DNA from: a virus
Lineage: Duplodnaviria > Heunggongvirae > Uroviricota > Caudoviricetes
DNA: 38,756 nucleotides
Virus record (IMG/VR): IMGVR_UViG_646311923_000010
Reading direction: 5' to 3' (one strand)
Shown: in pieces, positions 1 to 38,756 of the stretch
How positions within the stretch are numbered: the stretch's first letter is position 1
How the letters are laid out: every line of letters starts with the position of its first letter
Notes under the pieces: model-generated
Told to the model about the DNA's origin: nothing
Seen by the model: the letters and a program-made list of their open reading frames with translations, nothing else
The model's database searches: none
Translations under genes and position numbers: made by a program

Positions 1-981
1 CTAACGTCTTGCTTTTAACAATAACCAGATAAACACCGGCGCACCCAACGTTGCGGTGACCACGCCAATAGGCAGCTCTGCGGCAGCTAATGCCAGGCGC
101 GCTACAATATCGGCCAGCAGCAATGCGCTCGCCCCTGCCAGCGCGCAGCCGGGAAGTAATACGCGATGATCGGTTAAACCACACAACCGAAGAATATGTG
201 GGATCACCAGACCAATAAAGCCGATAGCACCCGCCAGCGCCACACTGACGCCAACCATCCAGCCGGTCGCGGCCACCAGCACATTGCGCCAGAACCACAG
301 GGGTAAACCCAGTTGCCGCGCCGAGATCTCGCCAAGTGCTAACATATTCATCGGCCTGGACTGACAACAGATCCACAACAACACGGGGATCAATGCCAGC
401 ATCAGCCAGCTTTGCCGCCAGTCTACGCCGCCAAAACCGCCCATCATCCAGTACATCAGCTGACGTAAATCAACAGAGGTGGAAAAGTAGATAGCCCACG
501 TCATTAGTGCGCTACAGATAATCCCTAATGCAACGCCAGCCAGCAATAACCGACTGGTCGAAAGATGACGACGGGCGAAACGTAAGAGTATTAAAGTGAT
601 GATAAGCGCGCCAGCAATCGCACACAGCCCTAGCGCCCAGTTGGGGAGTTGCCCTTGCCCAAGCAATACCGCGGCGATAAGCCCCACGCCTGCGCCGTTA
701 GAGACGCCAAGTAGTCCAGGTTCTGCCAGAGGATTTTCAAACAACGCCTGCATTACAGCGCCGGATATAGCCAGCGCCGCACCAACCAGCAATACAGCCA
801 GCGTACGTGGCAGGCGAATTTGCCAGACGAACAGTTCGCCACGAGGAGTAAACCAGTCACCTGGCGAGATCCATTGTTCACCGGCGCAAAGGCTTAAGAG
901 AAGCGCCAGCAGCATCAAAACTGACAGGCATAATAACCAGCGAATATTTTGTCGCTGTTGTTGGCGGGCAAGTGTCAGCAT
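1..981 (-). CDS. btuC: Vitamin B12 ABC transporter permease BtuC (chromosomal flank)
   Basis: 326-aa highly hydrophobic multi-pass ORF; N-terminus [17 protein letters not shown]... and overall sequence match enterobacterial BtuC as recalled; typical host codon usage. Confidence 0.9.
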
Positions 982-1040
982 GGTATCCGTTCTGCTGAAG
1001 TGTCATGGCGTTGATTTTACGGTGACTCTTCGACAGTGAA

Positions 1041-1064
1041 AAGAAAAAAGGCCGCAGAGCGGCC
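1041..1064 (-). terminator. Rho-independent terminator (minus strand) downstream of the int-operon cargo genes
   Basis: GGCCGC-AGA-GCGGCC hairpin at 1050-1064 followed on the minus strand by a U-run (plus-strand A-run 1041-1049). Confidence 0.55.
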
Positions 1065-1173
1065 ATAAACACAAACAAAAATCAATAAGTTAGATAATTA
1101 TCAAAGACTTACAGACACACAAAAACACAGCCAACCACAACAAACAACAGAGATGTGGTCAATTTGTGGATCA

Positions 1174-1719
1174 TCAGCCAACAAATTTAGCAACAAATAC
1201 AGCAACCGCCGCCGTGAAAATGGTTGTGCATACTGGCACAATAATGCCACTCCAACGCCACTTCGTATTATCATCAACCTTGTCAAACCGCCGATTCATC
1301 TCATCCATAATCTTGTCAAAGCGTTTATCCATCGCTTCGGTAAGCTCACCCTTCAGGCTGTTAATGTCTGATTTGAGCTGCTCTTTCAGGTGAGCTGTAT
1401 CAGATTTAAGCTCACCTTTCAGATTCGCAATATCGCATTTAAGATCACCTTTCAGATGAGCAATGTCTGCTTTGAGCTCACCTTTCACCTCACCAACATC
1501 AGCTTTGGTTGAGAGGTTTGTAGTGCGTTCAGTAAGCGTCGCAAGGTCGTTTCTTGTTAGCGATAAATCACCTTCGAGTCGCTCAATTCGCCTTTCAAGT
1601 TTATCTGACATTCCGCCTCCACTACTGCCGCCATCGCCGCCATGATAAAGCACATCACGCTCAGAATGCGACATACTACCTGCTGAATTACCGAAAAGGT
1701 TTCTTGCTGCATTACCCAT
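1174..1719 (-). CDS. Coiled-coil protein with C-terminal transmembrane anchor and 11-aa tandem repeats (function unknown)
   Basis: ORF 1174..1728; likely ATG at 1719 preceded by AGGA 8 nt upstream; Gly-rich linker, repeated LKGELKxDxAHLK units, C-terminal hydrophobic helix IIVPVCTTIFTAAVAVFVAKFV; 2-nt gap from upstream gene. Confidence 0.6.
   Translation of the reverse strand: MGNAARNLFGNSAGSMSHSERDVLYHGGDGGSSGGGMSDKLERRIERLEGDLSLTRNDLATLTERTTNLSTKADVGEVKGELKADIAHLKGDLKCDIANLKGELKSDTAHLKEQLKSDINSLKGELTEAMDKRFDKIMDEMNRRFDKVDDNTKWRWSGIIVPVCTTIFTAAVAVFVAKFVG
1341..1505. repeat. Five tandem 33-bp repeats inside the coiled-coil gene
   Basis: Motif ctcacctttcag recurs at 1345, 1378, 1411, 1444 and 1477 (exact 33-bp period); encodes in-frame 11-aa repeats. 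Confidence 0.8.
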
Positions 1720-2212
1720 TTTCACCATCCTGCGCTTTGTCTTTCTCCAACCACTTCAGCACCGCAGACGTACGGTAAAGGCTCAGGTAACCACAATTCA
1801 GGCAATGCAGCGTGTAATAAGTTTTGCGCATATCAGGTATGCTCTTAACATCACCAAAAAAAGTATAAGATACATAATGCTTTATGTTCTCTTTAATTAA
1901 CTCACTCTGCTCCTCCAGGGGTAGATTGTTAAAATTTTCTGGTTTCTTATTTTTATCCCAACAAAGATCCATACTTTCAGGAACAGATAATCGCGACGAT
2001 CCACATGAAGGGCAGACACTGGAGACCCCCTTCTCAGACAAGAAACGGAAGAAGATTTCTGGCGTAATCTCCATCAGCCGCTCTTTATGTTTTTTGACAC
2101 GACTCATCGACTTCTTATTGATTTCATCAGCTTCTTCTTTGCATTTATCTTCTATATATTTCGATAGTAAATAGTCATATAACTCTTTTTTTGTAGGTTT
2201 TTTTATTTCCAT
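1712..2212 (-). CDS. AT-rich hypothetical protein with two CxxC pairs (putative zinc ribbon), prophage cargo
   Basis: 166-aa ORF; start codon 2 bp after the int stop (translational coupling); K/E-rich, low GC relative to neighbours; CPSC and CLNC motifs. Confidence 0.6.
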   Translation of the reverse strand: MEIKKPTKKELYDYLLSKYIEDKCKEEADEINKKSMSRVKKHKERLMEITPEIFFRFLSEKGVSSVCPSCGSSRLSVPESMDLCWDKNKKPENFNNLPLEEQSELIKENIKHYVSYTFFGDVKSIPDMRKTYYTLHCLNCGYLSLYRTSAVLKWLEKDKAQDGENG

Positions 2213-2214
2213 AG

Positions 2215-3192
2215 TTACATTCCTCCCAAGGGATTAAACCTCACCGCATCCTGCAAGTAATCCGGCGCAAGATGGGCATAAATCATCGTTGTCTGAATCT
2301 TTGCGTGCCCCAGAATTTTCTGGAGCGTCAGAATATTGCCGCCGTTCATCATGAAATGACTGGCGAAGGTGTGGCGCAGCGCATGAACAGCCTGGCCGTC
2401 AGGAACATCAGGTGCGACCGTTTTGATGACATCGCGAACCAATGAATAATCCAGCGTCGGAAACACCAGTTTCCCGCCCCGTTTTTTGATCTTTTCAAAC
2501 AGGCTTTCAGTAATAGGAACGGTACGGTTTTTGCTGTTCTTCGTTTTTGAAAAAGTGATTCGACAATGAAGAACACGGCGCTGCTCCAGTGCCGCTACCT
2601 CGCCCCATCGCGCCCCGGTCGACAGAAGGATTTCGACAGCCAGTCGTTCATCGGGATTTTCAGCCAGTGCATCCAGCAACTGAACACATTCAGACTTACT
2701 CAGATATCCCATTTCGCGCTCGTTAACCTTCATTCCTTTAAGGCCTTGAACGGGGTTATCGTTAAGAAAATGGCCGGATGAGATGAGTGCGGTAAACATC
2801 GCGCTTAACGCCCCAATCTCTCGATTTATGGTGCTGGGCTGTATCCCCTGCTCTATCCTGGACACACGTAGCTCGGTGAGCATCGTTGTATTAAGTTTAT
2901 GCACGCACGGGTCATCCATTGCTTCACTCAAGCGCAGCAATTTAAGGCGCGTGTTATGCCCTGACTTCATTAGCTGGCCGTGGTATTTCCACCACAAGTC
3001 AATAAGCACTGACAGAGGACGGCGATCAATGGAGTTTCCTTTCCACTCATTGTTATGCTGTTGCGCCAGCACCCACCGCTCATATAAAACTGCATCCGAT
3101 TTCGTTTTAAATTTTTTGCGAATGCGTTTGCCTTTACGCCCCTCCGGGCGCATGTCAAGAAGATACCCTCCCGGAATTGATTTTATGCTCAT
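2215..3192 (-). CDS. int: Tyrosine integrase, P2 Int family
   Basis: ORF 2215..3342; start set at ATG 3192 (MSIKSIPGG...) by alignment with recalled P2 Int N-terminus; C-terminal HALRHTFASHF...LGH...TTMIYAH catalytic region. Confidence 0.9.
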   Translation of the reverse strand: MSIKSIPGGYLLDMRPEGRKGKRIRKKFKTKSDAVLYERWVLAQQHNNEWKGNSIDRRPLSVLIDLWWKYHGQLMKSGHNTRLKLLRLSEAMDDPCVHKLNTTMLTELRVSRIEQGIQPSTINREIGALSAMFTALISSGHFLNDNPVQGLKGMKVNEREMGYLSKSECVQLLDALAENPDERLAVEILLSTGARWGEVAALEQRRVLHCRITFSKTKNSKNRTVPITESLFEKIKKRGGKLVFPTLDYSLVRDVIKTVAPDVPDGQAVHALRHTFASHFMMNGGNILTLQKILGHAKIQTTMIYAHLAPDYLQDAVRFNPLGGM

Positions 3193-3241
3193 TCGTGAAA
3201 CCCCAGCGTTACAAGACCACCATGCCCCCAGCGCTCCATGA

Positions 3242-3553
3242 TTAGCCGGGCTGTGTGCCAGTCTTGCGGGGTTTTTGAGAAGGCGATGTGCTTTTTGGCC
3301 CATCAGGGGAGAGAGACGGACTGATCTGCCCAGCAGCCTCATTTGTTTTTCCCGTCATAAGCCATATAGTGTATTTTTCGAAATCCTTAGAATTAATTAC
3401 GCGATCAACAACGCTTAAACCAACCTCTCTTTTACCGCTCTCATAATTCTTTATAGTTCCGAGATTTATCCCAGTAACATCTGCAAACTCAGCTTGAGTT
3501 AACCCTTCACTTTTCCGTATCTCTTTCAGTTTTTTTTCGTACCCACTTGACAT
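3242..3553 (-). CDS. C: Immunity repressor, P2 C-like HTH protein
   Basis: 103-aa ORF directly upstream of int on the same strand; helix-turn-helix segment LTQAEFADVTGINLGTIKNYESG; GGAG 6 nt upstream of ATG. Confidence 0.8.
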   Translation of the reverse strand: MSSGYEKKLKEIRKSEGLTQAEFADVTGINLGTIKNYESGKREVGLSVVDRVINSKDFEKYTIWLMTGKTNEAAGQISPSLSPDGPKSTSPSQKPRKTGTQPG

Positions 3554-3644
3554 GGTGGTCTCCAGACGACTAAATTAACCCTAAAAGTCGCCTAGAGACG
3601 ACTTTTAGCAACAAATAACCACAGACTGAACAGGTTATCACATC
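3554..3644. promoter_or_regulatory. Divergent early promoter/operator region between C and cox-like gene
   Basis: Perfect 10-bp inverted repeat CTAAAAGTCG (3581-3590) / CGACTTTTAG (3599-3608) with 8-bp spacer, plus a related GACGACTAAA copy upstream; sits between divergent genes. Confidence 0.5.
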
Positions 3645-3923
3645 ATGACAAAGCTCTTGAACACATACGAGCAAGCGGATTTTGAGCGTTTGGCGGCGTT
3701 CTACCCATACCGCGATGAGCATGGATTACCGGTACTCGAAGAAAGCCTGAAAGATTACGCGAAGCGTACCAATCAAACTGTTAATGCAGTGAAAAGGCAG
3801 GCTGACAGAGCAGCCCTTCCCATCAACCAAGAAGAAAAAAACTCAAAACGTACAGTAAATCTCTTCGCAATTTTCCTGAAAACCATCAGAAACGCAGAGA
3901 AATACGTGCAGATGACAAAATAA
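3645..3923 (+). CDS. Cox/Apl-like excision and transcription regulator (assigned by position)
   Basis: 92-aa ORF transcribed divergently from C at the position of P2 cox; little sequence similarity to P2 Cox recalled. Confidence 0.5.
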   Translation: MTKLLNTYEQADFERLAAFYPYRDEHGLPVLEESLKDYAKRTNQTVNAVKRQADRAALPINQEEKNSKRTVNLFAIFLKTIRNAEKYVQMTK

Positions 3924-3937
3924 CGAGGTGTCATTTT

Positions 3938-4276
3938 ATGCTGAAGCAACGCCGTAATTTTCGCACCGAAACGGAACGCCAAGCTAACCGTTTCGCTACC
4001 AGCGCATCACGCAGCAACATCCGCTACAGCCTGAGCGAAACACACGCAACACCGGATGGCCACGCTGTAAAACAAATCGGCGAGCATACCTGGCTGATTG
4101 AGAAAGCTGGAATCGTGGTCCACAAATGCCCACGCAATCCGTTTACCGGAAACCGCATTTTTGCATTGAGCTGCGGCGACAATCACTTCGGACAGGATTT
4201 CACATTATACGAAGCACTTCGCACGGTTGATCGTCTGCTTCGCGGGCAAAGTTTTATTAAACGGGCTGATTTATAA
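3938..4276 (+). CDS. Hypothetical early-region protein
   Basis: 112-aa ORF with GAGG upstream of ATG; same strand and tight spacing with early operon. Confidence 0.5.
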   Translation: MLKQRRNFRTETERQANRFATSASRSNIRYSLSETHATPDGHAVKQIGEHTWLIEKAGIVVHKCPRNPFTGNRIFALSCGDNHFGQDFTLYEALRTVDRLLRGQSFIKRADL

Positions 4277-4286
4277 CAGGTGCTTT

Positions 4287-4574
4287 ATGACCAAAGAGCA
4301 TGCACAAGGTGTATTTATCCGTTTTATTGATTTTCGCGGTGAACTGTTATTACGCGCATCCGCTATTGATGGAGTGGCTCCGGCGGGTAAAAACGGAGCC
4401 GACGAAGCCACTTACGTTTATCTGAACGGCACGCGACTGCTTGTGGAACTTCCGTACCAGACCGTACGAGAAATCATTAGTGAAGCTGAAAAGGCACGCC
4501 TGGCTAATGGCGATGAACCCTATATCGAAATTATTTGTATGGATTCAGAAACTGAAATTCAGAAAGCAGATTAA
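4287..4574 (+). CDS. Hypothetical early-region protein
   Basis: ORF 4227..4574; start placed at internal ATG 4287 (MTKEHAQ...) to avoid overlap with upstream gene. Confidence 0.45.
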   Translation: MTKEHAQGVFIRFIDFRGELLLRASAIDGVAPAGKNGADEATYVYLNGTRLLVELPYQTVREIISEAEKARLANGDEPYIEIICMDSETEIQKAD

Positions 4575-4585
4575 AGGGCGTTGCG

Positions 4586-4828
4586 ATGGGCAAAGAATAT
4601 AAAACTCTCATTAACAAAGCACTTGAGCGTTTTTATTTTCGCTTAAGTGCATCAGGCGCTCATGCTGAACGTGCAGCCCGTGACTCATTGACCAGGGCAA
4701 TCCGGAGTCTGTATGACGTGGCTTTTTACGCTGATGATCTGGATGCACTTAACGAACTTTCCGAGCTGATCTGTGCCGCAGAATGCGGGGAACATATTGA
4801 ACCGTATAAGCTGGGGAATATTGCATGA
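4586..4828 (+). CDS. Hypothetical early-region protein
   Basis: 80-aa ORF in the compact early operon. Confidence 0.45.
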   Translation: MGKEYKTLINKALERFYFRLSASGAHAERAARDSLTRAIRSLYDVAFYADDLDALNELSELICAAECGEHIEPYKLGNIA

Positions 4829-4938
4829 GTATATTTATCTCATGGCTTGTTCTGATTATTTCGGTGGCCTGCGCCATTGGGATTATGCGAATTATTCATT
4901 CAGTAAAAAAGATTGAACGCTTTTTCACTGGTGAATAA
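4825..4938 (+). CDS. Small hydrophobic peptide (37 aa), putative membrane protein
   Basis: ATG at 4825 overlaps the upstream stop (ATGA); translation MSIFISWLVLIISVACAIGIMRIIHSVKKIERFFTGE; not in the ORF track because it is shorter than 60 aa. Confidence 0.35.
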   Translation: MSIFISWLVLIISVACAIGIMRIIHSVKKIERFFTGE

Positions 4939-5031
4939 CGATACAAATAAAGCATCAAATTAAATAAGAAAACGTGAAAACCATCCGTATTAACGGAGGT
5001 ATTCGCACACGCAAATAACGGAGATACAAAA

Positions 5032-5442
5032 ATGCACGCAAAAGAAGAAGGTATCATCAGAGCACTGAAAGAAATTTCAAAGACAGAAAACGAAGTAGCG
5101 AAAAAAGCCGTGGCCAATGCTCACATGGACGTCGCAACCCACACAATGATAGTCGCAAAAGTCACGGCAGAAGCTGCCAAAATCATCGAAGAACAGGGTG
5201 TGGAACTTGCGCTTCTCAAAACTAAACCAGTCACCGGACTGGATTTATCTGACACCGGACGCCTTATTTACACTATTGGCTCGGAGCCACAGCGATACAC
5301 CATTATCGCCGGATTACAGAACAAATACCTGATCACTCCTCACCCCATAAGGGAATCAGCGCTTCTGACAAATCTCCGCCTGATAGAACGCTCTCAAGCT
5401 GTATTCATTGATGACGCGCAACGTGCCGTATTTAACGCATAG
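5032..5442 (+). CDS. Hypothetical early-region protein
   Basis: 136-aa ORF; GGAG-type RBS upstream of ATG. Confidence 0.5.
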   Translation: MHAKEEGIIRALKEISKTENEVAKKAVANAHMDVATHTMIVAKVTAEAAKIIEEQGVELALLKTKPVTGLDLSDTGRLIYTIGSEPQRYTIIAGLQNKYLITPHPIRESALLTNLRLIERSQAVFIDDAQRAVFNA

Positions 5443-5465
5443 GGTTACTGGACAAAAGGGGCGCA

Positions 5466-5669
5466 ATGGCAATTAAGCATTTTTCCGTCGTTCGCTTTAC
5501 CTCCAGAGGGCGCGAATACGAGGTCGACGAACGCCTGATTACCACTATCGACAAACATCGTTCGGAAAAGGATGCACACCACATCTACCTCACTGACGGC
5601 ACTTATTTCTGCGCCACCAACGTGGCGCGGGTGAATCTTATCCGACAAGTACAGGAGCCACGTAGATGA
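5466..5669 (+). CDS. Hypothetical early-region protein
   Basis: 67-aa ORF; overlaps next gene start by 4 nt. Confidence 0.4.
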   Translation: MAIKHFSVVRFTSRGREYEVDERLITTIDKHRSEKDAHHIYLTDGTYFCATNVARVNLIRQVQEPRR

Positions 5670-5932
5670 CCATTCTGGACTACATCGCTACTCATCCGGG
5701 GTGTAGCGGCGGAGAGATCGCCGCAGCACTGAATACTCCAACCACAGCCATTAATGCTGAGTTACGCCAACTTTGGCGCGGCGGCTTAGTCATCAGAACA
5801 AACCGCAGCACAGGTGGTCGCGCTCGCAAAACAGGAGGCCAGGCTTCTTACCACGTAAACCCGATGCCGTTCGGGTGTAGCAATCCACTTACTCACATGT
5901 TTAACCAGCTACTGAAGGAAGCCAGAGCATGA
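5666..5932 (+). CDS. Hypothetical protein, possible winged-helix DNA-binding protein
   Basis: 88-aa ORF; start overlaps upstream stop; Gly/Arg-rich basic segment. Confidence 0.45.
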   Translation: MTILDYIATHPGCSGGEIAAALNTPTTAINAELRQLWRGGLVIRTNRSTGGRARKTGGQASYHVNPMPFGCSNPLTHMFNQLLKEARA

Positions 5933-5997
5933 GCACCATCAACCACCAGGAATTACATCCATCATCATTTCCGAGATGCCAACAGGCTCTTCACAGT

Positions 5998-6465
5998 TCA
6001 GAAACTGCACAACCAGCAAATTAACCTTTCGGAGTAACGCAAATGTTCGCTGGCAGACAACCCAACAGATGCACTCGCTTTGTTTTTTGCGGGCCTGACA
6101 ATCGCTTTCATGTATGCGCTGTTCGTTTCTTCCAGATGCAGAATGCGCTCAGTGAGGCGTTCAGTGGTCATAAAATCCCTTTGCGTAATCAGACGCAGAT
6201 AGCTCTGTTTCTGCCAGCACGCCAGTTCGGCGACGAATTCACACTTGCTGCAAAACCAGGAAAAACCAAAAAACACCAGTCCGCAAAGACTCATCAGGGC
6301 AGGGAACTCAATCAGAAGAAAAGACAACACCGCAGCAATCAAGGCTCCAGAGCGCAGCACAAAAGCGGCCTTGTTGTTGAGTATGAAAACCATCTCTTCC
6401 AGCCAGTAGCTGTACCACAGATGGAAAAAAATCTTCTTGTCTGCTTGCTCCATAGCAACAGGCAT
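5998..6465 (-). CDS. Membrane protein (two predicted TM helices) encoded antisense to the early operon
   Basis: ORF 5998..6471; ATG at 6465 with GGAGG 6 nt upstream; host-like codon usage; hydrophobic stretches LRSGALIAAVLSFLLIEF and LMSLCGLVFFGFSWF. Confidence 0.55.
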   Translation of the reverse strand: MPVAMEQADKKIFFHLWYSYWLEEMVFILNNKAAFVLRSGALIAAVLSFLLIEFPALMSLCGLVFFGFSWFCSKCEFVAELACWQKQSYLRLITQRDFMTTERLTERILHLEETNSAYMKAIVRPAKNKASASVGLSASEHLRYSERLICWLCSF

Positions 6466-6599
6466 AAACAACCTCCATTGTTAATAAACGCCGCTATCCT
6501 TCGGCGCATTCCATTTTTGCGCCGCGATTATACATACTTCAGCACGCAACACAAAAACCGCTTGCCAGCGCTCGTTGAGTCGGGTTACATTTCCGCTGC

Positions 6600-6815
6600 A
6601 CCTCATAAAACGGGTGCCGGGATTCTCAACCCGCTGACTACACACGCGCACAACCGCGCCAGCGGTTTTTTTGTGCGTACTGTATTGCCACGTCTTTTTC
6701 GCGTCAGAATTATGGCGGGGCGTACGGGGCCGACTTCGGTCGGGCCGGGATCGTGTGTAGCCGGTGTTGAGAACCCCGTACGTCTCGCCACCCCAAGATT
6801 CTCAACTCTGGATGG
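6600..6815 (+). other. Structured intergenic region with long-range inverted repeats; candidate small RNA or regulatory element
   Basis: TTCTCAAC...CTACACACG (6622-6645) repeated inverted as CGTGTGTAG...GTTGAGAA (6750-6771) and again directly at 6797-6811; CGTACGGGG/CCCCGTACG stem; CCGAC-UUCG-GUCGG hairpin. Confidence 0.3.
6652..6672 (+). terminator. Orphan rho-independent terminator (plus strand) within the structured intergenic region
   Basis: AACCGC-GCCA-GCGGTT stem-loop followed by a 7-T run; no plus-strand ORF ends immediately upstream. Confidence 0.5.
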
Positions 6816-6851
6816 TGAGTTTTCAAAACTTACTATACACGAGGCCACGTC

Positions 6852-7082
6852 ATGGCAAACCGCATGCAACAGCGCGCCCGCGCTGAGCGTATTCACATCC
6901 GCAGCGAAATCAACCGCAGACTTTTTCGCGCAACACGCGTCGCGCAAATCATGCACATCAATATGTTGCATGAGCGCAGCCACGCACTATCAAACATTTA
7001 TTCCGCCTCTGTTTTCAGCTATCTGGCGGATGATCTGCACGAGCTTCAACAGCTCATCCAGCAGCAAAACAAACTCCATTAA
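6852..7082 (+). CDS. Hypothetical early-region protein
   Basis: 76-aa ORF with GAGG upstream of ATG. Confidence 0.4.
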   Translation: MANRMQQRARAERIHIRSEINRRLFRATRVAQIMHINMLHERSHALSNIYSASVFSYLADDLHELQQLIQQQNKLH

Positions 7083-7154
7083 TTCCTGTTCCGGGCCTTT
7101 CCTGCACCTTGCGGCGGGAGGCCTTCGCACATCTGTAACAAGAGGATTGCCGCA

Positions 7155-7520
7155 ATGATTCTCGCCAACGACTTTCTTGAATACCTGCTCAACACAGAGC
7201 GTGATCTTGCCGCTCGCGTGCGTGATCGTTATGACATGTACCTGAAATCCCTGCCTGTACCGCAGCTCGCTGACGGAAAGATTGTTATTGATGGTCGCTA
7301 CATGATTGACAGCCACGAGGGAAATTACAGGCTTTACCGCATTGAAGGTGGCACCCCGTCCGTTATTGGCATTTACCAGCGCCCATCCTCTGCAATCGTC
7401 GATGTGATTGCAGACAGCATCCGCATCACACATCGCCATACCGACACAGAAGACACCGTGCTGGAAATTCAGCGGCTGGCTACAGTCTGCCGCGACACCC
7501 TGAATGGCATGACGAAGTAA
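7155..7520 (+). CDS. Hypothetical early-region protein directly upstream of gene A
   Basis: 121-aa ORF; AGAGGA RBS upstream; 6-nt gap to A start. Confidence 0.5.
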   Translation: MILANDFLEYLLNTERDLAARVRDRYDMYLKSLPVPQLADGKIVIDGRYMIDSHEGNYRLYRIEGGTPSVIGIYQRPSSAIVDVIADSIRITHRHTDTEDTVLEIQRLATVCRDTLNGMTK

Positions 7521-7526
7521 ATCACT

Positions 7527-10349
7527 ATGACGGCAGAGTACATCAGGGACTGGCAACAACCGCGCCACGCAGTGGGGCGTGAAGGAACGGGGATCCCCGC
7601 TCCTAAATCCGCGCTTTCCTCCTGGCTGGATGCCTACCGGGTAGAGAACGAGCGCCGCCAGGAAATGGCTGATGCGGCGTTCTCCGCCACGCCGCTGGGC
7701 AACCTGATTAATAAAAACCTGGACGCACAGGAAAAACAGGACAAAACCATCACACTGGCAGGAGACGCCAGAAAACAGGCACGCGGCGCGGTGGATGAAG
7801 CCATGGCCTCGCTGCGCCTGCTGCCGTCCTATCTGCGCGATCCGCTTATTCGCCACCTCTCCTTCCTGCGCAAAAAACAGGAAGCCGATCGCCGGAAAGG
7901 CAAAAAGAGCTGGCAGGCGGAACGCTATGCACGCGGAACCCTGCGCAAAATATTCGAACGTCTGGACCGCACCGACCACCGCTGGCTGACACCGGGTTAT
8001 CGCTCCCTTGCCGGACGCGAACGCCTGGATGATTTGCTTTACCTGCCGCAGCTCAACAAACACCAGATACAGACGCTGGCCACCATGACGGCGGCGATGT
8101 TCAGCAGCACTTTCGAAAAACTCTGCGATGGCTTTGGCGCGACCGATGGCGAGCTGACCATGGATGTAACGCTGAAGGCGTATCAGATGCTGGCCCGCAT
8201 GGCGTTACACCTGCACGCCATGCCTCCACATTATGACGCACTGACAACAGACAAAGACCGGAGGAACGAACCGGACACGGAGCTGCTGCCGGGTGCAATC
8301 CTTCGCCTGACCTGTGCGGAATGGTGGAAACGCAAACTGTGGCTGTTACGTTGCGAGTGGCGGGAAGAACAACTCCGCGCCGCCTGTCTGGTTTCCAGAA
8401 AAACATCGCCCTATCTGAGTCAGGACGCATTAAGCGAGTTTCGCGCGCAGCGCGAGAAAACACGCGATTTCCTGAAAAGTTTCATGCTGGAAAACGAAGA
8501 CGGGTTCACGATTGATCTCGAGACAGTGTATTACGCGGGAGTAAGTAACCCGGTTCACCGTAAGGCAGAAATGATGGCCACCATGAAGGGGCTGGAACTT
8601 CTGGCCGAAGCCCGTGGCGACAGAGCGGTGTTTCTGACTGTCACCTGCCCGTCAAAATACCACGCCACAACAGAGAACGGTAATCCGAATCCCAAATGGA
8701 ACGGGGCCACCATGCGCGACTCCAGCGATTACCTGGTTAACACGTTTTTTGCGGCAGTCCGCAAAAAACTGAACCGCGACGGTCTGCGCTGGTATGGCAT
8801 CCGCACGGTGGAGCCTCACCATGACGGCACCGTGCACTGGCATATGATGGTCTTTGCTCATCCGGAAGAAATCGACACCATTGTGTCCCACACCCGCGAT
8901 ATTGCCATTCAGGAAGATCGTCACGAGCTGGGTGATGATATTACCCCACGCTTTAAGGCAGAGTACGTCGACGGTTCGAAAGGTACGCCGACCAGCTACA
9001 TCGCCACCTACATCGGAAAGAACCTGGACAGCCGCGCCGTGGGTGGCATTGACCCGAAAACAAGCAAGCCACGCGTTGATCACGAAACCGGAAAATCAAT
9101 GGCCGAGAGCGTGGAACGCGCCATCGGCTGGGCGCGCCTTCACCGCGTCCGCCAGTTCCAGTTCTTTGGTATCCCCTCCCGTCAGGTATGGCGTGAACTC
9201 CGCCGCCTTGCCAGTCAGATGGCCCGCAACCCGGAAGGTCCACAACGTCTGGAAAATGACGCAATGGATGCGGTACTCGCTGCCGCTGATGCCGGGTGTT
9301 TTGCCACCTACATTGAGAAACAGGGTGGCGTACTTGTTCCACGCAAGGATTACCTGATTCGCACCGCCTACGACCTCGCAGAAGAGCTGAACGATTACGG
9401 CGAGCAAAGCGTACAGATTTACGGGATCTGGTCGCCACAAATCGGGGAATCTTCCCGCGTGTGCACGCACCCGGATAACTGGAAGCTGGTAAGACGTAAA
9501 CCGGAAGCGGAAGACAGCGCCCGCGAAAATGGTTTTGACCTTCAGGGCGGCCCTGCCGCCCCTTGGACTCGTGGCAATAACTGTCCCCGTGTACAGGAAA
9601 CGAACAACAACGGGACAGAACAGCCGGAAGAACGGCCAGCACCGTGGCCGCAGCTCCCTGATGGCGTTGAAGTGAACGAATGGATGCGCTCACTGAAACG
9701 GCACGAACGCCGGGCGCTGATGCGTTCGCTTCGTGACAAACAGGCAAAAAACAGCAGTGATGAAATGCAGAGCTGGACACAGAGCCGCAAACAGCAGCGG
9801 CCTTTGCCTGATAACCACGAATTACTCGCTAAAGAATGGCGGGAATCTGCCGAATCTCTCGGCCTGCATATCGGTGAACAGCAGATGCAGCACCTGTTAC
9901 GGGGCGGCAGCCTGTACGTTGACGGCAGCATCATTGCACCGCAGGGATTTGAAATTGTACGCAAACCAGATACCCGCCCGGACAGCCGAATCACGCAGCT
10001 CTGGCAGCGCCTGAGCCGTAATCACGGCGTAAGCAGCACAGAGATCCGCCATAACCCGGTCGCCAGCTATCTGGAACAACTGGGGGCATCAGACCCCGAA
10101 GCCGCCGCACGTCTGGCATCCACACTTCAGCAGGACCAGAACACCATGAAAACCCCCGTTACCGTGCTTTCTGACATGCTGCGCGCCATCCGTGACGCAG
10201 AGCACGCACAGAGAATCAGTGAAACCACTGAACGCGCCCACCGCAAAGCAGACCTGCTGCGGGGTAGCCTGACCAGTGGAAACAAAAAACAGACAGAAAC
10301 GGGACTCACAAATCCCGTAAATGAGCAAAAAACGCGCCGCGATATATGA
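7527..10349 (+). CDS. A: Rolling-circle replication initiator endonuclease, P2 gpA family
   Basis: 940-aa ORF; HUH-type motif VHWHMMVFA and tyrosine pair YIATYIGKNLD characteristic of gpA-type nicking proteins; canonical position in P2 early operon. Confidence 0.85.
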   Translation: MTAEYIRDWQQPRHAVGREGTGIPAPKSALSSWLDAYRVENERRQEMADAAFSATPLGNLINKNLDAQEKQDKTITLAGDARKQARGAVDEAMASLRLLPSYLRDPLIRHLSFLRKKQEADRRKGKKSWQAERYARGTLRKIFERLDRTDHRWLTPGYRSLAGRERLDDLLYLPQLNKHQIQTLATMTAAMFSSTFEKLCDGFGATDGELTMDVTLKAYQMLARMALHLHAMPPHYDALTTDKDRRNEPDTELLPGAILRLTCAEWWKRKLWLLRCEWREEQLRAACLVSRKTSPYLSQDALSEFRAQREKTRDFLKSFMLENEDGFTIDLETVYYAGVSNPVHRKAEMMATMKGLELLAEARGDRAVFLTVTCPSKYHATTENGNPNPKWNGATMRDSSDYLVNTFFAAVRKKLNRDGLRWYGIRTVEPHHDGTVHWHMMVFAHPEEIDTIVSHTRDIAIQEDRHELGDDITPRFKAEYVDGSKGTPTSYIATYIGKNLDSRAVGGIDPKTSKPRVDHETGKSMAESVERAIGWARLHRVRQFQFFGIPSRQVWRELRRLASQMARNPEGPQRLENDAMDAVLAAADAGCFATYIEKQGGVLVPRKDYLIRTAYDLAEELNDYGEQSVQIYGIWSPQIGESSRVCTHPDNWKLVRRKPEAEDSARENGFDLQGGPAAPWTRGNNCPRVQETNNNGTEQPEERPAPWPQLPDGVEVNEWMRSLKRHERRALMRSLRDKQAKNSSDEMQSWTQSRKQQRPLPDNHELLAKEWRESAESLGLHIGEQQMQHLLRGGSLYVDGSIIAPQGFEIVRKPDTRPDSRITQLWQRLSRNHGVSSTEIRHNPVASYLEQLGASDPEAAARLASTLQQDQNTMKTPVTVLSDMLRAIRDAEHAQRISETTERAHRKADLLRGSLTSGNKKQTETGLTNPVNEQKTRRDI

Positions 10350-10425
10350 AGCGCGCACAAAACAGGCAAAAGCGGGATTTAAAAATCCTGTAACCGATTA
10401 ATTAATCAACATAAGGAAAAGCGAC

Positions 10426-11385
10426 ATGAAAATTTGTATCGACGACGGCTCCACCAACATCAAGCTGGCATGGACTGAGAACGGCGAACGCCGCAACGCC
10501 ATCAGCCCGAACAGCTTCAAGTCGGAATGGTCTGCGCCGTTCGGTGGTACGCAGCCCGCGAACTACATGCTTGATGGCGTGCGCTATGGTTTTGATCCGG
10601 TCAGCGATCGCTTTGTCCAGACGACCGACACGCAATACCAGTACAGCGATGTGAATGTCATTGCCATTCATCACGCGCTGGTCAAATCAGGCATCACACC
10701 ACAGGAAGTGGATGTGGTTGTCACCCTGCCACTGAGCGAGTATTTCGATACAAACGCACAGCCGGACATGGCCAACATCAACCGCAAAAAAGCGAACGTC
10801 ATGCGCCCGGTGGAGTACCAGAACGGCGAAGCATTCACTATCCGTAACGTACGGGTTATGCCTGAATCCATTCCGGCAGGCTTTAAGGCACTGGCTGACA
10901 TGAGTCCGTTTGAATCCCTACTGATTGTGGATTTGGGCGGAACCACGCTGGATGTGGCAAAGGTTCAGGGGCAACTGGCAGGTATCAGCCAGGTGTTTTG
11001 CGATCCACACGTAGGCGTTTCTCTGATGGCCGATGCCGTACTGTCGGTGATGGCCACTAACGGTATGCGCACCAGTCACCACATCGCCAATACCATTATC
11101 GAACATCGCCATGATGAAGCCTGGCTGCGCCAGCACATCCACAATGACGCGCATTACGCCAGCCTGATGGCGGTTATTCGTGAAAAGGAAGAAACACTGA
11201 AACAACGCGTGATCCGCGCGCTGGCGGTTTTTTCGGGTTACGGGCGGGTGATGGTTGTCGGTGGCGGGGCGGAGATTGTGGCACCCGCTATCCGCGAAGC
11301 CTGCGGAGTTAATGCGACTTTCATCGCGGACGGGGTGCCACAGTTTGCTCTGGTTAATGGGCTGTACGCAATGGACAAGGAGTAA
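10426..11385 (+). CDS. parM: ParM/StbA-like actin-fold partition ATPase
   Basis: 319-aa ORF; N-terminus MKICIDDGSTNIKLAW and motifs YSDVNVIAIHHAL, VMPESIPAG, LIVDLGGTTLD, VMVVGGGAE align with recalled plasmid R1 ParM. Confidence 0.8.
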   Translation: MKICIDDGSTNIKLAWTENGERRNAISPNSFKSEWSAPFGGTQPANYMLDGVRYGFDPVSDRFVQTTDTQYQYSDVNVIAIHHALVKSGITPQEVDVVVTLPLSEYFDTNAQPDMANINRKKANVMRPVEYQNGEAFTIRNVRVMPESIPAGFKALADMSPFESLLIVDLGGTTLDVAKVQGQLAGISQVFCDPHVGVSLMADAVLSVMATNGMRTSHHIANTIIEHRHDEAWLRQHIHNDAHYASLMAVIREKEETLKQRVIRALAVFSGYGRVMVVGGGAEIVAPAIREACGVNATFIADGVPQFALVNGLYAMDKE

Positions 11386-11389
11386 ACCA

Positions 11390-11701
11390 ATGACGACACC
11401 AACCAGACGGATAAGTTTCTATCTGAAGCCCGCCGCCGTCAAGAACGAAGGCGAAGCATGCGCATGGCTGGACAGCCTTACACCAGAAGCCCGCAAAAGC
11501 GGCCAACGCGTGGCTTTTCTGGCCGGGCTGGCACTTCTGAAAATGAATCCGGCAGAGGCTTACCGACTGGCTGCATGGGCTGACGATGAGACGTTATCAG
11601 TGACACAAACCAAGACAGAACGCCCCGAGTCACAGCCAGTACCAACCGCACAGATAACCAGTCAGATGGCCGGAAATATCAGGGCGTTATTTCCTGAATA
11701 A
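11390..11701 (+). CDS. parR: ParR-like centromere-binding adaptor
   Basis: ORF 11255..11701; ATG at 11390 four nt after parM-like stop; RISFYLKP...LDSLTPEARKSGQRVAFLAGLAL resembles recalled R1 ParR N-terminal region. Confidence 0.6.
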   Translation: MTTPTRRISFYLKPAAVKNEGEACAWLDSLTPEARKSGQRVAFLAGLALLKMNPAEAYRLAAWADDETLSVTQTKTERPESQPVPTAQITSQMAGNIRALFPE

Positions 11702-11764
11702 CACAACATCAGGGCGAGTTCGCCCTGCTCTCCACCTCAGAACATAAACAAGGAGAACGACATA

Positions 11765-12289
11765 ATGAGCGAAATCAACTATCAGGCATTACGTGAGGCA
11801 GCACAAAACTATCAATCGACGCTGGCGTGGTATGAGGCCATCGCGGATAACCCAAATGCTGAGCAGGATTGTAACGAAGCAGTGGCGGCGTTTAAGCGTC
11901 AAATCCGTCATCAGGAAATGGACATTATCGCCGAGCTGCTGGAAGAACTGGAAACCAAAGACAACAGGATCGCTGAACTGGAAAAAATCGCCACTGACCA
12001 TGCACTGAAATTCCAGAAAGCACAGGACGCATTAAAGTATGCCGCTTTGCTGCATAGCAGGACGGCGCAACAAACAAATAATTTTGCAGTATCGCTTCCG
12101 GACATAAGCGAATATTTCATTAATGACGTATTTCAGCCCTTGCGATACGAGCGGGATGTTGAAAGAGCCATCATAAAGGCTGGCGGAAAAGCATTGTGGC
12201 AGGAGAAACACGAGGACAGAACGCATCAGTCCTGCGATGTAAATCGTGGATGGTTTAGCCCACTGACGACAGATAAAAATAACACCTGA
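11765..12289 (+). CDS. Ead/Ea22-like coiled-coil protein (function unknown)
   Basis: 174-aa ORF; N-terminus MSEINYQALREAAQ typical of Ea22-like phage proteins as recalled; central coiled-coil segment. Confidence 0.5.
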   Translation: MSEINYQALREAAQNYQSTLAWYEAIADNPNAEQDCNEAVAAFKRQIRHQEMDIIAELLEELETKDNRIAELEKIATDHALKFQKAQDALKYAALLHSRTAQQTNNFAVSLPDISEYFINDVFQPLRYERDVERAIIKAGGKALWQEKHEDRTHQSCDVNRGWFSPLTTDKNNT

Positions 12290-12328
12290 TCCCCCTCAAA
12301 CCAGGGCGATAATCGCGCATCGCCCTTC

Positions 12329-12355
12329 TGCACAATAGTGCACAAATTTGCACAA
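12329..12355. repeat. Three direct TGCACAA repeats at exact 10-bp phasing
   Basis: TGCACAA at 12329, 12339 and 12349; follows a GGGCGAT-loop-ATCGCCC hairpin at 12304-12325. Confidence 0.7.
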
Positions 12356-12779
12356 TTTTTTTGAACGACTTTTTACCCTTCCGGCCCGCATGGCGGCTGG
12401 ATCCGTCAAGGATCCGTGCGTGCACAAAAAAACGCGTTTTTTCTGCGCGCAGGTGACGGGGGAACAGCCCGCGTTTCAGGGGGGGAATAGCGTTCCCTTA
12501 ACGATGTCGCAGCGACACGACAGAATGGCCGTATTTCTCACGCTGAGCGTGAAAAATACGTGAGGGATTCTGGTTTGATGGGGTGAAAGGTAAGGCCGTC
12601 AAAATCGCACTGAGGCGGCGAGAACATGCAGTCAGCGCAGTGGGATTGCGTAAGAGTCTGACCGTCGATGATGGCAATAAGCAGGAAAGCGTCGTGAAAT
12701 TATCTGACTGATACAGGAGCTGGAGAGTCGGGGCATAAATTTTTTATGCCCCGGCGAAGCAGCAGACAAGCGAAGCGCG

Positions 12780-13826
12780 TCAGGATGTGGGCTGGGTATC
12801 TAACAGTGCGTAAGGGTTAAAGCGGATCACCTCTTCGCCAAGCCAGTCATTGATGTGCTTCATGGCCTCCATGACGGGCATCAGCTCGTTAATTGCGTAA
12901 ACCCGCGCGGCCTTCTCCACATCACCAAACGCACTTTTTTCACCCGGCATCGCCCCCATCAGTTGCGGCGGAACGCGGTGCGCAGCCAGTACATCATCAC
13001 GGGATGCCGCCTTAACATTCATGAACTCATCCTTTGCGGTGATCTGCTGGAACGGCAAAATTTGCACACCTTCTTTGCCCCCGTTGGGCGCATGAATGAG
13101 CACGTTTTTAAATGCACCACCACCACGCGCACCCTGTAACGTTTCTTTCAGGGAGTCCATGCTTTCGCGGTTTACCTGCGCTGCACCGATGTAGATGATG
13201 CACCCGGCGTGGGATCCGTTGTCGTAGTACAGTTTTCTGAACATGTCCGCCGAATGAGAAAGGCTGGCCGAGAGTAATGCGCCAAGATATTCCGGCATGC
13301 CGTAGATTTCCTGGTTAATATCCGGATTCATCAGGTGGCACACTTTGCCAGGGCGAAACTGAAACGCATCCTTGCCATCCTGCACATACCACCATGATTC
13401 AAGATCGCTTCCGCGTCGCATGTATTTCGCCAGGGCGTGCCGTAATTTAAGCGGTTCGCCGAGCATATTGCTTCGAAGCTCAAGGAATGCGTTACCGAAC
13501 ACAAACCAGTCCAGCGCCAGCGCCGAGAAATCCTGCCGGGAAAGCAGCGGGTGCGGGATGTAGCAACCGAGCAATACATTGCGCTTAAAGTAAAGCGCAG
13601 ACTGATGCCAGGACGTTTGCCGGGCGGCTCTTGCCAGACCGTACCAGTCCACCGGGGTTTCATACCACCGCCCGTTATCAGCACAGTACATATTGTCCAG
13701 CAGGTCATGCCCGGTCAGGCGATAAGGACCATCAAATGTGAATGCACTGAGCGATGATTCTTTCCTGAGCGCATCAGCGAGATCAATGCGTGAACTCATG
13801 CGCACTTTTTTATTTTTTCTGCTCAT
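12780..13826 (-). CDS. Q: Portal protein, P2 gpQ family
   Basis: 348-aa ORF; start ATG overlaps P stop (ATGA) as in P2; position and size match gpQ. Confidence 0.88.
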   Translation of the reverse strand: MSRKNKKVRMSSRIDLADALRKESSLSAFTFDGPYRLTGHDLLDNMYCADNGRWYETPVDWYGLARAARQTSWHQSALYFKRNVLLGCYIPHPLLSRQDFSALALDWFVFGNAFLELRSNMLGEPLKLRHALAKYMRRGSDLESWWYVQDGKDAFQFRPGKVCHLMNPDINQEIYGMPEYLGALLSASLSHSADMFRKLYYDNGSHAGCIIYIGAAQVNRESMDSLKETLQGARGGGAFKNVLIHAPNGGKEGVQILPFQQITAKDEFMNVKAASRDDVLAAHRVPPQLMGAMPGEKSAFGDVEKAARVYAINELMPVMEAMKHINDWLGEEVIRFNPYALLDTQPTS

Positions 13827-15577
13827 CAGAACTCCATAACCGTGAAACGCTCGTTTTCTCCTTCGCCGCCAATTGGTTCGTTAATGACAGCAAGCATGGT
13901 TGCCCACGCAAGGTCGCCGTGGCTGATCCCCCTCGCGCGGTCCGTTTCGTAAGTGATAAAGCCGCCCGGTGTTTTCACCTTACGCACGGCGTTAAAGGCC
14001 GCGACCAGCTCGCGTTCGGCGCGATCGTATTCCCACCGCCCGGCACGCATTATTTGCAGCATTTTCAGTACCAGCGACCGTTTTGATGACAGCGTGAAGG
14101 TGTACGGAATAGCGGCAGGGAAAAACCGTTTCACTATCTGATAAACAGCCTCCCCGTTCCCGCCCGTCACATCAATGCCGATGTGTTCCACGTTGTAGCG
14201 ACACGTGAACTCTTCAATGACTCTGGCCTGTTCTTCAAACTCCAGCCCCTGAACGCGTCGCGTCTCCACCGTTCGAAAACGGCCACCAGGAACAGCCGGA
14301 GGAACCACCACGGACACAGCGCCGCTGTCGCCGTTGCCACTGCTTCCGTTTGCGTCATACCCAATCCATACCGGACGATTCCCCATCGGGCGGGGAGCAA
14401 AAGGTTTCCAGTCTTTCCAGTCGTCGTATCCGTCAACACCGCAGCCAATCAGGATATTCAGGTTAAATGCCGATTCCCCTTCGCGGACAAACTCACACAT
14501 ATAGAGATTGAGGAACTCGTCTTCGGTGTTTTCATCACGAATTTCGTCGATATCGGTGTGTTTCCAGCCGTGATTAACCACATCTTCCAGCGTGACAATT
14601 TGCCGCCACGTCCGGTCAGGGCAGATAAGCCCGTTATGCAGCGTTTTCCAGTCCACAGAAAAACGCTGGCGTTTATGCGAGGCCTTTTTCTCGTTCCAGC
14701 GGTCGCCGTTCCAGTAGGCGTATGCCTCGTGCGTTTCGGTGGATGGCGTGGAGAAGTAGGTGCGCCGCAGTCCGCTGAGGGTTGCCATAGCGCCAGCCAC
14801 CTTGCGCAGTTCAGCAAAGCGACTGACCCAGAAAAATTCATCAAAATAAAAATTGCCCGTATAGGACTGTGCCGACGCAGCAGAAGTGCCGAGAAAATGC
14901 AGCTCTGCGCCGTTGGAGAGGATGATTTTATCGCCCCCTTTCAGCTCCACATCAACTTCAGCCGCGGCCTTCTGAATAATGCTTTTAAACTGGAACGCCT
15001 GACGACGCGACGCAGACAAAAAAATCTGGTTACGCTGGTAAGGTTGCGCCACATCGTCACGCAGCGCCATCAGCAGTGCTTCCTGTGCAAAATACCAGGT
15101 CGCCCCAATCTGTCGGGATTTCAGGATCATCCTGTTACGTATCCCGGCTTCCCTGCAAAGGGTCAGGGAGTCAAACCAGCCCCGCTGATGCCACTCCAGC
15201 CTGCTGATGATTTTTTCCCGCAGTGCGGCAATCTGTTCCGGCGTGAAATGATTTTTGAGTTTTTTCGCCCGGCCTTTCTTTCCTGTGGCCGTCGCATCCG
15301 GCTGGCCATCATGCAGTTTTTTAAGCTGCCGGGTCAGCAGGTCTATTTCCTTAAAGTCACCGCCTGTTTTATTCTGTTTTTCAGTAAGCTGGATGAGGCG
15401 CGCATCGATGGACTGCGTGACACGCTGCACGGGTGGCGTTTCATCCCACTGGTCGCGTTTTTTCCACGCATAAATCGTGTTCGGGTTTATTCCCATCAGA
15501 CGTGATATTTCTGCGGGCGGATAACCCTGCCAGTAAAGTTGCCGCGCACGCTGGCGCACAAAAGCGTCCTGAATCAT
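13826..15577 (-). CDS. P: Terminase large (ATPase) subunit, P2 gpP family
   Basis: 583-aa ORF upstream of Q on the same strand; N-terminal HTH-like segment; size and position match gpP. Confidence 0.88.
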   Translation of the reverse strand: MIQDAFVRQRARQLYWQGYPPAEISRLMGINPNTIYAWKKRDQWDETPPVQRVTQSIDARLIQLTEKQNKTGGDFKEIDLLTRQLKKLHDGQPDATATGKKGRAKKLKNHFTPEQIAALREKIISRLEWHQRGWFDSLTLCREAGIRNRMILKSRQIGATWYFAQEALLMALRDDVAQPYQRNQIFLSASRRQAFQFKSIIQKAAAEVDVELKGGDKIILSNGAELHFLGTSAASAQSYTGNFYFDEFFWVSRFAELRKVAGAMATLSGLRRTYFSTPSTETHEAYAYWNGDRWNEKKASHKRQRFSVDWKTLHNGLICPDRTWRQIVTLEDVVNHGWKHTDIDEIRDENTEDEFLNLYMCEFVREGESAFNLNILIGCGVDGYDDWKDWKPFAPRPMGNRPVWIGYDANGSSGNGDSGAVSVVVPPAVPGGRFRTVETRRVQGLEFEEQARVIEEFTCRYNVEHIGIDVTGGNGEAVYQIVKRFFPAAIPYTFTLSSKRSLVLKMLQIMRAGRWEYDRAERELVAAFNAVRKVKTPGGFITYETDRARGISHGDLAWATMLAVINEPIGGEGENERFTVMEF

Positions 15578-15731
15578 TGCTCCCCCTGAGTAATTACAGG
15601 AAGATTACCCGCGCGCGAAACTGTTCTCCTTAACCCCCTGTTCTGGCCGTTTTCTTACAACAAAAGCCCTTTGTATCAGCCTGTTACGCTTTGCCATCAT
15701 GACTGAAGAACCAGTCAGAGGGGCAAAAACT
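15578..15731. promoter_or_regulatory. Divergent late promoter region between P and O
   Basis: 154-bp intergenic region between divergently transcribed late operons; canonical TGT-N12-ACA activator site not found by eye. Confidence 0.4.
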
Positions 15732-16568
15732 ATGGCTAATGAAAAAAAGACATCCCGCAAAAAGTTTCGCGTGGCTGTCTCCGGATCAACTGTTGATGGC
15801 CGTGAAATCAGTCCGGTGCATCTGCGTGAAGCCGCCGAGAACTTCAACCCGGATGTTTACGCTGCCCGCGTGAACGTTGAGCACTATCTCTCGCCATGCC
15901 CGTCAAGCGAATTTTCCGCAATGGGCGATGTCACCGCACTGAGTACGGAAGACATTACGGAAGGTCCGCTGGCCGGACGTACTGCGCTGTATGCAGAAAT
16001 CGAACCGACCGAGCGCATGAAGCAGCTTGTCGCGGACGGCAAGAAAATCTATTCCAGTATCGAACTGCACCCGCAGTTCTCCGTTAACGGGCGCGCCTAT
16101 CTGGTCGGGCTGGCGATGACCGACACCCCGGCAAGCCTGGGCACTGAGCGCCTGAAATTCACGGCACAGCAACGTCAGGCGGTAATGACGTTCAACAGTG
16201 TCCAGGGTGAAGCGCCGCTTATCTCCGAAGCCATCGAGTCTGAAATCATCGAAATGGCAGAACAACGCCAGGAAGAAGGCACCCAGTGGTTTAACCGCGT
16301 AATGGGGATTATTGGCCGTGGCCGCAAAGCGGATGACGCCAGTTTTTCCCGTATTCAGGAAGCGGTGGAAGGCGTCGCAACGTCACAGGCCGACATTATC
16401 GACCGTTTTAATGTGCTGGAAACCCGCCATCAGCAGGACCGCCAGAAAATTACGTCACTGACCACAGAGCTGACAGCACTGAAGGAAAAACTGCGCACGC
16501 AGGACGGCGATCCGCAGAACCGGTTCACCGCAACGGGCGCAGCCTCCGACCAGCTGGCTGACTTCTGA
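15732..16568 (+). CDS. O: Capsid scaffolding protein, P2 gpO family
   Basis: ORF 15699..16568; start set at ATG 15732 (MANEKKTSRKKFRVAVSG) by alignment to recalled P2 gpO N-terminus; shared LVGLAMTDTPASLGTE motif. Confidence 0.85.
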   Translation: MANEKKTSRKKFRVAVSGSTVDGREISPVHLREAAENFNPDVYAARVNVEHYLSPCPSSEFSAMGDVTALSTEDITEGPLAGRTALYAEIEPTERMKQLVADGKKIYSSIELHPQFSVNGRAYLVGLAMTDTPASLGTERLKFTAQQRQAVMTFNSVQGEAPLISEAIESEIIEMAEQRQEEGTQWFNRVMGIIGRGRKADDASFSRIQEAVEGVATSQADIIDRFNVLETRHQQDRQKITSLTTELTALKEKLRTQDGDPQNRFTATGAASDQLADF

Positions 16569-16591
16569 TAAGACAAAGGAGCAAATTTTTT

Positions 16592-17644
16592 ATGAATCTG
16601 GTGATGTCAGATATTACCCGCAACAAGCTGGGTTGCTATATGGCGCAGCAGGCGTCGCTTAATAATATCCCGGTTTCTGCGCTGGTATCGCGATTTACCG
16701 TAGAACCCTCGGTGCAGCAGCGTTTTGAAAACGCCTCAAAGGAAAGCACCGAATTTACAAAAAGAATTAACGTGATCGGCGTGACCGACCAGAAAGGCGA
16801 AAAAATCCTCCTGGATACCACAGGACCGATTGCGCGCACGAATACCAGTTATGACGGCACAAAACGCCGTAACCCGAATAACGTGGTTGATCTGAAAAAC
16901 CGCAAATACCAGTGCGAACAGGTGAACTACGACACGTTTATTTCATATCCGCAGCTTGATGCCTGGGCGGCACATCCTGATTTTCAGTCCCGCATCAGCG
17001 CACAGATTGCCCGACAGGTGGCGCTTGACCGCATCATGATCGGTTTCAACGGCACGTCTCACGCGGATGAGTCCAACTTCAGCACCAACAAGCTGCTTCA
17101 GGACGTTAACGTGGGCTGGCTGGAGCACATCAGAACCGACGCCAGCGAGCGCGTTATGAATGACGTGACGCTGACCTCCCGCAACATGGACAACACCGTG
17201 GCGCATGCGGGTAAGTATGCGAACGCTGATGCACTGGTACAGGACGCACGCTCATCCCTGCTGGATGAATGGCACAAGGAAGCTGACGACCTCGTGGTGA
17301 TTATGGGGCGCAACCTGTTTAACTCGCTGCGTCTGCCCGTGCTGAACAGCATCAGCGGCCAGAATCCCAATGCGGAATTACTTGCCGGGCAGCTCATCCT
17401 GTCATCGCGCACCATTGGCGGGCTGGGCGTGTTCCTTGCGCCGTTCTTCCCGGATGCAACGATGCTGATCACCTCGTTCAACAACCTGTCGATTTACTGG
17501 CAGAAAGGTTCAATGCGTCGCCTGATGAAAGACGAACCGGAATACAACCGCATCGCCACCTACCAGTCCATCAATGACGCTTATGTCGTTGAAGACTATG
17601 GCAAGTGCGCGATGGTCACTGGCCTGAAGTTCGCCGACAGCTAA
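16592..17644 (+). CDS. N: Major capsid protein, P2 gpN family
   Basis: 350-aa ORF; FTVEPSV, MIGFNG, DYVVEDY motifs shared with recalled P2 gpN; AAGGAG RBS. Confidence 0.9.
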   Translation: MNLVMSDITRNKLGCYMAQQASLNNIPVSALVSRFTVEPSVQQRFENASKESTEFTKRINVIGVTDQKGEKILLDTTGPIARTNTSYDGTKRRNPNNVVDLKNRKYQCEQVNYDTFISYPQLDAWAAHPDFQSRISAQIARQVALDRIMIGFNGTSHADESNFSTNKLLQDVNVGWLEHIRTDASERVMNDVTLTSRNMDNTVAHAGKYANADALVQDARSSLLDEWHKEADDLVVIMGRNLFNSLRLPVLNSISGQNPNAELLAGQLILSSRTIGGLGVFLAPFFPDATMLITSFNNLSIYWQKGSMRRLMKDEPEYNRIATYQSINDAYVVEDYGKCAMVTGLKFADS

Positions 17645-17689
17645 TCAACTCACGGCGGGCATCATGCCCGCCTGTAACGGAGAGAAAAA

Positions 17690-18490
17690 ATGATTACTCC
17701 TGCACAGCAACACTGGCAGAACGTGATGGCACAGCGCGCAGGCCGGGCGAATGAAGGCGTGGACCACGCCGCGCGTACCGCGCATGAAGAGGTGCTGTAT
17801 CGTCTGCGTCTGGCACAGGCCCGGCTTAAGGGCGTACAGGCCAGAAGCGCGAAAGCCGCCATCAAAAAAGAGTTATTGCCGGACTTTTCCGGCTGGATTG
17901 AGGGAACGCTGGAGGCTGACGGCGGGCAGCAGGATGAAGTGATTGCCACGCTGATGGTGTGGGCGATTGACTGCGGCGATCTTCCGCTGGCGCTGCGTAT
18001 TGGTGCGTATGTGGTCCGTCATAACCTCATTATGCCGGATAACTTTGGCCGTACTGCTGCCACGGTACTGACCGAAGAAATCTGCAACCCGGTACTGACG
18101 CAGGCCGGGACGGATGCCGACGCGGATTTATCCGCCTTTATCGAACCACTGGATACCCTCCGGGAGATTGTCACCGACCAGGACATGCCAGACGAAGTGC
18201 GCGCCAAATTATGCAAGGCGTGCGCCTTTGCCCGTCGTGGTCTGACCGATGCAGACAACATGGCCTTATCACTGAAGCTGCTGCGCGAAGCGATGCACCT
18301 GAACCCGAACGCAGGTGTAAAACGCGAGATTGCAACCCTTTCCCGCGCCCTGAAAAAAGCCGATTCCGCAGCCGAACCAGAAGACGCCAGCGCACAGCAG
18401 GCGCAGGACGAAAGCAGCAAAAGTAAAAAGACAACGCGGAAGCCTGCAACACGAAAAACCACCGCGACGCAGAAGGCGAAGCGCGGTTAA
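17690..18490 (+). CDS. M: Terminase small/endonuclease subunit, P2 gpM family
   Basis: 266-aa ORF following N; GGAGAG RBS; position and size match gpM. Confidence 0.8.
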   Translation: MITPAQQHWQNVMAQRAGRANEGVDHAARTAHEEVLYRLRLAQARLKGVQARSAKAAIKKELLPDFSGWIEGTLEADGGQQDEVIATLMVWAIDCGDLPLALRIGAYVVRHNLIMPDNFGRTAATVLTEEICNPVLTQAGTDADADLSAFIEPLDTLREIVTDQDMPDEVRAKLCKACAFARRGLTDADNMALSLKLLREAMHLNPNAGVKREIATLSRALKKADSAAEPEDASAQQAQDESSKSKKTTRKPATRKTTATQKAKRG

Positions 18491-18592
18491 CGGCTGACCC
18501 CGTCAGCGGGCGGCGTGCGCGGTGTTCCGGTTTGACTCCGTGACCGTTTACACCGCGCACCCACCGCCCGATTTTTTTCAGGAGTGAACCCC

Positions 18593-19087
18593 ATGAGTAT
18601 GGTTGCCAGAACTGAACCCAGACCCGCAGAGGACGACATCACCGATACCGATGATGGCGATACCCGCATTTCAGCGGGTGCATTCTGGCCGGATATTGTG
18701 CTGCGCGAGCTGCGTCTGGCGGTACGACTGCCGGGCCGCGTGACCACCTCCCGCCTGCTGCATACTGCCACCGGGGCTGTGGCACACGTTACCCGCGAGC
18801 TGGAAGCATGGCAGCAGGAACAGCAGGCAGCTGGCCATCAGACGCTGGCCGATGTTCCGGCACCCGTAATTAACGGAGAAAGCGTCAATCTCTGGCACTG
18901 GCGCAATGCTGTTTATACCGCCACGCGCGCCCTGATTCTGGAGCGTTATCGTGATGCAGACACAACGGACAAGGGCGACCGCCGGGCGGACGCTCTGGAT
19001 ATACAGACATCGGATTTGTGGCGTGATGTGAGCTGGGCCATCTCTGACATTCTGTGCCGCCCGCGAATCTTTGCGGAGTTGTGCTGA
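18593..19087 (+). CDS. L: Head completion/stabilisation protein, P2 gpL family
   Basis: ORF 18584..19087; ATG at 18593 with AGGAG 9 nt upstream; position and size match gpL. Confidence 0.8.
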   Translation: MSMVARTEPRPAEDDITDTDDGDTRISAGAFWPDIVLRELRLAVRLPGRVTTSRLLHTATGAVAHVTRELEAWQQEQQAAGHQTLADVPAPVINGESVNLWHWRNAVYTATRALILERYRDADTTDKGDRRADALDIQTSDLWRDVSWAISDILCRPRIFAELC

Positions 19088-19287
19088 TGAAAGTGAAGGC
19101 ACTGGAAGGCGACACCGTGGATTCGCTCTGTTTCCGGTACTACGGCACGACGCAGGGCGTCACCGAAAAGGTGCTGGATGCCAACCCCGGACTCTGTCAG
19201 CAGGTATTTCTGAACGCCGGGCAGGAAGTTGAGATGCCGGAGCCGGAGAAGAAGAAACGAGAAATGATTCAGTTGTGGGGGAAGTAG
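19087..19287 (+). CDS. X: Tail protein X (LysM-like), P2 gpX family
   Basis: ORF 19054..19287; ATG at 19087 overlaps L stop; MKVKALEGDTVDSLCFRYYG aligns with recalled gpX. Confidence 0.8.
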   Translation: MKVKALEGDTVDSLCFRYYGTTQGVTEKVLDANPGLCQQVFLNAGQEVEMPEPEKKKREMIQLWGK

Positions 19288-19289
19288 CA

Positions 19290-19613
19290 GTGAGCACCAT
19301 TCAAACAGGGATCACAGAGCAGGTTATTGCGTGGCTCTTTGACCACCTGCCAACGGTGTATGCAGTAGGCGCGGCGGTCAGCATTTCCGCGCTGATGAGT
19401 CTTTATGACGGACGAACACTGGTTCAGACCGTAACGGGATCGCTGGCGTGCGGCGTTCTTGCCATGGCCGTGGCCGGGTCGTTGCGCTTCTTCGGGTTTC
19501 CTGAAGATGCCGTGACGTTTATCGGCGCATCAATCGGTTTTATGGGTGCAGAGAAAGCACGCGACAAGGTTATTGCGGCCTTTAATCGCAGGGTGAAGGA
19601 GAAGGACGAATGA
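19290..19613 (+). CDS. Holin
   Basis: ORF 19275..19613; likely GTG start at 19290 just after X stop; three hydrophobic segments; first gene of lysis cassette. Confidence 0.65.
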   Translation: MSTIQTGITEQVIAWLFDHLPTVYAVGAAVSISALMSLYDGRTLVQTVTGSLACGVLAMAVAGSLRFFGFPEDAVTFIGASIGFMGAEKARDKVIAAFNRRVKEKDE

Positions 19614-20002
19614 GCAACACATTTAAATTCAGCAGCCGGAGCGAAAAGAATTTGCAGGGCGTAAATCCTGATCTGGTGAAAGTGACCCGACGGGCACTGG
19701 AAATCTCGGAAGTGGATTTTGGTATCACCGAAGGGTTGCGCAGCCGTTACCGCCAGAAGCAACTGGTGGCCACGGGTAAGAGCCAGACCATGAACAGCCG
19801 CCACCTTACGGGGCATGCCGTGGATGTTGTGGCTTATATCGGCAGCCAGGTGTCATGGGAATGGCCGCTGTACGAAAAAATCGCAGCAGCATTCAGACAG
19901 GCCAGCCGGGAACTGAATATTCCGGTGGAATGGGGCGGCGACTGGAAGACCCTGAAAGACGGACCGCATTTTCAGTTACCACACGGAGCCTATCCGGCAT
20001 GA
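19610..20002 (+). CDS. Endolysin, peptidase M15-type (L-alanyl-D-glutamate endopeptidase-like)
   Basis: 130-aa ORF; zinc-ligand pattern SRHLTGHAVDV ... GPHF typical of M15 peptidases; overlaps holin stop. Confidence 0.8.
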   Translation: MSNTFKFSSRSEKNLQGVNPDLVKVTRRALEISEVDFGITEGLRSRYRQKQLVATGKSQTMNSRHLTGHAVDVVAYIGSQVSWEWPLYEKIAAAFRQASRELNIPVEWGGDWKTLKDGPHFQLPHGAYPA

Positions 20003-20406
20003 AGCTCTGGCCCACGCTGGGCGTCGCTTTCCTTCTGATTGCTGGATGGGGAACATCCATGCGTCTGTCGTGGTCGCTGGGCCGGGAGAACGCCAGAAAC
20101 GAAGCGCAGGCCAGCACCCTGAAAAGTACCGCCGACACCCTGAATATTATCAGCGCCGGGGTACAGGATATGCAGCAGGTGCTGGCGCAACTCCGCGTGG
20201 AAAATCAGCAACGCAATCAGGACGGAGAGGTAAGACGTGAACAGCTACGCAACGATATTGCAAAAGATGAATGCGCCCACGCTTTGCCTGACGCTCGTTT
20301 TACTGACAGGCTGCGCAGGCACGCAGAACGCGCCACGGCCAGCGCCGTCAGTCCGGCTTATACCGCAGACGCTGACCATACCGGTAACGCCTCCCCCCTT
20401 CCCTGA
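19999..20406 (+). CDS. Inner-membrane spanin (LysB/Rz-like)
   Basis: ORF 19855..20406; ATG at 19999 overlaps endolysin stop; N-terminal TM helix then coiled-coil periplasmic domain. Confidence 0.65.
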   Translation: MKLWPTLGVAFLLIAGWGTSMRLSWSLGRENARNEAQASTLKSTADTLNIISAGVQDMQQVLAQLRVENQQRNQDGEVRREQLRNDIAKDECAHALPDARFTDRLRRHAERATASAVSPAYTADADHTGNASPLP

Positions 20407-20557
20407 TACTCCCACATGGGGAAATCTCGGTATATGGGGCGACCGCCTTCTGGATGCACTGGAAACCTGTAACGCGGATAAACGGGCCATTGAATTACTG
20501 GAACAGCGCAGGCTGCAACGACTGAACAACGAGGATAACAACCATGCTGAAAACTGA
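20237..20557 (+). CDS. Outer-membrane lipoprotein spanin (LysC/Rz1-like), overlapping the i-spanin gene
   Basis: Lipobox LLTGC after hydrophobic signal; Pro-rich mature region; alternative start ATG 20267. Confidence 0.6.
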   Translation: MNSYATILQKMNAPTLCLTLVLLTGCAGTQNAPRPAPSVRLIPQTLTIPVTPPPFPDTPTWGNLGIWGDRLLDALETCNADKRAIELLEQRRLQRLNNEDNNHAEN

Positions 20558-21011
20558 TTCCCTGCGTGAAGCCATGACCCGTTCATGCCGATGGTGTCAG
20601 GCCAACCCGGAAAAATTCACCATTTTCGTGGAGAGCGGCAACATTGAAACGACCGGAGAAACCCCATCGTTTGTTTACCGCTATCAGATGGTGATGTTTG
20701 TCATGGATTACGCCGGGGAGCTGGACGACCTCACGCTGCCGCTGCTGGCGTGGTTATCCGAAAATCAGCCACAGTTGTTGCTCAACCCTGAGCGTAATCA
20801 GGACATCAAATTTTCCGCCGTTATCAATGACGATGACAGCGCCGATCTCCTGTTTACGCTCCCCCTGCGGGAACGCGTTCGCATCACGCGCAGCAGTCAG
20901 GGCACACCGCAGGCAGAACACCTGCCGGAGCCAAAACCCCGCCTGCCATCTTCCGAAGGCGACTGGTCGCATGTATTCCAGGATGTGACGTGGGGTGAAA
21001 GCGATGGATAA
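20544..21011 (+). CDS. R: Tail completion protein, P2 gpR family
   Basis: 155-aa ORF, same size and position as P2 gpR. Confidence 0.8.
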   Translation: MLKTDSLREAMTRSCRWCQANPEKFTIFVESGNIETTGETPSFVYRYQMVMFVMDYAGELDDLTLPLLAWLSENQPQLLLNPERNQDIKFSAVINDDDSADLLFTLPLRERVRITRSSQGTPQAEHLPEPKPRLPSSEGDWSHVFQDVTWGESDG

Positions 21012-21639
21012 GGCATTCACCCGCGTGGATGAAACCTTTGAGGCCATCCGCGACAGCCTGAATCAGCAGGCCATCAATAACATCGCCAGAAAGCTGGCAC
21101 AGGATTTACGCCGCGCCCAGCAGGCGCGTATCCGGTCACAGAAAGCGCCGGACGGGACCGCGTGGACACCACGCAGACGCCGCGTAACCCGGATACAGGA
21201 ACGCATTCGCTTTATCTGGAATAACGAAGCACGCACGCTGAAAAACTGGCATCACGACACGGGGAAATACGGGCGAACCATTACCGGGTGGGATGAGGAT
21301 AAAAACAATATCCGCACGTTTTACCGGGATGACATCGACCGTTTTCTGGAAATACGCACCCGGCGCATCAACCAGGACAGCACAAAGCGCGTCCCCATGT
21401 TCGTAAAACTGCGCACCGCCCGCTACCTGAAAGCCCGTGCAGATGCTTCCGGTGTGACGGTGGGTTACAGCGGCGTGGCCGCACGTATTGCCCGCGTTCA
21501 TCAGTTCGGTGAGCGCGATCAGGTTGCGCCGGGCATTTTCACCGATTACCCGGTACGTGAGCTGCTGGGTATCAGCCAGGCAGATGAGCGCCTGATTTAT
21601 AACACGGTGCTGGGCCGGATTGCGGAGGCTGTACGGTGA
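21004..21639 (+). CDS. S: Virion morphogenesis / tail completion protein, P2 gpS family
   Basis: ORF 20995..21639; ATG at 21004 overlapping R stop; ARVHQFGE motif matches recalled gpS. Confidence 0.75.
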   Translation: MDKAFTRVDETFEAIRDSLNQQAINNIARKLAQDLRRAQQARIRSQKAPDGTAWTPRRRRVTRIQERIRFIWNNEARTLKNWHHDTGKYGRTITGWDEDKNNIRTFYRDDIDRFLEIRTRRINQDSTKRVPMFVKLRTARYLKARADASGVTVGYSGVAARIARVHQFGERDQVAPGIFTDYPVRELLGISQADERLIYNTVLGRIAEAVR

Positions 21640-22217
21640 GCGCAGAACTCATGCGACTGCTGAGCAATATCATCCGCACCGGGATCATCTCTGAAGTTGA
21701 TGAGAAGTCCTGGCGCGTGCGCGTTCGCAGCGGCGAACTGGAAACAGGCTGGCTGCGCTGGAACACCACGCGCGCGGGAGCCTTCAATGTGTGGCTGCCG
21801 CCATCACCAGGCGAACAGGTGGTAATTGCCTGCATTGGCGGCAACCCGGAAACCGCCATGATAATTGGCAGCCTGTGGAGTGATGCCAGTCCGGCCCCCG
21901 GCAAAAGCCTGAAAGAAATCGTGATCAGCGCGCCGGACGGCGCGGTGTTCCGCTACGACGCGGACGCAGGCGCACTGAGCGCCAGCGGCATGAAAACGGC
22001 CACTTTACAGGCATCCGTCAGCGTGAAACTGGACACGCCCGTCGTGGAATGCACAAACCTTCTGAGAACGGCGACGCTTGACGTCACAAAAGGAGGAAAG
22101 ATGAGCGGCAATATCACGCACAGCGGCGGCAACTTCACCTCAAACGGCATTACCGTGCATACGCATAAACACGGTGGCGTGAAAGGCGGCAGCGATTCGA
22201 CAGGAGGCCCGCAGTGA
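21636..22217 (+). CDS. V: Baseplate spike/assembly protein, P2 gpV family
   Basis: 193-aa ORF at canonical position; start overlaps S stop. Confidence 0.8.
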   Translation: MSAELMRLLSNIIRTGIISEVDEKSWRVRVRSGELETGWLRWNTTRAGAFNVWLPPSPGEQVVIACIGGNPETAMIIGSLWSDASPAPGKSLKEIVISAPDGAVFRYDADAGALSASGMKTATLQASVSVKLDTPVVECTNLLRTATLDVTKGGKMSGNITHSGGNFTSNGITVHTHKHGGVKGGSDSTGGPQ

Positions 22218-22564
22218 CAACCCGCTACACAGGAATGAATCCGGACGGGACGGGAAACCTGAACGATATGGAGCACCTGAAACAGTCAGTCAGGGATATC
22301 CTGACCACCCCGCTGGCAAGCCGGGTTATGCGACGGGAATATGGCAGCCTTGTGCCTGATTTGATTGACGAACCCATGAATAACACCACGCGTCTGCAAT
22401 GCATGAGTGCTGCCGTGATTGCGCTGACACGATGGGAACCCCGCATTGCCCTGGATGCCATCGACGTTGTCTGGAAAGCGGGAGGCCGCGCCGGGGTGAC
22501 GCTGTCGGGCACTGTCATGCAGACCATGCAGAATGTTGAGTTAACCATCACGCTGAGGGAGTAA
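22214..22564 (+). CDS. W: Baseplate wedge protein, P2 gpW (gp25-like)
   Basis: 116-aa ORF; start overlaps V stop; size and position match gpW. Confidence 0.85.
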   Translation: MTTRYTGMNPDGTGNLNDMEHLKQSVRDILTTPLASRVMRREYGSLVPDLIDEPMNNTTRLQCMSAAVIALTRWEPRIALDAIDVVWKAGGRAGVTLSGTVMQTMQNVELTITLRE

Positions 22565-22567
22565 ATC

Positions 22568-23464
22568 ATGCCCGCCGTTGACCTTTCCCAGTTACCGGAA
22601 CCCGCCATCATCGCGGAGCCTGACTTTGAGGCAATTCTGGCTGACACAAAGGCCATGATGATTGCGGCTTATCCCGCCGAACAGCGTGAAGCCGTCTCCG
22701 CCGCGCTGGAGCTGGAATCGGAACCCCTGAACGTTATCGCCCAGACAACAGCGTTTCGTGAAATGCTGTTACGCCAGCGGGTCAATGAGGGGGCACGCGC
22801 CTGCATGTTAAGCCACAGCGCCGGGACAGACCTGGACAACCTCGCGGGCAATATGAACACAAAGCGCCTGACCATCACTCCGGCAACGGATACCACCGAC
22901 GCAGTGATGGAAAGTGACACCTCGCTGAGACTGCGGGCGCAGCGGGCGTACGATGGCCTGAGTGTTGCTGGCCCGTCAGGTGCATACGAGTATTTTGCCC
23001 GCAGCGCCAGCGGTCTGGTGCGTGATGCGCGGGCTATCAGTCCGTCTCCGGCAAATGTGACGGTTTCCATCCTGTCCACTGAGGGCGACGGCACAGCAAC
23101 GGAGGCGTTGCTTAATACCGTTCGCGCCGTTCTGAATGCAGAGGATACCCGCCCGGTGGCCGACCGCCTGACCGTACAGAGCGCCAGAATCGTGACATGG
23201 CGGCTGAATGCAAAACTGTACTTTTACCCCGGTCCGGAATCCGAACCTATTCTGGCTGCGGCGGAATCGTCGTTCAGGAAGTGGCTGGCTGAGCAGGGGC
23301 TTATCGGTCAGGACGTGGCGTTGTCCGCCATTGCTGCCGCACTGCATGTGCACGGTGTGCAACGCGTGGAGATAATCGAACCCACACAGAATATGGCCAT
23401 CAGCGACATACAGGCGGCGCGCTGTGAGTCATTCACCATCAGCGAAGGTGGGCGCAATGAGTAA
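22568..23464 (+). CDS. J: Baseplate protein, P2 gpJ family
   Basis: 298-aa ORF; size and position match gpJ. Confidence 0.85.
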   Translation: MPAVDLSQLPEPAIIAEPDFEAILADTKAMMIAAYPAEQREAVSAALELESEPLNVIAQTTAFREMLLRQRVNEGARACMLSHSAGTDLDNLAGNMNTKRLTITPATDTTDAVMESDTSLRLRAQRAYDGLSVAGPSGAYEYFARSASGLVRDARAISPSPANVTVSILSTEGDGTATEALLNTVRAVLNAEDTRPVADRLTVQSARIVTWRLNAKLYFYPGPESEPILAAAESSFRKWLAEQGLIGQDVALSAIAAALHVHGVQRVEIIEPTQNMAISDIQAARCESFTISEGGRNE

Positions 23465-23987
23465 TTCGTTGTTACCACCATCAGCCAGCAATTTCATGCG
23501 TTGTGCCGAAGCCGTCGGAACACGCATTACAGACATTCCGGTAGACCTCAACACACTGTGGTCGCCGGATACCTGCCCGGTGCATCTGCTGCCCTATCTC
23601 GCCTGGGCATTTTCCGTTGACCGCTGGGATCGCAACTGGCCGGAAGAGACAAAGCGACAGGTTATTCGTGATGCATGGCTGATACACCGACACAAAGGGA
23701 CCATCAGCGCACTGCGCAGGGCCATTGAGCCGCTGGGATACCTCATTCGCGTGTCTGAATGGTGGGAGTTCGGCGGAGAACCGGGAACATTTACCGTTGA
23801 AGTCGGCACACTGGACAGTGGCGTGACGGAGGAAATGTATCTGGAAATGGAGCGGTTGATTGCTGATGCCCGTCCGGTCAGCCGCCACATGACAGGGCTG
23901 AATATCATTCAGGAAATTCCGGGGGATATTTTCGCAGCGGCGGCAACTTATGACGGTGAAGTTATTACCATTTATCCGGACGATTAA
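23457..23987 (+). CDS. I: Baseplate protein, P2 gpI family
   Basis: ORF 23424..23987; ATG at 23457 overlaps J stop; size matches gpI. Confidence 0.85.
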   Translation: MSNSLLPPSASNFMRCAEAVGTRITDIPVDLNTLWSPDTCPVHLLPYLAWAFSVDRWDRNWPEETKRQVIRDAWLIHRHKGTISALRRAIEPLGYLIRVSEWWEFGGEPGTFTVEVGTLDSGVTEEMYLEMERLIADARPVSRHMTGLNIIQEIPGDIFAAAATYDGEVITIYPDD

Positions 23988-23989
23988 GC

Positions 23990-26092
23990 ATGAGTACCAC
24001 AACACGAAAATTTAAAACCGTTATCACCGATACGGGTGCAAAAAAATTAGCTCAGGCAGCCGCGCCAGATGGTAAGCCTGTCCGCCTGACTCATATGGCC
24101 GTGGGCGACGGTGGCGGCACGTTGCCCACACCAGACAGTAAGCAGACCCGTCTGGTGCATGAGGTGTGGCGACACACTGTTAATCGCGTCATCCTGGACG
24201 CAACACATCAGAACCGCATTATTGCGGAGCTGGTTATTCCTCCTGAAGCGGGCGGATTCTGGATCCGGGAAATTGGTGTATTTGATGAGCACGGCGATTT
24301 AATCGCGGTGGGCAATACTGCCGAAAGTTACAAGCCAACCGTTGCCGAGGGGTCCGGACGTGCACAAACATTTCGCACCATTCTGACCGTATCCAGCACT
24401 GCCAGCGTGGCGCTTACCGTGGATAACACCATGGTGATGGCCACAGTGGATTACGTGGATGACAAACTGAAAGAGCATGAACAGTCACGACGTCACCCGG
24501 ATGCCTCGCTGACCGCAAAAGGCTTTGTTCAACTCAGTAGCGCCACTAACAGCGATTCTGAAACGCTGGCCGCAACGCCGAAAGCGGTTAAGGCCGCGTA
24601 TGACCTGGCTAACGGAAAATATACCGCTCAGGACGCCACGACGGCACGAAAAGGGATAGTCCAGCTCAGCAGTGCAACCAACAGCACGTCTGAAACGCTG
24701 GCAGCGACACCAAAAGCGGTTAAGGCGGTAATGGATGAAACGAACAAGAAAGCCCCATTAAACAGCCCGGCACTGACCGGAACGCCAACAACACCAACTG
24801 CACAACAGGGAACGAATAATACCCAAATCGCAAGCACGGCTTTCGTTATGGCCGCGATTGCCGCACTTGTAGACTCTTCACCTGACGCACTGAACACGCT
24901 GAACGAGCTGGCGGCGGCGCTGGGCAACGACCCGAATTTTGCGACCACCATGACTAACGCGCTTGCGGGTAAGCAACCGAAAGATGCCACCCTGACGGCG
25001 CTGGCCGGGCTTGCTACTGCGGCAGACAGGTTTCCGTATTTTACGGGGAATGATGTCGCCAGCCTGGCAACTCTGACAAAAGTAGGGCGGGATATTCTTG
25101 CGAAATCGACCGTTGCCGCCGTTATCGAATACCTCGGTTTACAGGAAACGGTAAATCAGGCTTCTGGCGCATTACAGAAAAACCAGAACGGCGCAGATAT
25201 TCCGGGGAAAGATACCTTCACCAAAAATATTGGTGCCTGCCGCGCATATAGCTCATGGCTGAATATTGGTGGCGATAGTCAGGTCTGGACAACCGCGCAA
25301 TTTATTTCGTGGCTGGAGAGTCAGGGAGCATTTAACCATCCTTACTGGATGTGCAAAGGCTCATGGGCTTATGCAAATAATAAGGTCATTACAGATACAG
25401 GTTGCGGAAATATTTGTCTTGCAGGTGCTGTGGTGGAAGTTATTGGCACTCGCGGCGCAATGACCATACGCGTTACCACGCCGAGCACGTCCAGCGGTGG
25501 CGGAATTACTAACGCTCAATTCACTTATATTAATCATGGTGATGCTTACGCTCCTGGCTGGCGACGAGACTACAACACGAAAAATCAACAACCTGCATTT
25601 GCTTTAGGGCAAACAGGAAGCACTGTCGGAAATGATAAAGCTGTTGGCTGGAACTGGAATAGCGGGGTCTATAACGCAAACATTGGTGGCGCATCGACAT
25701 TAATCCTCCACTTCAATATGAATACGGGGAGCTGCCCTGCTGTACAGTTCCGCGTGAATTACAGGAACGGCGGTATTTTTTATCGTTCAGCGCGTGATGG
25801 TTATGGATTTGAGGCTGACTGGTCAGAGTTTTACACCACGACCCGCAAACCCTCTGCGGGAGATGTTGGTGCATACACGCAGGCAGAATGTAACTCAAGG
25901 TTTATTACAGGTATTCGCCTTGGCGGTCTGTCATCTGTTCAGACATGGAATGGTCCCGGCTGGTCTGACAGGTCAGGTTATGTCGTTACGGGTTCAGTTA
26001 ACGGAAACCGTGATGAATTAATTGATACAACTCAGGCAAGGCCAATTCAGTATTGCATTAATGGGACGTGGTATAACGCGGGGAGTATTTAA
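23990..26092 (+). CDS. H: Tail fibre protein gpH (constant N-terminal part plus currently expressed variable C-terminal part)
   Basis: 700-aa ORF; duplicated LSSATNS(D/T)SETLAATPKAVKA motif typical of P2-type fibres; crossover site lies inside the ORF at 25122-25147. Confidence 0.85.
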   Translation: MSTTTRKFKTVITDTGAKKLAQAAAPDGKPVRLTHMAVGDGGGTLPTPDSKQTRLVHEVWRHTVNRVILDATHQNRIIAELVIPPEAGGFWIREIGVFDEHGDLIAVGNTAESYKPTVAEGSGRAQTFRTILTVSSTASVALTVDNTMVMATVDYVDDKLKEHEQSRRHPDASLTAKGFVQLSSATNSDSETLAATPKAVKAAYDLANGKYTAQDATTARKGIVQLSSATNSTSETLAATPKAVKAVMDETNKKAPLNSPALTGTPTTPTAQQGTNNTQIASTAFVMAAIAALVDSSPDALNTLNELAAALGNDPNFATTMTNALAGKQPKDATLTALAGLATAADRFPYFTGNDVASLATLTKVGRDILAKSTVAAVIEYLGLQETVNQASGALQKNQNGADIPGKDTFTKNIGACRAYSSWLNIGGDSQVWTTAQFISWLESQGAFNHPYWMCKGSWAYANNKVITDTGCGNICLAGAVVEVIGTRGAMTIRVTTPSTSSGGGITNAQFTYINHGDAYAPGWRRDYNTKNQQPAFALGQTGSTVGNDKAVGWNWNSGVYNANIGGASTLILHFNMNTGSCPAVQFRVNYRNGGIFYRSARDGYGFEADWSEFYTTTRKPSAGDVGAYTQAECNSRFITGIRLGGLSSVQTWNGPGWSDRSGYVVTGSVNGNRDELIDTTQARPIQYCINGTWYNAGSI
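25122..25147. other. DNA invertase crossover site (gix/cix-like), left
   Basis: TTATCGAATACCTCGGTTTACAGGAA matches the recalled gix consensus; inverted homology with 28369-28450 extends about 80 bp. Confidence 0.8.
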
Positions 26093-26094
26093 CG

Positions 26095-26628
26095 ATGATG
26101 CACTTAAAAAACATTACTGCTGGCAACCCTAAAACAAAAGAGCAATACCAGCTAACGAAACAATTTAACATCAAATGGCTTTATTCAGAGGATGGAAAAA
26201 ACTGGTATGAGGAACAAAAGAATTTCCAGCCAGACACTTTGAAAATGGTCTATGACCATAACGGCGTTATTATTTGTATTGAAAAGGATGTTTCAGCAAT
26301 TAATCCGGAAGGCGCAAGCGTCGTTGAATTACCTGATATTACAGCAAATCGCCGTGCTGACATTTCGGGTAAATGGATGTTCAAAGATGGCGTAGTGGTA
26401 AAGCGAACTTATACCGAGGAAGAGCAGAGGCAGCAGGCGGAAAATGAAAAGCAAAGCCTGCTACAGCTCGTCAGGGATAAAACCCAGCTATGGGACTCAC
26501 AGCTACGGCTGGGCATCATTTCCGACGAGAATAAACAAAAATTAACAGAGTGGATGCTCTTTGCGCAGAAAGTCGAATCTACAGACACTTCCAGCCTGCC
26601 AGTAACGTTTCCCGAACAACCAGAATGA
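26095..26628 (+). CDS. Tail fibre assembly chaperone (gpG/Tfa)
   Basis: 177-aa ORF immediately after H; N-terminus MMHLKNITAGNPKT and DITANRRAD motif shared with the minus-strand paralogue. Confidence 0.8.
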   Translation: MMHLKNITAGNPKTKEQYQLTKQFNIKWLYSEDGKNWYEEQKNFQPDTLKMVYDHNGVIICIEKDVSAINPEGASVVELPDITANRRADISGKWMFKDGVVVKRTYTEEEQRQQAENEKQSLLQLVRDKTQLWDSQLRLGIISDENKQKLTEWMLFAQKVESTDTSSLPVTFPEQPE

Positions 26629-26631
26629 GAG

Positions 26632-26651
26632 AAGGCCCGATATCGGGCCTT
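26632..26651. terminator. Bidirectional hairpin between convergent tail-fibre assembly genes
   Basis: Perfect 20-bp palindrome AAGGCCCGATATCGGGCCTT flanked by A/T runs. Confidence 0.6.
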
Positions 26652-26656
26652 AATTT

Positions 26657-27184
26657 TTACTCAGGCTTTTGTGGCCATTCGGGCTTTGCCGTATCCACAC
26701 GGCTGACCATAACACTGTAGCGTTCCCATGCTTCCAGTCGGCTACGCTCCTCATCCGTCGCCATATTCAGCCTGACAGCGCGCTCCAGTGGCTGAATAAC
26801 GCTTTCCGCTTCGGAAAGTAACGCGGCCTTTTGTGATTCGGCCTGTTGTTGCTGCTCGTCTGCCGTATAAATCCGTTTAACTACAGCTCCGTCCTTAAAC
26901 ATCCACTTACCGGAATCATCGGCCCGACGATTGGCTGTTATATCGGGGACCTCAACGACGTTAAAACCTTCAGGGTTAAGCGTGGAGGCATCTTTAGTTA
27001 TGGCAACAATAATATTATGTTCATCGTAAACAATCTTTATTGTGTCTTCCTGAAAATTCTTTACCTCTTCATACCAGTTTTTTCCGTCTTCGGACCACAA
27101 CCAGATAACGTCAAAATTCTTTGTTAATTCGTACTGTTTCAGTGTTTTAGCGTTACCCGCTTTAATGTTCTTTAAGTGCATCAT
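26657..27184 (-). CDS. Alternative tail fibre assembly chaperone (Tfa')
   Basis: 175-aa ORF on minus strand, paralogous to 26095..26628. Confidence 0.8.
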
Positions 27185-27185
27185 A

Positions 27186-28424
27186 TTAAACGCTCGCTAC
27201 ATTATACCAGGTGCCATTTATATACTTTTGAACTGGTCTGTAATAAACGCCAGCTATATTATCGGCAGAATTTGACCCTGTATCCTGAACATTTATACCA
27301 GACAATACATGACCTGAAGGGCACTGGAAGCTCCATGTTTGCCAGTTGTTCACACCATAATATTGCTGTGAACCAAGCCGAACATCTTTCACATATCGGG
27401 CATCAATGTTACCCCAGTTGCTTGGTTGTATCTGACCGTTTACAGCAAATGTCACCGAGTTATCTGTATTTCGCTGACTATAGAAATGCCAGCCTGAATC
27501 ATCACCAAGCTCTGCAACAGTTGGTCTTGACGAATTTCCCCACAAGTTAAATGATGCATTACGGGCAGCGGTATTTGCACTTGAAAGTGTGAATAACTTA
27601 CTTTCCCCAGCCTGAATACCCTTTAATGATATTGCTGAACCATTTCTAAAGCGGAATACATGCACACCATTAGCATAAGCATCCAGCACCCCATCACCAT
27701 TTTGTTTAAACCCGGTATCGTTATCTCCTAAAACTATTGAATTGCTACCCAGGGCATTAGCCGTTCCAATCCCCAGATTTCCGCTAAAAATGGCATTAAT
27801 ACCGAATATTGAGTGAGAACAATAAAACCCTCGCCCATTGTTAAAATCAAGAATAGCTTGTGCGTTCGTGCTTTCTGTCGCGGGATTAGTTGCTCCCCAC
27901 TTATATGTTGTTTGACCGACGGTATAATCCTGAGTTGGAACAATAACCGTTAGCCCTTCTTCAGCAGAAACCCGCACAGGAAAAGCCCTGCCTTCAACGT
28001 AAAAAACGCTGCATACATCATCTTCTTTAAGGCTTGTTACAATGGAATGGATTGCGCGCTCATTAGTCTGATACGTCGAAAAATAACCTGCCGCATATGA
28101 ACCACGATCAGTCCAGCCACCAGGCATTACCATTCCATTGAATTCGCAGTTATTCATTTCGTAATTACCACCGGCAGATGTGGTCGTTATAATCACTCTG
28201 GAAGCCAGCTCGCCAGTGCTGCCTGTGGAACGCCGGAAAATAACTGGATACCACTTTCCACCAACTGCATTAGACGGCGCATTAAATGCGTACTGCTGCA
28301 TTCCTTTTTTCTTATCCACCTCGCCTTTGCTGTAAACATTAATGTTACTCAGGAAGCGATCCTTATCAGGAATATCTGCGCCGTTCTGGTTTTTCTGTAA
28401 TGCGCCAGAAGCCTGATTTACCGT
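27186..28424 (-). CDS. Alternative tail-fibre variable C-terminal segment (Hv'), promoterless and startless in this orientation
   Basis: Open frame continues upstream of the track ORF (27186..28319) to the crossover site; first ~25 codons after the site are identical to those in H ([24 protein letters not shown]). Confidence 0.7.
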
Positions 28425-28450
28425 TTCCTGTAAACCGAGGTTTTAGATAA
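28425..28450. other. DNA invertase crossover site (gix/cix-like), right
   Basis: TTCCTGTAAACCGAGGTTTTAGATAA, reverse complement of the left site with 3 mismatches. Confidence 0.8.
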
Positions 28451-28504
28451 TGGCCGTTTCCGGCCTGCATGGCATGATTTGCGCTTTTGGACGGGAGATT
28501 CAGT

Positions 28505-29104
28505 GTGCTGATTGGTTATGTAAGGGTATCAACAAATGACCAGAATACAGACCTGCAACGAAACGCTCTTGTTTGTGCAGGATGTGAACAAATATTTGAA
28601 GATAAATTAAGCGGGACAAAGACAGACCGACCGGGATTAAAACGCGCTTTAAAGCGGCTTCAAAAAGGTGACACGCTGGTTGTCTGGAAACTGGATCGCC
28701 TCGGGCGAAGCATGAAACATCTGATTTCTCTCGTCGGGGAACTACGGGAGCGAGGGATTAATTTTCGCAGTCTGACCGACAGCATAGATACATCTTCTCC
28801 AATGGGGCGTTTTTTCTTCCACGTTATGGGTGCCCTGGCTGAAATGGAACGTGAATTAATTGTTGAACGTACACTGGCCGGACTGGCGGCAGCGCGCGCA
28901 CGGGGGCGCACAGGCGGACGTCGCCCGAAGCTGACAAAAGAACAGCATGAGCAAATAGCTAGGCTGATCAAAAACGGTCATGACAGGAAACAACTGGCGA
29001 TCATTTACGACATCGGCATATCGACAATTTATCGTTATCACCCTGTGGGCGATATACAGGCTGAAGAAACAACCAGGCAGACTCAGGAAAATGAAAACCG
29101 CTAA
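28505..29104 (+). CDS. Serine recombinase DNA invertase (Gin/Pin/Cin/Hin family)
   Basis: ORF 28487..29104; GTG at 28505 gives MLIGYVRVSTNDQNTDLQRNAL, the classic invertase N-terminus with catalytic Ser; C-terminal HTH. Confidence 0.9.
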   Translation: MLIGYVRVSTNDQNTDLQRNALVCAGCEQIFEDKLSGTKTDRPGLKRALKRLQKGDTLVVWKLDRLGRSMKHLISLVGELRERGINFRSLTDSIDTSSPMGRFFFHVMGALAEMERELIVERTLAGLAAARARGRTGGRRPKLTKEQHEQIARLIKNGHDRKQLAIIYDIGISTIYRYHPVGDIQAEETTRQTQENENR

Positions 29105-29123
29105 TCTGACCATTAGCGGTTTT
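29094..29123. terminator. Bidirectional terminator hairpin between convergent invertase and U genes
   Basis: AAAACCGCTAAT-ctgacc-ATTAGCGGTTTT perfect 12-bp inverted repeat. Confidence 0.6.
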
Positions 29124-29130
29124 GCGTTAA

Positions 29131-29625
29131 TCAAAACAGCCCTTTAACGGAGCTGGCCGCGCTGTTAAGGGATGATGTGACCTTATCTTTGAAGCCGGAC
29201 AGCATATCACTGAACGATGAGGATTGCAGGCGCTCCCGCAAATCCTCATCACAGCGTTCAAGGGTCAGTGAAAATTCTATCTTTTTCGCCTTACCGTAGC
29301 GATCAAACTCGGAACGGGTCGTATTCGTTCCGGTCAGGACATACATGCCGTAAATCTGCCCGACGCCATCAATCAAAGGCCAGGGTCGTCCTGTATACGC
29401 CTGCGTGGTCAGCAGCGACAGCGACACTTCGCCACCTGTAATTTCAGGATAAAGCACACCAGAAAGAACGATGCGATCATCACCTGCACCGATATACTGC
29501 CAGCTTGCTGAACGGTTAACGCGTTCATTTTTCACATGCCGCCAGCTTTTGTTTTGCTGTAACTGCTGATGCGGCAGCGTGCGCAGCTCAAAAACAAACA
29601 TGCCGTAGATCATCATCATGGCCAT
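29131..29625 (-). CDS. U: Tail protein, P2 gpU family
   Basis: 164-aa ORF; FVFELRT...SGVLYPEITGG...KIEFSLTL aligns with recalled gpU; alternative start 29619. Confidence 0.85.
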   Translation of the reverse strand: MAMMMIYGMFVFELRTLPHQQLQQNKSWRHVKNERVNRSASWQYIGAGDDRIVLSGVLYPEITGGEVSLSLLTTQAYTGRPWPLIDGVGQIYGMYVLTGTNTTRSEFDRYGKAKKIEFSLTLERCDEDLRERLQSSSFSDMLSGFKDKVTSSLNSAASSVKGLF

Positions 29626-29631
29626 GACTCC

Positions 29632-32475
29632 TCAATCTTTATCGTAAAAACTGCCACGCCCAGCACGGGCGCGCCGTTCCATTTCTGCCCTGACCATTTC
29701 ACCGACCAGTTTCGCCAGTTCGCGGGGATTCTGCGTAACAACGTTATGCAGATGAACATGAATTTCACCGCCAAATCCTGAGGCAACAGGTTCCCGGTTA
29801 CGCGAAGGTGTTGGGGCTGATGCCACTGGCGATCGTATGGCCTCCGCCACCGGGCGGGAGCTGGCCGCAACAACAGGGACCAGCGCCGGAGGCAGCGGGG
29901 CCGGAACCACAGGCGTGATATTAATTGCGGGGGCAGGCTTACTGACCTGCGCAATCTTCCGCTCCTGCCACTCCCCACGAACGGCAAGTGCGCGGGGCAG
30001 GTTCTTAAAGACAATATCGCCGGGGCCAATGCGTTTTTTCGTCTCATCAACCAGCTTACCTGTGTTATCAGCAATCTTGCTGAGTCTGCGTAGCGTACCG
30101 GTATTGCTGTCTGTGAGCGGTTTGTTGTCTTTGGGTTTATCACCTCCGGTGCCATTGCCATTTTCCACAGGCTTCGGCGGATTGATTTTCGCCAGGTCAC
30201 CCTGAAGCAAGGCAACCTTGTCCTGAAGAATGGCCGCACGCTGTGCGTCTTCGATTTTCTTTCTCGCCCTTTCCGCTTCATCCGGAAGCACACCGAGTTT
30301 TTCAAGTATCCACGCCAGCGTATCCAGCAACATTTTTGCTGGCGTCAGAACAAGCTGTAACGCGCCACCAAGAACGTTGCCGAATACCTCGCCAGCACTG
30401 GTGCATTTATCCAGCGTTTCCTTGCTGGACTCCATCGGTGACAACAGCGATTTAAACCAGTTAAACACCTGGCTGATCCCGCTTCCGATTGCGTCAAAAA
30501 CAGGACCAAACCGTTCAAAGGTTTCGCGCAACGGGGTCAGCCTTTCCATAATTCCGCTGAACACCCCGGCAAAAAATGCCCTGATGGGATCCCAGTATTT
30601 CCAGATAAGAATGGCAGCTCCGGCAAGCGCAGCCACGATAAGACCAACCGGACTGAACAGCGCCCCGATAGCACCTCCCAGCAAAGAAACGGAACCCGTC
30701 ACCATTCCCCATAGTGCTGGCAGGAGCCTGACAGCATTCATTGATCCGGTCAGGAGGGAAAAACCAAGACGCAGTTTTGCCAGCGGACCAGCAAGCACAC
30801 CAAGAGCAAGCGACAACGAGCCTACGGTTGCAGTCACTGCCAGCAGCGCACCGCCTGCAATCAGTAGCTGGCGCGTCAGTACAGGATGGGCCTGCGCCAG
30901 TACCGTCACCTTTGAGACCACCCGTGTTAGCCACTGCGTGACAGAACGCAGCGGACCGTCAACCAGATCACTGATGCGAATACGAAGACCTTCCCATGCG
31001 CTGTCGAGATTTTTCAGGTCGCCATCAAGGTTGTCGGCCATAACCTTTGCCGTGCGTTCAGCCTCACCGCGTGCGCCCTCAAGTTCTTTTCTCAGTTTGG
31101 GTAAGGAACCGTCACCCGCCGCATCAACGAGTGCCATAAACGATGTGAAAGCCTCTTCCCCGGCGATGTCCTTAAAGAAGGATACCCGGTCAACTTCCCC
31201 GTATTTGCGGGTGGCTTTATAAAGGTCAGCCAGCAGATCTTCCATCGGGCGCATTTTGCCCCCGGCATCCGAAACGGACACGCCCAGCTCTTTCAGAGCT
31301 TCTGCCGCCGCCTTTGGCGGTGATGCCAGACGAGCCAGGCTGGCACGCATTGCCGTCCCGGCATCACTCCCTCTGATGCCCATATTCGCCAGCACGCCCG
31401 CCATCGCTGCGGCCTGCTCCAGCGATATTCCCAGCTTACCCGCCACCGGACCTGCATATTTCATGGTTTCGCCCAGTGCGCGAAGGTCAGTGTTGGTACG
31501 GGTAAACGCTGCGGTGAGTGTGTCACCGACCCGGTCCATCTGGTCAGCAGAAAGGCCGAACTGCGTCAGGATATTTGAGCCAATATCTGCCGTCTCGCCG
31601 AGATCCATACCGCCAGCCGTTGCCATGCTCAGCACGCCGGGAAGCGCAGCCTGAATGGCCTGCGGAGTGAAGCCAGCCATTGCAAGAAATGCCTGTCCAC
31701 TGGCGGCATCGCCTGCGGTGAACTGCGTTTCAGAGCCAAGTTTTAACGCCTGCTCACGCAGCGCCTTAAACTGCGGGCTGTTCTGGTCGATTCGCGTCAG
31801 TGCCTGAACGCGGGACATCTCTTTGCCGAACCCGATCGCAGGCTGCAAAAAACGCCCGGCAGCATAGCCGCCCGCCGCTGCCGCACCAATTGCCAGTGCA
31901 CCACCTGTTTTCAGTTTTCCCGCTGTTTCCTGCGCGCGCGAATACCGCTCACGCGCCCGCGTTACACGCGCAAGCGCCTGCCGTTCGCGTTCAAGCTGGT
32001 TGTTGTACTGTTCGGTGCGTCTGATGGCCTGCTGGATGGTGTTATCGCTGCCTGTCAGGGAAATGCCGTGGCGTTTCAGCTCTCCGCCAAGCTCCCGCAT
32101 TTTCTGAATTTCCCGCGTGCGCGATTCATTCAGGCGTTCAAGCCGGGTGCTTAACTGCTGCATCAGCTTTTGTTGTTTTTCGCTGAGCACTGTACCCGTG
32201 CGTTGTAACTGATTAAGGGCGTTAAGCTGGCGTCGTGCTTTCACGATACCCGCATCCGCTTTACTGACAGCGTCGCGGGCGCGCTCAAATGAACGCGCCT
32301 GACGCTCGAGATTTTTGATCGCCCCCTGCGTTCGCTGGATGGAGTCACCAAACTGCCCCATCAGGCGGCGGGCGTTTTCGGCAGGCCGGGTCAGCCTGTC
32401 AACGGCGCTGAAAGCGACCCGGATATCAAGAGTCTTCATTGTCTGCATTCCCGCTGCGAAGTGCCGCCCGCTCAC
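29632..32475 (-). CDS. T: Tail tape measure protein, P2 gpT family
   Basis: 947-aa ORF; long coiled-coil N-terminal half, Gly/Ala-rich hydrophobic middle; track start is GTG at 32475, alternative ATGs at 32448 and 32439. Confidence 0.85.
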   Translation of the reverse strand: MSGRHFAAGMQTMKTLDIRVAFSAVDRLTRPAENARRLMGQFGDSIQRTQGAIKNLERQARSFERARDAVSKADAGIVKARRQLNALNQLQRTGTVLSEKQQKLMQQLSTRLERLNESRTREIQKMRELGGELKRHGISLTGSDNTIQQAIRRTEQYNNQLERERQALARVTRARERYSRAQETAGKLKTGGALAIGAAAAGGYAAGRFLQPAIGFGKEMSRVQALTRIDQNSPQFKALREQALKLGSETQFTAGDAASGQAFLAMAGFTPQAIQAALPGVLSMATAGGMDLGETADIGSNILTQFGLSADQMDRVGDTLTAAFTRTNTDLRALGETMKYAGPVAGKLGISLEQAAAMAGVLANMGIRGSDAGTAMRASLARLASPPKAAAEALKELGVSVSDAGGKMRPMEDLLADLYKATRKYGEVDRVSFFKDIAGEEAFTSFMALVDAAGDGSLPKLRKELEGARGEAERTAKVMADNLDGDLKNLDSAWEGLRIRISDLVDGPLRSVTQWLTRVVSKVTVLAQAHPVLTRQLLIAGGALLAVTATVGSLSLALGVLAGPLAKLRLGFSLLTGSMNAVRLLPALWGMVTGSVSLLGGAIGALFSPVGLIVAALAGAAILIWKYWDPIRAFFAGVFSGIMERLTPLRETFERFGPVFDAIGSGISQVFNWFKSLLSPMESSKETLDKCTSAGEVFGNVLGGALQLVLTPAKMLLDTLAWILEKLGVLPDEAERARKKIEDAQRAAILQDKVALLQGDLAKINPPKPVENGNGTGGDKPKDNKPLTDSNTGTLRRLSKIADNTGKLVDETKKRIGPGDIVFKNLPRALAVRGEWQERKIAQVSKPAPAINITPVVPAPLPPALVPVVAASSRPVAEAIRSPVASAPTPSRNREPVASGFGGEIHVHLHNVVTQNPRELAKLVGEMVRAEMERRARAGRGSFYDKD

Positions 32476-32589
32476 GCCAGCTAACCACTTCGCCGGGCGT
32501 CATCATGAAGATTTCGGCGGGCGACCAGTTAAAAATAACGGCAATATCTGCCACAAAGTCTTCTATGTGCTCAAAGCACACAACCGTGA

Positions 32590-32955
32590 TCAGGCTTCCG
32601 TCGCCTGTTCGTTCTTCCCGCCAGAGTCCGCACCGCTCAAAAAATTTACGGCAACCACACATAACTGAATAAAGTCACGGGATGCCATTTTTTTGATCGT
32701 CACTTCATCCAGTCGCGGTGATGTCACGCGTGACAGCAGCGTAAACATGGATTCCGCTTTCAGATTCAGCACATCAGACAGCGACAAATCTCGCAGAGAT
32801 CCAGCCTGCTCAATAGCCCCGGTGATCTCCACATACGTGATTTTTTCGCCGCCTCGCTCAATTGGTTGGGTAAGTTTTACGCCACGCTCACTGGTTTCTT
32901 TCACAGTGTCAGCAACTACCGTGTTTTCGGTATCGATGTTTTTCGTCTCTTTCAT
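32590..32955 (-). CDS. E: Tail assembly chaperone gpE, with programmed -1 frameshift product E+E' extending to 32426
   Basis: 121-aa ORF; slippery TTTTTTG (plus-strand A-run 32639-32644) near its 3' end; overlapping -1 frame stays open to 32426 and overlaps T start. Confidence 0.7.
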   Translation of the reverse strand: MKETKNIDTENTVVADTVKETSERGVKLTQPIERGGEKITYVEITGAIEQAGSLRDLSLSDVLNLKAESMFTLLSRVTSPRLDEVTIKKMASRDFIQLCVVAVNFLSGADSGGKNEQATEA

Positions 32956-33009
32956 CAGGAAACTCCTTTCAGTCAGAGGCGACGCACTGCGCCGCCTGCA
33001 TATTACTTA

Positions 33010-33522
33010 TCAGCCAAGCCCAAGCGCGGAACGGATGCGATCGGGCACAATGTCCTTGCCGTCCTTCCGGTAAATGAAGTTCAGCAGGTCAATCTCCCAC
33101 AACGGACGATCGTTAACACTCAGCTTGTAGTAGGTGTTTTTAATGGCGTAAGTGTGTGATGTGGCTTCGCCCTGTTTGGCTTCCCCCATATCAATTTCCG
33201 TCACGCGTCCGCGCATTTCGACTTCATACAGGTCGCTTTCTGCATCGGTGTAGTATTCACCCGCAAAACGCAGTAGCGTGCCGTCAATCGTGCCGCCATA
33301 CTTAAGGAACAGCTCACGAACTGCGCCCCCCATGACAAAGCTCGCATCAAGCGCGGAGTCGTCCAGACCGAGATCAATACTTACCGCACCCATCATGCCG
33401 CCCCCCCGGTAGCTGTCGGTTTTGCGCGTCAGCTTAGGCAGAGTGACGGACGTCACCTTACCCACTTCGTTTTCACCATCCACAAACAGCGTAAAAAAGC
33501 GAAGATGTTTTGGCACAGCCAT
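33010..33522 (-). CDS. FII: Tail tube protein, P2 gpFII family
   Basis: 170-aa ORF directly downstream of FI on the same strand; size matches gpFII. Confidence 0.88.
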   Translation of the reverse strand: MAVPKHLRFFTLFVDGENEVGKVTSVTLPKLTRKTDSYRGGGMMGAVSIDLGLDDSALDASFVMGGAVRELFLKYGGTIDGTLLRFAGEYYTDAESDLYEVEMRGRVTEIDMGEAKQGEATSHTYAIKNTYYKLSVNDRPLWEIDLLNFIYRKDGKDIVPDRIRSALGLG

Positions 33523-34706
33523 CAGGCACCTCCCAAAACCGCAAATGCGGGTTCAAAGTATTCATCAGTAAACGTCTGGTAAAGCTCCATGTCTTCCAGT
33601 GGCGGAACGGGCGTATATTTGTAGCGAATACGCACACGCCCCTGACGTAAATCCGTGGTGCTGTTATCCACCACGTCATACCAGCACTCCGCGCCAATCA
33701 GTTTCCCGGCAGTAACCAGTGAATCCAGTTTTGCCCTGATGGCACTGATAACATCCTTCACGTTCGCAGGCGTCAGTGGACTGTCGATGGTTTCAAACTG
33801 CGCATCCGCAATTGAATCAGCCAGCACCTGTGCGGTTCGGGTATACACCTCAAAGATGTAGGCGTTCGTTTCCGGTGTGCGGTTGCCCCAGAAGCGGAAC
33901 CCGTTGCGACGAATAATGGTCGTGATTTCTTTGTTGTTGAGGCTGTTGGCATCACTGTCTTCGGCCTGCAACGACCAGAACACATGCCTGGACATCCCCA
34001 GCACATTTTTAACCGGAACGTTGGACAGCGATTTGTGCCAGCCCTGCTCATGGTCAATGTACGCACGAAGGCCGCACGCATAGGCAGGCGCGGGGAACGT
34101 TTCGTTTTTGCCACTTTTCGGGTTGTAGGCGATGAAGTCCGGCCATAAGAGCATCACCTCACGTTCGTTGAATTTCTGGCGGTAGGTAATCGCCTCAGCC
34201 ATCGTGTTACAGCCGTGACATGAGGCATACACAAACGCGCGCAGTTTACCCGCAATCACGCACAGGGATTTTGTTACCGCCTCCGTGTCCAGCTCCGGCG
34301 CGGCCAGAATACGCGGACGGTATCCGATGGTTTCATCCTGCTCTGCAACAAGCAGCGCATACATCCCCGTATAGCTGCCGTCAGATTCAGAACCACCGAT
34401 AACCAGTTGATCCTGCGTTTTTCCGTCTTCTTCTTTGTGTTCAGCCACGCGAACGACGATCACCTTTGTGCTCACCTGGTCTGCGATAGCCTTAAGCGCA
34501 CGATAAAGCGTCCCCGTTGTTCCGCATTTTCCCAGCACGTCATTGACGCGGGTCAGCAGTGTGGGCTTGTTCAGCGGGAACAGCTCCGCATCCGCATCAT
34601 CCGCCGTTGCCACGATACCGATAACACTGGAATCAACATCATTAATCGCTGTTACCAGGTCGGTACTTTCCGTAACACGGGCACCATGAAAACGAGTTTC
34701 ACTCAT
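33522..34706 (-). CDS. FI: Contractile tail sheath protein, P2 gpFI family
   Basis: 394-aa ORF; size and downstream gene order match gpFI. Confidence 0.9.
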   Translation of the reverse strand: MSETRFHGARVTESTDLVTAINDVDSSVIGIVATADDADAELFPLNKPTLLTRVNDVLGKCGTTGTLYRALKAIADQVSTKVIVVRVAEHKEEDGKTQDQLVIGGSESDGSYTGMYALLVAEQDETIGYRPRILAAPELDTEAVTKSLCVIAGKLRAFVYASCHGCNTMAEAITYRQKFNEREVMLLWPDFIAYNPKSGKNETFPAPAYACGLRAYIDHEQGWHKSLSNVPVKNVLGMSRHVFWSLQAEDSDANSLNNKEITTIIRRNGFRFWGNRTPETNAYIFEVYTRTAQVLADSIADAQFETIDSPLTPANVKDVISAIRAKLDSLVTAGKLIGAECWYDVVDNSTTDLRQGRVRIRYKYTPVPPLEDMELYQTFTDEYFEPAFAVLGGA

Positions 34707-34862
34707 AGCTTCAGCCCCTTGTATCCGTTAAATGATTCGGCAACAATCATCACCCACCACGCGCGTAATCTCACCCCTGCGCCGTTCTCCCGCCACGGCG
34801 ACAACAAAAAGCAGTAACCCCCTCCGCACGCACATGCGACCATGCCACACAGGGAGGGAAAG
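34707..34862. promoter_or_regulatory. Intergenic region between divergent FI and D; presumed late promoter(s) and one inversion junction
   Basis: 156 bp between divergently oriented FI and D starts; in canonical P2 D follows U on the same strand. Confidence 0.35.
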
Positions 34863-35972
34863 ATGATCGACACCACCATGCAATTGCTCAGTCAGAGCAC
34901 AGACCCCGTGAAAATGCCGGATTTTGATATTCTCGCGGAGGGGGAAACGCTGTCCGGCGTGGCAGAGCGCCTGATGAGTCTGTCACTGACCGACAACCGG
35001 GGATTTGAAGCGGACCAGCTCACCATCACGCTGGATGATGCGGATGGTCAGTTGCAGCTACCGCCACGGGGCGCGCGCCTGACGGTTCTCATTGGCTGGA
35101 AAGGAGAACCGCTGACAGAAAAAGGCACTTACATTGTTGATGAAATCGCTCACGAAGGACCGCCGGACAGGCTGACTGTTTCAGCCAGAAGCGCAGATTT
35201 TCGGGATGAATTTAACGTTAAACGTGAGGTGTCCTGGCATGATGTGACCGTTGAACGTGTGGTATCCGCCATCGCTCATCGGTATGGTCTGAAACCGCAA
35301 ATCAGCGAAATGCTGATGGATATCGAAATCGACCACGCCGACCAGACCGAAGAAAGCGACATGTCCTTCCTTACGCGCATGGCGGAAATGCTGGGCGCAA
35401 TCACCACGGTAAAAAGCGGCAATCTGTTATTCATCATGCCAGGCGGTGGCGTGAACGCACAGGGCCAGCCGTTGCCCTCGTTCGCCATTACACGCAGCAG
35501 CGGCGATCGCCATCAGTTCCGCATTGCTGACCGCGAGGCGTATACGGGGGTACGCGCCTACTGGCTTGATCTTAATTACGGGAAAAAGAAAAAAGTCAGC
35601 GTGAAACGCCGTAAACCGCCAAAACCCAAAAAGGAGAAAAGCAGCAGCCGTGAAGGTGATTATATGGAAGGCGCGGAAGGCAATGTGTTTGTGTTACGCA
35701 AGACTTATCAGAACGAGCAGGCAGCAAGACGCGCAGCGGCGGCAAAGTGGCAGCAGCTACAACGCGGAGCCGCATCATTCTCCATCACGCTGGCACGTGG
35801 TCGTGCAGAACTCTACCCCGAAATGCATGGCACGGTAACAGGATTCAAAAGCGACATTGATAAACAGAACTGGATTATAGCCAAGGCGGAACACACCATC
35901 GATGGAAGCGCGTTTACCTCGCAGCTTGAGCTTGAAGCAAAAATCCCGGAATGGATAGCAGAAACAGAGTGA
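34863..35972 (+). CDS. D: Tail protein, P2 gpD family
   Basis: ORF 34842..35972; ATG at 34863 preceded by AGGGAGGG; size and position before ogr match gpD. Confidence 0.85.
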   Translation: MIDTTMQLLSQSTDPVKMPDFDILAEGETLSGVAERLMSLSLTDNRGFEADQLTITLDDADGQLQLPPRGARLTVLIGWKGEPLTEKGTYIVDEIAHEGPPDRLTVSARSADFRDEFNVKREVSWHDVTVERVVSAIAHRYGLKPQISEMLMDIEIDHADQTEESDMSFLTRMAEMLGAITTVKSGNLLFIMPGGGVNAQGQPLPSFAITRSSGDRHQFRIADREAYTGVRAYWLDLNYGKKKKVSVKRRKPPKPKKEKSSSREGDYMEGAEGNVFVLRKTYQNEQAARRAAAAKWQQLQRGAASFSITLARGRAELYPEMHGTVTGFKSDIDKQNWIIAKAEHTIDGSAFTSQLELEAKIPEWIAETE

Positions 35973-36323
35973 GCAACTTGGATGCATTAGCTCAGACCAA
36001 AGCTGGCACGCTTACGACGCAGAACCAAACTTAATCTGACAGTCCGCTTTGTACCAGAAGCAGACATTAATAACATTATTTGCAATAACCAATTGATATT
36101 GTTTTTATTGCGTGTTATTAAAGCATATCCGCTTGTGATCATTACCAACTACTCGTCTATTTTTATTTGTGAGCAAAATCAGATTTTAGGTAGAAACATT
36201 TTGTGAAAAAAAATAGCGAAATTTTTTGTAGGAAGTAAGTCAAGCAGATATAGCAGCAGATCGGAAGTTATTGGTCATGCGTTATTTACTCTAAGCAAAA
36301 AAACTTAGTACAGGAAAAAATAA

Positions 36324-37907
36324 ATGGCAAGTAAAGCTAACCTTGTTAATTTGGATGCGATGATTTCAAGAGAGGATTTCTCTGCTCAATCCGATAATGA
36401 TTTATCTTTCGAATCTATACAAAATATAGCTATGAGAGATATCGAAATGTTGTCTGGCCTACTCAGAAAACCAGATTTTCAGAGAGAAACAAATCACTGG
36501 ACTCCAGAGCAAGTAGTTTCATTACTAAAGAGTTTTGTCACAGGTGATTTAATACCATCCGTGATTTTATGGAAGAGTTCTTTTCTGTTTGTTATAGACG
36601 GTGGTCATAGACTTAGTGTTTTAAGAGCATGGAAAGAAAATGACTATGGTGATGGCACTATATCGCAAAAATTCTTTGGAAATAGTATTTCCGGAGAGCA
36701 AAGAAAGATCGCACAAAAAACAAGAGAATTGGTTGACTCCACAGTTGGTAAATGGTCTGAGATAGAAAGAAAAATGCAGGATTCTAATAATGACCATGAT
36801 GAGAGTAGAAGGCTTACAAATATTTACGTAAGGGCTTTGCAAGTCCAGTGGGTTAAAGGTGATTCCGATAAGGCAGAAACGTCTTTTTTCAATATAAATA
36901 AAAAAGGTACTCCTTTAGATGAGGTTGAGGAAACTTTACTTAGGCATAGGAAGAAACCTATATCTATCGCTGCGAGAGCAATAATACGTGCAGGAAAAGG
37001 ACATAGATACTGGTCCTCTTTCCCTGAGGATAAGACTAAAAAGATAGAAGAGCTTTCCTCAAATATAAACTCCTCTCTTTTCGATCCAGACGTTAAATCT
37101 CAAATTAAAACACTTGATCTACCTCTGGGTGGCTCACGCGGTGTGAGGTTAGCTCTTGATATCTTAATAGATCTTATGTCTATTTCCGTGTCCCAAAACG
37201 AAAATTATCAAAAAGAATTGCTTAATCAAATCGAAGATTCAGATGGAAGCGAAACTGTTGTTGTTCTGGAAAAAACCGCAAAATTACTAAATTGGATTAC
37301 TGGAAATGACAAGGGCAGCTTAGGATTACATCCGGCCGTGTATTTTTATAGTGCATCAGGCAGACATGTGAATCCTATGTTTTTAGGGACGACTCTGTTT
37401 ATAGCGAAAAAATTAAAATTTAATGATAAGAACTTCTTCAAAAAATTCACAAGTATTAGGTTTAATTTAGAGAAAACTCTAATAAACAATAAGTCTATGC
37501 TAGCATCGTTAGTGAACAGAGCAGGACATAAGAAAAGAACTGAGTATTACTCTAATTTATTTGAGTCAATGATTGATTTCCTTCTTGAGGTAAAAAAGAA
37601 AGACAAAAGCATGAGTGATTTCAGCCTTACAGAAAGTGAAATACTCCAGCTTGCTCACTTTGAAGGTAATATCCTATCTGGGACAAGTATCAGCAATGCA
37701 ACTAAAATTAGTGAGGAAGCGAAGAATGCTGTATTCATTGATACTGCATTAGCTTCAGCAATTACATGTCCTATCTGCCAGGGATATTTAGATCCTTCAA
37801 AATCTGTCTCATATGATCACATCAAAAGAGTTGCAGATGGTGGTAAAGGTTTGGCAAAAAATACTCAGTTAACTCACCCGTATTGCAATATGTCTGTCAA
37901 AAATTAG
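36324..37907 (+). CDS. DUF262 (ParB-like, DGxHR motif) + C-terminal HNH nuclease protein; GmrSD/BrxU-like candidate defence nuclease
   Basis: 527-aa AT-rich ORF; N-terminal PDFQRETNHWTPEQV...FVIDGGHRLSVL matches the DUF262 signature; C-terminal CPICQGY...YDHIKRVADGGKG...NTQLTHPYCN is HNH/His-Me-finger-like; flanked by AT-rich non-coding DNA. Confidence 0.7.
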   Translation: MASKANLVNLDAMISREDFSAQSDNDLSFESIQNIAMRDIEMLSGLLRKPDFQRETNHWTPEQVVSLLKSFVTGDLIPSVILWKSSFLFVIDGGHRLSVLRAWKENDYGDGTISQKFFGNSISGEQRKIAQKTRELVDSTVGKWSEIERKMQDSNNDHDESRRLTNIYVRALQVQWVKGDSDKAETSFFNINKKGTPLDEVEETLLRHRKKPISIAARAIIRAGKGHRYWSSFPEDKTKKIEELSSNINSSLFDPDVKSQIKTLDLPLGGSRGVRLALDILIDLMSISVSQNENYQKELLNQIEDSDGSETVVVLEKTAKLLNWITGNDKGSLGLHPAVYFYSASGRHVNPMFLGTTLFIAKKLKFNDKNFFKKFTSIRFNLEKTLINNKSMLASLVNRAGHKKRTEYYSNLFESMIDFLLEVKKKDKSMSDFSLTESEILQLAHFEGNILSGTSISNATKISEEAKNAVFIDTALASAITCPICQGYLDPSKSVSYDHIKRVADGGKGLAKNTQLTHPYCNMSVKN

Positions 37908-37937
37908 CAATGAGTTAACAATTTTATATCAGATAAC

Positions 37938-37963
37938 AGCCTTCTATAATTGAAGGCTTTTCG
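37938..37963 (+). terminator. Rho-independent terminator downstream of the DUF262-HNH gene
   Basis: AGCCTTC-tataatt-GAAGGCT hairpin followed by TTTCG. Confidence 0.6.
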
Positions 37964-38164
37964 TATGATGCTTTCTTCAATAGAAATGTTGAGTATGATG
38001 GAAGATCTCTAATAGTGAATGGTTCGGTTAGGCCAGATACCTACCACTCTACACAAAACTTTGTGTCCGATCCTCGCTCACAGCAGTCGCTCCCAAGGGT
38101 TTCAGTTGGAGTCTGAGCTAGTACAACTTAGAATAGCGGCAGCACCACGTTAAGGGAGGTCGCT

Positions 38165-38425
38165 ATGTTCCGTTGTCCGCTTTGTGGCGCATCTGCCCGT
38201 ATCCGCACCAGTCGTCCGGAAAATGATTCAAACACCGTGCGGCAAAAGTATTACCAGTGTAACAATCTGGAATGCGGCGTATGCTTCTCAACACTGGAAG
38301 CTTTCCATAAATTCACATCAAAACACGCCTCCGGCGTTCACTCTTCAGAAGGTATCCCGTGGCATGAGCTGCCAGCTTCACACAGGGGAAACAATCAGAT
38401 GAGCTTGCCTTTACCTCAGAATTAA
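38165..38425 (+). CDS. ogr: Late transcription activator, Ogr/Delta zinc-finger family
   Basis: 86-aa ORF; MFRCPLCG...CNNLEC four-cysteine arrangement aligns with recalled P2 Ogr; AGGGAGG RBS. Confidence 0.85.
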   Translation: MFRCPLCGASARIRTSRPENDSNTVRQKYYQCNNLECGVCFSTLEAFHKFTSKHASGVHSSEGIPWHELPASHRGNNQMSLPLPQN

Positions 38426-38615
38426 CAGGCAGAATTGCCGGAGTAACAAAAAAGAGATAGATTACGCGCGGGTGCCTTTCGGCTGATGGTCGGAGGGAAT
38501 ACCCGAAGGCCAGATGTGGAAAGGCCCCGGAAAACATTTCTGTTTAACCGAGGCCCTAACCGCATTACCTTGACAAGTGAAAGGTTAGCGCCTCTCCGGA
38601 AAAGGAGCAAGTGCT

Positions 38616-38756
38616 ATGTCGCAAAAATCGCTTACGGCCATCACGTTCTGCGTGACGGCAATCCTCATCATCTGGATGTTGCACGGTTCGCTGTGCGAAA
38701 TACGGATGAGCTTCTGGGGAGCGGAGTTTGCGGCGTTCTTACAGTGTAAGCAGTAA
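38616..38756 (+). CDS. hok: Hok/Gef-family type I toxin peptide
   Basis: 46-aa ORF MSQKSLTAITFCVTAILIIWMLHGSLCEIRMSFWGAEFAAFLQCKQ; N-terminal TM helix and conserved SLCEIR motif; an overlapping upstream frame (38486..38749) is mok-like. Confidence 0.7.
   Translation: MSQKSLTAITFCVTAILIIWMLHGSLCEIRMSFWGAEFAAFLQCKQ

What the first reader, a model, noticed from the sequence alone, without database searches (positions are those of the whole stretch)
1041..2214. Two cargo genes translationally coupled to the integrase at the prophage left end
The int stop is followed after 2 bp by a 166-aa AT-rich protein with two CxxC pairs, and 2 nt after its stop by a 184-aa coiled-coil protein with a Gly-rich linker and a C-terminal membrane anchor. 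The pair ends at a terminator at 1041-1064. Canonical P2 has no genes between attP and int. A putative nucleic-acid-binding zinc ribbon paired with a membrane-anchored coiled-coil protein is compatible with a sensor/effector exclusion module, but this is inference only.
Basis: partly seen in the sequence, partly recalled or inferred. Interest (0 to 1): 0.6.

Follow-up and report, generated by a model that had tools for sequence, protein, structure and literature searches.

The report
Swappable two-gene prophage membrane module
The two small genes after the integrase are real prophage cargo: a zinc-ribbon protein coupled to a membrane-anchored coiled-coil protein, one version of a widespread, uncharacterised phage module that usually sits just behind the prophage repressor and probably acts at the membrane of lysogens, perhaps against other phages.

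Summary
Two conserved, purifying-selected genes lie between int and attL of a P2-like prophage inserted in the E. coli ihfA terminator. Corrections: the second gene overlaps the first by 8 nt (ATGGGTAA; 181 aa) rather than following it, and the "terminator" is the att core, which is the host ihfA terminator. The pair is one form of a broader module. A tail-anchored, DUF1640-like coiled-coil "chassis" has a disordered N-peptide, a Gly linker, a helix, repeats and a C-terminal TM. It is always translationally coupled to a variable upstream partner: the acidic 4-Cys zinc ribbon here, and at least two other families elsewhere. Partner gene and N-peptide codons are exchanged as one cassette with a breakpoint at the Gly linker. 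So the N-peptide is probably the partner's docking site. A conserved Met preceded by GGAGG suggests a second, shorter isoform. The module lies in lysogeny operons: after CI in lambdoid phages, between C and int, or after int. No match exists to any known defence, toxin or solved fold. Most likely it is a lysogen-expressed, membrane-acting exclusion or abortive-infection system with Rex-like logic. The function remains inferred, not shown.

The parts
1040..1064 (.). attL core, which is the host ihfA terminator. The hairpin GGCCGCAGAGCGGCC is at 1050-1064 and the T-run on the minus strand is at 1040-1049. It is the likely terminator of the C-int-cargo operon.
   Evidence: Identical to the K-12 btuC-ihfA intergenic sequence up to base 1064. 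A 25-nt copy lies at attR next to ihfA (L006). It is the best terminator-like site in 900-3800.
1174..1719 (-). Tail-anchored coiled-coil 'chassis' gene, long form, 181 aa. The mechanical ORF extends to 1728, giving 184 aa.
   Evidence: Homologues start at the equivalent MGNAA/MSNAV with an 8-nt overlap. Matches phrog_9415 at E=9.5e-15. CCDC90-like/DUF1640 is sub-threshold at 26.5 bits against a cut-off of 33.5.
1612..1719 (-). Partner-specific N-terminal peptide (residues 1-25) plus Gly-rich linker (residues 26-36). Predicted disordered.
   Evidence: AF2 pLDDT is below 50 for residues 1-35. This segment is swapped together with the upstream gene. pN/pS is 0-0.3.
1609..1620 (-). Internal GGAGG (1616-1620) and a conserved ATG (1609-1611, Met37 of the 181-aa form). 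Candidate second start giving a 145-aa isoform, which is the RefSeq CDS.
   Evidence: Met37 is invariant in 22 homologues. The Met is present in 45 of 49 chassis genes. A strong SD lies 3-11 nt upstream in 20 of 31 lineages against 7.75 expected, P about 1e-7. RefSeq and GenBank annotations start here.
1498..1515 (-). Beta-layer motif LSTKAD (residues 69-74) between the first helix and the stalk.
   Evidence: T71, K72 and D74 are invariant. The AF2 helix breaks at 69-71. The motif [aliphatic]-A-T-K-x-[DE] was described for DUF1640 in PMC4786415.
1342..1506 (-). Five 11-residue repeats (KADxxxLKGEL) forming the stalk. Copy number varies among alleles.
   Evidence: A weak profile match to PDB 6h9l, which has 11-mer repeats (E=0.008).
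1180..1263 (-). C-terminal transmembrane helix (residues 153-180). Only one residue (G181) follows the predicted helix, so this is a tail anchor.
   Evidence: Best 19-residue hydropathy window is 2.4 at residue 159. AF2 helix at 153-180.
1712..1719 (-). 8-nt overlap ATGGGTAA between the orf166 stop and the start of the chassis gene (translational coupling).
   Evidence: In all 10 Zn-ribbon/chassis junctions tabulated, and in the window junction itself, the genes overlap or are at most 3 nt apart.
1712..2212 (-). orf166: a small acidic-family 4-Cys zinc-ribbon protein (phrog_4293). It has an N-terminal long helix and an alpha/beta core.
1793..2014 (-). Span holding the two CxxC knuckles: C67/C70 at 2003-2014 and C137/C140 at 1793-1804.
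   Evidence: Invariant columns in A2 and A4.
2213..2226 (-). int-orf166 junction: GGAGG at 2222-2226 inside the last int codons, int stop at 2215-2217, and a 2-nt spacer at 2213-2214.
2215..3192 (-). P2-type tyrosine integrase. Its last codons belong to the swapped cassette.
   Evidence: Int_N and Phage_integrase domains. RefSeq CDS. Identity to L002/L003 drops at about 2230-2250.
3242..3553 (-). C-type HTH repressor, the first gene of the lysogenic operon that reads into int and the cargo.
   Evidence: HTH_3 and phrog_147. No strong terminator-like site on the minus strand between C and the att core; two weak candidates (3 G-C pairs each, poor T tails) lie at 2451-2469 inside int and 1199-1215 inside the chassis gene.

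Best explanation
The interval holds a conserved two-gene accessory cassette carried in the lysogeny operon of temperate phages.

SHOWN.
- Gene 1 (orf166) is a small, acidic-family, four-cysteine zinc-ribbon protein.
- Gene 2 is a tail-anchored inner-membrane protein. Its cytoplasmic part is a DUF1640-like coiled coil made of a helix, a beta-layer and 11-residue repeats. This is preceded by a flexible Gly linker and a disordered N-terminal peptide of about 25 residues.
- The genes are translationally coupled to int and to each other.
- The only strong terminator downstream is the att core.
- Across phages, the coiled-coil 'chassis' is constant while the upstream partner varies: zinc ribbon, a Cys-free ~140-aa family (phrog_5893), and at least one more.
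- The partner gene and the N-peptide codons are inherited and exchanged as one unit, with the breakpoint in the Gly linker.

INFERRED.
- The N-peptide is the docking site that tethers the soluble partner to the tip of a probably trimeric stalk on the cytoplasmic face of the membrane.
- A conserved internal SD plus Met gives a shorter isoform without the docking peptide. This isoform could mix into the oligomer and tune or gate it.
- The module is made in lysogens from the repressor promoter.
- It works as a Rex-like exclusion or abortive-infection device. The swappable partner sets what is recognised. The membrane chassis then either scaffolds the response or permeabilises the membrane.
For: GENES ARE REAL AND COUPLED.

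ZINC-RIBBON FAMILY. It is rare but conserved: 18 clusters among 5.8 billion, and 91 representatives among 1.84 billion. The four Cys, one Gly and one Trp are invariant. The AF2 model is confident, with pLDDT 84.

CONSTANT PAIRING. Every Zn-ribbon gene examined is followed at once by a protein with the same plan: N-peptide, Gly linker, Met-helix, coiled coil and C-terminal TM. This holds in E. coli, Salmonella, Providencia, Klebsiella, lambdoid and 186-like prophages, metagenomes, and the cultured phages SPN3UB (gp24/gp25) and ST101-KPC2phi6.1.

CASSETTE SWAP.
- The window is at least 97% identical to L003 in int and from 1611 to att. It is 30-50% identical across orf166 plus the first 36 codons of gene 2.
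- L041 and L046 have chassis segments (conserved helix to C-terminus) 99% identical (a single difference by eye) but unrelated partners and N-peptides.
- Over 88 pairs, N-peptide identity tracks partner identity (rho 0.37) and not stalk identity (rho -0.04).
- Among 17 locus pairs with at least 85% identical stalks but unrelated partners, N-peptide identity is 0.31. With related partners it is 0.95.
- Among 18 locus pairs with related partners but different stalks, N-peptide identity is 0.66.

PARTNER FAMILIES.

INTERNAL START.

LYSOGENY-OPERON POSITION.
- Directly after CI in L016 and L023.
- Between C and int in L020 and L024.
- After int in the window, L007, L008 and L011.
- The gene immediately upstream is an HTH or S24 CI-type repressor in most distinct viral-contig neighbours: HTH_3 in 30 of 51 and Peptidase_S24 in 20 of 51.
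- In several genome loci the lambda N peptide lies downstream.
- The int-att and CI-proximal intervals are published defence or accessory hotspots.
Against: - No experiment bears on function.
- Neither protein matches any PADLOC defence model beyond coiled-coil noise.
- There is no Pfam or NCBIfam family above cut-off.
- All PHROG families involved are of 'unknown function'.
- The GGAGG enrichment could partly reflect shared ancestry of the junction, or its use as a recombination patch, rather than selection for an internal start. 11 of 31 lineages lack it and 4 of 49 genes lack the Met.
- A single C-terminal TM with a one-residue periplasmic tail has no demonstrated pore activity.
- In Photorhabdus and Xenorhabdus the module sits among baseplate genes, not behind a repressor.
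Confidence: 0.45

Rival explanations
1. Toxin-antitoxin-like addiction module. The membrane-anchored protein is a toxin held in check by the upstream soluble protein, which binds its N-terminal peptide. Loss of the prophage or of the antitoxin kills or arrests the cell. This rival overlaps with abortive infection.
For: Two small genes with upstream-overlapping coupling. Partner-specific N-peptide. The same prophage carries a Hok/Gef gene at its other end, so addiction cargo is present. There are sub-threshold similarities of short chassis relatives to XhlA, a membrane lysis-associated protein.
Against: No match to any known toxin or antitoxin family. The long variable stalk, the beta-layer and the repeat-number variation are not features of small membrane toxins. 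Toxicity is untested.
Confidence: 0.2
2. A function in the phage's own life cycle. One option is membrane sequestration of a small regulator to time induction or lysis. Another is an XhlA-like accessory of the lysis machinery.
For: The tail-anchored coiled coil resembles XhlA in plan, with sub-threshold PF10779 hits (E 5e-4 to 5e-3) in relatives. There are weak PHROG hits to holin and Rz-like families. Co-transcription with repressor and integrase.
Against: The pair is absent from most P2-like prophages at this site: 38 of 5426 E. coli genomes carry it. It is never found in the lysis cassette in the loci examined. It is patchy and mobile like accessory cargo. The window protein itself has no XhlA hit.
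Confidence: 0.15
3. Lysogenic conversion aimed at host physiology rather than at phages. An example would be a stress- or ribosome-associated tail-anchored protein in the manner of ElaB/YqjD/YgaM, or a modulator of a membrane transporter.
For: Expression in the lysogen is likely. The tail-anchored topology with a cytoplasmic coiled coil recalls E. coli C-tail-anchored proteins (own knowledge). Eukaryotic DUF1640 members scaffold membrane complexes (PMC7519068, listed).
Against: No sequence relation to DUF883 proteins appeared in Pfam. The rapid swapping of partner plus docking peptide fits an arms race better than a housekeeping role.
Confidence: 0.1
4. Chance ORFs or decaying remnants at the prophage end.
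For: RefSeq calls both genes 'hypothetical' and omits the 137-aa allele entirely.
Against: Purifying selection. Invariant Cys ligands. Conserved synteny and coupling across genera and phage types. A confident fold prediction.
Confidence: 0.02

Closest known systems
Phage lambda RexA/RexB (abortive-infection pair co-transcribed with cI)
   Same: A two-gene cargo placed directly downstream of, and co-oriented with, the prophage repressor: a soluble component plus a membrane component. Relatives of the window pair occupy exactly the cI-to-N interval.
   Different: No sequence similarity. RexB is a four-helix polytopic protein (own knowledge), whereas this one has a single C-terminal anchor with a long cytoplasmic coiled coil. 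In the window the pair follows int rather than the repressor. The function here is untested.
P22/lambda sieB with its internal-start product Esc (own knowledge: Ranade & Poteete 1993)
   Same: A lysogen-expressed exclusion gene whose in-frame internal start yields a shorter protein that modulates the long one. The chassis gene has a conserved Met preceded by GGAGG.
   Different: The internal start here is only inferred. tblastn of the window protein against 50,697 phage records did not hit lambda or P22. SieB has no coupled partner gene.
DUF1640 / CCDC90-like family (PF07798; MCUR1, CCDC90B; PDB 6h9l)
   Same: C-terminal membrane anchor, a coiled-coil stalk, the beta-layer motif (L-S-T-K-A-D) at the start of the stalk, and 11-residue repeats. 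RefSeq names it DUF1640/CCDC90.
   Different: Below the Pfam gathering score, 26.5 against 33.5 bits. There is no globular head domain. Instead there is a disordered partner-specific peptide and a Gly linker. It is phage-borne and always paired.
XhlA (PF10779) of Bacillus PBSX-type prophages
   Same: A short coiled coil plus a C-terminal TM, and phage-encoded. There are sub-threshold full-length hits in short chassis relatives.
   Different: Not significant, and no hit for the window protein. XhlA lies in the lysis cassette with holin and endolysin, not in the lysogeny operon.
Cargo of P2-like hotspots (old, tin, Z/fun; the int-att and CI-proximal hotspots of PMC13586616, PMC9122126 and bioRxiv 10.1101/2024.10.15.618418)
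   Same: The same genomic logic. It is variable cargo at the int-att end of a P2-like prophage. That prophage also carries a GmrSD-like gene at the D-ogr hotspot.
   Different: This particular pair is not among the systems named in the passages of those papers that I read. It matches no PADLOC model.

Membership tests
DUF1640 / CCDC90-like (PF07798) | Score at or above the Pfam gathering threshold | tested here: not met
   26.5 bits against a cut-off of 33.5, E=6.7e-6.
DUF1640 / CCDC90-like (PF07798) | Beta-layer motif [aliphatic]-A-T-K-x-[DE] at the start of the C-terminal stalk (PMC4786415) | tested here: met
   L69-S-T-K-A-D74. T71, K72 and D74 are invariant in 22 homologues. The AF2 helix breaks at 69-71.
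DUF1640 / CCDC90-like (PF07798) | C-terminal transmembrane segment | tested here: met
   Residues 153-180.
DUF1640 / CCDC90-like (PF07798) | Globular N-terminal head domain and a trimeric state | tested here: inconclusive
   Only one 30-residue helix precedes the beta-layer, and residues 1-36 are disordered. The oligomeric state is not testable with a monomer prediction.
XhlA (PF10779) | Significant profile match | tested here: not met
   No hit for the window protein at E up to 1. Relatives reach only 17-21 bits against a cut-off of 34.7.
Known anti-phage defence systems (PADLOC-DB v2.0.0) | Match of either protein to a defence-system model | tested here: not met
   Only low-complexity coiled-coil hits (ZorA, LmuB; E at or above 2e-5, partial) for the chassis protein, and nothing meaningful for orf166. 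DefenseFinder was not available.
Lambda RexAB-type lysogeny-operon exclusion pair | Location downstream of, and co-oriented with, the prophage repressor | tested here: met
   The window order is C-int-pair with no intervening strong terminator. Relatives lie directly after CI.
Lambda RexAB-type lysogeny-operon exclusion pair | Homology to RexA/RexB, or a demonstrated exclusion phenotype | tested here: not met
   No sequence match. The phenotype is not testable with these tools.
Zinc ribbon (four-Cys) proteins | Two CxxC knuckles conserved as metal ligands on beta-hairpins | tested here: met
   C67, C70, C137 and C140 are invariant across 29 diverse members. In the AF2 model the second CxxC lies between strands 131-137 and 143-147, while C67/C70 fall in an unstructured stretch before strand 79-83. 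All named Zn-ribbon Pfam families are sub-threshold.
Cargo of the P2-like int-att hotspot | Variable genes between int and the att site, inside the element | tested here: met
   The att core is at 1040-1064 and the genes at 1174-2212. Alternative alleles occupy the same slot. The hotspot is described in PMC13586616.
Type II toxin-antitoxin pair | Toxicity of one product neutralised by the other | not testable with these tools
   Only the architecture fits: small, overlapping genes.

The most novel reading that the evidence does not exclude
A widespread, previously undescribed class of prophage systems built on a universal tail-anchored coiled-coil chassis. Specificity is reprogrammed by exchanging a cassette made of an upstream partner gene plus the matching N-terminal docking peptide, recombining at a Gly-linker joint. 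A conserved internal start makes a docking-less isoform that acts as a built-in regulator. The system would be a Rex-position anti-phage device with a new sensing and tethering mechanism.
Probability: 0.3. Interest if true: 0.8.

Novelty: new variant of a known kind. Interest (0 to 1): 0.66.

Why it matters
If the module is an exclusion or abortive-infection system, it adds a new, compact architecture to prophage-encoded immunity. It is found in P2-like, 186-like and lambdoid phages of many Proteobacteria, including pathogenic E. coli O145/O157/O26, Salmonella and Klebsiella.

The cassette logic gives a directly testable model of how phages retarget a defence by recombination. That logic is a constant membrane chassis plus an exchangeable partner with its own docking peptide.

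The work also gives a first functional context for prokaryotic DUF1640-like proteins, whose mitochondrial relatives (MCUR1, CCDC90B) are still poorly understood.

There is a practical point too. Current annotation misses one allele of the partner gene and truncates the chassis gene, so automated surveys undercount the module.

Tried and rejected
- Family searches. Pfam, NCBIfam and PADLOC gave nothing above threshold. PHROGs gave only 'unknown function' families.
- Solved structures by sequence. Only weak coiled-coil matches (7o92, 6h9l) for the chassis protein, and noise for the Zn ribbon.
- Locus searches. The search for related loci with the diverse alignments A4 and A6 failed for lack of a conserved stretch. 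The third homology search with A4 added few distant members.
- Literature. Searches for DUF1640 plus phage, the protein accessions, tail-anchored/zinc/exclusion, and XhlA plus defence found no description of the pair. The supplement of PMC13586616 is not held.
- Liberibacter SC1/SC2 and APSE hits are stalk-only similarities with no partner gene, and are uninformative.
- A complex prediction of orf166 with the N-peptide could not be run, because fused or foreign sequences are not accepted.
- Rejected: a phage-specific terminator (it is the att core).
- Rejected: a 2-nt gap between the two cargo genes (they overlap by 8 nt).
- Rejected: host origin of the genes.
- Rejected: a nucleic-acid-binding role for the family as a whole.
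Full report
SETTING. The window matches E. coli O145 RM9872 at 100% identity. Bases 1-981 are the 5' part of btuC on the minus strand. The rest is a P2-like prophage: C repressor, integrase, cox-like and early genes, replication gene A, capsid and tail genes, D and ogr. In K-12 the btuC-ihfA intergenic region is uninterrupted. The window is identical to K-12 up to base 1064, at the end of the hairpin GGCCGCAGAGCGGCC, and then diverges. A 25-nt copy (AAAGAAAAAAGGCCGCAGAGCGGCC) lies just before ihfA at the other end of the prophage, about 300 bp beyond the right edge of the window. The phage therefore integrates into the ihfA terminator.

CHECK OF THE OBSERVATION. On the minus strand int ends with ATG TAA at 2215-2220. 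After two bases, ATG 2210-2212 opens a 166-codon frame. A GGAGG sits 9 nt upstream, inside the last int codons. orf166 is 38% G+C against 52% for the window. It has CxxC at residues 67-70 and 137-140. The next frame is open from 1728 (184 codons), but its first ATG lies upstream of the orf166 stop. The second ATG (1717-1719) overlaps that stop as ATGGGTAA. It is preceded by AGGA at a suitable distance and gives 181 aa. Gene callers use the equivalent start, with the same 8-nt overlap, in E. coli, Salmonella and Providencia homologues. RefSeq annotates only 145 aa from ATG 1609-1611. The statement '2 nt after its stop' is therefore wrong, while the idea of coupling is right and stronger than stated. 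Among five alleles of the locus, pN/pS is 0.05-0.24 for orf166, 0-0.3 for the first 36 codons of the second gene (few substitutions), 0.1-0.6 for its remainder and 0.03-0.1 for int. Both are genuine, constrained genes.

THE TWO PROTEINS.
- orf166 belongs to a rare family. There are 18 clusters in a 5.8-billion-protein search. A profile search of 1.84 billion representatives found 91, of which 38 have E at or below 1e-10.
- The conserved core is about 110-130 residues. Four Cys, one Gly and one Trp are invariant. The 166-aa type adds a long N-terminal helix.
- The family is acidic: 27 of 29 members are net negative. That speaks against a general nucleic-acid-binding role.
- In the second protein, AF2 predicts residues 1-36 as disordered, a helix at 38-68, a break at S70-T71-K72, a helix at 72-146 and a C-terminal helix at 153-180.
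- Residues 72-126 are five perfect 11-residue repeats, and the last 28 residues are the only hydrophobic segment.
- L-S-T-K-A-D matches the beta-layer motif that Hartmann et al. reported for DUF1640 membrane proteins (PMC4786415).
- The Pfam CCDC90-like hit is below threshold. The best solved relatives are weak: 7o92 at E 0.005 and 6h9l at E 0.008.
- It works like a DUF1640 stalk, but membership is not established.

THE PAIR IS A UNIT, AND THE N-PEPTIDE BELONGS TO THE PARTNER.
- All 22 complete E. coli genomes with orf166 also have the coiled-coil gene. A further 16 have the coiled-coil gene with something else upstream.
- In three such genomes inspected (L002-L004), the 'something else' is an unannotated 137-aa ORF. 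In a Klebsiella P2-like element it is a 129-aa ORF. Both carry the same four-Cys pattern and align with orf166.
- DNA comparison of the window with L003 shows at least 97% identity through int down to about 2230. Identity is 30-50% from there to about 1620, and at least 97% again from 1611 to the att site.
- The replaced cassette is thus the last int codons, the zinc-ribbon gene and the first ~36 codons of the coiled-coil gene. The distal breakpoint lies at the Gly linker.
- Distant family members were looked up in their contigs. Every one is followed, overlapping or within 3 nt, by a small protein with the same plan: a variable N-peptide, a Gly-rich linker, Met, a helix of the type LExRVxKLExD, a coiled coil (nine-residue ATKADLQ beta-layer repeats in L020) and a C-terminal TM.
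- The same holds in the cultured phages Salmonella SPN3UB (gp24/gp25) and Klebsiella ST101-KPC2phi6.1.

THE CHASSIS IS WIDER THAN THE ZINC RIBBON.
- The motif of the first helix was used to scan one genome per species, giving 41 loci, and IMG/VR, giving 80 loci.
- Of 117 loci with a recognisable chassis ORF, the immediately upstream gene falls into several unrelated families. About 67 belong to a Cys-free ~140-aa family (phrog_5893). About 18-20 are zinc ribbons. 13 belong to a third family. The rest are singletons. The sample is redundant and biased by the search motif.
- Over 88 non-identical pairs, N-peptide identity correlates with partner identity (Spearman 0.37) but not with identity of the rest of its own protein (-0.04).
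- Among 17 locus pairs with at least 85% identical stalks but unrelated partners, the N-peptides are at background (0.31). With related partners they are 0.95 identical.
- In 18 locus pairs with related partners on different stalks, the N-peptides stay 0.66 identical.
- Exchanges therefore happened repeatedly and in both directions. The simplest reading (inference) is that the N-peptide is the partner's docking element and the Gly linker is both a flexible tether and the recombination joint.

A POSSIBLE SECOND START.
- The Met that follows the linker is invariant among 22 close and mid-distance homologues. It is present in 45 of 49 chassis genes.
- In most of them the Gly codons just upstream spell GGAGG, for example GAT GGA GGC, while other Gly codons in the same linkers are GGC or GGT.
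- Synonymous codons were resampled with local codon usage, counting one entry per lineage. A strong SD 3-11 nt upstream occurs in 20 of 31 lineages against 7.75 expected, P about 1e-7.
- Annotation pipelines pick this start in E. coli and in phage ST101-KPC2phi6.1.
- I infer that two isoforms may be made: a long one coupled to the partner gene, and a short one without the docking peptide.
- Caveats: lineage grouping was done by eye, the junction may be conserved for recombination, and a quarter to a third of lineages lack the signal.

WHERE THE MODULE SITS.
- In the window the order is C, int, pair, att-core terminator. No strong terminator-like site lies in between on the minus strand; two weak candidates fall inside int and inside the chassis gene.
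- In two lambdoid prophages the pair directly follows the CI repressor.
- In two 186/P2-like prophages it lies between the repressor and int.
- In Providencia it is beside ogr.
- In SPN3UB it is in an Arc/Ant immunity-type region.
- Among the broader chassis loci, the gene immediately upstream is HTH_3 in 30, Peptidase_S24 in 20 and Phage_CI_repr in 8 of 51 distinct viral-contig neighbours. The picture is similar in genome loci, with the lambda N peptide downstream in three.
- The Photorhabdus/Xenorhabdus type sits next to the baseplate spike gene.
- Published work names the int-att interval (3% of systems in P2-like phages), the cI-int interval and a tail-to-CI interval as defence or accessory hotspots.
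- The module is thus typically lysogeny-operon cargo, in the position of lambda rexAB.

MECHANISM. I commit to the following.
- Shown: gene organisation, coupling, domain plan, cassette exchange and genomic position.
- Inferred: (i) expression in the lysogen from the repressor promoter; (ii) insertion as a tail-anchored, probably trimeric stalk with the N-terminus some 15-20 nm into the cytoplasm; (iii) tethering of the soluble partner by the N-peptide; (iv) a role in excluding or aborting other phages, in which the exchangeable partner provides recognition and the membrane chassis provides the response, possibly tuned by the short isoform.
- Confidence that this is a real, conserved, coupled module is about 0.9.
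- Confidence in partner-to-N-peptide docking is about 0.6.
- Confidence in an anti-phage function is about 0.4.
- Rivals are a toxin-antitoxin-like addiction pair, a function in the phage's own development or lysis, and host-directed lysogenic conversion.

NOVELTY. I found no description of the pair in the searchable literature. It has no family assignment beyond 'unknown function'. The general kind, prophage cargo in a known hotspot, is familiar. The architecture and the cassette logic are not. I rate it a new variant of a known kind, with interest 0.66.

Noticed in passing
window 1040-1064 and L006 4745-4770: The prophage's att core is the ihfA transcription terminator. The phage carries its own copy. 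After integration one copy still terminates ihfA (attR). The other (attL) sits between the phage C-int-cargo operon and the btuC promoter region.
   Followed up: partly
window 36324-37907 (+): A 527-aa protein between gene D and ogr, annotated in RefSeq as 'GmrSD restriction endonuclease domain-containing'. It has a C-terminal HNH-like Cys/His motif and is likely defence cargo at the classical P2 D-ogr end. NCBIfam gave no hit.
   Followed up: partly
window 38617-38756 (+), continuing to attR in L006 4341-4780: A Hok/Gef-family toxin gene lies inside the prophage between ogr and attR. It is followed by two terminator-like hairpins. The window ends exactly at its stop codon.
   Followed up: no
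L002 2718-3131, L003 2706-3119, L004 (same slot): The 137-aa zinc-ribbon allele between int and the coiled-coil gene is not annotated at all in these RefSeq genomes. The coiled-coil gene is annotated from the internal Met in all E. coli records seen.
   Followed up: yes
L020 5431-6063 versus L021 5431-5983: In one of two near-identical 186-like prophages the chassis gene is split into two ORFs inside its run of nine-residue ATKADLQ repeats. The number of 11-residue repeats also differs among E. coli, Salmonella and Klebsiella alleles (1 to about 6). So stalk length is variable and the repeats look unstable.
   Followed up: partly
window about 2215-2250 versus L002/L003: The cassette exchange includes the 3' end of int. 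The integrase C-terminus differs between alleles (...NPLGGM against ...NPLGDALYEAS). In the alternative allele the zinc-ribbon ORF overlaps the end of int.
   Followed up: partly
L040-L064 (Photorhabdus/Xenorhabdus), e.g. L041 3436-4225: A Cys-free ~143-aa protein (phrog_5893, unknown function) replaces the zinc ribbon upstream of the same chassis. This version lies next to baseplate hub and spike (gpV) genes rather than behind a repressor.
   Followed up: partly
L020 3804-4896: In the 186-like prophage, two further genes lie between the repressor and the zinc-ribbon gene: a 135-aa gene and a 203-aa gene with a Flk_N domain. So the cI-int slot there holds a larger cargo array.
   Followed up: no

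Follow-up and report, generated by a model that had tools for sequence, protein, structure and literature searches.

Why should a temperate phage carry a gene that points against its lytic genes, and what could such a gene do for the lysogen? The question is raised by an ORF of 155 aa in the window, i.e., the whole stretch of 38,756 nucleotides of viral DNA that was analysed. The window represents a P2/186-type prophage of the P88 group (Xuanwuvirus, Peduoviridae). Its positions 5933..6560 are 100% identical in E. coli O145 strains, e.g., RM9872, and the prophage adjoins btuC. At stake is the idea that orientation alone lets a prophage shut down a dangerous accessory gene while it grows lytically itself. 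The ORF and its surroundings are arranged as follows.

2215..3342, minus strand: integrase, in the left part of the layout
3242..3553, minus strand: C-type repressor, in the left part of the layout
3645..5932, plus strand: early genes, reading rightward, left of the 155-aa gene
5666..5932, plus strand: MarR-like winged-helix gene, the last early gene before the 155-aa gene
5950..6548, minus strand: variable cassette of 599 bp (155-aa gene, 5' leader and -10 element), delimited by homology breaks, with no terminator of its own
5998..6465, minus strand: CDS of 155 aa, predicted inner-membrane protein (ORF, PGAP, dN/dS, phrog_6315, homologues)
6598..6672, plus strand: isrK RNA (Rfam, 61.8 bits)
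6708..6795, plus strand: C4 antisense RNA (Rfam, 78 bits)
6852..7082, plus strand: PF25738 'derepression' protein, followed by a 121-aa ORF
7527..10349, plus strand: replication gene A, with ParM-type partition genes and then late genes further right

An earlier sequence-only reading had placed the ORF on the strand opposite to all surrounding early genes and convergent with them. The antisense orientation stands, and the ORF is indeed convergent with the early genes on its left (3645..5932); on the right, however, it diverges from plus-strand features, namely isrK, the C4 RNA, gene A and the gene of the derepression protein.

The two RNAs on the right form a tandem with a promoter-like site before each, and the PF25738 'derepression' protein comes next. 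This block resembles an antirepressor control unit of the P1 immI or Gifsy-1 IsrK kind, here placed in a P2-type prophage. Replication gene A is on the same strand, downstream of the strong isrK terminator. A functional tie of the 155-aa gene to isrK and C4 was considered and rejected, because family members in other phages have neither RNA nearby.

Since a plus-strand ORF of 371 aa (6043..7158) overlaps the 155-aa gene, both frames were compared with three diverged E. coli copies (dS of at least 0.23). The minus frame shows a dN/dS of 0.13-0.20 at a dS of 0.23-0.41, and third codon positions hold most of the differences, whereas the overlapping plus ORF reaches 1.3-2.1. On this comparative evidence, 5998..6465 on the minus strand is a true protein-coding gene under purifying selection. 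The plus ORF was discarded as spurious because of its dN/dS and because it crosses the two Rfam RNAs. Homologues of the minus-strand protein with 20-37% identity have the same length, hydrophobic hairpin, architecture and set of invariant polar residues. The host-like codon usage ascribed to the ORF does not distinguish it: its GC3 of 57.7% (overall GC 47.9%) falls within the 46-63% of the neighbouring phage genes.

The gene starts and the hydrophobic part of its product is encoded at the following positions.

6472..6476, minus strand: Shine-Dalgarno GGAGG, 6 nt before the ATG, read from the sequence and kept in the E. coli variants
6465..6463, minus strand: ATG of the 155-aa ORF
6307..6369, minus strand: codons of predicted TM helix 1 (residues ~33-53; Kyte-Doolittle, 19-residue windows up to 2.25), within AlphaFold2 helix 2-50
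6238..6300, minus strand: codons of predicted TM helix 2 (residues ~56-76; hydropathy), within AlphaFold2 helix 55-94

The ORF with a GGAGG ribosome binding site was thus recovered as read before. A TTG start at 6471, which appears in the ORF-tool listing, is unlikely since it leaves zero spacing to the GGAGG. In the PGAP annotation of E. coli O145 RM9872, the identical CDS of 468 nt appears as hypothetical protein WP_001143720.1; in the literature searched by accession, no mention of WP_001143720 was found.

Two TM helices had been predicted as well, and this is in good agreement with our hydropathy profile, where a hydrophobic stretch (residues ~33-76) is broken at E53-F54-P55, and with the structure model. 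The AlphaFold2 model, built from an alignment of 36 sequences (mean pLDDT 84.5, pTM 0.74), exhibits one long hairpin of helices 2-50 and 55-94 and, after it, three short helices. The conserved columns of the family alignment lie outside the TM hairpin: the N-terminal helix has WYSYWLE and NRR, the segment after TM helix 2 has A..A..Q...Y..L, and the C-terminal helices have EE.DS and NPARN.A. The N-R-R motif is found just N-terminal of TM helix 1, consistent with a cytoplasmic N-terminal side, and the basic conserved segment KAEAAxQQAKRY follows TM helix 2, consistent with a cytoplasmic C-terminal side. As basic residues border both cytoplasm-facing ends of the hairpin, we infer from the positive-inside rule an N-in/C-in topology with both ends in the cytoplasm.

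By profile match (E 1.8e-27, 97 bits, residues 9-154 against positions 4-148 of 152), the protein belongs to phrog_6315, a PHROG family annotated as function unknown. Since no function is annotated for this family, the assignment gives the protein a name but no explanation. When 1.84 billion representatives were scanned in full with HMMER, 11 matches resulted. Profile searches extended the family to about 60 clusters of 148-163 aa, a few truncated fragments left out, all from Enterobacterales and all annotated as 'hypothetical'. The genera are Escherichia, Salmonella, Citrobacter, Enterobacter, Serratia, Yersinia, Pectobacterium, Brenneria, Sodalis, Pantoea, Cedecea and Phytobacter. A third homologue search, with a profile of the most divergent members, returned the same compact family and no bridge to SLATT. 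The sequence-only reading would have fallen if the ORF were not conserved in related prophages; it is present there, and in unrelated temperate phages as well. As far as the contigs indicate, the family is confined to temperate phages of Enterobacterales, apart from one member in an apparently non-temperate contig, and is almost always antisense.

Comparison with related phages delimits the cassette. Against phage vB_EcoM-569R5, homology ends at 5949 and restarts at 6549; against P88, it ends at 5956 and restarts at 6549. Thus, as expected for a moron, the slot is differently filled among related phages: 569R5 carries a single gene of 99 aa and P88 three genes, all on the plus strand. Judged by these breaks, the 155-aa gene occupies a swappable slot. 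In the E. coli JNEC-KY204 prophage, the left junction coincides with the stop codon, next to a DUF4406 gene. The same slot holds, in the same orientation, a second E. coli cassette type that encodes a protein 37% identical to that of the window type. The slot itself does not dictate orientation, because the P88 and 569R5 cassettes in it are co-directional with the early genes. The cassette was found in only 11 of 5426 complete E. coli genomes, and most close relatives of the prophage are without it.

A wider view of orientation was obtained from 39 IMG/VR viral contigs collected with the family profile. Gene A is present in 31 of the loci, each time on the opposite strand; an integrase is present in 32, each time on the strand of the family gene and 0.6 to 5.9 kb away from it. 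The gene thus nearly always opposes the lytic genes and shares the direction of repressor and integrase, while its insertion site varies. In Pectobacterium, it lies between the early promoter Pe and cox, such that the predicted Pe transcribes antisense through the cassette; this homologue has a terminator of its own with a 14-bp stem (locus L019, 5491-5524). In 186-like Enterobacter prophages, the gene is flanked by cII and fil; other early genes flank it in Serratia and in Yersinia phage vB_YenM_42.18, and in two Mu-like phages it lies antisense between late genes. The member on contig L012, which stems from a different, apparently non-temperate phage, runs in the direction of its neighbours. 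That the gene was repeatedly inserted in antisense speaks for an accessory gene with independent expression and for selection on its orientation.

An independently expressed gene should bring its own signals. The following sites were read from the sequence.

6549..6554, minus strand: predicted -35 TTGTGT, invariant in 8 of 8 aligned loci, with a 16-nt spacer to the -10
6527..6532, minus strand: predicted -10, TATAAT in the window-type cassettes and TAGAAT in the second E. coli type
6562..6591, plus strand: isrK promoter-like site TTGCCA-18-TACATT, back-to-back with the cassette promoter

The predicted -35 lies in the conserved flank and the predicted -10 inside the cassette. In the second E. 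coli cassette type, the -35 is retained and TAGAAT occurs at equal distance, followed by an unrelated leader. A consensus promoter scan did not call TTGTGT-16-TATAAT, having missed the weak -35, and the promoter prediction therefore rests on conservation. The 5' leader folds no better than shuffled sequences (z = -0.5). The own terminator that a moron may be expected to have is missing in the window: no terminator-like site was seen in 5933-5997 downstream of the gene, and the nearest minus-strand candidate is weak and located inside the neighbouring gene (5824..5807). By contrast with this gene, isrK has a strong intrinsic terminator at its end (6652..6672, plus strand). Because the isrK unit has this terminator and a promoter-like site of its own, the slot in this phage probably marks the junction of two rightward transcription units. 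The description of the ORF as embedded in the early operon therefore holds insofar as it follows the early genes in antisense, but the slot directly precedes the separate promoter/terminator unit of isrK and C4. A paper on the Salmonella prophage transcriptome contains nothing on the 155-aa protein family.

Outside E. coli, the gene rarely comes alone. In nearly all loci other than the E. coli types, a small ORF of 27-48 aa with acidic ends and the core D.FH[VI][LP][HR]KPAPxP is found directly upstream. Its last acidic codons constitute the Shine-Dalgarno sequence of the 2TM gene, which suggests coupled translation of the two. The proline-rich core recalls EF-P-dependent stalling motifs, which is a speculative parallel. 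The small ORF is absent from both P88-type cassettes of E. coli, the window type and the second type. Its positions in the other loci are given below.

L003, 3868-3987
L005 and L006, about 5899-5994
L008, 5896-5994
L013, 4827-4973
L019, 4882-4995
L036-L059, upstream of 8001

Upstream of the small ORF, we observe a conserved nested inverted repeat, GCCGGG-N9-CCCGGC overlapping CCATG...CATGG, then GTTGTGGTA. The repeat occurs in P2-like as well as Mu-like contexts and matches no Rfam family; an operator and an RNA element are both conceivable. It was located at these positions.

L003, 3759-3790
L005, about 5686-5715
L008, about 5790-5820
L013, about 4718-4748
L019, about 4798-4830

In search of a function, the window protein was compared with known exclusion, abortive infection, defence and toxin families, without a significant match in Pfam, NCBIfam or PADLOC. 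There is no PADLOC 2.0 or NCBIfam match at E <= 1, and Pfam yields only sub-threshold matches to unrelated families (best E 0.014). A sequence search of the PDB gave nothing, and fold searches gave only generic helical hairpins, which are uninformative. Pfam matches to ATP-synt_I (15 of 36 members, best E 2e-4) and to HemY_N were ascribed to similarity of hydrophobic hairpins and rejected as homology.

Weak likenesses appear among the relatives. Four of ten diverse members show co-linear, sub-threshold PADLOC matches, to the CBASS '2TM effector' (E 2.8e-4, 0.027 and 0.031) or to RTasSLATT (0.0034). The best of these (PDLC00712, E 2.8e-4) belongs to P0043, a distant member; the window protein gave none. 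Reversed sequences gave such matches in none of ten cases, so the resemblance is not purely compositional. Among 36 members searched against Pfam, there is one match to SLATT_4 (E 0.11) and one to SLATT_fungal (E 0.15), and SLATT proteins head the fold matches in the viral database BFVD, all at E >= 0.16. The SLATT gathering score is reached by none, and the window protein has no SLATT match at all.

In architecture, the likeness is closer. The protein has the SLATT-type layout of two TM helices flanked by predicted cytoplasmic helices in about 150-200 aa, and the family resembles the 2TM effectors of SLATT, CBASS and DRT systems in size (150-190 aa), in the two-helix hairpin and in the flanking cytoplasmic helices. 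Like the family, SLATT and CBASS effectors are found in mobile elements and conflict systems. They normally adjoin a sensor or a signal-making enzyme, whereas the family mostly has the small acidic peptide upstream instead of an adjacent partner enzyme. No SMODS, SLOG, TIR, reverse-transcriptase or cyclase neighbour was detected by Pfam in loci L005-L013 and L017-L020. An assignment to the CBASS 2TM effectors (PDLC00712, PDLC00696) does not hold, as there is neither a significant match nor an adjacent CD-NTase. We therefore treat an action in the manner of SLATT-type membrane effectors as a lead suggested by profiles and architecture, with membership in SLATT not established.

Another group of possible counterparts is formed by HK97 gp15, T4 Imm, P22 SieA and SieB, and lambda RexB, small inner-membrane exclusion proteins that are classical morons. 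The window gene shares with them the small predicted inner-membrane product, the accessory status, the location within a block of phage genes and a patchy occurrence among relatives; the promoter of its own that such a moron has is a prediction here. It differs in that there is no sequence or profile similarity, that the window protein consists mostly of a conserved predicted cytoplasmic helical domain, and that a terminator is missing. The position fits known cargo as well. According to a 2026 survey (PMC13586616), the interval from int to gpA holds 8% of the recognised defence systems in P2-like prophages. The window gene shares this interval, a minor hotspot beside that of gpA-gpQ with tin and old, and differs from such cargo in being single, small and not recognised by PADLOC. 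For known anti-phage systems, the transmembrane components are described as presumed suicide effectors (PMC9122126).

What, then, is the gene for? We regard it as an autonomous accessory gene, a moron, for a predicted inner-membrane protein whose most likely role would be to protect the lysogen against other phages, an explanation to which we give an even chance. The moron interpretation of the sequence-only reading is supported by comparative evidence, i.e., the variable slot, the conserved promoter-like site, purifying selection and the antisense placement throughout the family. The gene is a previously uncharacterised member of this familiar element type, and a role in phage exclusion or abortive infection is plausible.

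Transcription would run leftward from a sigma-70-type promoter belonging to the gene (-35 at 6554..6549, -10 at 6532..6527) as long as the early promoter is repressed, i.e., in the lysogen. The shared direction with repressor and integrase in 32 of 32 loci lends indirect support to such expression. The protein would then enter the inner membrane with both ends in the cytoplasm, and the N-terminal helix and a C-terminal helical part of about 80 residues would carry the conserved residues. Their location outside the membrane hairpin suggests that the soluble part senses or binds something and that the hairpin acts on the membrane. The lysogen might be protected by a block of entry at the membrane, or by a collapse of the membrane upon infection, as in the 2TM effectors of SLATT and CBASS systems. 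Once the prophage's own lytic switch is thrown, convergent early transcription across the cassette would silence the gene via collision and antisense RNA; this would explain the nearly constant antisense orientation. The window version would act without the small acidic peptide, which in most relatives is probably a partner or an inhibitor of the 2TM protein.

If the protein excludes other phages or aborts their infection, the defence genes carried by P2-type and Mu-type prophages would gain a small, easily tested family, at sites in the early region that have come to the notice of hotspot surveys only recently. The nearly perfect antisense placement at several insertion points in two phage types also makes the family a clean test case for switch-off by orientation. 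A bolder version, which we put forward as possible but unlikely, is an unrecognised defence or addiction system of one or two genes, consisting of a SLATT-like 2TM effector with a cytoplasmic sensing domain and the FHxLHKPxP peptide as inhibitor or trigger. The antisense placement would serve as its safety catch: the phage's own lytic transcription would silence the effector, such that only infections by other phages could trigger it.

Among the alternatives, a toxin-antitoxin or addiction module survives best, although we consider it doubtful. The 2TM protein would be a membrane toxin restrained by the acidic peptide, or by other means in the window, that stabilises the prophage or kills cells that lose it. 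Most members outside E. coli are indeed bicistronic, with the conserved acidic ORF of 27-48 aa apparently coupled in translation, and the conserved cytoplasmic segments of the 2TM protein (NRR, KAEAAxQQAKRY, NPARNRA) are basic and would complement an acidic partner. Yet both E. coli types are under purifying selection without the peptide. Type I toxins are very small hydrophobic peptides, usually under 60 aa, and controlled by antisense RNA; the 155 aa of the window protein, with their large conserved predicted soluble part, far exceed such membrane toxins, no toxin-antitoxin family matches, and no Rfam antitoxin RNA overlaps the gene. Since many toxin-antitoxin pairs also function in abortive infection, this alternative overlaps with protection of the lysogen as the preferred explanation.

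It appears improbable that the antisense promoter is what counts and the ORF is secondary, with leftward transcription damping leaky expression of gene A and steadying lysogeny. The geometry would allow it: every P2/186-type locus has the cassette between early promoter and gene A, facing the early promoter, and because the window cassette lacks a terminator, its transcript should extend antisense into the winged-helix gene (5666..5932). However, such a function does not account for a protein so strongly constrained, with invariant residues down to 20-30% identity. The gene is moreover antisense in the late regions of Mu-like phages, the Pectobacterium homologue ends in a terminator of its own, and most relatives of the phage manage without the cassette.

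We likewise see little chance for a protein that is expressed after induction and serves the phage's own lytic cycle, e.g., in replication anchoring, lysis timing or host takeover. The location among early genes, together with weak matches of single members to Pfam holin families (E 0.04-0.1), is what speaks in its favour. But the holin matches are isolated and non-significant, the gene is antisense to all lytic transcription units in 31 of 31 loci, no link to a late or early promoter is visible, and its absence from most close relatives marks it as accessory. Finally, a chance ORF, with the real gene on the plus strand, might be read from the overlapping 371-aa ORF and from the plus-strand genes that public records of related phages annotate across homologous regions, but it is already refuted by the comparison of frames, as the plus frame has a dN/dS of 1.3-2.1 and runs through isrK and C4, and the minus frame is conserved as a protein in distant phages.

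The public records deserve a remark of their own, since those of related phages probably annotate the wrong strand at the family gene, and they draw ORFs across two known RNAs. 'Hypothetical proteins' are annotated over the isrK/C4 region in vB_EcoM-569R5 (URC09556.1, L001 3838-4455) and in P88 (gp13, L002 4914-5102); together with the window ORF 6043-7158, these are probably spurious. In Yersinia phage vB_YenM_42.18 (NC_070913.1), gp08 (YP_010664162.1, 221 aa) is annotated on the minus strand at L003 3803-4468, and an intact family member of 156 aa lies antisense to it at 3989-4459 on the plus strand. The record has probably called the wrong strand at gp08.

Several other loci of the window were noted in passing. 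Directly after gene A, a ParM and a partition/stability protein (10426-11701, plus strand) form a plasmid-like segregation module in a P2-type prophage. A protein of 527 aa with a GmrSD_N (DUF262) domain is encoded just past the gpD tail gene at the far prophage end (36324-37907, plus strand) and is probably type IV restriction-like defence cargo at an accessory site known from P2. The interval from btuC to the integrase (1174-2212, minus strand) contains genes for a DUF1640/CCDC90-like coiled-coil protein and for a hypothetical protein of 166 aa; this corresponds to the int-att position, a minor cargo site of P2-like prophages according to the 2026 survey. A resolvase-type invertase (28487-29104, plus strand) adjoins tail-fibre-region ORFs in opposite orientation and is, for this reason, probably a host-range switch.

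Follow-up and report, generated by a model that had tools for sequence, protein, structure and literature searches.

The stretch between positions 6,466 and 6,851 of the 38,756-nucleotide phage DNA analyzed here (IMG/VR record IMGVR_UViG_646311923_000010, hereafter the window) is very probably an IsrK-C4 antisense-RNA immunity (anti-immunity) cassette resembling those described in P1/P7, P4, N15 and Gifsy-1, and its RNAs would act as a lock on a small downstream gene resembling epsilon of P4. A scan of the whole window at Rfam gathering thresholds returned exactly two matches, isrK (RF01394) and C4 (RF01695), and both lie inside this stretch. The system itself is already known: it is curated in Rfam, has been studied experimentally in four phage groups, and carries the name "IsrK-C4 immunity system" in the literature (PMC3632133). 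In that work IsrK is equated with P4 seqA and C4 with the P4 CI RNA as structural homologues, and P1, P7 and N15 are treated as structurally similar (PMC3632133); the discussion of the Gifsy-1 study draws the same IsrK-C4 link (PMC4825925). A literature search found no paper on the IsrK-C4 module in P88-like phages. What is specific here is an unannotated member of the family in a P2-family prophage, the apparent direct gating of a P4-epsilon-like gene rather than icd-ant, and a large set of P88-like cassettes that represent reassorted, three-way matched specificity types.

Positions 5,950-7,160 of the window occur with 100% identity in the chromosome of E. coli O145 str. RM9872, where the prophage carrying the region is integrated next to btuC. 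By blastn, positions 6,549-7,600 match Escherichia phage P88 and its relatives (Xuanwuvirus, Peduoviridae, the P2 family) at 93.6-94.8% identity. In plus-strand order, an integrase gene is followed by the minus-strand repressor gene, a Cox-like gene, small early ORFs and a MarR-type winged-helix gene. The repressor (3,242-3,553, minus strand) is of the P2 C type, with an E value of 4.6e-16 against the PDB "C protein" entries 2L49/2XCJ. On one side of the cassette lies an antisense membrane ORF (5,998-6,471, minus strand) with no PADLOC or NCBIfam match, and a perfect TATAAT on the minus strand at 6,529-6,534 is the likely promoter of this convergent ORF. On the other side, all on the plus strand, are the 76-aa epsilon-like ORF (6,852-7,082), orf121 (7,155-7,520; 121 aa, phrog_3237) and the gene for replication endonuclease A (7,527-10,349; Pfam Phage_GPA, 436.8 bits), with a ParM gene 3' of the latter. 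A tRNA/tmRNA scan of the whole window gave no match. The original prediction had described the stretch between the antisense membrane gene and the ORF at 6,852 as non-coding, and the identical RefSeq record of RM9872 agrees, with zero CDS annotated between the membrane ORF and the 76-aa ORF, although a stop-free frame (6,043-7,158) does cross it.

The first RNA of the cassette is an IsrK-type leader of about 75 nt at 6,598-6,672 on the plus strand. The isrK model aligned over its full length with 61.8 bits (cut-off 50; E value 5e-11 for the whole window). The leader consists of hairpin 1 (6,598-6,617), hairpin 2 (6,618-6,633), which displays the recognition box a1, and an intrinsic terminator at 6,652-6,672 (stem 6,652-6,667, T-run to 6,672), which was located independently by a terminator scan; covariation in helices 1 and 4 of the 16-phage alignment adds to the evidence for the leader. 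This terminator had first been noticed as an orphan with no ORF ending just upstream, which is accurate; the IsrK-like leader RNA ends with it. The Rfam model c4-a1b1 (RF03163) had no match in the window at its gathering threshold; the equivalent leader is covered here by isrK.

A consensus scan located a promoter-like site, P_isrK, at 6,562-6,591 on the plus strand, with the -35 element TTGCCA (6,562-6,567), an 18-nt spacer and the -10 element TACATT (6,586-6,591). The -10 element ends 6 nt before the isrK start, and transcription is predicted to begin near 6,598. A -35/-10 pair is found equally distant from the isrK start in 16/16 loci compared, with differing sequences (for example TTGACG/TAGAGT in N15 and TTGACT/TATATT in Stx phages), and its position corresponds to the annotated P1c4 promoter of P1. 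The operator-like repeat of the C/cox region, AGACGACT, has no copy near P_isrK, so the promoter is probably constitutive; since the C/cox region shares no word of 7 nt or longer with P_isrK, nothing points to control of the leader promoter by the C repressor. Because the convergent membrane ORF with its likely promoter separates the cassette from the early operon in this prophage, a substantial share of the transcription of the epsilon-like gene, orf121 and A may come from P_isrK. The scan also gave two sites that were rejected. The one at 6,685-6,713 has as its -10 the AATTAT motif conserved immediately 5' of C4; the lambdoid loci, with a 24-nt spacer, share no -35, and the site was judged a chance match to a processing-site motif. 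On the minus strand (6,826-6,798), the -10 falls within the variable a2 box, so that the site cannot be conserved, and it too was judged a chance match.

The second RNA is a C4-type antisense RNA at 6,708-6,795 on the plus strand, matching RF01695 with 78 bits (cut-off 45; E value 8.8e-14 for the whole window) over model positions 1-87 of 87. A 17-bp closing stem (6,713-6,729 with 6,774-6,790) encloses a C(UUCG)G hairpin (6,730-6,743) and a second hairpin (6,744-6,765) that holds box b' in its loop (6,749-6,760). The original prediction of a structured sRNA is thereby borne out as two Rfam RNAs, both above their gathering scores in the covariance-model search and covarying among related prophages. 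Its UUCG-tetraloop hairpin is the one just described, and its 9-bp stem CGTACGGGG/CCCCGTACG (6,721-6,729 with 6,774-6,782) is part of the closing stem. Folded alone, the 88-nt C4 segment reaches -49.1 kcal/mol (z = -4.3; 0/200 shuffles equally stable), and its minimum-energy fold is the Rfam consensus structure of a closing stem enclosing two hairpins. Compensatory changes were found at 10 of the 17 closing-stem pairs and at 4 of the 5 pairs of hairpin 1, with 97-100% of alignment cells paired, and the ends of the RNA are conserved as an AAUUAU/GG junction and a CCACC 3' end. By analogy with the annotated P1 c4 RNA, mature C4 is predicted to span about 6,714-6,792 (~79 nt), and the same analogy suggests that C4 would be excised from a longer precursor and would repress downstream translation. 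The minimum-energy fold of the whole read-through RNA (6,598-6,870; -111.3 kcal/mol, z = -4.1) pairs a1/b1 with a'/b' in cis, an arrangement that resembles "structure A" of the Gifsy-1 study (PMC4825925).

Leader, C4 and downstream gene are connected by short recognition boxes, all on the plus strand. Box a1 (6,621-6,630) lies in leader hairpin 2 and box b1 (6,638-6,646) in the single-stranded linker of the leader, while box a' (6,766-6,773) occupies the C4 junction. Downstream of C4, box a2 (6,797-6,806; GATTCTCAAC) is an exact copy of a1 and the target of a', its core TTCTCAAC (6,799-6,806) being complementary to 6,766-6,773. Box b2 (6,833-6,842; CTATACACGA), the target of b', is complementary to 6,751-6,760 with one G-U pair and overlaps the Shine-Dalgarno sequence GAGG (6,841-6,844), which stands 7 nt before ATG 6,852. 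The order in the window is therefore -10, a1, b1, C4 (b' loop, a' junction), a2, b2 and ATG 6,852. An inverted repeat had been proposed as a single pair, 6,622-6,645/6,750-6,771; it is present, but as two blocks, 6,618-6,630 with 6,766-6,778 (13 nt, 92%) and 6,638-6,646 with 6,752-6,760 (9 nt, 100%). The third direct copy, placed at 6,797-6,811, is likewise real, its extent being the exact 10-mer 6,797-6,806 that matches 6,621-6,630. The fourth element, b2, had been overlooked.

The pairing of these boxes was compared across 16 non-redundant modules, namely six P88-like types, N15, six Stx/lambdoid phages, Hafnia phage yong2, P4 and P1. Box sequences vary between the phages and are complementary within each phage of the 16. 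In the 16-phage alignment, 94.4% of cells are paired, compared with 37-46% when the partners are slid, and 0/500 shuffles were as high. Both sides have changed in 36 of the 57 pairs, including 6/8 a1-a' and 8/9 b1-b' pairs, so the paired positions are kept among related phages through compensatory changes. The MAFFT alignment misplaced the a2/b2 register between lineages, and the downstream pairs were judged instead by per-locus duplex energies with non-self loci as control. For these energies, the b' loop and a' junction were set by the C4 model, independent of the target, and tested against the leader and downstream segments of every locus. A phage's own leader was the best partner in 16/16 cases and its own downstream site in 16/16, with self means of -21.8 and -22.5 kcal/mol against cross means of -11.7 and -12.5. 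G-U pairs are tolerated in the box pairings, which indicates pairing at the RNA level. These features exceed chance.

To survey the cassette more widely, IMG/VR was searched with the 76-aa protein, which gave 80 loci, and isrK and C4 were found directly upstream in all 80. The upstream RNAs were assigned by parsing 70 modules on sequence landmarks (the window included) and by confirming 17 others with Rfam. The P88-like records added were the window, P88, a 569R5-type record, Shae_phiSM and one locus each from Salmonella and E. albertii; the last two came from an 18-mer scan of species-representative genomes, in which 2 of 15 matches looked P88-like and were used. Among the ~86 P88-like cassettes, at least 16 (b', a') combinations occur, drawn from about 6 alleles of a and about 12 of b, and in every one of them a1/b1 and a2/b2 match as well. 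A given a allele is found alongside more than one b allele, and a given b allele alongside more than one a allele, so the boxes reassort. Entropy per column reaches 0.62-0.90 bits in the six boxes, against 0.18 bits for the remaining columns. The type present in the window (b' CGTGTGTAG, a' GTTGAGAA) accounts for 5/70 landmark-parsed modules, the window counted, while P88-type C4 boxes are b' CTGTAGTTG and a' TGTGGAAA.

Beyond the P88-like phages, the N15 "cA secondary immunity" region and many Stx/lambdoid phages match the window by blastn, and in 15/15 related phage loci fetched from the blastn matches isrK is followed 24-36 nt later by C4. In megablast, window positions 5,950-7,160 matched at least in part 1295 of 5426 complete E. 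coli genomes (about a quarter), a figure that is an upper bound for the cassette since the antisense ORF and the epsilon-like gene are part of the query as well. In one relative, Xuanwuvirus 520873, the whole cassette is missing, and the MarR-type gene is followed directly by an orf121 homologue and A, both of which are kept. Its absence there marks the leader, C4 and the 76-aa gene as an accessory unit and indicates that A can be expressed without the cassette in Xuanwuvirus.

The gene behind b2 encodes a protein that matches the Pfam family Derepression (PF25738) with 29.1 bits (cut-off 27) and aligns with P4 epsilon by BLASTP at 30% identity over 50 aa (E value 4e-7). Close homologues are named "derepression protein" by PGAP, and P4 epsilon is annotated as "helper derepression protein". 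No match was found in PADLOC, NCBIfam or PDB for the epsilon-like protein, and none in PADLOC or NCBIfam for orf121. The epsilon frame is the constrained one, as variable columns are distributed 20/23/38 over the codon positions and this frame has the fewest amino-acid changes. P4 epsilon acts by binding the P2 C repressor, and one may guess by analogy that the epsilon-like protein is an antirepressor of the phage's own P2 C-type repressor. It is a guess because the similarity to P4 epsilon is weak (29.1 versus 27 bits; 30% identity) and the gated gene is not an Icd/Ant pair like that of P1. Between phages, the epsilon-like proteins share 86-100% identity, and three C repressors that were compared only 31-48%, which fits poorly with a tight epsilon-repressor specificity.

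Taken together with the known systems, the layout suggests the following mechanism. P_isrK (6,562-6,591) would fire, probably constitutively, from a start near 6,598, and most transcripts would end at the 6,652-6,672 terminator to yield the ~75-nt IsrK-like RNA showing a1/b1. Read-through transcripts would carry C4, and its excision would release a stable ~79-nt RNA that presents b' on a hairpin loop and a' at the junction; in P1, the C4 RNA is cut out by RNase P. C4 would then pair with a2 (6,797-6,806) and b2 (6,833-6,842) on the mRNA of the same operon and cover the epsilon-like ribosome-binding site. After the P1 and P4 models, blocked translation of the epsilon-like gene would lead to premature termination of the untranslated RNA and would limit orf121 and A, so that C4 may affect these two genes by polarity. 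If the epsilon-like protein is the antirepressor proposed above, the RNA would be a safety lock on lysogeny. Boxes a1/b1 of the leader would offer C4 a second site, either as an extra cis target, like seqA of P4, or as a trans decoy that lifts repression, like over-expressed IsrK of Gifsy-1. The role of the leader is ambiguous, and here it may act in cis, in trans or in both ways. The leader is essential for establishing P4 lysogeny/immunity, as cited in PMC3632133, and in Gifsy-1, over-expressed IsrK raises translation of the downstream antirepressor ~140-fold and induces the phage (PMC4825925). The latter activation fits a decoy that titrates a C4-like RNA. Hfq binding and trans activation of IsrK are experimental results reported only for Gifsy-1 (PMC4825925).

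Among the known systems, the immI locus of P1/P7 (c4, icd, ant) has the same order and spacing of parts, with promoter, a1, b1, leader terminator, C4 (b', a'), a2, b2 at the Shine-Dalgarno sequence and the first ORF. The P1 record lists P1c4, a1, b1 and the c4 RNA, then a2 3 nt after c4, and b2, with icd starting 10 nt after b2. Heteroimmunity between P1 and P7 rests on short variable boxes. P1 c4 belongs to the same Rfam family as the C4 described here (68.8 bits), but the P1 leader falls under c4-a1b1 (RF03163) and the present one under isrK (RF01394). P1 gates icd and then ant1/ant2, whereas here the 76-aa P4-epsilon-like gene comes first, followed by orf121 and A; this first ORF matches the Derepression family and no Icd or Ant family. 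P1 is a plasmid prophage, and the present element is an integrated P2-like myovirus. The immA region of N15 (cA RNA, icd, antA-C) also has isrK followed by C4, and its a' box GTTGAGAA is identical to that of the window. The b box of N15, a linear plasmid prophage, differs from the window's, and an Icd-like ORF and an Ant-type antirepressor lie downstream.

In P4 (PLE, seqA, CI RNA with seqB, seqC, epsilon, alpha), isrK matches directly after PLE with 60.8 bits and the CI RNA is a C4 match with 74.9 bits. The P4 box copies GCGTGAGAAC and TTCACAGG are repeated upstream and at the ribosome-binding site. The P4-type order is seen here, with a leader (seqA), a CI RNA, a seqC-like site, an epsilon-type gene, small ORFs and a replication gene. 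Several differences are apparent nonetheless. The first ORF after CI in P4 is Icd-like and begins MATTLTP, with epsilon coming later; this ORF is probably the nested kil/eta genes. The spacing from leader to C4/CI is ~107 nt in P4 versus 35 nt here, and the replication protein is the alpha primase in P4 versus gpA here. P4, a satellite, lacks a protein repressor, while the present prophage carries both a repressor of the P2 C type and a Cox-like gene. The isrK-orf45-anrP locus of Gifsy-1 (Salmonella), on a lambdoid backbone, is the founder of the Rfam isrK family. There, transcription stops partly at the IsrK terminator, read-through transcripts are processed to an ~80-nt RNA to which IsrK is complementary, and an antirepressor gene lies downstream (PMC4825925). 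The published Gifsy-1 model emphasizes IsrK activation and has the translation of orf45 coupled to anrP; the epsilon-like start here has no such coupled ORF, and the long frame ends at the start of orf121.

Other explanations of the stretch were weighed against the IsrK-C4 cassette. It could be protein-coding, with an ORF like that of the "Ash family" or orf45 in the stop-free frame 6,043-7,158, starting for example at ATG 6,712 within the conserved AATTATGG and overlapping orf121 by ATGA, and the conservation would then be of a protein and not of RNA. Pfam Phage_ASH (PF10554) does align exactly over 6,586-6,862, but with 22.6 bits it stays below its cut-off of 26. The frame at isrK +1 is stop-free up to the downstream ATG in 12/16 loci and is interrupted in the other 4, N15, phi346 and P13374 among them. 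Several records annotate long CDSs across the region, as "transcriptional regulator", "Ash family protein" or an N-terminally extended "antirepressor", and in Gifsy-1, orf45, which starts ~30 nt after the ~77-nt IsrK where C4 would lie, was detected as a tagged protein (PMC4825925). The variation of the region, however, consists of three-way compensatory changes in the RNA pairing boxes, and in the overlap with the epsilon-like gene the substitutions follow the epsilon frame, amino-acid changes being as numerous in the long frame as in the third, non-coding one. The "cI protein" CDS of P4 is likewise a historical annotation over the CI/C4 RNA that Rfam recognizes. A coding function is on this evidence improbable, though use of ATG 6,712, in the manner of orf45 of Gifsy-1, is conceivable. 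Translation of conserved RNA genes is the most likely source of both the "Ash" family and the older "cI protein" CDS of P4.

A purely positive control of the Gifsy-1 type, in which leader a1/b1 lock the read-through mRNA in cis through a'/b' and free IsrK-like RNA opens it in trans, with no separate C4 repressor, is also unlikely, if slightly less so. The cis pairing appears in the minimum-energy fold of 6,598-6,870, and mutational and structural data stand behind the cis-lock model in Gifsy-1 (PMC4825925). The model nevertheless leaves unexplained why a2/b2 covary with a'/b' in every lineage and why compensatory changes have preserved the C4 fold and its 17-bp closing stem. Moreover, for P1 and P4 the homologous RNA is on record as a molecule of its own, the c4 misc_RNA in the P1 record and the P4 CI RNA cited in PMC3632133, and an ~80-nt processed species was seen in Gifsy-1 as well (PMC4825925). 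C4 repression and the cis lock may well operate together. The likeness to a retron msr/msd raised in the original prediction, or a DNA-level function of the inverted repeats as an origin or recombination site, draws on a superficial layout of inverted repeats flanking a structured segment, and we consider it extremely improbable. Only isrK and C4 reach the Rfam threshold in the window, with no retron RNA family among the matches, and no reverse transcriptase is annotated within 7 kb; the original prediction had already remarked that such a gene is absent. Each repeat finds its explanation as an antisense box, including the copies at the next gene's ribosome-binding region, for which a retron offers none, and the pairings tolerate G-U pairs.

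The IsrK-C4 cassette leaves the known principle of the system unchanged. Its recognition as an RNA module corrects records that are labelled as hypothetical proteins, "Ash family protein" or "transcriptional regulator". It also ties a P4-epsilon-type gene to a C4 lock in phages with a P2 C-type repressor, the kind that epsilon attacks, and suggests a way in which these repressors, otherwise not of the SOS type, could be switched. With so many matched box combinations, the cassettes provide a natural set of orthogonal RNA repressor-target pairs. More tentatively, the P88-like IsrK-C4 lock may be a P4-style RNA immunity layer in a helper-type phage, gating an epsilon-like antirepressor and, through polarity, A. 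It is possible, though we would not favor it strongly, that the combinatorially reshuffled boxes could thereby create many RNA-defined heteroimmunity groups, allowing cross-talk with, or defence against, co-resident P4-like satellites or other prophages that carry such modules.

The IsrK-type leader RNA (isrK), the C4 antisense RNA and the epsilon-like gene share a long open register. A plus-strand frame of 371 codons (6043-7158), in the register of isrK +1, contains no stop codon as it passes through the antisense ORF, the isrK and C4 genes and then the epsilon-like gene; its end overlaps the start of orf121 in the sequence ATGA. The same register is free of stops in 12 of 16 diverse loci, Pfam 'Phage_ASH' is read in it, and orf45, the ORF after IsrK in the Salmonella prophage Gifsy-1, probably lies in it as well. 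Protein-level constraint on the frame was absent where checked.

In the lambdoid relatives cdtI, WGPS2 and mEp460, the 'antirepressor' CDS has been annotated about 600 nt too long, beginning at the cII stop codon and crossing isrK and C4. The sequence layout, in which the b2 copy of a C4 recognition box and a Shine-Dalgarno sequence precede an ATG (MATIP...), indicates that this ATG would be the true antirepressor start. The recurrence of the overlong CDS suggests that the annotation errs systematically.

In the closing stem of C4, the 3' strand CTCGCCA (6784-6790) has a possible second partner downstream, TGGTGAG (6812-6818), with which it could form a hairpin whose loop contains the a2 box. 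Among the sequences compared, P4 and phi346 have an equivalent hairpin at the same position, and its strands covary (GGCTATCGCC/GGCGATAGC in P4 and CCACCGC/GCGGTGG in phi346). Before processing, the transcript may adopt this hairpin as an alternative fold. A further variant was found in the related locus L102 (IMGVR_UViG_2582580934_000004), where the C4 copy at 236-340 is 105 nt long and has one additional hairpin. The additional hairpin bears a second b' recognition loop, ATTCTTTGCTCT, the allele of a different P88-like type, beside the copy's own GTTCTTGTGTAG. This C4 copy may have dual specificity, or it may be an intermediate of recombination or a chimera created by assembly. Other RNAs were matched in Rfam near related modules, namely 'sRNA-Xcc1' (79.6 bits) adjoining antB in the Stx-type phage P13374 (L014, 3023-3106) and STnc130 (137 bits) in a P88-like prophage, next to its integrase end (L002, 687-821).

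The minus-strand membrane ORF at 5998-6471 (155-157 aa) belongs to phrog_6315, labelled function unknown, and gave no match in Pfam, NCBIfam or PADLOC. It is an insertion in convergent orientation relative to the early operon, and P88 homology picks up again only from 6549. A perfect minus-strand TATAAT (6529-6534) and a GGAGG (6472-6476) suggest a promoter of its own, back-to-back with the promoter-like site of isrK. The ORF looks like a moron, possibly with a role in superinfection exclusion.

The intergenic region between the repressor and cox genes holds two direct copies of AGACGACT (3564-3571 and 3596-3603) at a distance of 32 bp, and these copies are candidate operators of the P2 C-type repressor; no copy was found near the isrK promoter. 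Directly after replication gene A lie a gene for the actin-like segregation protein ParM (10426-11385) and, as the next ORF, a partition or stability gene; these are plasmid-type functions, carried by an integrated, chromosomal P2-like prophage.

Escherichia phage 520873, also a Xuanwuvirus, is entirely without the isrK-C4-epsilon cassette (L017, 2229-2981), with about 140 nt from the MarR-type gene to the orf121 homologue. The annotation of this phage splits gene A into pieces. Within Xuanwuvirus, then, the cassette is accessory and mobile.

Follow-up and report, generated by a model that had tools for sequence, protein, structure and literature searches.

A ParM/ParR partition cassette between gpA and Q in a P88-like prophage of Escherichia coli

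What might an actin-type partition system be doing in a phage that integrates into the chromosome of its host, and to which DNA could its adaptor protein bind? The question is posed by a stretch of 38,756 nucleotides, hereafter the window, which contains an integrase and host flanks and thus represents an integrated element, namely a P88-like prophage (Xuanwuvirus, P2-family), identical here (100%) to that of E. coli O103:H2 12009. The par locus is bounded by a gpA homologue (7527-10349, PF05840, 5.5e-131) and by Q, the portal gene on the minus strand (12780-13826), an interval which corresponds to the place held by tin/old in P2. This cos-proximal gpA-gpQ hotspot is the usual seat of lysogenic-conversion and anti-phage defence genes (PMC9122126).

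An earlier note on this DNA had recognised a ParM/ParR pair and an Ea22-like gene in the P2 tin/old hotspot, had suggested that a group of repeats further downstream could be the centromere of the system and had regarded a partition system as unexpected in an integrating P2-type phage. The gene order and the hotspot hold good, parM, parR and the Ea22-like gene being found between gpA and Q (Table 1), and each of the listed sequence features was recovered in its place. The centromere assignment of the repeats does not survive the comparisons described below, and the element of surprise was overstated, since PGAP annotation already has names for all three genes, and Rousset et al. (2022, PMC9122126) have described a putative partition system at this hotspot, in about one quarter of the P2-like phages, and proposed plasmid-like maintenance for it. 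The ParM/ParR cassette of P2-like phages is therefore already known from the literature; what we add are the boundaries of the cassette, the palindromes linked to it, the extra cargo between parR and cos, and the linkage of the repeats to cos.

Table 1. Coordinates of the par cassette, the cargo slot and the cos region in the window
Feature	Position	Strand	Basis or remark
Left end of the par cassette: non-coding leader, candidate parC/operator	10247-10425	+	The final ~34 codons of gpA fall within it
Two 38-nt direct-repeat units	10283-10320, 10356-10393		Repeat search; 73 bp apart
Palindrome IR1, CGGGAcT-CACA-AATCCCG	10300-10317		At -126 from the start of parM
Palindrome IR2, CGGGATT-TAAA-AATCCtG	10373-10390		At -53 from the start of parM
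parM, actin-like segregation ATPase, 319 aa	10426-11385	+	Pfam, R1 ParM alignment, phrog_691 'partition protein'
parR, ribbon-helix-helix adaptor, 103 aa	11390-11701	+	PF10784, phrog_2515 full length, profile match to 2jd3
Hairpin CAGGGCGAgttCGCCCTG	11710-11727		Follows parR and bounds the variable cargo slot on the left
Ead/Ea22-like gene, 174 aa	11765-12289	+	PF13935; variable cargo of this prophage
Hairpin CAGGGCGAT-N8-ATCGCCCT	12303-12328		Right edge of the cargo slot
Three TGCACAA at 10-bp phase (12329, 12339, 12349), then a T7 run	12329-12355	+	Outermost conserved cos element; 124, 114 and 104 bp from the core
GGATCCGT twice (12399-12406, 12410-12417), fourth TGCACAA (12421-12427), A7CGCGT6 palindrome (12426-12442)	12399-12442	+	Inner accessory cos elements
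Putative 19-nt cohesive-end core GGTGACGGGGGAACAGCCC	12453-12471	+	Likeness to P2 cos
Hairpin CGGGGCATAAA-TTT-TTTATGCCCCG, perfect 11-bp stem	12729-12753		Immediately precedes the end of Q; equivalent to terminator tQ of P2

A conserved ParM/ParR pair in chromosomal prophages

The identification of the first gene product as a ParM was confirmed by matches to the Pfam models StbA_N (PF06406; 1.8e-82, 275 bits) and PF21523 (a C-terminal domain, despite the model's short name ParM_N; 6.3e-69, 231 bits), both far above the cut-off, and by alignment with ParM of plasmid R1 (1mwk), to which it is about 50% identical across residues 2-316 (E 8e-93). The actin-fold ATPase motifs are all there, and the nucleotide-binding set is complete, comprising the phosphate-1 motif IDDGSTNIKL (DxGxxxxK), the catalytic motif MPESIPAG (PES), the phosphate-2 motif DLGGTTLD and the adenosine motif GGGAE. 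The second gene indeed follows after 4 nt, because ACCA alone separates the end of the parM stop codon TAA (11385) from the ATG of parR (11390). Its product matches Plasmid_stab_B (PF10784; 4.7e-25, 87.7 bits, cut-off 25), and in a profile search of the PDB its best match is ParR of pB171 (2jd3; E 0.011, residues 8-74); a PDB search with the single sequence returned antibody noise only.

The ParR protein is laid out as an N-terminal DNA-binding domain, a variable linker (about residues 62-90) and a conserved, predicted C-terminal helix (...NIRALFPE). An AlphaFold2 monomer model of low confidence (pLDDT 56), derived from a 15-sequence alignment and used for secondary structure only, predicts helices at residues 20-29, 32-52, 54-61 and 87-100, the last of them after the disordered linker. 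Among the alleles, the N-terminal strand RRISFYLKP and two helices are invariant and the linker and C-terminus vary. All alleles retain the C-terminal motif N-[IA]-x-x-L-F-P, which is shared with a plasmid ParR and with divergent phage ParRs. Mosaicism is pronounced in ParR, the alleles of which have 53-56% identity beside a ParM that is 99% identical, and the dN/dS ratio is 0.19-0.31 for parR and 0.04-0.07 for parM, which is under strong purifying selection.

Of 5426 complete E. coli genomes, 1303 (24%) carry parM, with identities of 95-100%. In this species the gene goes with its gpA type in about 94% of cases, a figure which compares the counts of two separate searches (1279 and 1355 genomes) that were not cross-tabulated. 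By contrast, among the best-scoring 5000 PLSDB records the plasmid ParMs are at most 52% identical to the phage protein, except in six records which contain this prophage. A protein search combined with contig look-ups yielded divergent lineages in Plesiomonas, Hafnia, Serratia and Enterobacter, in which ParMs of 54-62% identity likewise lie downstream of gpA in P2-like prophages; a scan of genome contigs with ParM alone returned only three loci, which were near-identical. To judge from these identities, the cassette belongs to a phage-specific ParM clade.

Is the cassette still of use to the phage, or could it be a non-functional hitch-hiker left behind by an old recombination between plasmid and phage? 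The latter notion can draw on E. coli AR_0013, which belongs to the same gpA lineage and lacks parMR, so that the cassette is dispensable for the lineage. It is nonetheless very unlikely, given the strong purifying selection on parM, the intact reading frames and motifs, the association with most members of this gpA type in E. coli noted above, and the retention of the genes across lineages, down to 54% ParM identity, at the same genomic position each time.

The complete set of par genes also invites the proposal, made by Rousset et al. (2022, PMC9122126) and raised in the earlier note too, that ParMRC enables such phages to persist over long periods as low-copy plasmids, for example in hosts without the attachment site. 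One complete P88-like genome has in fact been deposited as a circular 34.5-kb 'plasmid', the circle closing where the integrase meets the methylase/hok end, and a 26.8-kb Shigella record is similar. However, in the complete E. coli genomes the cassette is chromosomal at 1441 of 1443 places, an integrase is present in all loci that were examined over the whole prophage, and lysogens of the related phage phiSM are integrated, the site being pdxB (PMC6456863). Furthermore, an over-representation of parMR among phage-sized 'plasmid' records was looked for and proved absent: the P2-like records of this kind mostly lack parMR (pENTAS02, in which tblastn detected neither ParM nor ParR, and others from E. 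coli, Arsenophonus, Enterobacter, Salmonella and Pseudomonas), and hence parMR is not enriched among extrachromosomal records. Nor is rolling-circle replication by a P2-type gpA known to serve as a copy-controlled plasmid replicon. On this evidence a plasmid lifestyle appears rather unlikely.

The cargo slot and the repeats of the cos region

The third gene of the locus is, as had been proposed, Ea22-like, its product matching PF13935 (Ead_Ea22; 2.4e-15, 57.7 bits against a cut-off of 27) over residues 2-118, with about 55 C-terminal residues outside the match. The protein also matches PHROGs of unknown function, and against the PADLOC models it gave no significant match, just a non-significant coiled-coil one. 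In relatives this gene is swapped for at least 20 other inserts, and a Hafnia locus without cargo has just one hairpin of the CAGGGCGAgttCGCCCTG kind between parR and the TGCAC repeats. The Ea22-like gene is thus variable cargo unrelated to the par cassette, and the true variable slot of the hotspot is the segment from parR to the TGCACAA repeats.

The repeats themselves are arranged as the earlier note had described, with three TGCACAA at exact 10-bp phasing, a GGATCCGT direct repeat and an A7CGCGT6 palindrome; a fourth TGCACAA (12421) had escaped notice. The window contains 11 copies of TGCACAA in 38.7 kb, an unremarkable total, attained in 35 of 100 shuffles; what is unusual is the clustering of four of them within 100 bp. 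Since centromeres typically have iterated sites, and these phased repeats, with the fourth copy nearby, reside on the same DNA as parMR, it could be supposed that together with GGATCCGT and A7CGCGT6 they form a parC to which ParR binds.

Comparison of related loci points in another direction. The distance from the first TGCAC repeat to a putative cohesive-end core is a constant 123 bp in every locus scored, whereas that between parR and the repeats varies from 35 to 3010 bp, and homology among loci begins exactly at the first TGCAC, whichever cargo precedes it. The repeats are also retained where parMR is missing: in AR_0013 the TGCACAA, GGATCCGT and A7CGCGT6 elements are all conserved, and in pENTAS02 the TGCACAA block and the core are 100% conserved, with only the TGCACAAAAAA part kept of the inner elements at 12399-12442. 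The core GGTGACGGGGGAACAGCCC, invariant in pENTAS02, Hafnia and the E. coli relatives, agrees with the P2 cos sequence GGCGAGGCGGGGAAAGCAC at 13 of 19 positions (counted by eye). Relative to this core the TGCA repeats are located at -124, -114, -104 and -32; in P2 the TGCA(T) repeats occur at about -123, -111, -101 and -29 from the cos end, and likewise in 186 and P4, once the 19 nt missing from their records are added. P2 has no parMR at this position, nor are 186 and the satellite P4 known to have it there. The P2 annotation also has the terminator tQ at the place equivalent to the hairpin that precedes the end of Q. In the collection searched no phage record starts at the putative core, and the record of phage 500465-2, a badly delimited prophage with host genes, was uninformative as evidence for the cos end.

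These patterns of spacing and conservation assign the TGCACAA, GGATCCGT and A7CGCGT6 elements to a cos packaging site with putative cohesive ends, as accessory parts to which terminase or a bending protein would presumably bind. With the TGCACAA repeats marking the edge of cos, the defence or cargo hotspot has its right-hand boundary there. In known ParMRC systems, as examined for the R1 type, parC lies upstream of parM, and for ParR to use the TGCACAA group as its centromere is, in our opinion, highly improbable.

A candidate cis site upstream of parM

If not at the repeats, where could ParR bind? The left end of the cassette can be set by means of AR_0013, the homology of which to the window ends at ~10246. 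The leader that begins there carries two palindromes of 18 bp, IR1 and IR2, with the consensus CGGGATT-N4-AATCCCG; they are perfect in relatives, occur at -126 and -53 in most of about 85 scored related loci that reach that far upstream, and are absent from the parMR-less AR_0013. In Hafnia the palindrome arms are kept and the centre varies, although dS for parM amounts to 0.63, and the leader as a whole (10247-10425) is 72% identical to that of the window as against 51% for the adjoining upstream gpA coding sequence. A YGGGA motif at -118 to -132 was present in 6 of 6 phage lineages examined and in 0 of 2 plasmid types. A periodicity of A-tracts upstream of parM was set aside as support, since it was marginal (reached in 23 of 500 shuffles at 10.5 bp).

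Judged by this conservation, IR1 and IR2 are better candidates for the cis site than the TGCACAA repeats, and ParR would most likely bind to them. Two palindromic units compared with the approximately ten iterons of R1 parC are few, however, so that the upstream site may perhaps be just an autoregulatory operator.

The relationship of the cassette to gpA is relevant to its expression. The two genes gpA and parM are co-oriented and 76 bp apart, with no plus-strand terminator-like site detected in a scan of the interval between them, and a consensus scan of 9800-13000 revealed no sigma-70 consensus promoter. By eye only, a weak promoter-like element (TTTAAA-16 nt-ATTAAT) can be discerned, the -35 position of which is overlapped by IR2; this element could permit expression in the lysogen, in which case the cis site would be chromosomal. 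For O157:H7 lysogens (CP-933T) a search of the literature yielded no usable expression data.

Expression in the lysogen would also suit a different function, in which the prophage would supply ParR, or filaments of ParM, that act in trans on incoming plasmids or related phages that bear a cognate site, disturbing them by incompatibility or silencing. Both the richness of the cos-proximal hotspot in anti-phage systems (PMC9122126) and the mosaicism of ParR beside a nearly uniform ParM, a diversification as seen under conflict, are compatible with such lysogenic conversion or exclusion. Yet the DNA-reading N-terminus of ParR (RRISFYLKP) is invariant, the variation being confined to the linker and C-terminus; neither ParM nor ParR matches a PADLOC model; the real variable cargo lies downstream of parR; and the cassette, with a candidate cis site of its own, runs in the direction of gpA, whereas tin/old of P2 are on the opposite strand under their own promoter. 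We regard a role in lysogenic conversion or exclusion as unlikely.

Proposed role and comparison with known systems

On balance we favour the reading that the segment 10247-11701 (1.45 kb) is a complete and selectively maintained type II ParMRC-type cassette of a phage-specific clade, in which ParR acts on the upstream palindromes and the substrate is circular phage DNA. The ribbon-helix-helix adaptor ParR would bind just upstream of parM, likeliest at the two palindromes and their A/C-rich flanks, its C-terminal helix would capture the ends of ATP-ParM filaments, and the growing filaments would push apart the DNA molecules that bear the site. The substrate suggests itself because the cassette is nearly always found in an integrase-bearing prophage, directly downstream of gpA and in the same orientation: it would likeliest be the phage's own extrachromosomal circles after infection or induction, the dispersal or positioning of which could improve replication or secure inheritance ahead of integration or lysis. 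Most likely the cassette serves the phage life cycle in some such manner, a proposal founded on analogy with the AlpAC system considered below.

More tentatively, a fuller version can be envisaged in which ParMRC is a dedicated cytoskeletal module of the phage instead of a plasmid relic, long kept across a large clade of Enterobacterales P2-family phages and co-transcribed with gpA. Its minimal two-palindrome centromere might then act on the monomeric circles that arise by replication, or on the infecting genome, separating or positioning them, with a gain either in the efficiency of replication or packaging or in inheritance by both daughters before integration. Were this so, two palindromes and a ParR of 103 aa would make up a very small natural ParMRC system. 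The cassette occurs inside an integrated prophage in roughly one in four of the complete E. coli genomes.

How does the locus compare with systems already described? At cos, the phages P2, 186 and P4 have in common with it the TGCA repeats at about -124, -111/-114, -101/-104 and ~-30 from a 19-nt G-rich core and the terminator hairpin before Q. They differ in the repeat unit (TGCAT, as against TGCACAA here) and in the first spacing (12-13 bp, as against 10 bp), and the cleavage site of the P88 group is putative.

With the plasmid systems ParMRC of R1/NR1 (StbA/StbB/parC) and ParMR of pB171, the cassette shares the ParM ATPase motifs, a parR gene directly downstream, the PF10784 domain and a candidate cis site upstream of parM, and the A/C-rich flanks of its palindromes are alike in composition to the R1 iterons. 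The R1 and pB171 systems are plasmid-borne, whereas this one belongs to an integrating P2-family prophage and not to a low-copy plasmid, and in the best-scoring 5000 PLSDB records, apart from the six noted above, no plasmid ParM exceeds 52% identity to the phage protein; ParR is shorter (103 aa versus 117-140) and is without the middle helix region found in R1 ParR; and in place of the 2 x 5 eleven-bp iterons of R1 parC the leader contains two 38-nt units with 18-bp palindromes.

The class reported by Rousset et al. (2022) has the same locus and the same genes, and its share of about one quarter of P2-like phages can be set beside the 24% of complete E. coli genomes with parM; there it was treated as one among many hotspot arrangements, without analysis.

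The nearest functional model is provided by the CGP3 prophage of Corynebacterium glutamicum, which encodes the actin-like protein AlpC and the co-transcribed adaptor AlpA; the adaptor site (alpS) precedes the operon of the two genes, which is switched on early after induction of the prophage and is needed for the excised circular phage DNA to replicate efficiently (PMC4446434). Here too an integrated prophage combines an actin-like protein with a DNA-binding adaptor. AlpC is a distant actin-like protein of an actinobacterial prophage, whereas the P88-like proteins are true ParM/ParR orthologues of the enterobacterial plasmid systems. If the cassette does organise extrachromosomal phage DNA, it would parallel AlpAC in Gram-negative hosts, and would do so in a phage family amenable to genetics (P88, phiSM).

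The parMR cassette and its prophage

The locus at 10350-12779 matches the E. coli O103:H2 strain 12009 chromosome at 100% identity, and in the annotated record of that strain it is part of an integrated P2-family prophage, the nearest named phages being P88, phiSM and other Xuanwuvirus members (Peduoviridae). A type II partition cassette at this gpA-gpQ locus is already published and routinely annotated: in hundreds of genomes PGAP supplies the labels 'plasmid segregation protein ParM', 'plasmid partitioning/stability family protein' and 'ead/Ea22-like family protein', exactly this cos-proximal hotspot was analysed by Rousset et al. 2022 (PMC9122126), and the paper on phiSM, which integrates at pdxB, lists the gene under 'fitness' genes (PMC6456863). 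We found no functional study of the cassette in the literature.

Coordinates and supporting matches of the features discussed
Feature	Position in window	Evidence or remark
btuC (host gene)	window start	annotated record
Phage integrase	about 2215-3192, after btuC	annotated record
gpA, 940-aa replication endonuclease, last gene of early operon	7527-10349	PF05840 5.5e-131
38-nt direct repeat	10283-10320 and 10356-10393	73 bp apart, upstream of parM
parM	10426-11385	both ParM Pfam domains, 1.8e-82 and 6.3e-69
parR	11390-11701	4 nt after parM; PF10784 4.7e-25
Hairpins bracketing Ea22-like cargo	11710-11727 and 12303-12328	CAGGGCGA...TCGCCCTG
Ea22-like gene	11765-12289	Ead/Ea22 profile match 2.4e-15
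TGCACAA	12329, 12339, 12349; fourth copy 12421	
GGATCCGT direct repeat	12399 and 12410	
A7CGCGT6 palindrome	12426-12442	
Portal Q and terminase P	beyond the three genes, opposite strand	annotated record

All features listed in the earlier note were found where it had placed them, and its assignment of the genes as ParM, ParR-like and Ea22-like is borne out by Pfam, PHROG and structure-profile matches. ParM aligns full-length to R1 ParM (1mwk, E 8e-93) and preserves four ATPase motifs intact (phosphate-1, catalytic, phosphate-2 and adenosine). ParR matches a phage 'partition protein' PHROG across its full length; among solved structures, a profile built from ParR alleles hits pB171 ParR (2jd3) best, at E 0.011. 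Purifying selection is strong on parM (dN/dS 0.04-0.07) and moderate on parR (0.19-0.31). Among alleles parR is mosaic. Conservation covers the first ~18 codons (RRISFYLKP strand) and the DNA-binding helices; the linker and the C-terminal helix are variable and fall to 53% identity in alleles that neighbour a ParM of 99% identity. Every ParR allele compared keeps the C-terminal motif N-I-x-x-[LF]-F-P, in which a plasmid ParR and the divergent phage ParRs also end; R1 ParR has the related ending ...KKNAMKLIN (checked against pETEC_80). In many relatives DNA homology ends about 55 nt into parR, beyond which the alleles are 53-56% identical in protein (loci L013, L021, L033, L038 and L044), and at least five C-terminal variants occur, among them QMAGNIRALFPE, QVKKNIQAFFPK and KIKKNIQTLFPE.

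Elsewhere in the prophage, at about 26095-29104 (35746-38755 of locus L001), the record annotates two tail-fibre assembly genes in opposed orientation and a hypothetical gene, adjoined by a 'recombinase family protein' gene, an arrangement which looks like a Gin/Cin-type invertible host-range segment.

Downstream repeats and the packaging site

The earlier note had offered the TGCACAA repeats, with the neighbouring direct repeat and palindrome, as a possible centromere of the partition system. This is wrong, because the repeats belong to cos and are kept in elements without parMR. In 80 IMG/VR loci and other relatives the triple repeat always lies exactly 123 bp from the invariant putative cohesive-end core GGTGACGGGGGAACAGCCC, and among the relatives compared the parR stop lies as near to the repeat as 35 bp (Hafnia, without cargo) or as far away as 3010 bp, a total of at least 20 different inserts occupying the gap; homology among loci starts precisely at the first TGCAC. 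The E. coli sibling prophage AR_0013, of which the gpA lineage matches that of the window up to position ~10246, lacks parMR but keeps the three TGCACAA, both GGATCCGT copies, the fourth TGCACAA, A7CGCGT6 and the core at unchanged spacing. Likewise, in pENTAS02, a P2-like element of Enterobacter soli in which tblastn detected no ParM or ParR, the TGCACAA block and the core are 100% conserved and the intervening sequence has diverged. The P2 cohesive end is identical to the core at 13/19 positions, and, counted from the cohesive end, P2, 186 and P4 carry TGCA(T) motifs at -123/-124, -111, -101 and about -29 to -35, distances like those of the TGCACAA motifs here (-124, -114, -104 and -32 from the putative end); P2 and its satellite P4 have the core cos packaging signal in common (PMC9122126). 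Four independent comparisons thus agree that the downstream repeats are outer accessory elements of the packaging site and not part of the par system; terminase or a bending protein may bind them.

Towards Q, about 60 bp from the putative cohesive end, lies a near-perfect palindrome with 15-nt arms (12530-12560; CGTATTTCTCACGCT/AGCGTGAAAAATACG); E. coli relatives keep it, and Hafnia does so in part. There is also a direct repeat, GGGGGAAYAGC, at 12458 and 12481, and like the palindrome it may be a left-side element of cos.

Cassette boundaries, cargo and spread

In comparison with AR_0013 the unit 10247-11701 behaves as a cassette, the last ~34 codons of gpA included. The variable slot lies between parR and the cos repeats. 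In this prophage it holds the Ea22-like gene, with a hairpin on either side; the two hairpins are related, and the left one is retained by many other cargo classes. The cargo-less Hafnia locus (L010, about 2120-2155) has one hairpin of this kind, placed between its parR and TGCAC repeats. The hairpin could mark where the hotspot recombines or takes up inserts, or be a terminator that insertion has duplicated. In AR_0013 (L103 5739-8299), which has an internal stop in its portal gene, a DNA adenine methylase and an AAA family ATPase, a candidate defence pair, stand in place of parMR and occupy the same slot.

Of 5426 complete E. coli genomes 1279-1303 have the cassette; the same gpA 3' end was found in 1355, these being two separate searches that were not cross-tabulated. 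P2-like prophages of Plesiomonas, Hafnia, Serratia and Enterobacter likewise encode a ParM homologue (54-62% identity) downstream of gpA. Among the best-scoring 5000 PLSDB records the close plasmid matches comprise six records, all carrying this same prophage, and every other ParM is at most 52% identical. Together with the divergent phage-borne relatives, this sequence distribution speaks for a clade long associated with phages and against a recent capture. One 226-kb contig under the name Vagococcus sp. (NZ_JBQPOM010000071.1; the genus is Gram-positive) has a parM 98% identical to that of E. coli with the same palindromes and cos repeats, and is probably a contaminated or mislabelled assembly.

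Upstream palindromes and a proposed function

Each 38-nt repeat upstream of parM is closed by an 18-bp palindrome, CGGGATT-N4-AATCCCG, and these two are the only good matches in the 38.7-kb window. In relatives both are perfect, and most of the ~85 scored loci that reach far enough upstream have them at -126 and -53; a Hafnia relative, with parM synonymous divergence of 0.63, keeps the arms and varies the centre, and the parMR-less AR_0013 has neither. The divergent phage parM loci of the four genera each carry a YGGGA-containing repeat at -118 to -132, which usually recurs in direct or inverted orientation at -39 to -60; the two plasmid-type loci examined lack it. R1-type systems have parC in the corresponding place upstream of parM, with 11-bp iteron arrays seen in pETEC_80. 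The region is thus a candidate parC/operator and not an established centromere, since R1 parC has ten iterons and this region just two palindromic units.

ParM and ParR, the latter with its conserved C-terminal helix, are intact, the palindrome pair is linked upstream, and parM follows the co-oriented gpA after 76 bp; our scans found no plus-strand terminator-like site between the two genes and no consensus promoter in 9800-13000. From its position next to gpA in the operon, the cassette would be expressed along with replication. We propose that ParR would bind the palindrome region and capture ParM filaments, which could push the tagged DNA molecules apart. The substrate would be circular phage DNA after infection or induction, because the element is integrated in the chromosome in 1441 of 1443 E. 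coli places and encodes an integrase.

A plasmid-like lifestyle is less likely, since phage-sized P2-like 'plasmid' records are mostly parMR-less and therefore do not single out parMR carriers. In its favour might speak a complete P88-like genome with parMR, an integrase and a Hok/Gef gene (NZ_CP148288.1, 34,461 bp), which comes from a feline E. coli isolate and is filed as a circular, non-mobilizable 'plasmid' of 34.5 kb; it represents either a true plasmid state or a replicating, excised form picked up by the assembly. In a 271,960-bp Salmonella enterica plasmid (NZ_CP110658.1, about 116.7-120.8 kb; ParM 99.7%, portal 100% identical) a P88-like phage appears to be integrated in a plasmid instead of the chromosome. 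A possible exclusion function acting in trans lacks support: the cassette has no PADLOC match, possesses its own cis site and encodes a ParR with invariant DNA-reading residues.

The cassette boundaries and the palindromes make the function of a type II partition cassette in an integrating phage directly testable. For the proposed role of partition on phage DNA the precedent by analogy is the integrated prophage CGP3. Its actin-like protein AlpC and adaptor AlpA bind a site that precedes their own operon and are induced early, and without them phage DNA does not replicate efficiently (PMC4446434).

Follow-up and report, generated by a model that had tools for sequence, protein, structure and literature searches.

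A Mu-type invertible tail-fibre segment in a P88-like prophage of Escherichia coli O145

Why does a DNA invertase gene lie next to the tail-fibre gene of a P2-type phage, and does the DNA between them actually turn over? The initial annotation of the window, the whole 38,756-nt stretch of DNA analysed here, had read this locus as a Mu/P1-style host-range switch grafted onto a P2 tail. The phage itself is an E. coli O145 prophage that belongs to the P88-like genus Xuanwuvirus of the Peduoviridae. By Pfam it carries the P2-type gene set (GPA, portal, terminase, sheath, tube, GpU and GPD), and it shares with P88 both the gene order and 95% nucleotide identity over the common parts. The block from sheath to U lies opposite to the fibre gene H, which is the P88 arrangement, whereas in P2 the genes FI to D lie on the H strand, in the order H-G-terminator-fun(Z)-FI, and there is no invertase. 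The statement that canonical P2 lacks the module was thus correct. The idea of a graft also stands, since the 93% DNA identity to Mu begins at 25122, exactly where the left crossover site starts, and H upstream of this point is of P88/P2 type; the recipient, however, is a P88-like Xuanwuvirus and not P2 proper.

The crossover sites and the repeat that contains them are the following.

25118-25219: left arm of a 102-nt inverted repeat, 91% complementary to 28353-28454
25122-25147, plus strand: left crossover site (gixL-like), inside H, TTATCGAATACCTCGGTTTACAGGAA, with the central TC at 25134-25135 and two differences from Mu gix
28353-28454: right arm of the 102-nt inverted repeat, pairing with 25118-25219
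28425-28450, minus strand: right crossover site (gixR-like), TTATCTAAAACCTCGGTTTACAGGAA on that strand, 54 nt upstream of the invertase start and with one difference from Mu gix

Both sites are 26-bp imperfect palindromes, inverted with respect to each other, and they had been placed exactly to the base. Each is one or two bases away from the Mu gix reference, TTATCCAAAACCTCGGTTTACAGGAA, and the left and right sites are identical to the left and right sites of P88, respectively. The core dinucleotide reads TC at the left and GA on the plus strand at the right, so that the two sites share one asymmetric core and differ in its direction. A search of the window at up to three mismatches, with either the full site or a core-plus-inner-arm pattern, returned these two matches and no others, and 0 of 100 shuffles gave a match. 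With only two sites in the whole window at this threshold, the locus does not fit the multiple-inversion class of p15B Min and the enteropathogenic E. coli (EPEC) 'shufflon'. Within the 102-nt repeat, a stretch of 73 nt (25131-25203 in the left arm) is shared by both arms without a difference.

The left site splits H into a constant part and an exchangeable tip, and the 3.3-kb segment between the sites holds two tips and two chaperone genes in opposite directions, the layout that the initial annotation had described.

23990-25134, plus strand: Hc, the constant part of H (codons 1-381), with a PF12571 tail-collar N-terminal domain and two PF03406 fibre repeats
25135-26092, plus strand: Hv, the tip expressed in the window orientation, of Mu Sv' (G(-)) type, matching PHROG tail-fibre families
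26095-26628, plus strand: tfa, chaperone for Hv, of Mu U' type (PF02413 Caudo_TAP, E=2.7e-36; 97% identity to Mu U')
26632-26651, plus strand: GC-rich hairpin AAGGCCCGATATCGGGCCTT and, after it, a T-run, separating the convergent chaperone genes; by consensus match only, a likely terminator at the segment centre
26657-27184, minus strand: tfa', silent chaperone of Mu U type (PF02413 Caudo_TAP, E=1.2e-36; 91% identity to Mu U)
27186-28437, minus strand (open frame to 28439): Hv', silent alternative tip of 417 codons from the crossover, its frame open from site to stop, matching PHROG tail-fibre families

Hc is 79-87% identical to the N-terminal part of P88 H and, apart from short fibre repeats, unrelated to Mu S. 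The C-terminal 319 codons of H (25133-26092, plus strand) are the portion between the sites, and over residues 376-700 H shows 97.5% identity to the Mu Sv' ORF and no difference at all (100% identity) from the silent tip of P88. The start of tfa is found 2 nt past the H stop codon, and each tip has its own assembly chaperone within the segment. For most of their length, the two tips bear no relation to each other. In the case of Hv', the C-terminal half is around 62% identical to P2/Wphi gpH, the best full-length phage matches reach 56% at most (9W, P22H4), and the resemblance to Mu Sv is limited to 46% identity across the last 92 aa, the rest not being Mu Sv. RefSeq names this silent tip only 'hypothetical protein'. 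Neither a start codon nor a promoter of its own was found for Hv' in frame with the site, and the sole stop in its frame is the TAA at 28443-28445, which lies past the crossover point, in the half of the right site that faces away from the segment. Hv' is therefore promoterless and continuous with the site, as had been proposed, and the roughly 25 codons that it was said to share with H correspond to 24 identical residues counted after the crossover. When the segment is flipped in silico, the reading frame is kept and gives an uninterrupted H' of 798 aa followed by the U-type chaperone, compared with an H of 700 aa in the window orientation, so the expectation that inversion would swap both tip and chaperone agrees with the frames.

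On the right, the segment is followed by the recombinase gene.

28505-29104, plus strand: serine DNA invertase of 199 aa with a GTG start (PF00239, E=1.3e-50; PF02796, E=8.8e-13)
28598-28658: candidate recombinational enhancer made up of three Fis-like 15-mers (G-N13-C, AT-rich in the middle) that lie at +93, +128 and +139 in the invertase gene
29094-29123: palindrome with a 12-bp stem between the convergent invertase and gpU genes; by consensus match only, a likely bidirectional terminator

A start at TTG 28487, which would give a 205-aa ORF, was rejected in favour of the GTG at 28505 (MLIGYVRVST...), which is preceded by GGGAGA and corresponds to the start of Mu gin and to the RefSeq annotation. 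Between gixR and this start, a search for a consensus sigma-70 promoter gave no match. The protein combines an N-terminal catalytic Resolvase domain with a C-terminal HTH_7 domain, matches the profile phrog_125 'DNA invertase' (E=5.9e-97) and finds its best solved-structure matches in Gin (4m6f/3uj3, E ~1e-101). With 82% identity to Mu Gin overall and 118 of the first 120 residues identical, its assignment to the Gin/Pin type is secure; identity to the P88 invertase is 97%. Ser9 is present in YVRVST, within a stretch (MLIGYVRVSTNDQ) identical to residues 1-13 of Gin, whose phosphoserine is at position 9 (PMC3575834). The C-terminal HTH domain has diverged from Gin and is Hin-like, its alignment with Hin being slightly better than that with Gin. 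In the alignment to Hin (1hcr), Q, R and L are kept at Hin positions Q151, R154 and L155 (EQIARL vs EQISRL), the invertase-specific Fis-contact residues of Hin (PMC3798978). Mu gin contains all three Fis-like 15-mers as well, two of them unchanged and the third with one base different, and gixR, the leader and the first ~370 nt of the invertase gene are around 96% identical to Mu gin. In Mu, three Fis sites have been described inside the coding sequence of gin, ~550 bp ahead of the mom start (PMC3378877). Judged from the sequence, the interval 28598-28658 may act in cis as an enhancer through Fis.

Does the segment invert in nature? Two near-clonal pairs of E. coli genomes provide the answer. 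RM9467-C1 and RM9872 differ over 13.2 kb only by the inversion of the segment, and RM9872 shows one mismatch in 13,200 nt to the in-silico flipped window; in the second pair, 95NR1 shows none in 13,200 nt to flipped 95JB1. As to their origin, 95JB1 and 95NR1 come from the same outbreak and the RM strains from the same cattle O145 lineage. The flipped junction was found in seven records at 99.5% identity or more over the full length and the window junction in five at 99% or more, both counts being drawn from complete E. coli genomes with a near-identical prophage, so the two are about equally frequent. Because these genome pairs differ only by the inversion, both orientations exist in nature in otherwise identical prophages, and, with 0-1 SNP in 13.2 kb between the flipped pairs, the inversion events must be very recent. 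A single orientation together with an inactive or truncated invertase had been named as the outcome that would speak against a switch; what we find is both orientations and a full-length enzyme.

Which recombinase turned the segment? One possible explanation is that flipping is mainly due to another Din-family invertase of the host, encoded by other prophages, the local gene being dispensable or inactive. E. coli genomes offer room for such an effect, as a 5.7-kb query finds a median of two and up to 13 related places per genome, five of them in RM9467-C1, and Din invertases cross-complement, PinQ of the Qin prophage being able to invert the e14 P segment (PMC12529663). However, the local invertase is full length, keeps all the catalytic and Fis-contact residues tested and shares 97% identity with its counterpart in P88, an inducible phage; moreover, an enhancer of this kind works in cis, and here it presumably lies within the local gene, beside gixR. 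We therefore regard a main role for an invertase acting in trans as unlikely.

A slightly less probable alternative is that RecA-dependent homologous recombination across the long inverted repeat, and not the invertase, made the inversions seen between genomes. The repeat does contain 73 nt of identical arms, more than the 34 nt common to Mu and P88. Because the arms are identical over 25131-25203, the natural crossover can be placed only between site positions 10 and 82, and genome comparisons alone do not separate core site-specific exchange from homologous recombination. Nevertheless, 73 bp is a poor substrate for RecA, homologous Mu segments with repeats of just 34 bp do invert, and an intact near-Gin invertase with canonical sites adjoins the segment. 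The similar frequency of flipped and unflipped forms in near-clonal isolates also fits a fast programmed switch. Finally, that the locus is a frozen relic, whose orientation differences come from rare ancient events while the silent cassette decays, is hardly credible: the silent tip is just a 'hypothetical protein' in RefSeq, but its 417-codon frame and its chaperone are uninterrupted and two independent, essentially identical genome pairs differ by the flip alone.

We conclude that the region is very probably a two-state host-range switch of the Mu G-segment type. As in Mu with its G segment and Gin, the constant fibre part lies outside, Sv-U and U'-Sv' lie inside and the invertase gene lies outside, and nucleotide identity to Mu is around 93% in two stretches, one that extends from gixL across Sv', U' and U and another that starts at gixR and reaches roughly codon 120 of the invertase gene. 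The window as sequenced corresponds to the G(-) state of Mu. The differences are that the constant part is a P2/P88-type H and not Mu Sc, that the tip paired with the U-type chaperone is P2-gpH-like and not Mu Sv, that, counted inward from the site core, the arms match perfectly for 73 nt whereas Mu shares a stretch of 34 nt, and that the DNA-binding domain of the invertase is diverged and Hin-like. The P1 C segment with Cin, the e14 P segment with Pin and Salmonella Hin likewise employ Fis-dependent serine invertases of the Din family and 26-bp sites. The C segment of P1/P7 is 88-93% identical in nucleotides to the Sv'-U'-U part, and in P1 the invertase gene is on the other side of the segment. 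Hin differs in controlling a promoter and not a fibre, and the e14 segment in lying in a defective lambdoid element.

How new is this module? Tail-fibre segments that invert have already been described in the literature for P2-like prophages. In EPEC E2348/69, P2-like prophages showed coexisting orientations of the fibre segment in clonal cultures, by sequencing and PCR (PMC4272514), and in Salmonella Fels-2 a flip between LT2 and LT7 has been attributed to a pin homologue (PMC7953296). By description, these prophages (with Fin in Fels-2) resemble the present case, an invertase and inverted repeats swapping the C-terminus of a P2-type fibre, although one of the EPEC loci comprises three repeats and four variants in a shufflon-like arrangement, in contrast to the two sites and two states of the window. 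Among the Xuanwuvirus themselves, all the sequenced members matched (P88, P884B11, phiSM, 520873 and 503458) have the module at the same position, with H, segment and invertase followed by gpU and T on the opposite strand, and their records annotate a 'DNA invertase', two fibre genes and two assembly genes. P88 shares the identical gix sites, the nearly identical invertase and, as its silent tip, the tip expressed here; it differs in that its expressed tip is Mu-Sv-like, whereas the second tip of the window is P2-gpH-like and at most 56% identical over its full length to any phage record. The host-range paper on P88 makes no mention of inversion (PMC5285337). The novelty implied by a module foreign to the P2 tail was consequently overrated (PMC4272514, PMC7953296): the module is standard and already annotated in Xuanwuvirus, and there is nothing new in its presence here. 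It is a real and correctly read, ordinary example of a well-known phage host-range switch.

By analogy with Gin and Hin, the switch may operate as follows. Dimers of the invertase would bind the two inverted gix sites while host Fis occupies the enhancer in the 5' part of the invertase gene. Ser9 would then cut the DNA at the central TC/GA dinucleotide of each site, and after a 180-degree turn of one subunit pair the ends would be rejoined, with 25135-28437 inverted. Since the left site lies inside H, the 381 codons of Hc would stay put and be joined in frame to either of the two tips, providing the start codon and presumably the late-operon transcription, so that the late promoter would drive just the cassette facing it. 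In the window orientation, Hc would be joined to the Mu-Sv'-type tip and accompanied by the U'-type chaperone to give the 700-aa H; in the inverted orientation, it would be joined to the P2-gpH-like tip, with the U-type chaperone, to give the 798-aa H'. As only the promoter-facing cassette would be expressed, a population of lysogens would release particles with two receptor specificities, and each orientation would confer a different host range, as in Mu and P1. In the e14 P segment, inversion by PinQ creates StfE2 and blocks T2 adsorption (PMC12529663). By extension, and as a long shot, the silent Hv' tip might recognise an uncharacterised receptor and one orientation might mask a surface receptor, helping the lysogen. 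If so, the switch would be not merely a device for virion host range but a host-defence device too.

Two 26-bp gix-like sites in inverted orientation lie exactly at the coordinates assigned to them by the initial annotation, and between them we found the four coding elements that it had described, namely an expressed tip with its chaperone (Hv and tfa) on one strand and a second chaperone with a silent tip (tfa' and Hv') on the other:

23990-26092, plus strand: tail-fibre gene H (700 aa), its last 319 codons inside the invertible segment; the constant part carries PF12571 and two PF03406 repeats
25122-25147, plus strand: left crossover site, TTATCGAATACCTCGGTTTACAGGAA
26095-26628, plus strand: Caudo_TAP chaperone gene
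between the two chaperone genes: GC-rich hairpin followed by a T-run
26657-27184, minus strand: second Caudo_TAP gene, convergent with the first
27186-28439, minus strand: 417-codon frame (Hv')
28425-28450, minus strand: right crossover site, TTATCTAAAACCTCGGTTTACAGGAA
28505-29104, plus strand: invertase gene (199 aa, GTG start), opening 54 bases beyond the right site

Searched from end to end with up to 3 mismatches allowed, the window yielded these two sites alone, and 100 dinucleotide-preserving shuffles returned 0 matches. No third crossover site was found in the window with two patterns and up to 3 mismatches, and a shufflon-like multi-site system was rejected, since just two sites are present. 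The central dinucleotide reads TC at the left site and GA on the plus strand at the right one, that is, an identical asymmetric core in inverted orientation. Each site lies at the outer end of one arm of a 102-nt inverted repeat (91% complementary); the two arms are identical over 73 nt (25131-25203 and 28369-28441). Phage P88 has the same crossover sites; in Mu and P88 the arms have no more in common than the 26-bp site and 8 further nt, whereas those of the window form a longer perfect repeat, and this 73-nt identity suggests that, immediately inward of the site, gene conversion took place or a cassette was replaced in the past.

As a consequence of this identity, both tips open with the same 24 residues, which are of the type of Sv', one of the two tips of the Mu G segment. 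When the minus strand is translated through the right site, the Hv' frame meets a single stop, located in the outer half-site; it is open inward from the crossover and there encodes the same 24 residues that H has after its own crossover point. In-silico inversion of 25135-28437 generates an unbroken 798-aa H', so that the proposed continuity of Hv' with the site, and the start it has in common with H, hold. The silent tip is a cassette without promoter or start and not a stand-alone gene. RefSeq presents it as a separate gene with an arbitrary internal start (window 27186-28301, minus strand; 8846-9505 in L003), which is labelled 'hypothetical protein' when the segment lies one way round and a 220-aa 'tail fiber protein' when it lies the other way. 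The constant part of H also contains a 96-nt direct repeat (24499-24594 and 24631-24726; 75% identity, 132-nt spacing), which matches its two Phage_fiber_2 repeats.

Mu Sv' and the expressed tip (H residues 376-700) share 97.5% identity; for the chaperone of this tip the figure is 97% against Mu U', and for the silent chaperone 91% against Mu U. Each of the two tips has matches among the PHROG tail-fibre families. Pfam gave no match for Hv', which was placed by PHROGs and tblastn: its C-terminal half is ~62% identical to gpH of P2 and Wphi, and its best full-length phage matches reach 56% (phages 9W and P22H4). Identity of Hv' with Mu Sv was rejected, as kinship is limited to the last 92 aa (46%). 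No specific NCBIfam model was found for the fibre or chaperone proteins.

Does the segment actually invert? The predicted post-inversion junction, in which the constant part of H is joined to Hv', was built and searched in complete E. coli genomes. It was found at 100% over 1200 nt in O145 strains RM9872, RM9873-C1 and RM12367-C1, in O111:H8 strain 8B and in 95NR1, and the window junction was present at ≥99% in a similar number of genomes. Compared with the in-silico flipped window, RM9872 shows 1 mismatch in 13,200 nt, and its differences from the unflipped window are limited to 25204-28368. Likewise, 95NR1 shows 0 mismatches in 13,200 nt against flipped 95JB1, both being O111 faecal isolates from Adelaide. 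These two comparisons are decisive for flipping. Neither a single orientation nor a truncated invertase was found: both orientations occur, and the enzyme is 199 aa long.

Since the arms are identical for 73 nt, the comparisons place the crossover only between site positions 10 and 82, an interval that includes the canonical core without proving exchange at it. A second limit is that further pin-like genes of these genomes could also act on the segment in trans; cross-action is on record for PinQ, which acts on e14 (PMC12529663). Inversion driven solely in trans by another invertase nevertheless seems improbable to us. RecA-dependent inversion through the 73-bp identity is likewise given little credence. 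That the module is a frozen relic is hard to reconcile with intact silent frames and with flips between genomes 0-1 SNP apart.

The enzyme most likely to drive the inversion is the adjacent invertase. The mechanical ORF opens at TTG 28487, but the real start is GTG 28505 (MLIGYVRVST..., preceded by GGGAGA), as used in Mu gin and RefSeq. Resolvase and HTH_7 domains were recognised, and every NCBIfam match fell far below cut-off, with no specific invertase model. The protein is 82% identical to Mu Gin, with 118 of the first 120 residues conserved, Ser9 included. At the nucleotide level, gixR (the right site), the leader and the first ~370 nt of the gene are ~96% identical to Mu, and the similarity to gin breaks off abruptly at around codon 120. 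The DNA-binding domain gives a marginally better alignment to Hin (1hcr) than to Gin and keeps Q, R and L at Hin positions 151, 154 and 155, residues specific to Fis-dependent invertases (PMC3798978). By its sequence, the enzyme is thus a Gin/Hin-like mosaic, although the sites are gix-type. A scan of 28451-28504, between gixR and the invertase start, found no consensus promoter; the GATAAT seen by eye at 28446-28451, within the outer gixR arm, is not claimed as a promoter.

Three Fis-like 15-mers lie at +93, +128 and +139 of the invertase gene, and all three are also present in Mu. A secondary statement in PMC3378877 places three Fis sites within gin, ~550 bp upstream of the mom start, and the positions in the window agree with it. 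Identity to Mu gin, together with this one statement, makes the invertase gene a candidate location for a recombinational enhancer.

By analogy, invertase dimers would bind both sites and Fis the enhancer; Ser9 would cleave both sites at the central dinucleotide, one subunit pair would rotate by 180 degrees and the DNA would be religated. A late transcript entering from V-W-J-I and the constant part of H would then read whichever cassette is joined, and the central hairpin would end it in both orientations. The present state would provide the Sv'-type tip with the U'-type chaperone, equivalent to Mu G(-), and the flipped state the P2-gpH-like tip with the U-type chaperone.

The phage carrying this module is organised as follows:

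left: host FecCD permease gene, integrase, P2 gpA-type replication gene, ParM-like gene
middle: portal, terminase and capsid genes, lysis genes, V-W-J-I-H, segment, invertase
right: U-T-E-FII-FI on the opposite strand, gpD, GmrSD-like gene

The 5.7-kb query region has a 100% match in a prophage carried by the E. coli O145 strains RM9467-C1 and RM10425-C1. The closest phages are P88, P884B11, phiSM, 520873 and 503458 (Peduoviridae, genus Xuanwuvirus), all of which carry the module at the same place, with a DNA invertase, two fibre and two assembly genes annotated. In P88 (L001) the same switch, with its identical sites, holds a silent Sv'-type tip, which is 100% identical to the tip expressed in the window. 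The match to Mu, D108, SfMu and P1/P7 opens at query base 1133, i.e. window 25122, where the left site itself begins; H upstream of it is P88/P2-type, and canonical P2 (H, G, terminator, fun(Z), FI) has no invertase. For these reasons, the description of a Mu/P1-style switch grafted onto a P2 tail is accurate as evolutionary history.

Some further features were noted. Relative to H, the sheath-tube-E-tape measure-U block (29131-34706) is on the opposite strand, and gpD (34842-35972) is on the plus strand, unlike P2, where FI to D belong to a single operon that runs the same way as H; because P88 is arranged like the window, the layout is a genus trait. The sheath-to-U block is not flanked by any gix-like site. 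A ParM/StbA-type actin-like partition gene (10426-11385, plus strand; PF06406 and PF21523; phrog_691 'partition protein') directly follows the gpA replication gene; a gene of this kind is not usual in integrating phages of the P2 type, and its presence hints at a role in maintenance or segregation like that in plasmids. The host FecCD-family permease gene (1-981, minus strand) adjoins the prophage, with two small ORFs (1174-2212) before the integrase (2215-3342, minus strand). Since neither att-like direct repeats nor a tRNA were found at the prophage ends within the window, the right end probably lies beyond it. Towards that end, a 527-aa ORF after gpD (36324-37907, plus strand), with a GmrSD_N (DUF262) domain (phrog_29172) and a weakly HNH-like C-terminus, is probably cargo that acts against other phages (type IV restriction-like).

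Taken as a whole, the module has the sequence features of the Din invertase family and the structure of a Mu G/P1 C type segment. The enhancer stands apart from these features: its sequence is conserved with Mu, and its function is putative. Fis dependence and a change of host range on inversion are predicted. The reading of the initial annotation is supported: the switch is of the textbook Gin/G-segment kind. Such a system is not new, and the module is already annotated in this prophage genus. For a P2-like prophage switch of EPEC, coexisting orientations were confirmed in clonal cultures (PMC4272514), and fibre inversion in Fels-2 between LT2 and LT7 has been attributed to a pin homologue (PMC7953296). 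Features of the window's own are minor: the silent tip allele (≤56% full-length in phage records), the longer repeat and the mosaic invertase. The finding therefore has little weight as discovery and some practical value. The 3.3-kb inversion accounts for differences among near-clonal STEC assemblies (O145 RM strains; O111 95JB1/95NR1), and the RefSeq 'hypothetical protein' is the silent tip, miscalled as stand-alone. The published dissection of host range through the P88 tail fibre (PMC5285337) is silent on both the invertase and the second tip; host-range work on P88-like phages should reckon with a second, hidden tip.

Follow-up and report, generated by a model that had tools for sequence, protein, structure and literature searches.

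Why does the tail module of a P2-like prophage, from the sheath gene to gene U, lie on the strand opposite to gene D and the other late operons? The question is raised by a window of 38,756 nucleotides (the whole stretch of viral DNA that was analysed, IMG/VR record IMGVR_UViG_646311923_000010), and we are highly confident of an answer in three parts. The inverted order is the fixed order of a sub-clade of P2-like phages, for which it would be ancestral; the spacer between the inverted genes and D would serve as a late promoter in both directions; and the layout would go back to an old inversion.

The prophage and its inverted tail genes

The window is derived from a prophage of Escherichia coli O145 RM9872 that is integrated beside btuC, and its positions 28400 to 36000 match NZ_CP028379.1 at 100%. 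RefSeq annotates all of the P2-type morphogenetic genes in this region (Q, P, O, N, M, L, X, lysis, R, S, V, W, J, I, H, G, FI, FII, E, T, U, D and ogr). For the tail genes and Ogr, our Pfam assignments agree with RefSeq in both identity and strand. The prophage is apparently an ordinary, intact-looking member of the P88-like group. A register shift of 1 bp separates the window from the RefSeq record somewhere to the left of about 12.7 kb, with no bearing on the tail block. The genes concerned are the following.

28505 to 29104 (Pfam match given for 28487 to 29104), plus strand: serine DNA invertase of the Gin/Cin/Hin type (Pfam Resolvase, 1.3e-50, and HTH_7; RefSeq "recombinase family protein")
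29131 to 29619 (Pfam match given for 29131 to 29625), minus strand: gpU tail protein, at the end of the leftward tail operon (Pfam Phage_P2_GpU, 1.5e-38; 100% identical to U of P88)
29632 to 32439 (Pfam match given for 29632 to 32475), minus strand: gpT tape measure protein (Pfam PhageMin_Tail, 7.2e-58; RefSeq)
32590 to 32955 and 32426 to 32581, minus strand: tail assembly chaperone pair, gpE with the E' extension ORF (annotated in RefSeq as "tail protein" and "GpE family phage tail protein"; matched by tblastn to the E region of P2)
33010 to 33522, minus strand: gpFII tail tube (Pfam Phage_tube, 7.5e-47)
33522 to 34706, minus strand: gpFI tail sheath, at the head of the leftward operon (Pfam sheath domains; 98% identical to FI of P88)
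34863 to 35972 (Pfam match given for 34842 to 35972), plus strand: gpD baseplate hub / late control D, intact (Pfam Phage_GPD; 95-97% identity over the full length to D of P88 and P884B11)
38165 to 38425, plus strand: Ogr/Delta zinc-finger late activator of 86 aa, presumed ligand of the box between FI and D (Pfam Ogr_Delta, 5.1e-14; 42% identical to P2 Ogr)

The orientation described in the original prediction, which was made from the sequence of this window, is borne out by both Pfam and RefSeq: U-T-E'-E-FII-FI occupies 29131 to 34706 on the minus strand, and D and the other late operons are on the plus strand. The best start of D is also the predicted one, the ATG at 34863, with GGGAGGG upstream. 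The comparison with P2 on which that prediction was built is valid, because FI-FII-E-T-U-D of P2 is co-stranded with H-G, and U (22312 to 22791) and D (22791 to 23954) share one base in the P2 record. The genes of the P2 F operon (P_F: FI FII E E' T U D) and their internal order are identical here, with proteins that are only 32-47% identical to those of this phage. The difference lies in the arrangement: the P2 operon extends to D and runs collinear with V-W-J-I-H-G, whereas here FI to U is inverted and D forms a separate divergent unit. The prediction further held that D has lost its upstream operon context. This is correct in that D stands alone and divergent, but D sits behind what appears to be a late promoter of its own.

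The inverted order is the normal order of a phage group

Megablast aligned the region from the invertase through U to FI and into D with phage P88 as a single colinear piece, at 96.4% identity over 7.6 kb. The same colinear piece was found in Citrobacter phage phiSM, Xuanwuvirus P884B11, phage 500465-2 and others, whose gene maps have the same strands. P88 (Xuanwuvirus P88) and phiSM share 94-97% nucleotide identity with the window across the invertase, U to FI (minus) and D (plus), including the same 156-bp spacer between FI and D with the same box; the variable parts of their tail fibres are unlike those here. At the protein level, identity to the P88 counterparts is 95-100% over the full length for U, T, E, FII, FI, D and Ogr.

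The arrangement is also widespread in host genomes: 1343 of 5426 complete E. coli genomes, about a quarter, carry at least 80% of positions 28400 to 36000 in one place. As a query for the opposite arrangement we used a synthetic P2-like junction, in which the 3' half of U is joined directly to the 5' half of D. The two halves were joined in none of the 1419 E. coli genomes that contain both.

When tblastn matches of gpD and FI were cross-tabulated over 50,697 phage records, the sheath gene was adjacent to D on the opposite strand, head to head, in all 47 cross-tabulated records, each with a gpD of 62% identity or more; CP052639.1, which was also listed, is absent from the sheath list and thus lies outside the 47. 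The group with the inverted order includes Xuanwuvirus, Enterobacter phage phiT5282H, Serratia phage KSP20, the Klebsiella phages 3LV2017 and ST16-OXA48phi5.4 with their kin, and Salmonella SEN4/5, and the 47 records are of phages of Escherichia, Citrobacter, Enterobacter, Serratia, Klebsiella and Salmonella. Gene maps of individual loci, made by tblastn, confirmed the order in six lineages. The collinear order was found in records whose gpD is about 50% identical, namely P2 and the Fels-2-like phage 500465-1.

Several of these relatives are functional phages. P88, which is temperate, gives plaques and has a burst size near 65 (PMC5285337); SEN4/5 form plaques and myovirus particles (PMC5261728); and phiSM is a functional, infective temperate phage (PMC6456863). 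All of them carry this exact arrangement as their normal state, an observation that the original prediction had itself named as one that would refute it. Infectivity is known for these relatives, and the RM9872 prophage is known here from its sequence.

A mis-joined or mis-oriented contig in this genome had been among the proposed explanations, and the only point in its favour is the difference from P2 itself. The identical arrangement recurs in the 1343 complete genomes, which were produced in many laboratories, and in phage genomes that were sequenced independently, and U and D are found at 100% identity in several separate O145 assemblies. An assembly artefact is excluded because of this recurrence, and we put its probability at practically nil. 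A lineage-specific arrangement is the sole survivor of the four options that had been offered. This order is genuine, widespread and invariant; it does not depend on the invertase and is compatible with the formation of infective particles. P88-like phages and related enterobacterial Peduoviridae have it as their fixed order, and it is neither an artefact, nor a recent rearrangement, nor driven by the invertase; the inverted block as such is not an anomaly. In the papers that we found on P88, Xuanwuvirus, SEN4/5 and inverted P2-like tail order, the inverted gene order is not discussed.

The invertase acts on its own tail-fibre segment

An invertase gene abuts one end of the block, and the two repeats on which this enzyme acts are the following.

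25118 to 25219: left inverted repeat of the invertible (Mu G-like) tail-fibre segment, 102 nt, 91% complementary to 28353 to 28454, with the gix-like site TTATCGAATACCTCGGTTTACAGGAA at 25122 to 25147
28353 to 28454: right-hand copy of the inverted repeat, containing a gix-like site at 28425 to 28450

Sites were scored against the Mu gixL and hix reference sequences; by this measure TTATCGAATACCTCGGTTTACAGGAA matches Mu gixL at 24 of 26 positions, and the scores at the true invertase sites are 24-26 of 26. Between the repeats, positions 25220 to 28352 (3133 bp) are the reverse complement of the corresponding part of NZ_CP028379.1, from the same strain, with a single mismatch; compared in the same orientation, the two differ at 2244 positions. 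The 3.1-kb tail-fibre segment demonstrably flips, and the substrate of the invertase is its own pair of 102-nt repeats, at 25118 and 28353. The counterpart of the Mu G, P1 C and Salmonella Hin systems is present here as a Gin-type invertase with 102-nt repeats; it exchanges alternative C-termini of the tail fibre together with assembly proteins, and both orientations have been observed. This segment is 25220 to 28352; the FI to U block, in contrast, lacks flanking repeats and gix-like sites and is never found flipped.

We regard it as very improbable that FI to U is or was flipped by the neighbouring Gin/Cin-type invertase at secondary sites, be it as a second invertible segment or as a recent accident of this strain. 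The proposal draws on the position of the invertase gene, on a weak half-site resemblance, TTAATCAAAAC at 29127 (17 of 26 to the gix sequence), and on a 9-bp inverted match near both ends of the block. However, the best gix-like matches at the two junctions score only 17 and 15 of 26, so that 26-bp gix/cix/hix-like crossover sites are absent from the two ends; a score of 15 is reached about 140 times in the window, and the two matches are out of register for crossover. Among the 1419 E. coli genomes the block was found in one orientation only, whereas a segment flipped by the enzyme should occur in both among close relatives. Most lineages with the inverted order have no invertase at all: this holds for the prophage of E. 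coli 55989, in which an acetyltransferase occupies the invertase position, for SEN4/5, for phiT5282H and for the Klebsiella phages, and in SEN5 and phiT5282H a fibre-assembly gene faces U directly. Conversely, phage 500465-1 has an invertase and keeps the P2 gene order. An invertase-mediated origin, as had been suggested, is not supported because of these four observations together: the order in relatives without the enzyme, the uniform orientation, the lack of gix-like sites at the junctions and the P2 order of 500465-1.

A single copy of the 9-bp match itself, TCCGTTAAA, is present, at 34724, and a single copy of its complement, at 29143. The first copy lies in the predicted 5' leader of FI and the second inside the coding sequence of U, off the junction, which also speaks against a flip at that point. 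Inverted pairs of at least 10 nt number 124 between 28300 and 35100, and many are longer. The match was thus at chance level, as the original prediction had allowed, and we rejected it as a junction signature. The same search for inverted pairs revealed no long inverted repeat bracketing FI to U.

One junction was said to abut the 3' end of the invertase gene and a terminator. The gene end and a hairpin are confirmed at this position, and the terminator function is a likely one judged from the fold.

29094 to 29123: hairpin with a 12-bp stem between the convergent invertase and U genes, overlapping the invertase stop codon; likely two-way terminator

The hairpin folds with an energy of -16.9 kcal/mol on one strand and -15.6 kcal/mol on the other (z about -4.1), and none of 200 shuffled sequences folded as well. 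These values fit a terminator that would probably serve both convergent genes.

A predicted bidirectional late promoter between FI and D

Our analysis of the 156-bp spacer, 34707 to 34862, suggests how D could remain a late gene, and the following elements are proposed.

34784 to 34805: predicted Ogr-type activator box GTTCT-N12-ACAAC, common to two divergent promoters (core TCT-N12-ACA at 34786 to 34803, centre at 34794.5)
34746 to 34751, minus strand: predicted -10 GATGAT of the leftward late promoter P_FI (putative start about 34739, leader about 33 nt)
34838 to 34843, plus strand: predicted -10 GACCAT, after TGc, of the rightward promoter P_D (putative start about 34850)
15640 to 15661: second copy of the box GTTCT-N12-ACAAC, in the terminase/scaffold (P-O) spacer, the counterpart of the shared pP/pO activator site of P2

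Late promoters of P2 have a TGT-N12-ACA consensus and depend on Ogr (PMC3931495). The P2 record has a single annotated activator-binding site for pO and pP, with the mapped starts 55.5 nt to each side, and the start of P_F is 57.5 nt from its box. A box of the TGT-N12-ACA type about 57 nt upstream of the start and an activator of the Ogr type are common to the P2 F operon and this phage, and the box between FI and D resembles the annotated P2 activator sites. A known precedent is the pP/pO pair, in which one site lies midway between two divergent late promoters. The spacer between FI and D shares this geometry, and in its box type it agrees with this phage's own P-O spacer. The two systems differ in that pP/pO controls packaging and head genes from mapped starts, whereas the FI-D spacer would control the tail genes FI to U and D from predicted promoters.

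Exact matches to GTTST-N12-ACAAC occur in the 38.7-kb window only at 15640 and 34784. A strict search for TGT-N12-ACA gave 3 matches in the window against 9.3 expected by chance, with none in a late spacer; the local box is missed by this search because one of its arms is TCT, and it becomes visible through alignment across genera. The deviation from the consensus, C for G, is found in E. coli, Enterobacter and one Klebsiella lineage. Each of the nine relatives that we compared has exactly one T[GC]T-N12-ACA box in its FI-D spacer, 81.5-88.5 nt from the FI ATG. Between the P-O and FI-D spacers, only the short matches ACAACAAAA and TAACCCCCT are shared, and ACAACAAAA is the right arm of the box. 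A P_V-type box was not located upstream of V, and one-mismatch matches lie only elsewhere in the window.

Apart from a few elements, the spacer shows little conservation across six genera. We anchored 12 arms on the box, from the six genera and in both directions, and found G, A, A and T conserved at columns 33, 36, 39 and 40, while the rest of the spacer has diverged. These positions form an extended -10-like element (G, then xAxxAT) that lies 44-49 nt from the box centre at mirror positions on both sides; on the P_FI side, A2, A5 and T6 of the hexamer are conserved at the same offset in all six genera. The hexamers are weak -10 elements (3-4 of 6 positions), and the predicted D leader is only about 12-13 nt. 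No sigma-70 consensus promoter was found between 28300 and 36400, as expected for activator-dependent promoters. The spacer thus combines a TGT-N12-ACA-type dyad at about 55 nt, one arm position of which is off consensus, with a weak -10 and no good -35, and the phage encodes an activator of the Ogr/Delta family. We infer that it is a bidirectional, Ogr-dependent late promoter, a reading that relies on sequence and on the analogy with P2. Our literature search found no paper that describes or maps a promoter in this spacer.

It could instead be supposed that the order is typical of the lineage and that D is driven from elsewhere, by an independent constitutive or early promoter or from a start farther upstream such as TAATCT at 34766 to 34771. 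The weak -10 and short leader on the D side would fit such a promoter, and GTAATCT at 34765 resembles the context of the predicted pP -10 in the P-O spacer. Against this, the TGn and xAxxAT of the D side stay at one distance from the box across six genera amid diverging surroundings, TAATCT is not conserved outside the E. coli group, and D is a structural tail gene that is required late together with FI to U. Transcription of D from such a source is improbable in our view.

We favour expression of both units from the Ogr box. The dyad-symmetric box at 34784 to 34805 lies midway in the spacer, with a -10-like hexamer 44-49 nt to either side, and Ogr bound at this single site would start transcription of FI to U leftwards at about 34739 and of D rightwards at about 34850. 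The predicted sharing of one Ogr site would explain why D has stayed a late gene outside the F operon.

Origin and meaning of the inverted order

We propose that FI-FII-E-E'-T-U in this orientation is the fixed ancestral order of an enterobacterial sub-clade of P2-like phages (Peduoviridae), whose members would include Xuanwuvirus/P88, Novemvirus, Reginaelenavirus, Reipivirus, Senquatrovirus and Serratia phage KSP20. One old inversion of the P_F promoter together with FI to U may have brought the palindromic activator site of P_F into a head-to-head position with D, after which a weak -10 alone could have been enough for D to regain late expression. A simple inversion of this kind in an ancestor resembling 500465-1 would yield exactly the present layout. 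The direction of the rearrangement and the number of events are inferred here from the distribution of the two orders. We lean towards the more specific view that a single ancient inversion of P_F and FI to U created a second bidirectional late promoter, similar to pP/pO, which now defines a multi-genus clade of enterobacterial Peduoviridae. If this is true, the locus would illustrate how an activator site with dyad symmetry allows an operon to be split and inverted while its parts stay co-regulated.

Our result is mainly a negative one: the tail module is neither rearranged nor mis-assembled nor crippled, and the invertase behaves as usual. Its only mildly new element is the predicted P_FI/P_D bidirectional late promoter, which is modelled on the P2 precedent. 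Those who annotate P88-like prophages against P2 should expect the inverted order, in view of its presence in about one complete E. coli genome in four.

Of additional note, the surroundings of ogr vary among these phages. In P88 and in the 55989 prophage ogr directly follows D, whereas here a low-GC gene of the GmrSD type (36324 to 37907) intervenes between them; PADLOC gave only marginal matches for this cargo gene.

Orientation of the tail-fibre segment

Sequence comparison of the window with the RefSeq assembly of the same strain, RM9872 (NZ_CP028379.1), shows that the Mu G-like tail-fibre segment is flipped between the two:

25220-28352: carries alternative C-termini for the fibre, plus two assembly genes

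The reverse complement of the segment matches NZ_CP028379.1 with 1 mismatch in 3133 bases. Since the segment therefore lies in opposite orientations in two assemblies of one strain, the serine DNA invertase is active now or was so in the recent past.

Annotation of gpD and of related phages

The gpD reading frame is unbroken from 34863 to 35972 and is full length when compared with D of P88 and P884B11. The RefSeq/PGAP annotation gives a shortened CDS (35172-35972) named "VgrG/Pvc8 family" and, alongside it, a tiny pseudogene on the opposite strand; the same pattern recurs in E. coli 55989. The RefSeq/PGAP call looks like an annotation artefact.

The product names in the GenBank record of Citrobacter phage Shae_phiSM (OR565851.1) are apparently off by one gene: the name "late control gene D protein" stands on the sheath, and "ogr/Delta-like zinc finger" stands on gpD. 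The phiSM virions were described in 2019 as having non-contractile tails and were placed in the Siphoviridae (PMC6456863), whereas the genome codes for a sheath and a tube with 97% identity to their counterparts in the myovirus P88. P88 itself (KP063541.1) has an unannotated Ogr homologue at 12636-12893, directly 3' of D and 99% identical to that of the window.

Further Ogr-type boxes

Two more boxes, both GTTAT-N12-ACAAC, fit the Ogr-type motif with one mismatch:

18945-18966: within gene L
11686-11707: where the partition gene ends

In P2, P_V lies upstream of V, whereas a search for an Ogr-type box upstream of V in the window found no clear one.

Accessory and partition genes

D is followed directly by ogr in P88, as it is in the prophage of E. 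coli 55989, but in the window an insert separates the two:

36324-37907, plus strand: gene for a 527-aa protein with a GmrSD_N (DUF262) domain

The insert has 35% GC, with low-GC flanks at about 36000-38100, and PADLOC returned only marginal matches for the gene, which is probably anti-phage cargo at a variable spot. The following genes at the prophage ends are probably accessory cargo:

1174-2212, minus strand: two small genes (DUF1640 protein and hypothetical protein) between the integrase and btuC
38616-38756, plus strand: hok/gef toxin gene at the right end, 3' of ogr

Downstream of the replication gene lie a small partition protein gene and the following gene:

10426-11700, plus strand: ParM actin-like segregation protein (Pfam StbA_N, E 1e-82; ParM C-terminal domain, E 6e-69)

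These genes suggest that the prophage could undergo plasmid-like maintenance or segregation.

Follow-up and report, generated by a model that had tools for sequence, protein, structure and literature searches.

A stand-alone DUF262-HNH gene, putatively a GmrSD-like restriction nuclease, in a hairpin-bounded cassette between gpD and ogr of a P2-like prophage

The systems closest to the gene described here are proteins that join a DUF262 domain to a nuclease. In the GmrSD family, including Eco CT596 GmrSD (Machnicka et al. 2015), an N-terminal NTPase-like DUF262 domain with QR and FxxxN motifs is followed by a long helical linker and a C-terminal His-Me/HNH nuclease, all in one polypeptide and with no cognate methylase; canonical members carry DUF1524 and the central motif DGQQR. 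BrxU (PDB 7P9K/7P9M) is embedded in BREX loci and differs from the protein of this study in its NTPase motif and nuclease subtype. The phosphorothioate-sensing nickases SspE and DndI also pair DUF262 with an HNH-type nuclease, adjoin sspABCD or dndBCDE, and in the literature use NTP hydrolysis as an allosteric switch. In Silas et al. 2025 (PMC12373910), "HNH or DUF1524" is accepted for GmrSD groups, cluster representatives were tried on T-even phages, and at most 5/12 additional GmrSD groups tested restricted them. The same study places the exact protein of this study, WP_000146939, in cluster CLS_014 as a putative type IV enzyme, so the candidate is less new than the original prediction implied.

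We analyzed a 38,756-nucleotide stretch of viral DNA (the window), which belongs to a P2-like prophage of E. coli. Alignment with the empty-site phage P88 shows that a 2,145-bp block with 36% GC, at 35980-38124, splits gpD from ogr, genes that are only 81 bp apart in P2 and 42 bp apart in P88. GC is 0.31-0.39 over 36000-38000 compared with 0.50-0.60 in the phage DNA on either side, and the block holds a single 527-aa ORF with an ATG start. The original prediction had described just this arrangement, a low-GC block with one 527-aa gene where P2 has ogr within about 100 bp of D, and the alignment bears it out. The features of the region are as follows.

34842-35972, + strand: gpD tail gene, the left anchor (ORF; Pfam Phage_GPD 6.2e-16; RefSeq annotation)
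35975-35982, unstranded: left copy of an 8-bp direct repeat, AACTTGGA (comparison with P88)
35983-36041, unstranded: outer-left module, TGCATTAGCTCAGAC..., semi-conserved across the ten D-ogr cargos and also at a lambdoid hotspot
36042-36065, + strand: left hairpin of the cassette, IRL, GTCCGCTT-TGTACCAG-AAGCAGAC, 2 mismatches from the consensus GTCCGCTTTGTGCCAGAAGCGGAC
36066-36323, + strand: AT-rich leader, presumed promoter region, which moves together with the gene
36324-37907, + strand: the 527-aa ORF (WP_000146939), with DUF262 (aa 47-202), a helical middle and a zinc-ribbon HNH (aa 482-523)
37938-37958, + strand: terminator-like hairpin followed by a T-rich tail, kept in the Pantoea copy
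38065-38088, + strand: right hairpin of the cassette, IRR, GTCCGAT-CCTCGCTCAC-AGCAGTC, its stem degenerate in this copy
38089-38124, unstranded: outer-right module, ..TCAGTTGGAGTCTGAGCTAGTAC, giving a -35-like TTGGAG (38106-38111) to the ogr promoter
38125-38134, + strand: right direct-repeat copy, AACTTAGA, overlapping the ogr promoter -10 TAGAAT (38129-38134)
38165-38425, + strand: ogr late-gene activator, the right anchor (ORF; Pfam Ogr_Delta 5.1e-14)

P88 has only one copy of AACTTAGA, and the outer-left module forms an imperfect inverted repeat with 38095-38125 (31 nt, 71%). The -10 element at the right border corresponds by homology to the one annotated in P2 P_ogr. Judging from these elements, the ogr promoter is rebuilt by the insert, and the phage would thereby retain its late-gene switch. 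We considered whether the left flank arose by duplication and decay of the promoter and 5' end of ogr and rejected this: only an 11-mer is common to the two (z<=3), and it is absent from other cassettes. RNAalifold found no conserved RNA structure in the flanks, and sok was the sole match in an Rfam search.

The N-terminal assignment is clear. DUF262/GmrSD_N (PF03235) matches aa 47-202 with 51.3 bits against a cut-off of 33.2 (2.1e-13), and it matches all of the 25 homologues that we aligned. Each motif that had been quoted for the two domains was located in the sequence (PDFQR at aa 50-54, IDGGHR at 91-96, CPIC at 482-485, DH at 498-499, GG at 506-507, N513, and HPYC at 518-521), and the NTPase-type motifs QR (F52-Q53-R54) and F..N (FFNIN, aa 188-192) are also present. 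At the C-terminus, HNH (PF01844) falls below the Pfam cut-off for WP_000146939 alone (17.4 vs 21.4 bits, E 0.005), but each of the 25 aligned family members has a PF01844 match at E<=0.01, the best being 1.8e-6. C482, C485, D498, H499, N513, H518, C521, and N522 are invariant among these 25 sequences of about 55% identity. The predicted HNH domain is thus supported at the level of the family.

DUF1524, which the original prediction had listed among the profiles to search for, gave no Pfam match at E<=1, and the central motif is an invariant DGGHR, in which the D, G, and R of DGQQR are kept and the QQ is not. Because of these two features the protein is, on sequence, a variant rather than a canonical GmrSD, with a CxxC...HxxC zinc-ribbon HNH of the PF01844 type; its RefSeq name is GmrSD-domain protein. 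The PADLOC models for GmrSD, BrxU, and SspE did not match, and the set yielded only a weak NsnA match at aa 49-109. An NCBIfam search returned nothing informative, and searches of all PDB chains with the protein and with the 25-member family profile returned nothing relevant. The AlphaFold model has a pLDDT of 71.9 overall and 52-60 in the HNH region, where the model has, at low confidence, two strands (495-497 and 515-517) and one helix (519-526), in keeping with a beta-beta-alpha-metal motif. The nearest solved folds are BrxU and SspE, with BrxU the best match at 11-12% identity and a global TM-score of 0.28. Both had been named in the original prediction, whose interpretation is supported computationally, with the qualification that the protein is a variant.

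The gene was also predicted to have its own promoter and terminator. The terminator-like hairpin begins 30 nt past the stop codon. A search for sigma-70 consensus promoters upstream of the ORF gave no match. In a Pantoea megaplasmid, however, the gene is accompanied at 90% DNA identity by its AT-rich leader of 284 nt and by the terminator, so the gene travels as a self-contained unit.

Homologues number more than 2,800, so the ORF is not a chance one. There are 291 clusters at E<=1e-30, nearly all of 510-560 aa, indicating that one architecture has been kept, and the clade with the DGGHR motif and zinc-ribbon HNH comprises about 290 clusters at 50% identity. In all eleven contexts that we examined, the homologues are full-length genes standing alone. 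Several are at places known to house defense genes. One lies between a delta/ogr-like gene and int in a Yersinia satellite, two lambdoid prophages of Xenorhabdus each have one downstream of cI, and in the Burkholderia P2-like phage KL3 a homologue occupies the portal-proximal tin/old hotspot next to an EcoRII-C/Dcm/Vsr module. On ~4-kb Rep+Mob plasmids the homologue is the sole cargo and overlaps rep, and chromosomal islets amid housekeeping genes also house homologues. No cognate methylase or immunity gene was found beside the gene in these contexts (the adjoining methylase in KL3 is part of the EcoRII-C module), none of the eleven had an adjacent ssp or dnd partner, and no BREX genes surround the homologues in the neighborhoods examined.

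Based on its domains and solitary setting, the gene probably encodes a single-gene, modification-dependent GmrSD-like restriction nuclease. We favor, at rather better than even confidence, a reading in which this stand-alone member of the GmrSD/BrxU/SspE group is expressed from the prophage and shields the lysogen from other phages or plasmids. The ParB/sulfiredoxin-like DUF262 domain, with its FQR, DGGHR, and FFNIN motifs, would bind and hydrolyze NTP and act as a sensor or switch, the long helical middle region would dimerize and couple the two ends, and the zinc-ribbon HNH would cut or nick the target DNA, with C482, C485, H518, and C521 as zinc ligands and D498, H499, N513, and N522 as catalytic residues. 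The simplest explanation for discrimination of self from non-self is type IV restriction, in which cutting would need a DNA modification that the host lacks, because the gene comes with neither a methylase nor an immunity gene nor a dnd/ssp partner. Dcm-type 5mC and Dam methylation cannot be the target, because in E. coli the gene coexists with both, and in KL3 with a Dcm-like methylase. We infer an anti-phage phenotype from these features, from the defense-type cargos that share the site and the cassette type, and from the placing of the exact protein in the GmrSD family by RefSeq and by Silas et al. 2025.

The best-surviving alternative, which we nevertheless consider unlikely, is a defense nuclease blind to DNA modification. 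Its trigger would be a phage protein, a replication intermediate, or DNA ends, whereupon it would cut indiscriminately and cause abortive infection, as other nuclease-NTPase single-gene systems do. The variant DGGHR and the failure to match GmrSD, BrxU, or SspE models leave room for a different trigger, and many of the neighboring cassette cargos are abortive-infection systems (AbiEii, DarTG, retron, and AbiC-like proteins). However, the characterized DUF262-nuclease fusions in the cited literature all sense DNA modification, and the sequence has no sign of a protein sensor domain.

HNH genes are frequent selfish elements of phages, and this one is located in a mobile cassette with precise ends, so it might drive homing-type spread of its own cassette, or alternatively degrade host DNA or assist packaging in the lytic cycle. 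We regard this as improbable. Dozens of unrelated cargos have the same cassette ends on either side, which means that mobility does not require this nuclease. The phage can do without the gene, given that just 13 of about 1,240 related prophages in E. coli carry it. Homing HNH enzymes, moreover, do not resemble a protein of 520-aa architecture with a conserved NTPase domain. A ParB-like protein that serves in DNA binding, partition, or regulation and whose nuclease motif is vestigial would fit the ParB/Srx fold of DUF262, the overlap with rep on small plasmids, and the annotation of a Pf phage homologue as a repressor, but it is very improbable given that every HNH catalytic and zinc residue is invariant across the family and that neither parS-like repeats nor a partner ATPase was seen. 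An SspE/DndI-like effector requiring phosphorothioate modification by the host is just as hard to credit, since no neighborhood contains the ssp or dnd genes.

The site of this cargo is frequently filled. When related E. coli prophages are sampled at even spacing, about 40% of D-ogr junctions (21/52) prove to be occupied, with at least 10 different cargos of 1.0-2.1 kb that share the same boundaries. The other cargos encode PIN_4, PIN_12, weak HEPN, DUF2971 (PADLOC PDC-S31, 5e-27), and DUF3800 domains. The DUF262-HNH cargo was found nowhere else in E. coli, all 13 copies being at D-ogr. The junction is thus a small locus between conserved phage genes with many cargos, a candidate defense hotspot in the sense of Rousset et al. 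2022 (PMC9122126), whose analysis was restricted to gpA-gpQ and psu-int and whose discussion does not include D-ogr. The survey thus establishes D-ogr as a genuine third cargo site of P88-type P2-like prophages. The site had been called non-canonical; it is commonly occupied and lies near a previously reported "third P2 hotspot" (iLund4u preprint 10.1101/2024.10.15.618418).

The gene is the cargo of a cassette bounded by two 24-nt hairpins, with the consensus GTCCGCT-TTGTGCCAGA-AGCGGAC for IRL and GTCCGCT-yyTCGCTCAw-AGCGGAC for IRR. Matching hairpins enclose DarTG, retron, AbiE (AbiEii), and HEC-08 cassettes at other phage hotspots. The cassettes are 0.4-3.7 kb long, their paired short palindromic sites have a fixed relative orientation while the orientation of the cargo varies, and tandem arrays show composite junctions. 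Sites that are unrelated to each other can hold identical cargo, and the breakpoints then coincide exactly with the hairpins. We found cassettes at D-ogr and Z/fun of P2-like phages, at a lambdoid site after DUF977, at a umuC-adjacent site, on an IncN plasmid, on Pantoea megaplasmids, and in chromosomes; the cargo consists of defense systems in phages and of miscellaneous accessory genes in chromosomes. Inverted-repeat statistics are weak within single cassettes (z 0-4.6), and the signal is clear only through the consensus and the orientation counts.

It is possible, and we suggest it tentatively, that the hairpins are sites for a site-specific recombinase or a hairpin-dependent transposase acting in trans. 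The DUF262-HNH gene itself probably arrived in the prophage as a cassette with hairpin ends, inserted at the ogr promoter. We did not identify an integrase or transposase for the cassettes. An empty lambdoid DUF977 site, sought for target duplication, was not found, and the smallest version retains both hairpins. The hairpin is not a high-copy Erwiniaceae REP element, for a genome has just 1-6 exact copies, and a scan of 100,044 species genomes gave 83 stretches. Nothing pertinent on the hairpin sequence or on similar cassettes was found in the searchable literature.

With the DUF262-HNH gene, the GmrSD-like restriction enzymes are extended by a clade that is widespread and well delimited. The gene is an easy cloning target; the gain is modest because the protein is already on a published candidate list. 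The cassette that carries it is more consequential. If it is a true recombination system, the hairpin cassettes would give a mechanism for the traffic of defense genes between hotspots of unrelated phages and plasmids, and the 24-nt site would be a simple sequence handle to new defense genes in short contigs.

As a site, D-ogr resembles the P2/P4 defense hotspots: it is small, is framed by two conserved phage genes, and has a high turnover of cargos, among them ones with defense-type domains. The delta/ogr-int locus that holds the Yersinia homologue resembles the P4 psu-int hotspot. As vehicles, the cassettes recall integron attC cassettes, Acinetobacter pdif modules, and mobile insertion cassettes, all of which are bounded by short recombination sites and share with them short paired sites, tandem arrays, and site-precise exchange. 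The attC core sites and dif are unlike the site GTCCGCT-N10-AGCGGAC, and compared with attC- or pdif-type systems, the hairpin cassettes vary in cargo orientation and have an 8-bp direct repeat and a further, outer inverted repeat.

The window carries a P2-like prophage of the P88/Xuanwuvirus type, located between btuC and ihfA in E. coli O103:H2 12009, and identical copies are present in several O145 strains. Comparison with phage P88, in which the D stop codon and the ogr start are 42 bp apart, places the inserted block at 35980-38124 (2,145 bp). The corresponding 81 bp of phage P2 contain the annotated ogr promoter, in agreement with the original prediction that P2 ogr lies within about 100 bp of D. 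The low-GC, single-gene block that had been claimed is there as well: the DNA between gpD and ogr has 31-39% GC, versus 50-60% in its surroundings, and holds one ORF.

Features of the gpD-ogr interval (window coordinates)
35972: end of gpD, left flank of the insert
36042-36065: IRL, left 24-nt hairpin, GTCCGCTT-TGTACCAG-AAGCAGAC
36324-37907: sole ORF between gpD and ogr, 527 aa (WP_000146939)
38065-38088: IRR, right 24-nt hairpin, GTCCGAT-CCTCGCTCAC-AGCAGTC
38165: start of ogr, right flank of the insert

The full gpD ORF spans 34842-35972; an older annotation starts it at 34863 and current RefSeq at 35172, with a pseudo 'hypothetical' at 35119-35211, and the RefSeq start is probably an annotation artefact. 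Unlike P2, where F-E-T-U-D form one operon, the window has its tail genes FI-FII-E-E'-T-U (26095-34706) on the minus strand, opposed to D and ogr. A recombinase (28505-29104) adjoins tail-fibre assembly genes that are duplicated in opposite orientation, an arrangement that suggests a host-range segment capable of inversion. The stretch from ogr to the prophage end contains a hok/sok type I toxin-antitoxin module (38470-38756; Hok/Gef ORF 38616-38756; sok at 2.4e-9 in Rfam, below the gathering score), which phage P88 has too.

The most interesting result is the architecture of the cassette, which merits its own follow-up. DNA shared between the window and Pantoea is limited to 36040-38080, at 90% identity. 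Across loci L030-L152 of the comparison set, the IRL site is GTCCGCTTTGTGCCAGAAGCGGAC and the IRR site is GTCCGCT-yyTCGCTCAw-AGCGGAC. The exact consensus IRL, GTCCGCTTTGTGCCAGRAGYGGAC, occurs in 42 viral contigs and in 83 stretches of species-representative genomes; the genomes are mostly of Pantoea, Erwinia, Enterobacter, Leclercia and Klebsiella, plus a few Alphaproteobacteria. At 1-6 copies per genome, IRL is not a REP-type high-copy repeat. When we searched within 4 kb of 121 distinct IRL sites for an IRR with at most 2 mismatches in 15 nt, 46 sites had one downstream on the same strand, where about 0.3 pairs are expected by chance, while opposite-strand IRRs numbered one downstream and none upstream; the relative orientation of IRL and IRR is thus fixed. 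An IRR lay ~15 nt upstream of IRL in 29 cases, the junction of a tandem array. Such IRR-spacer-IRL composites (3501-3566 in comparison stretch L028 and 3501-3567 in L029) were found at the Z/fun hotspot of a P2-like prophage from ST131-type strains, between two cargo genes, and on an IncN KPC plasmid, 3' of an unrelated 489-aa HNH gene; a Pantoea agglomerans megaplasmid has four copies of the hairpin element in 9.6 kb. Cassettes are 391-3,721 bp long (median 1,490 bp).

Cargo of cassettes on phage contigs
DarTG (2e-79 and 8e-38)
type III-A retron (5e-170 and 4e-112)
AbiEii (7e-70)
HEC-08 (5e-145)
caspase-like, AbiC-like, PIN and DUF3800 proteins
NUDIX+HAD pair

Cassettes on Pantoea-type chromosomes carry what we judged, by reading the sequences, to be ordinary accessory genes (LysR regulators, MFS pumps, dehydrogenases, hydrolases). 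The exchange boundaries are nucleotide-exact. The NUDIX+HAD cassette is 99.4-99.5% identical between two unrelated sites, with homology running from nucleotide 0 of IRL to one base short of the IRR end; between prophages that share flanks and differ in cargo, homology stops precisely at the hairpins, and the breakpoints between the window and the Pantoea copies likewise fall there. We found no description of the hairpin site in the searchable literature, which is not proof of novelty, and nothing in Rfam.

Outside the hairpins, all ten D-ogr cargos have the same ends. On the left, AACTT(A/G)GA follows the D stop and leads into a ~60-nt module beginning TGCATTAGCTCAGAC; the right end finishes in TCAGTTGGAGTCTGAGCTAGTAC, followed by a second AACTTAGA. 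The outer modules (TGCATTAGCTCAGAC / GTCTGAGCTAGTACA) are imperfect inverted repeats (31 nt, 71%), and an 8-bp direct repeat (AACTTGGA / AACTTAGA) flanks the cassette (window 35975-36041 and 38089-38134); the empty phage has AACTTAGA once only. These repeats look like a transposon footprint, with deletion between the direct repeats as the alternative. Because the right direct repeat overlaps the ogr promoter -10 (TAGAAT, homologous to the annotated P2 -10) and a -35-like TTGGAG comes with the insert at 17-nt spacing, insertion would rebuild the promoter rather than destroy it. The outer-left module has a homologue at a lambdoid hotspot after a DUF977 gene (comparison stretches L035 and L155), where there is also a (G)ATTAAAG/TTTAAAG repeat.

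D-ogr does lie outside the two classical P2 hotspots, as had been claimed, and Rousset et al. 2022, who treat only P2 gpA-gpQ and P4 psu-int, do not mention it. A D/ogr pair of the window's type is present in 1,241 of 5,426 complete E. coli genomes. Among 60 evenly spaced records, 52 had both flanks; 31 of these junctions were empty (~849 bp span) and 21 were occupied, with varied cargos. The WP_000146939 gene is found in 13 E. coli genomes, at D-ogr in all of them and with at least 99.2% identity. The other cargos are a SEC-C/YecA-family protein, DUF2971 (PADLOC candidate PDC-S31, 5e-27), DUF3800, two PIN proteins, a weak HEPN protein, three hypotheticals, a two-gene set and IS600. Within this phage lineage, D-ogr serves regularly as a hotspot, and its cargos have a defence flavour. 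In the window's tin/old hotspot, between gene A and portal gene Q (10426-12289), there are a partition pair resembling ParM/ParR and a gene of the ead/Ea22 type, with no recognisable defence system, and a DUF1640 protein gene and a hypothetical located between the integrase and the prophage end on the btuC side (1174-2212) may mark a further cargo position.

Pfam confirmed the predicted DUF262 domain (GmrSD_N/DUF262, 51.3 bits against a cut-off of 33.2, aa 47-202) and gave no DUF1524. The predicted HNH domain is below the cut-off in WP_000146939 alone (PF01844, 17.4 bits against 21.4, aa 482-523) and is sound at the family level, because 25/25 aligned members match PF01844 at E<=0.01 (best 1.8e-6). 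In that alignment KPDFQRE, DGGHR and the FFNINKKGTPLD block are invariant, as are C482, C485, D498, H499, N513, H518, C521 and N522, a C-terminal pattern that would fit a CCHC zinc ribbon enclosing H-N-N catalytic residues. No sequence-level relation to solved structures was found, even with the family profile, and the PADLOC models for GmrSD, BrxU and SspE do not match the protein. More than 2,800 homologues, nearly all of 515-560 aa and 53-57% identical, come from Gamma- and Betaproteobacteria and Verrucomicrobia; a library clustered at 50% identity contains 291 clusters with E<=1e-30.

The gene is solitary in every context found. Homologues lie between a delta/ogr-like gene and an integrase in a Yersinia satellite, 3' of cI in two lambdoid prophages of Xenorhabdus, as the sole cargo of ~4-kb Rep+MobC plasmids (89% identity), and as islets amid housekeeping genes in assembly GCA_964253535.1 and Erwinia. 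The Pantoea agglomerans megaplasmid copy (4001-5584 of stretch L027, 96% identity) has been annotated as a pair of CDSs (83 aa + 440 aa) and is therefore probably disrupted. In Burkholderia P2-like phage KL3 (NC_015266.1), the homologue is gp44, which the 2010 paper called hypothetical; it adjoins the portal gene, at the position classically known as tin/old, and lies beside an EcoRII-C/Dcm/Vsr module. Pseudomonas filamentous phage Pf8 (NC_073756.1) has a 41%-identical homologue whose label, 'putative repressor C protein', looks like a mis-annotation.

The candidate is already catalogued: RefSeq names it 'GmrSD restriction endonuclease domain-containing protein', and Silas et al. 2025 (PMC12373910), who clustered enterobacterial DUF262 proteins, list WP_000146939 and locus ECO103_RS09955 in CLS_014, with neighbours gpD and ogr. 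In that paper, CLS_001-020 resolve into 15 groups, 12 of them single-gene (ParB_n with either HNH or DUF1524) and 3 two-gene; every group was represented among the genes synthesised, and restriction of T-even phages was seen with five new representatives.

The original interpretation is supported, and we think it fairly probable that the gene encodes a single-gene GmrSD-like restriction nuclease, probably modification-dependent, expressed from the prophage, in which an NTP-driven DUF262 would act as a switch licensing the HNH domain. In none of these contexts does it come with a dedicated methylase, an immunity gene, or dnd/ssp or BREX genes, the pattern expected of an autonomous type IV restriction enzyme. 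Dam and Dcm are both present alongside the gene in E. coli, and KL3 combines its homologue with a Dcm-like methylase, so these marks are probably not the target. A nuclease that is abortive or independent of modification is an unlikely but serious competitor. We give little credence to a selfish or phage-serving HNH, and hardly any to a ParB-like regulator or to a PT-dependent effector, the absence of dnd/ssp neighbours excluding SspE/DndI-type dependence on neighbouring PT genes. The WP_000146939 family forms a clade of its own within the DUF262-nuclease group: compared with the GmrSD family, it has DGGHR where DGQQR is expected, and its nuclease is a zinc-ribbon HNH rather than DUF1524.
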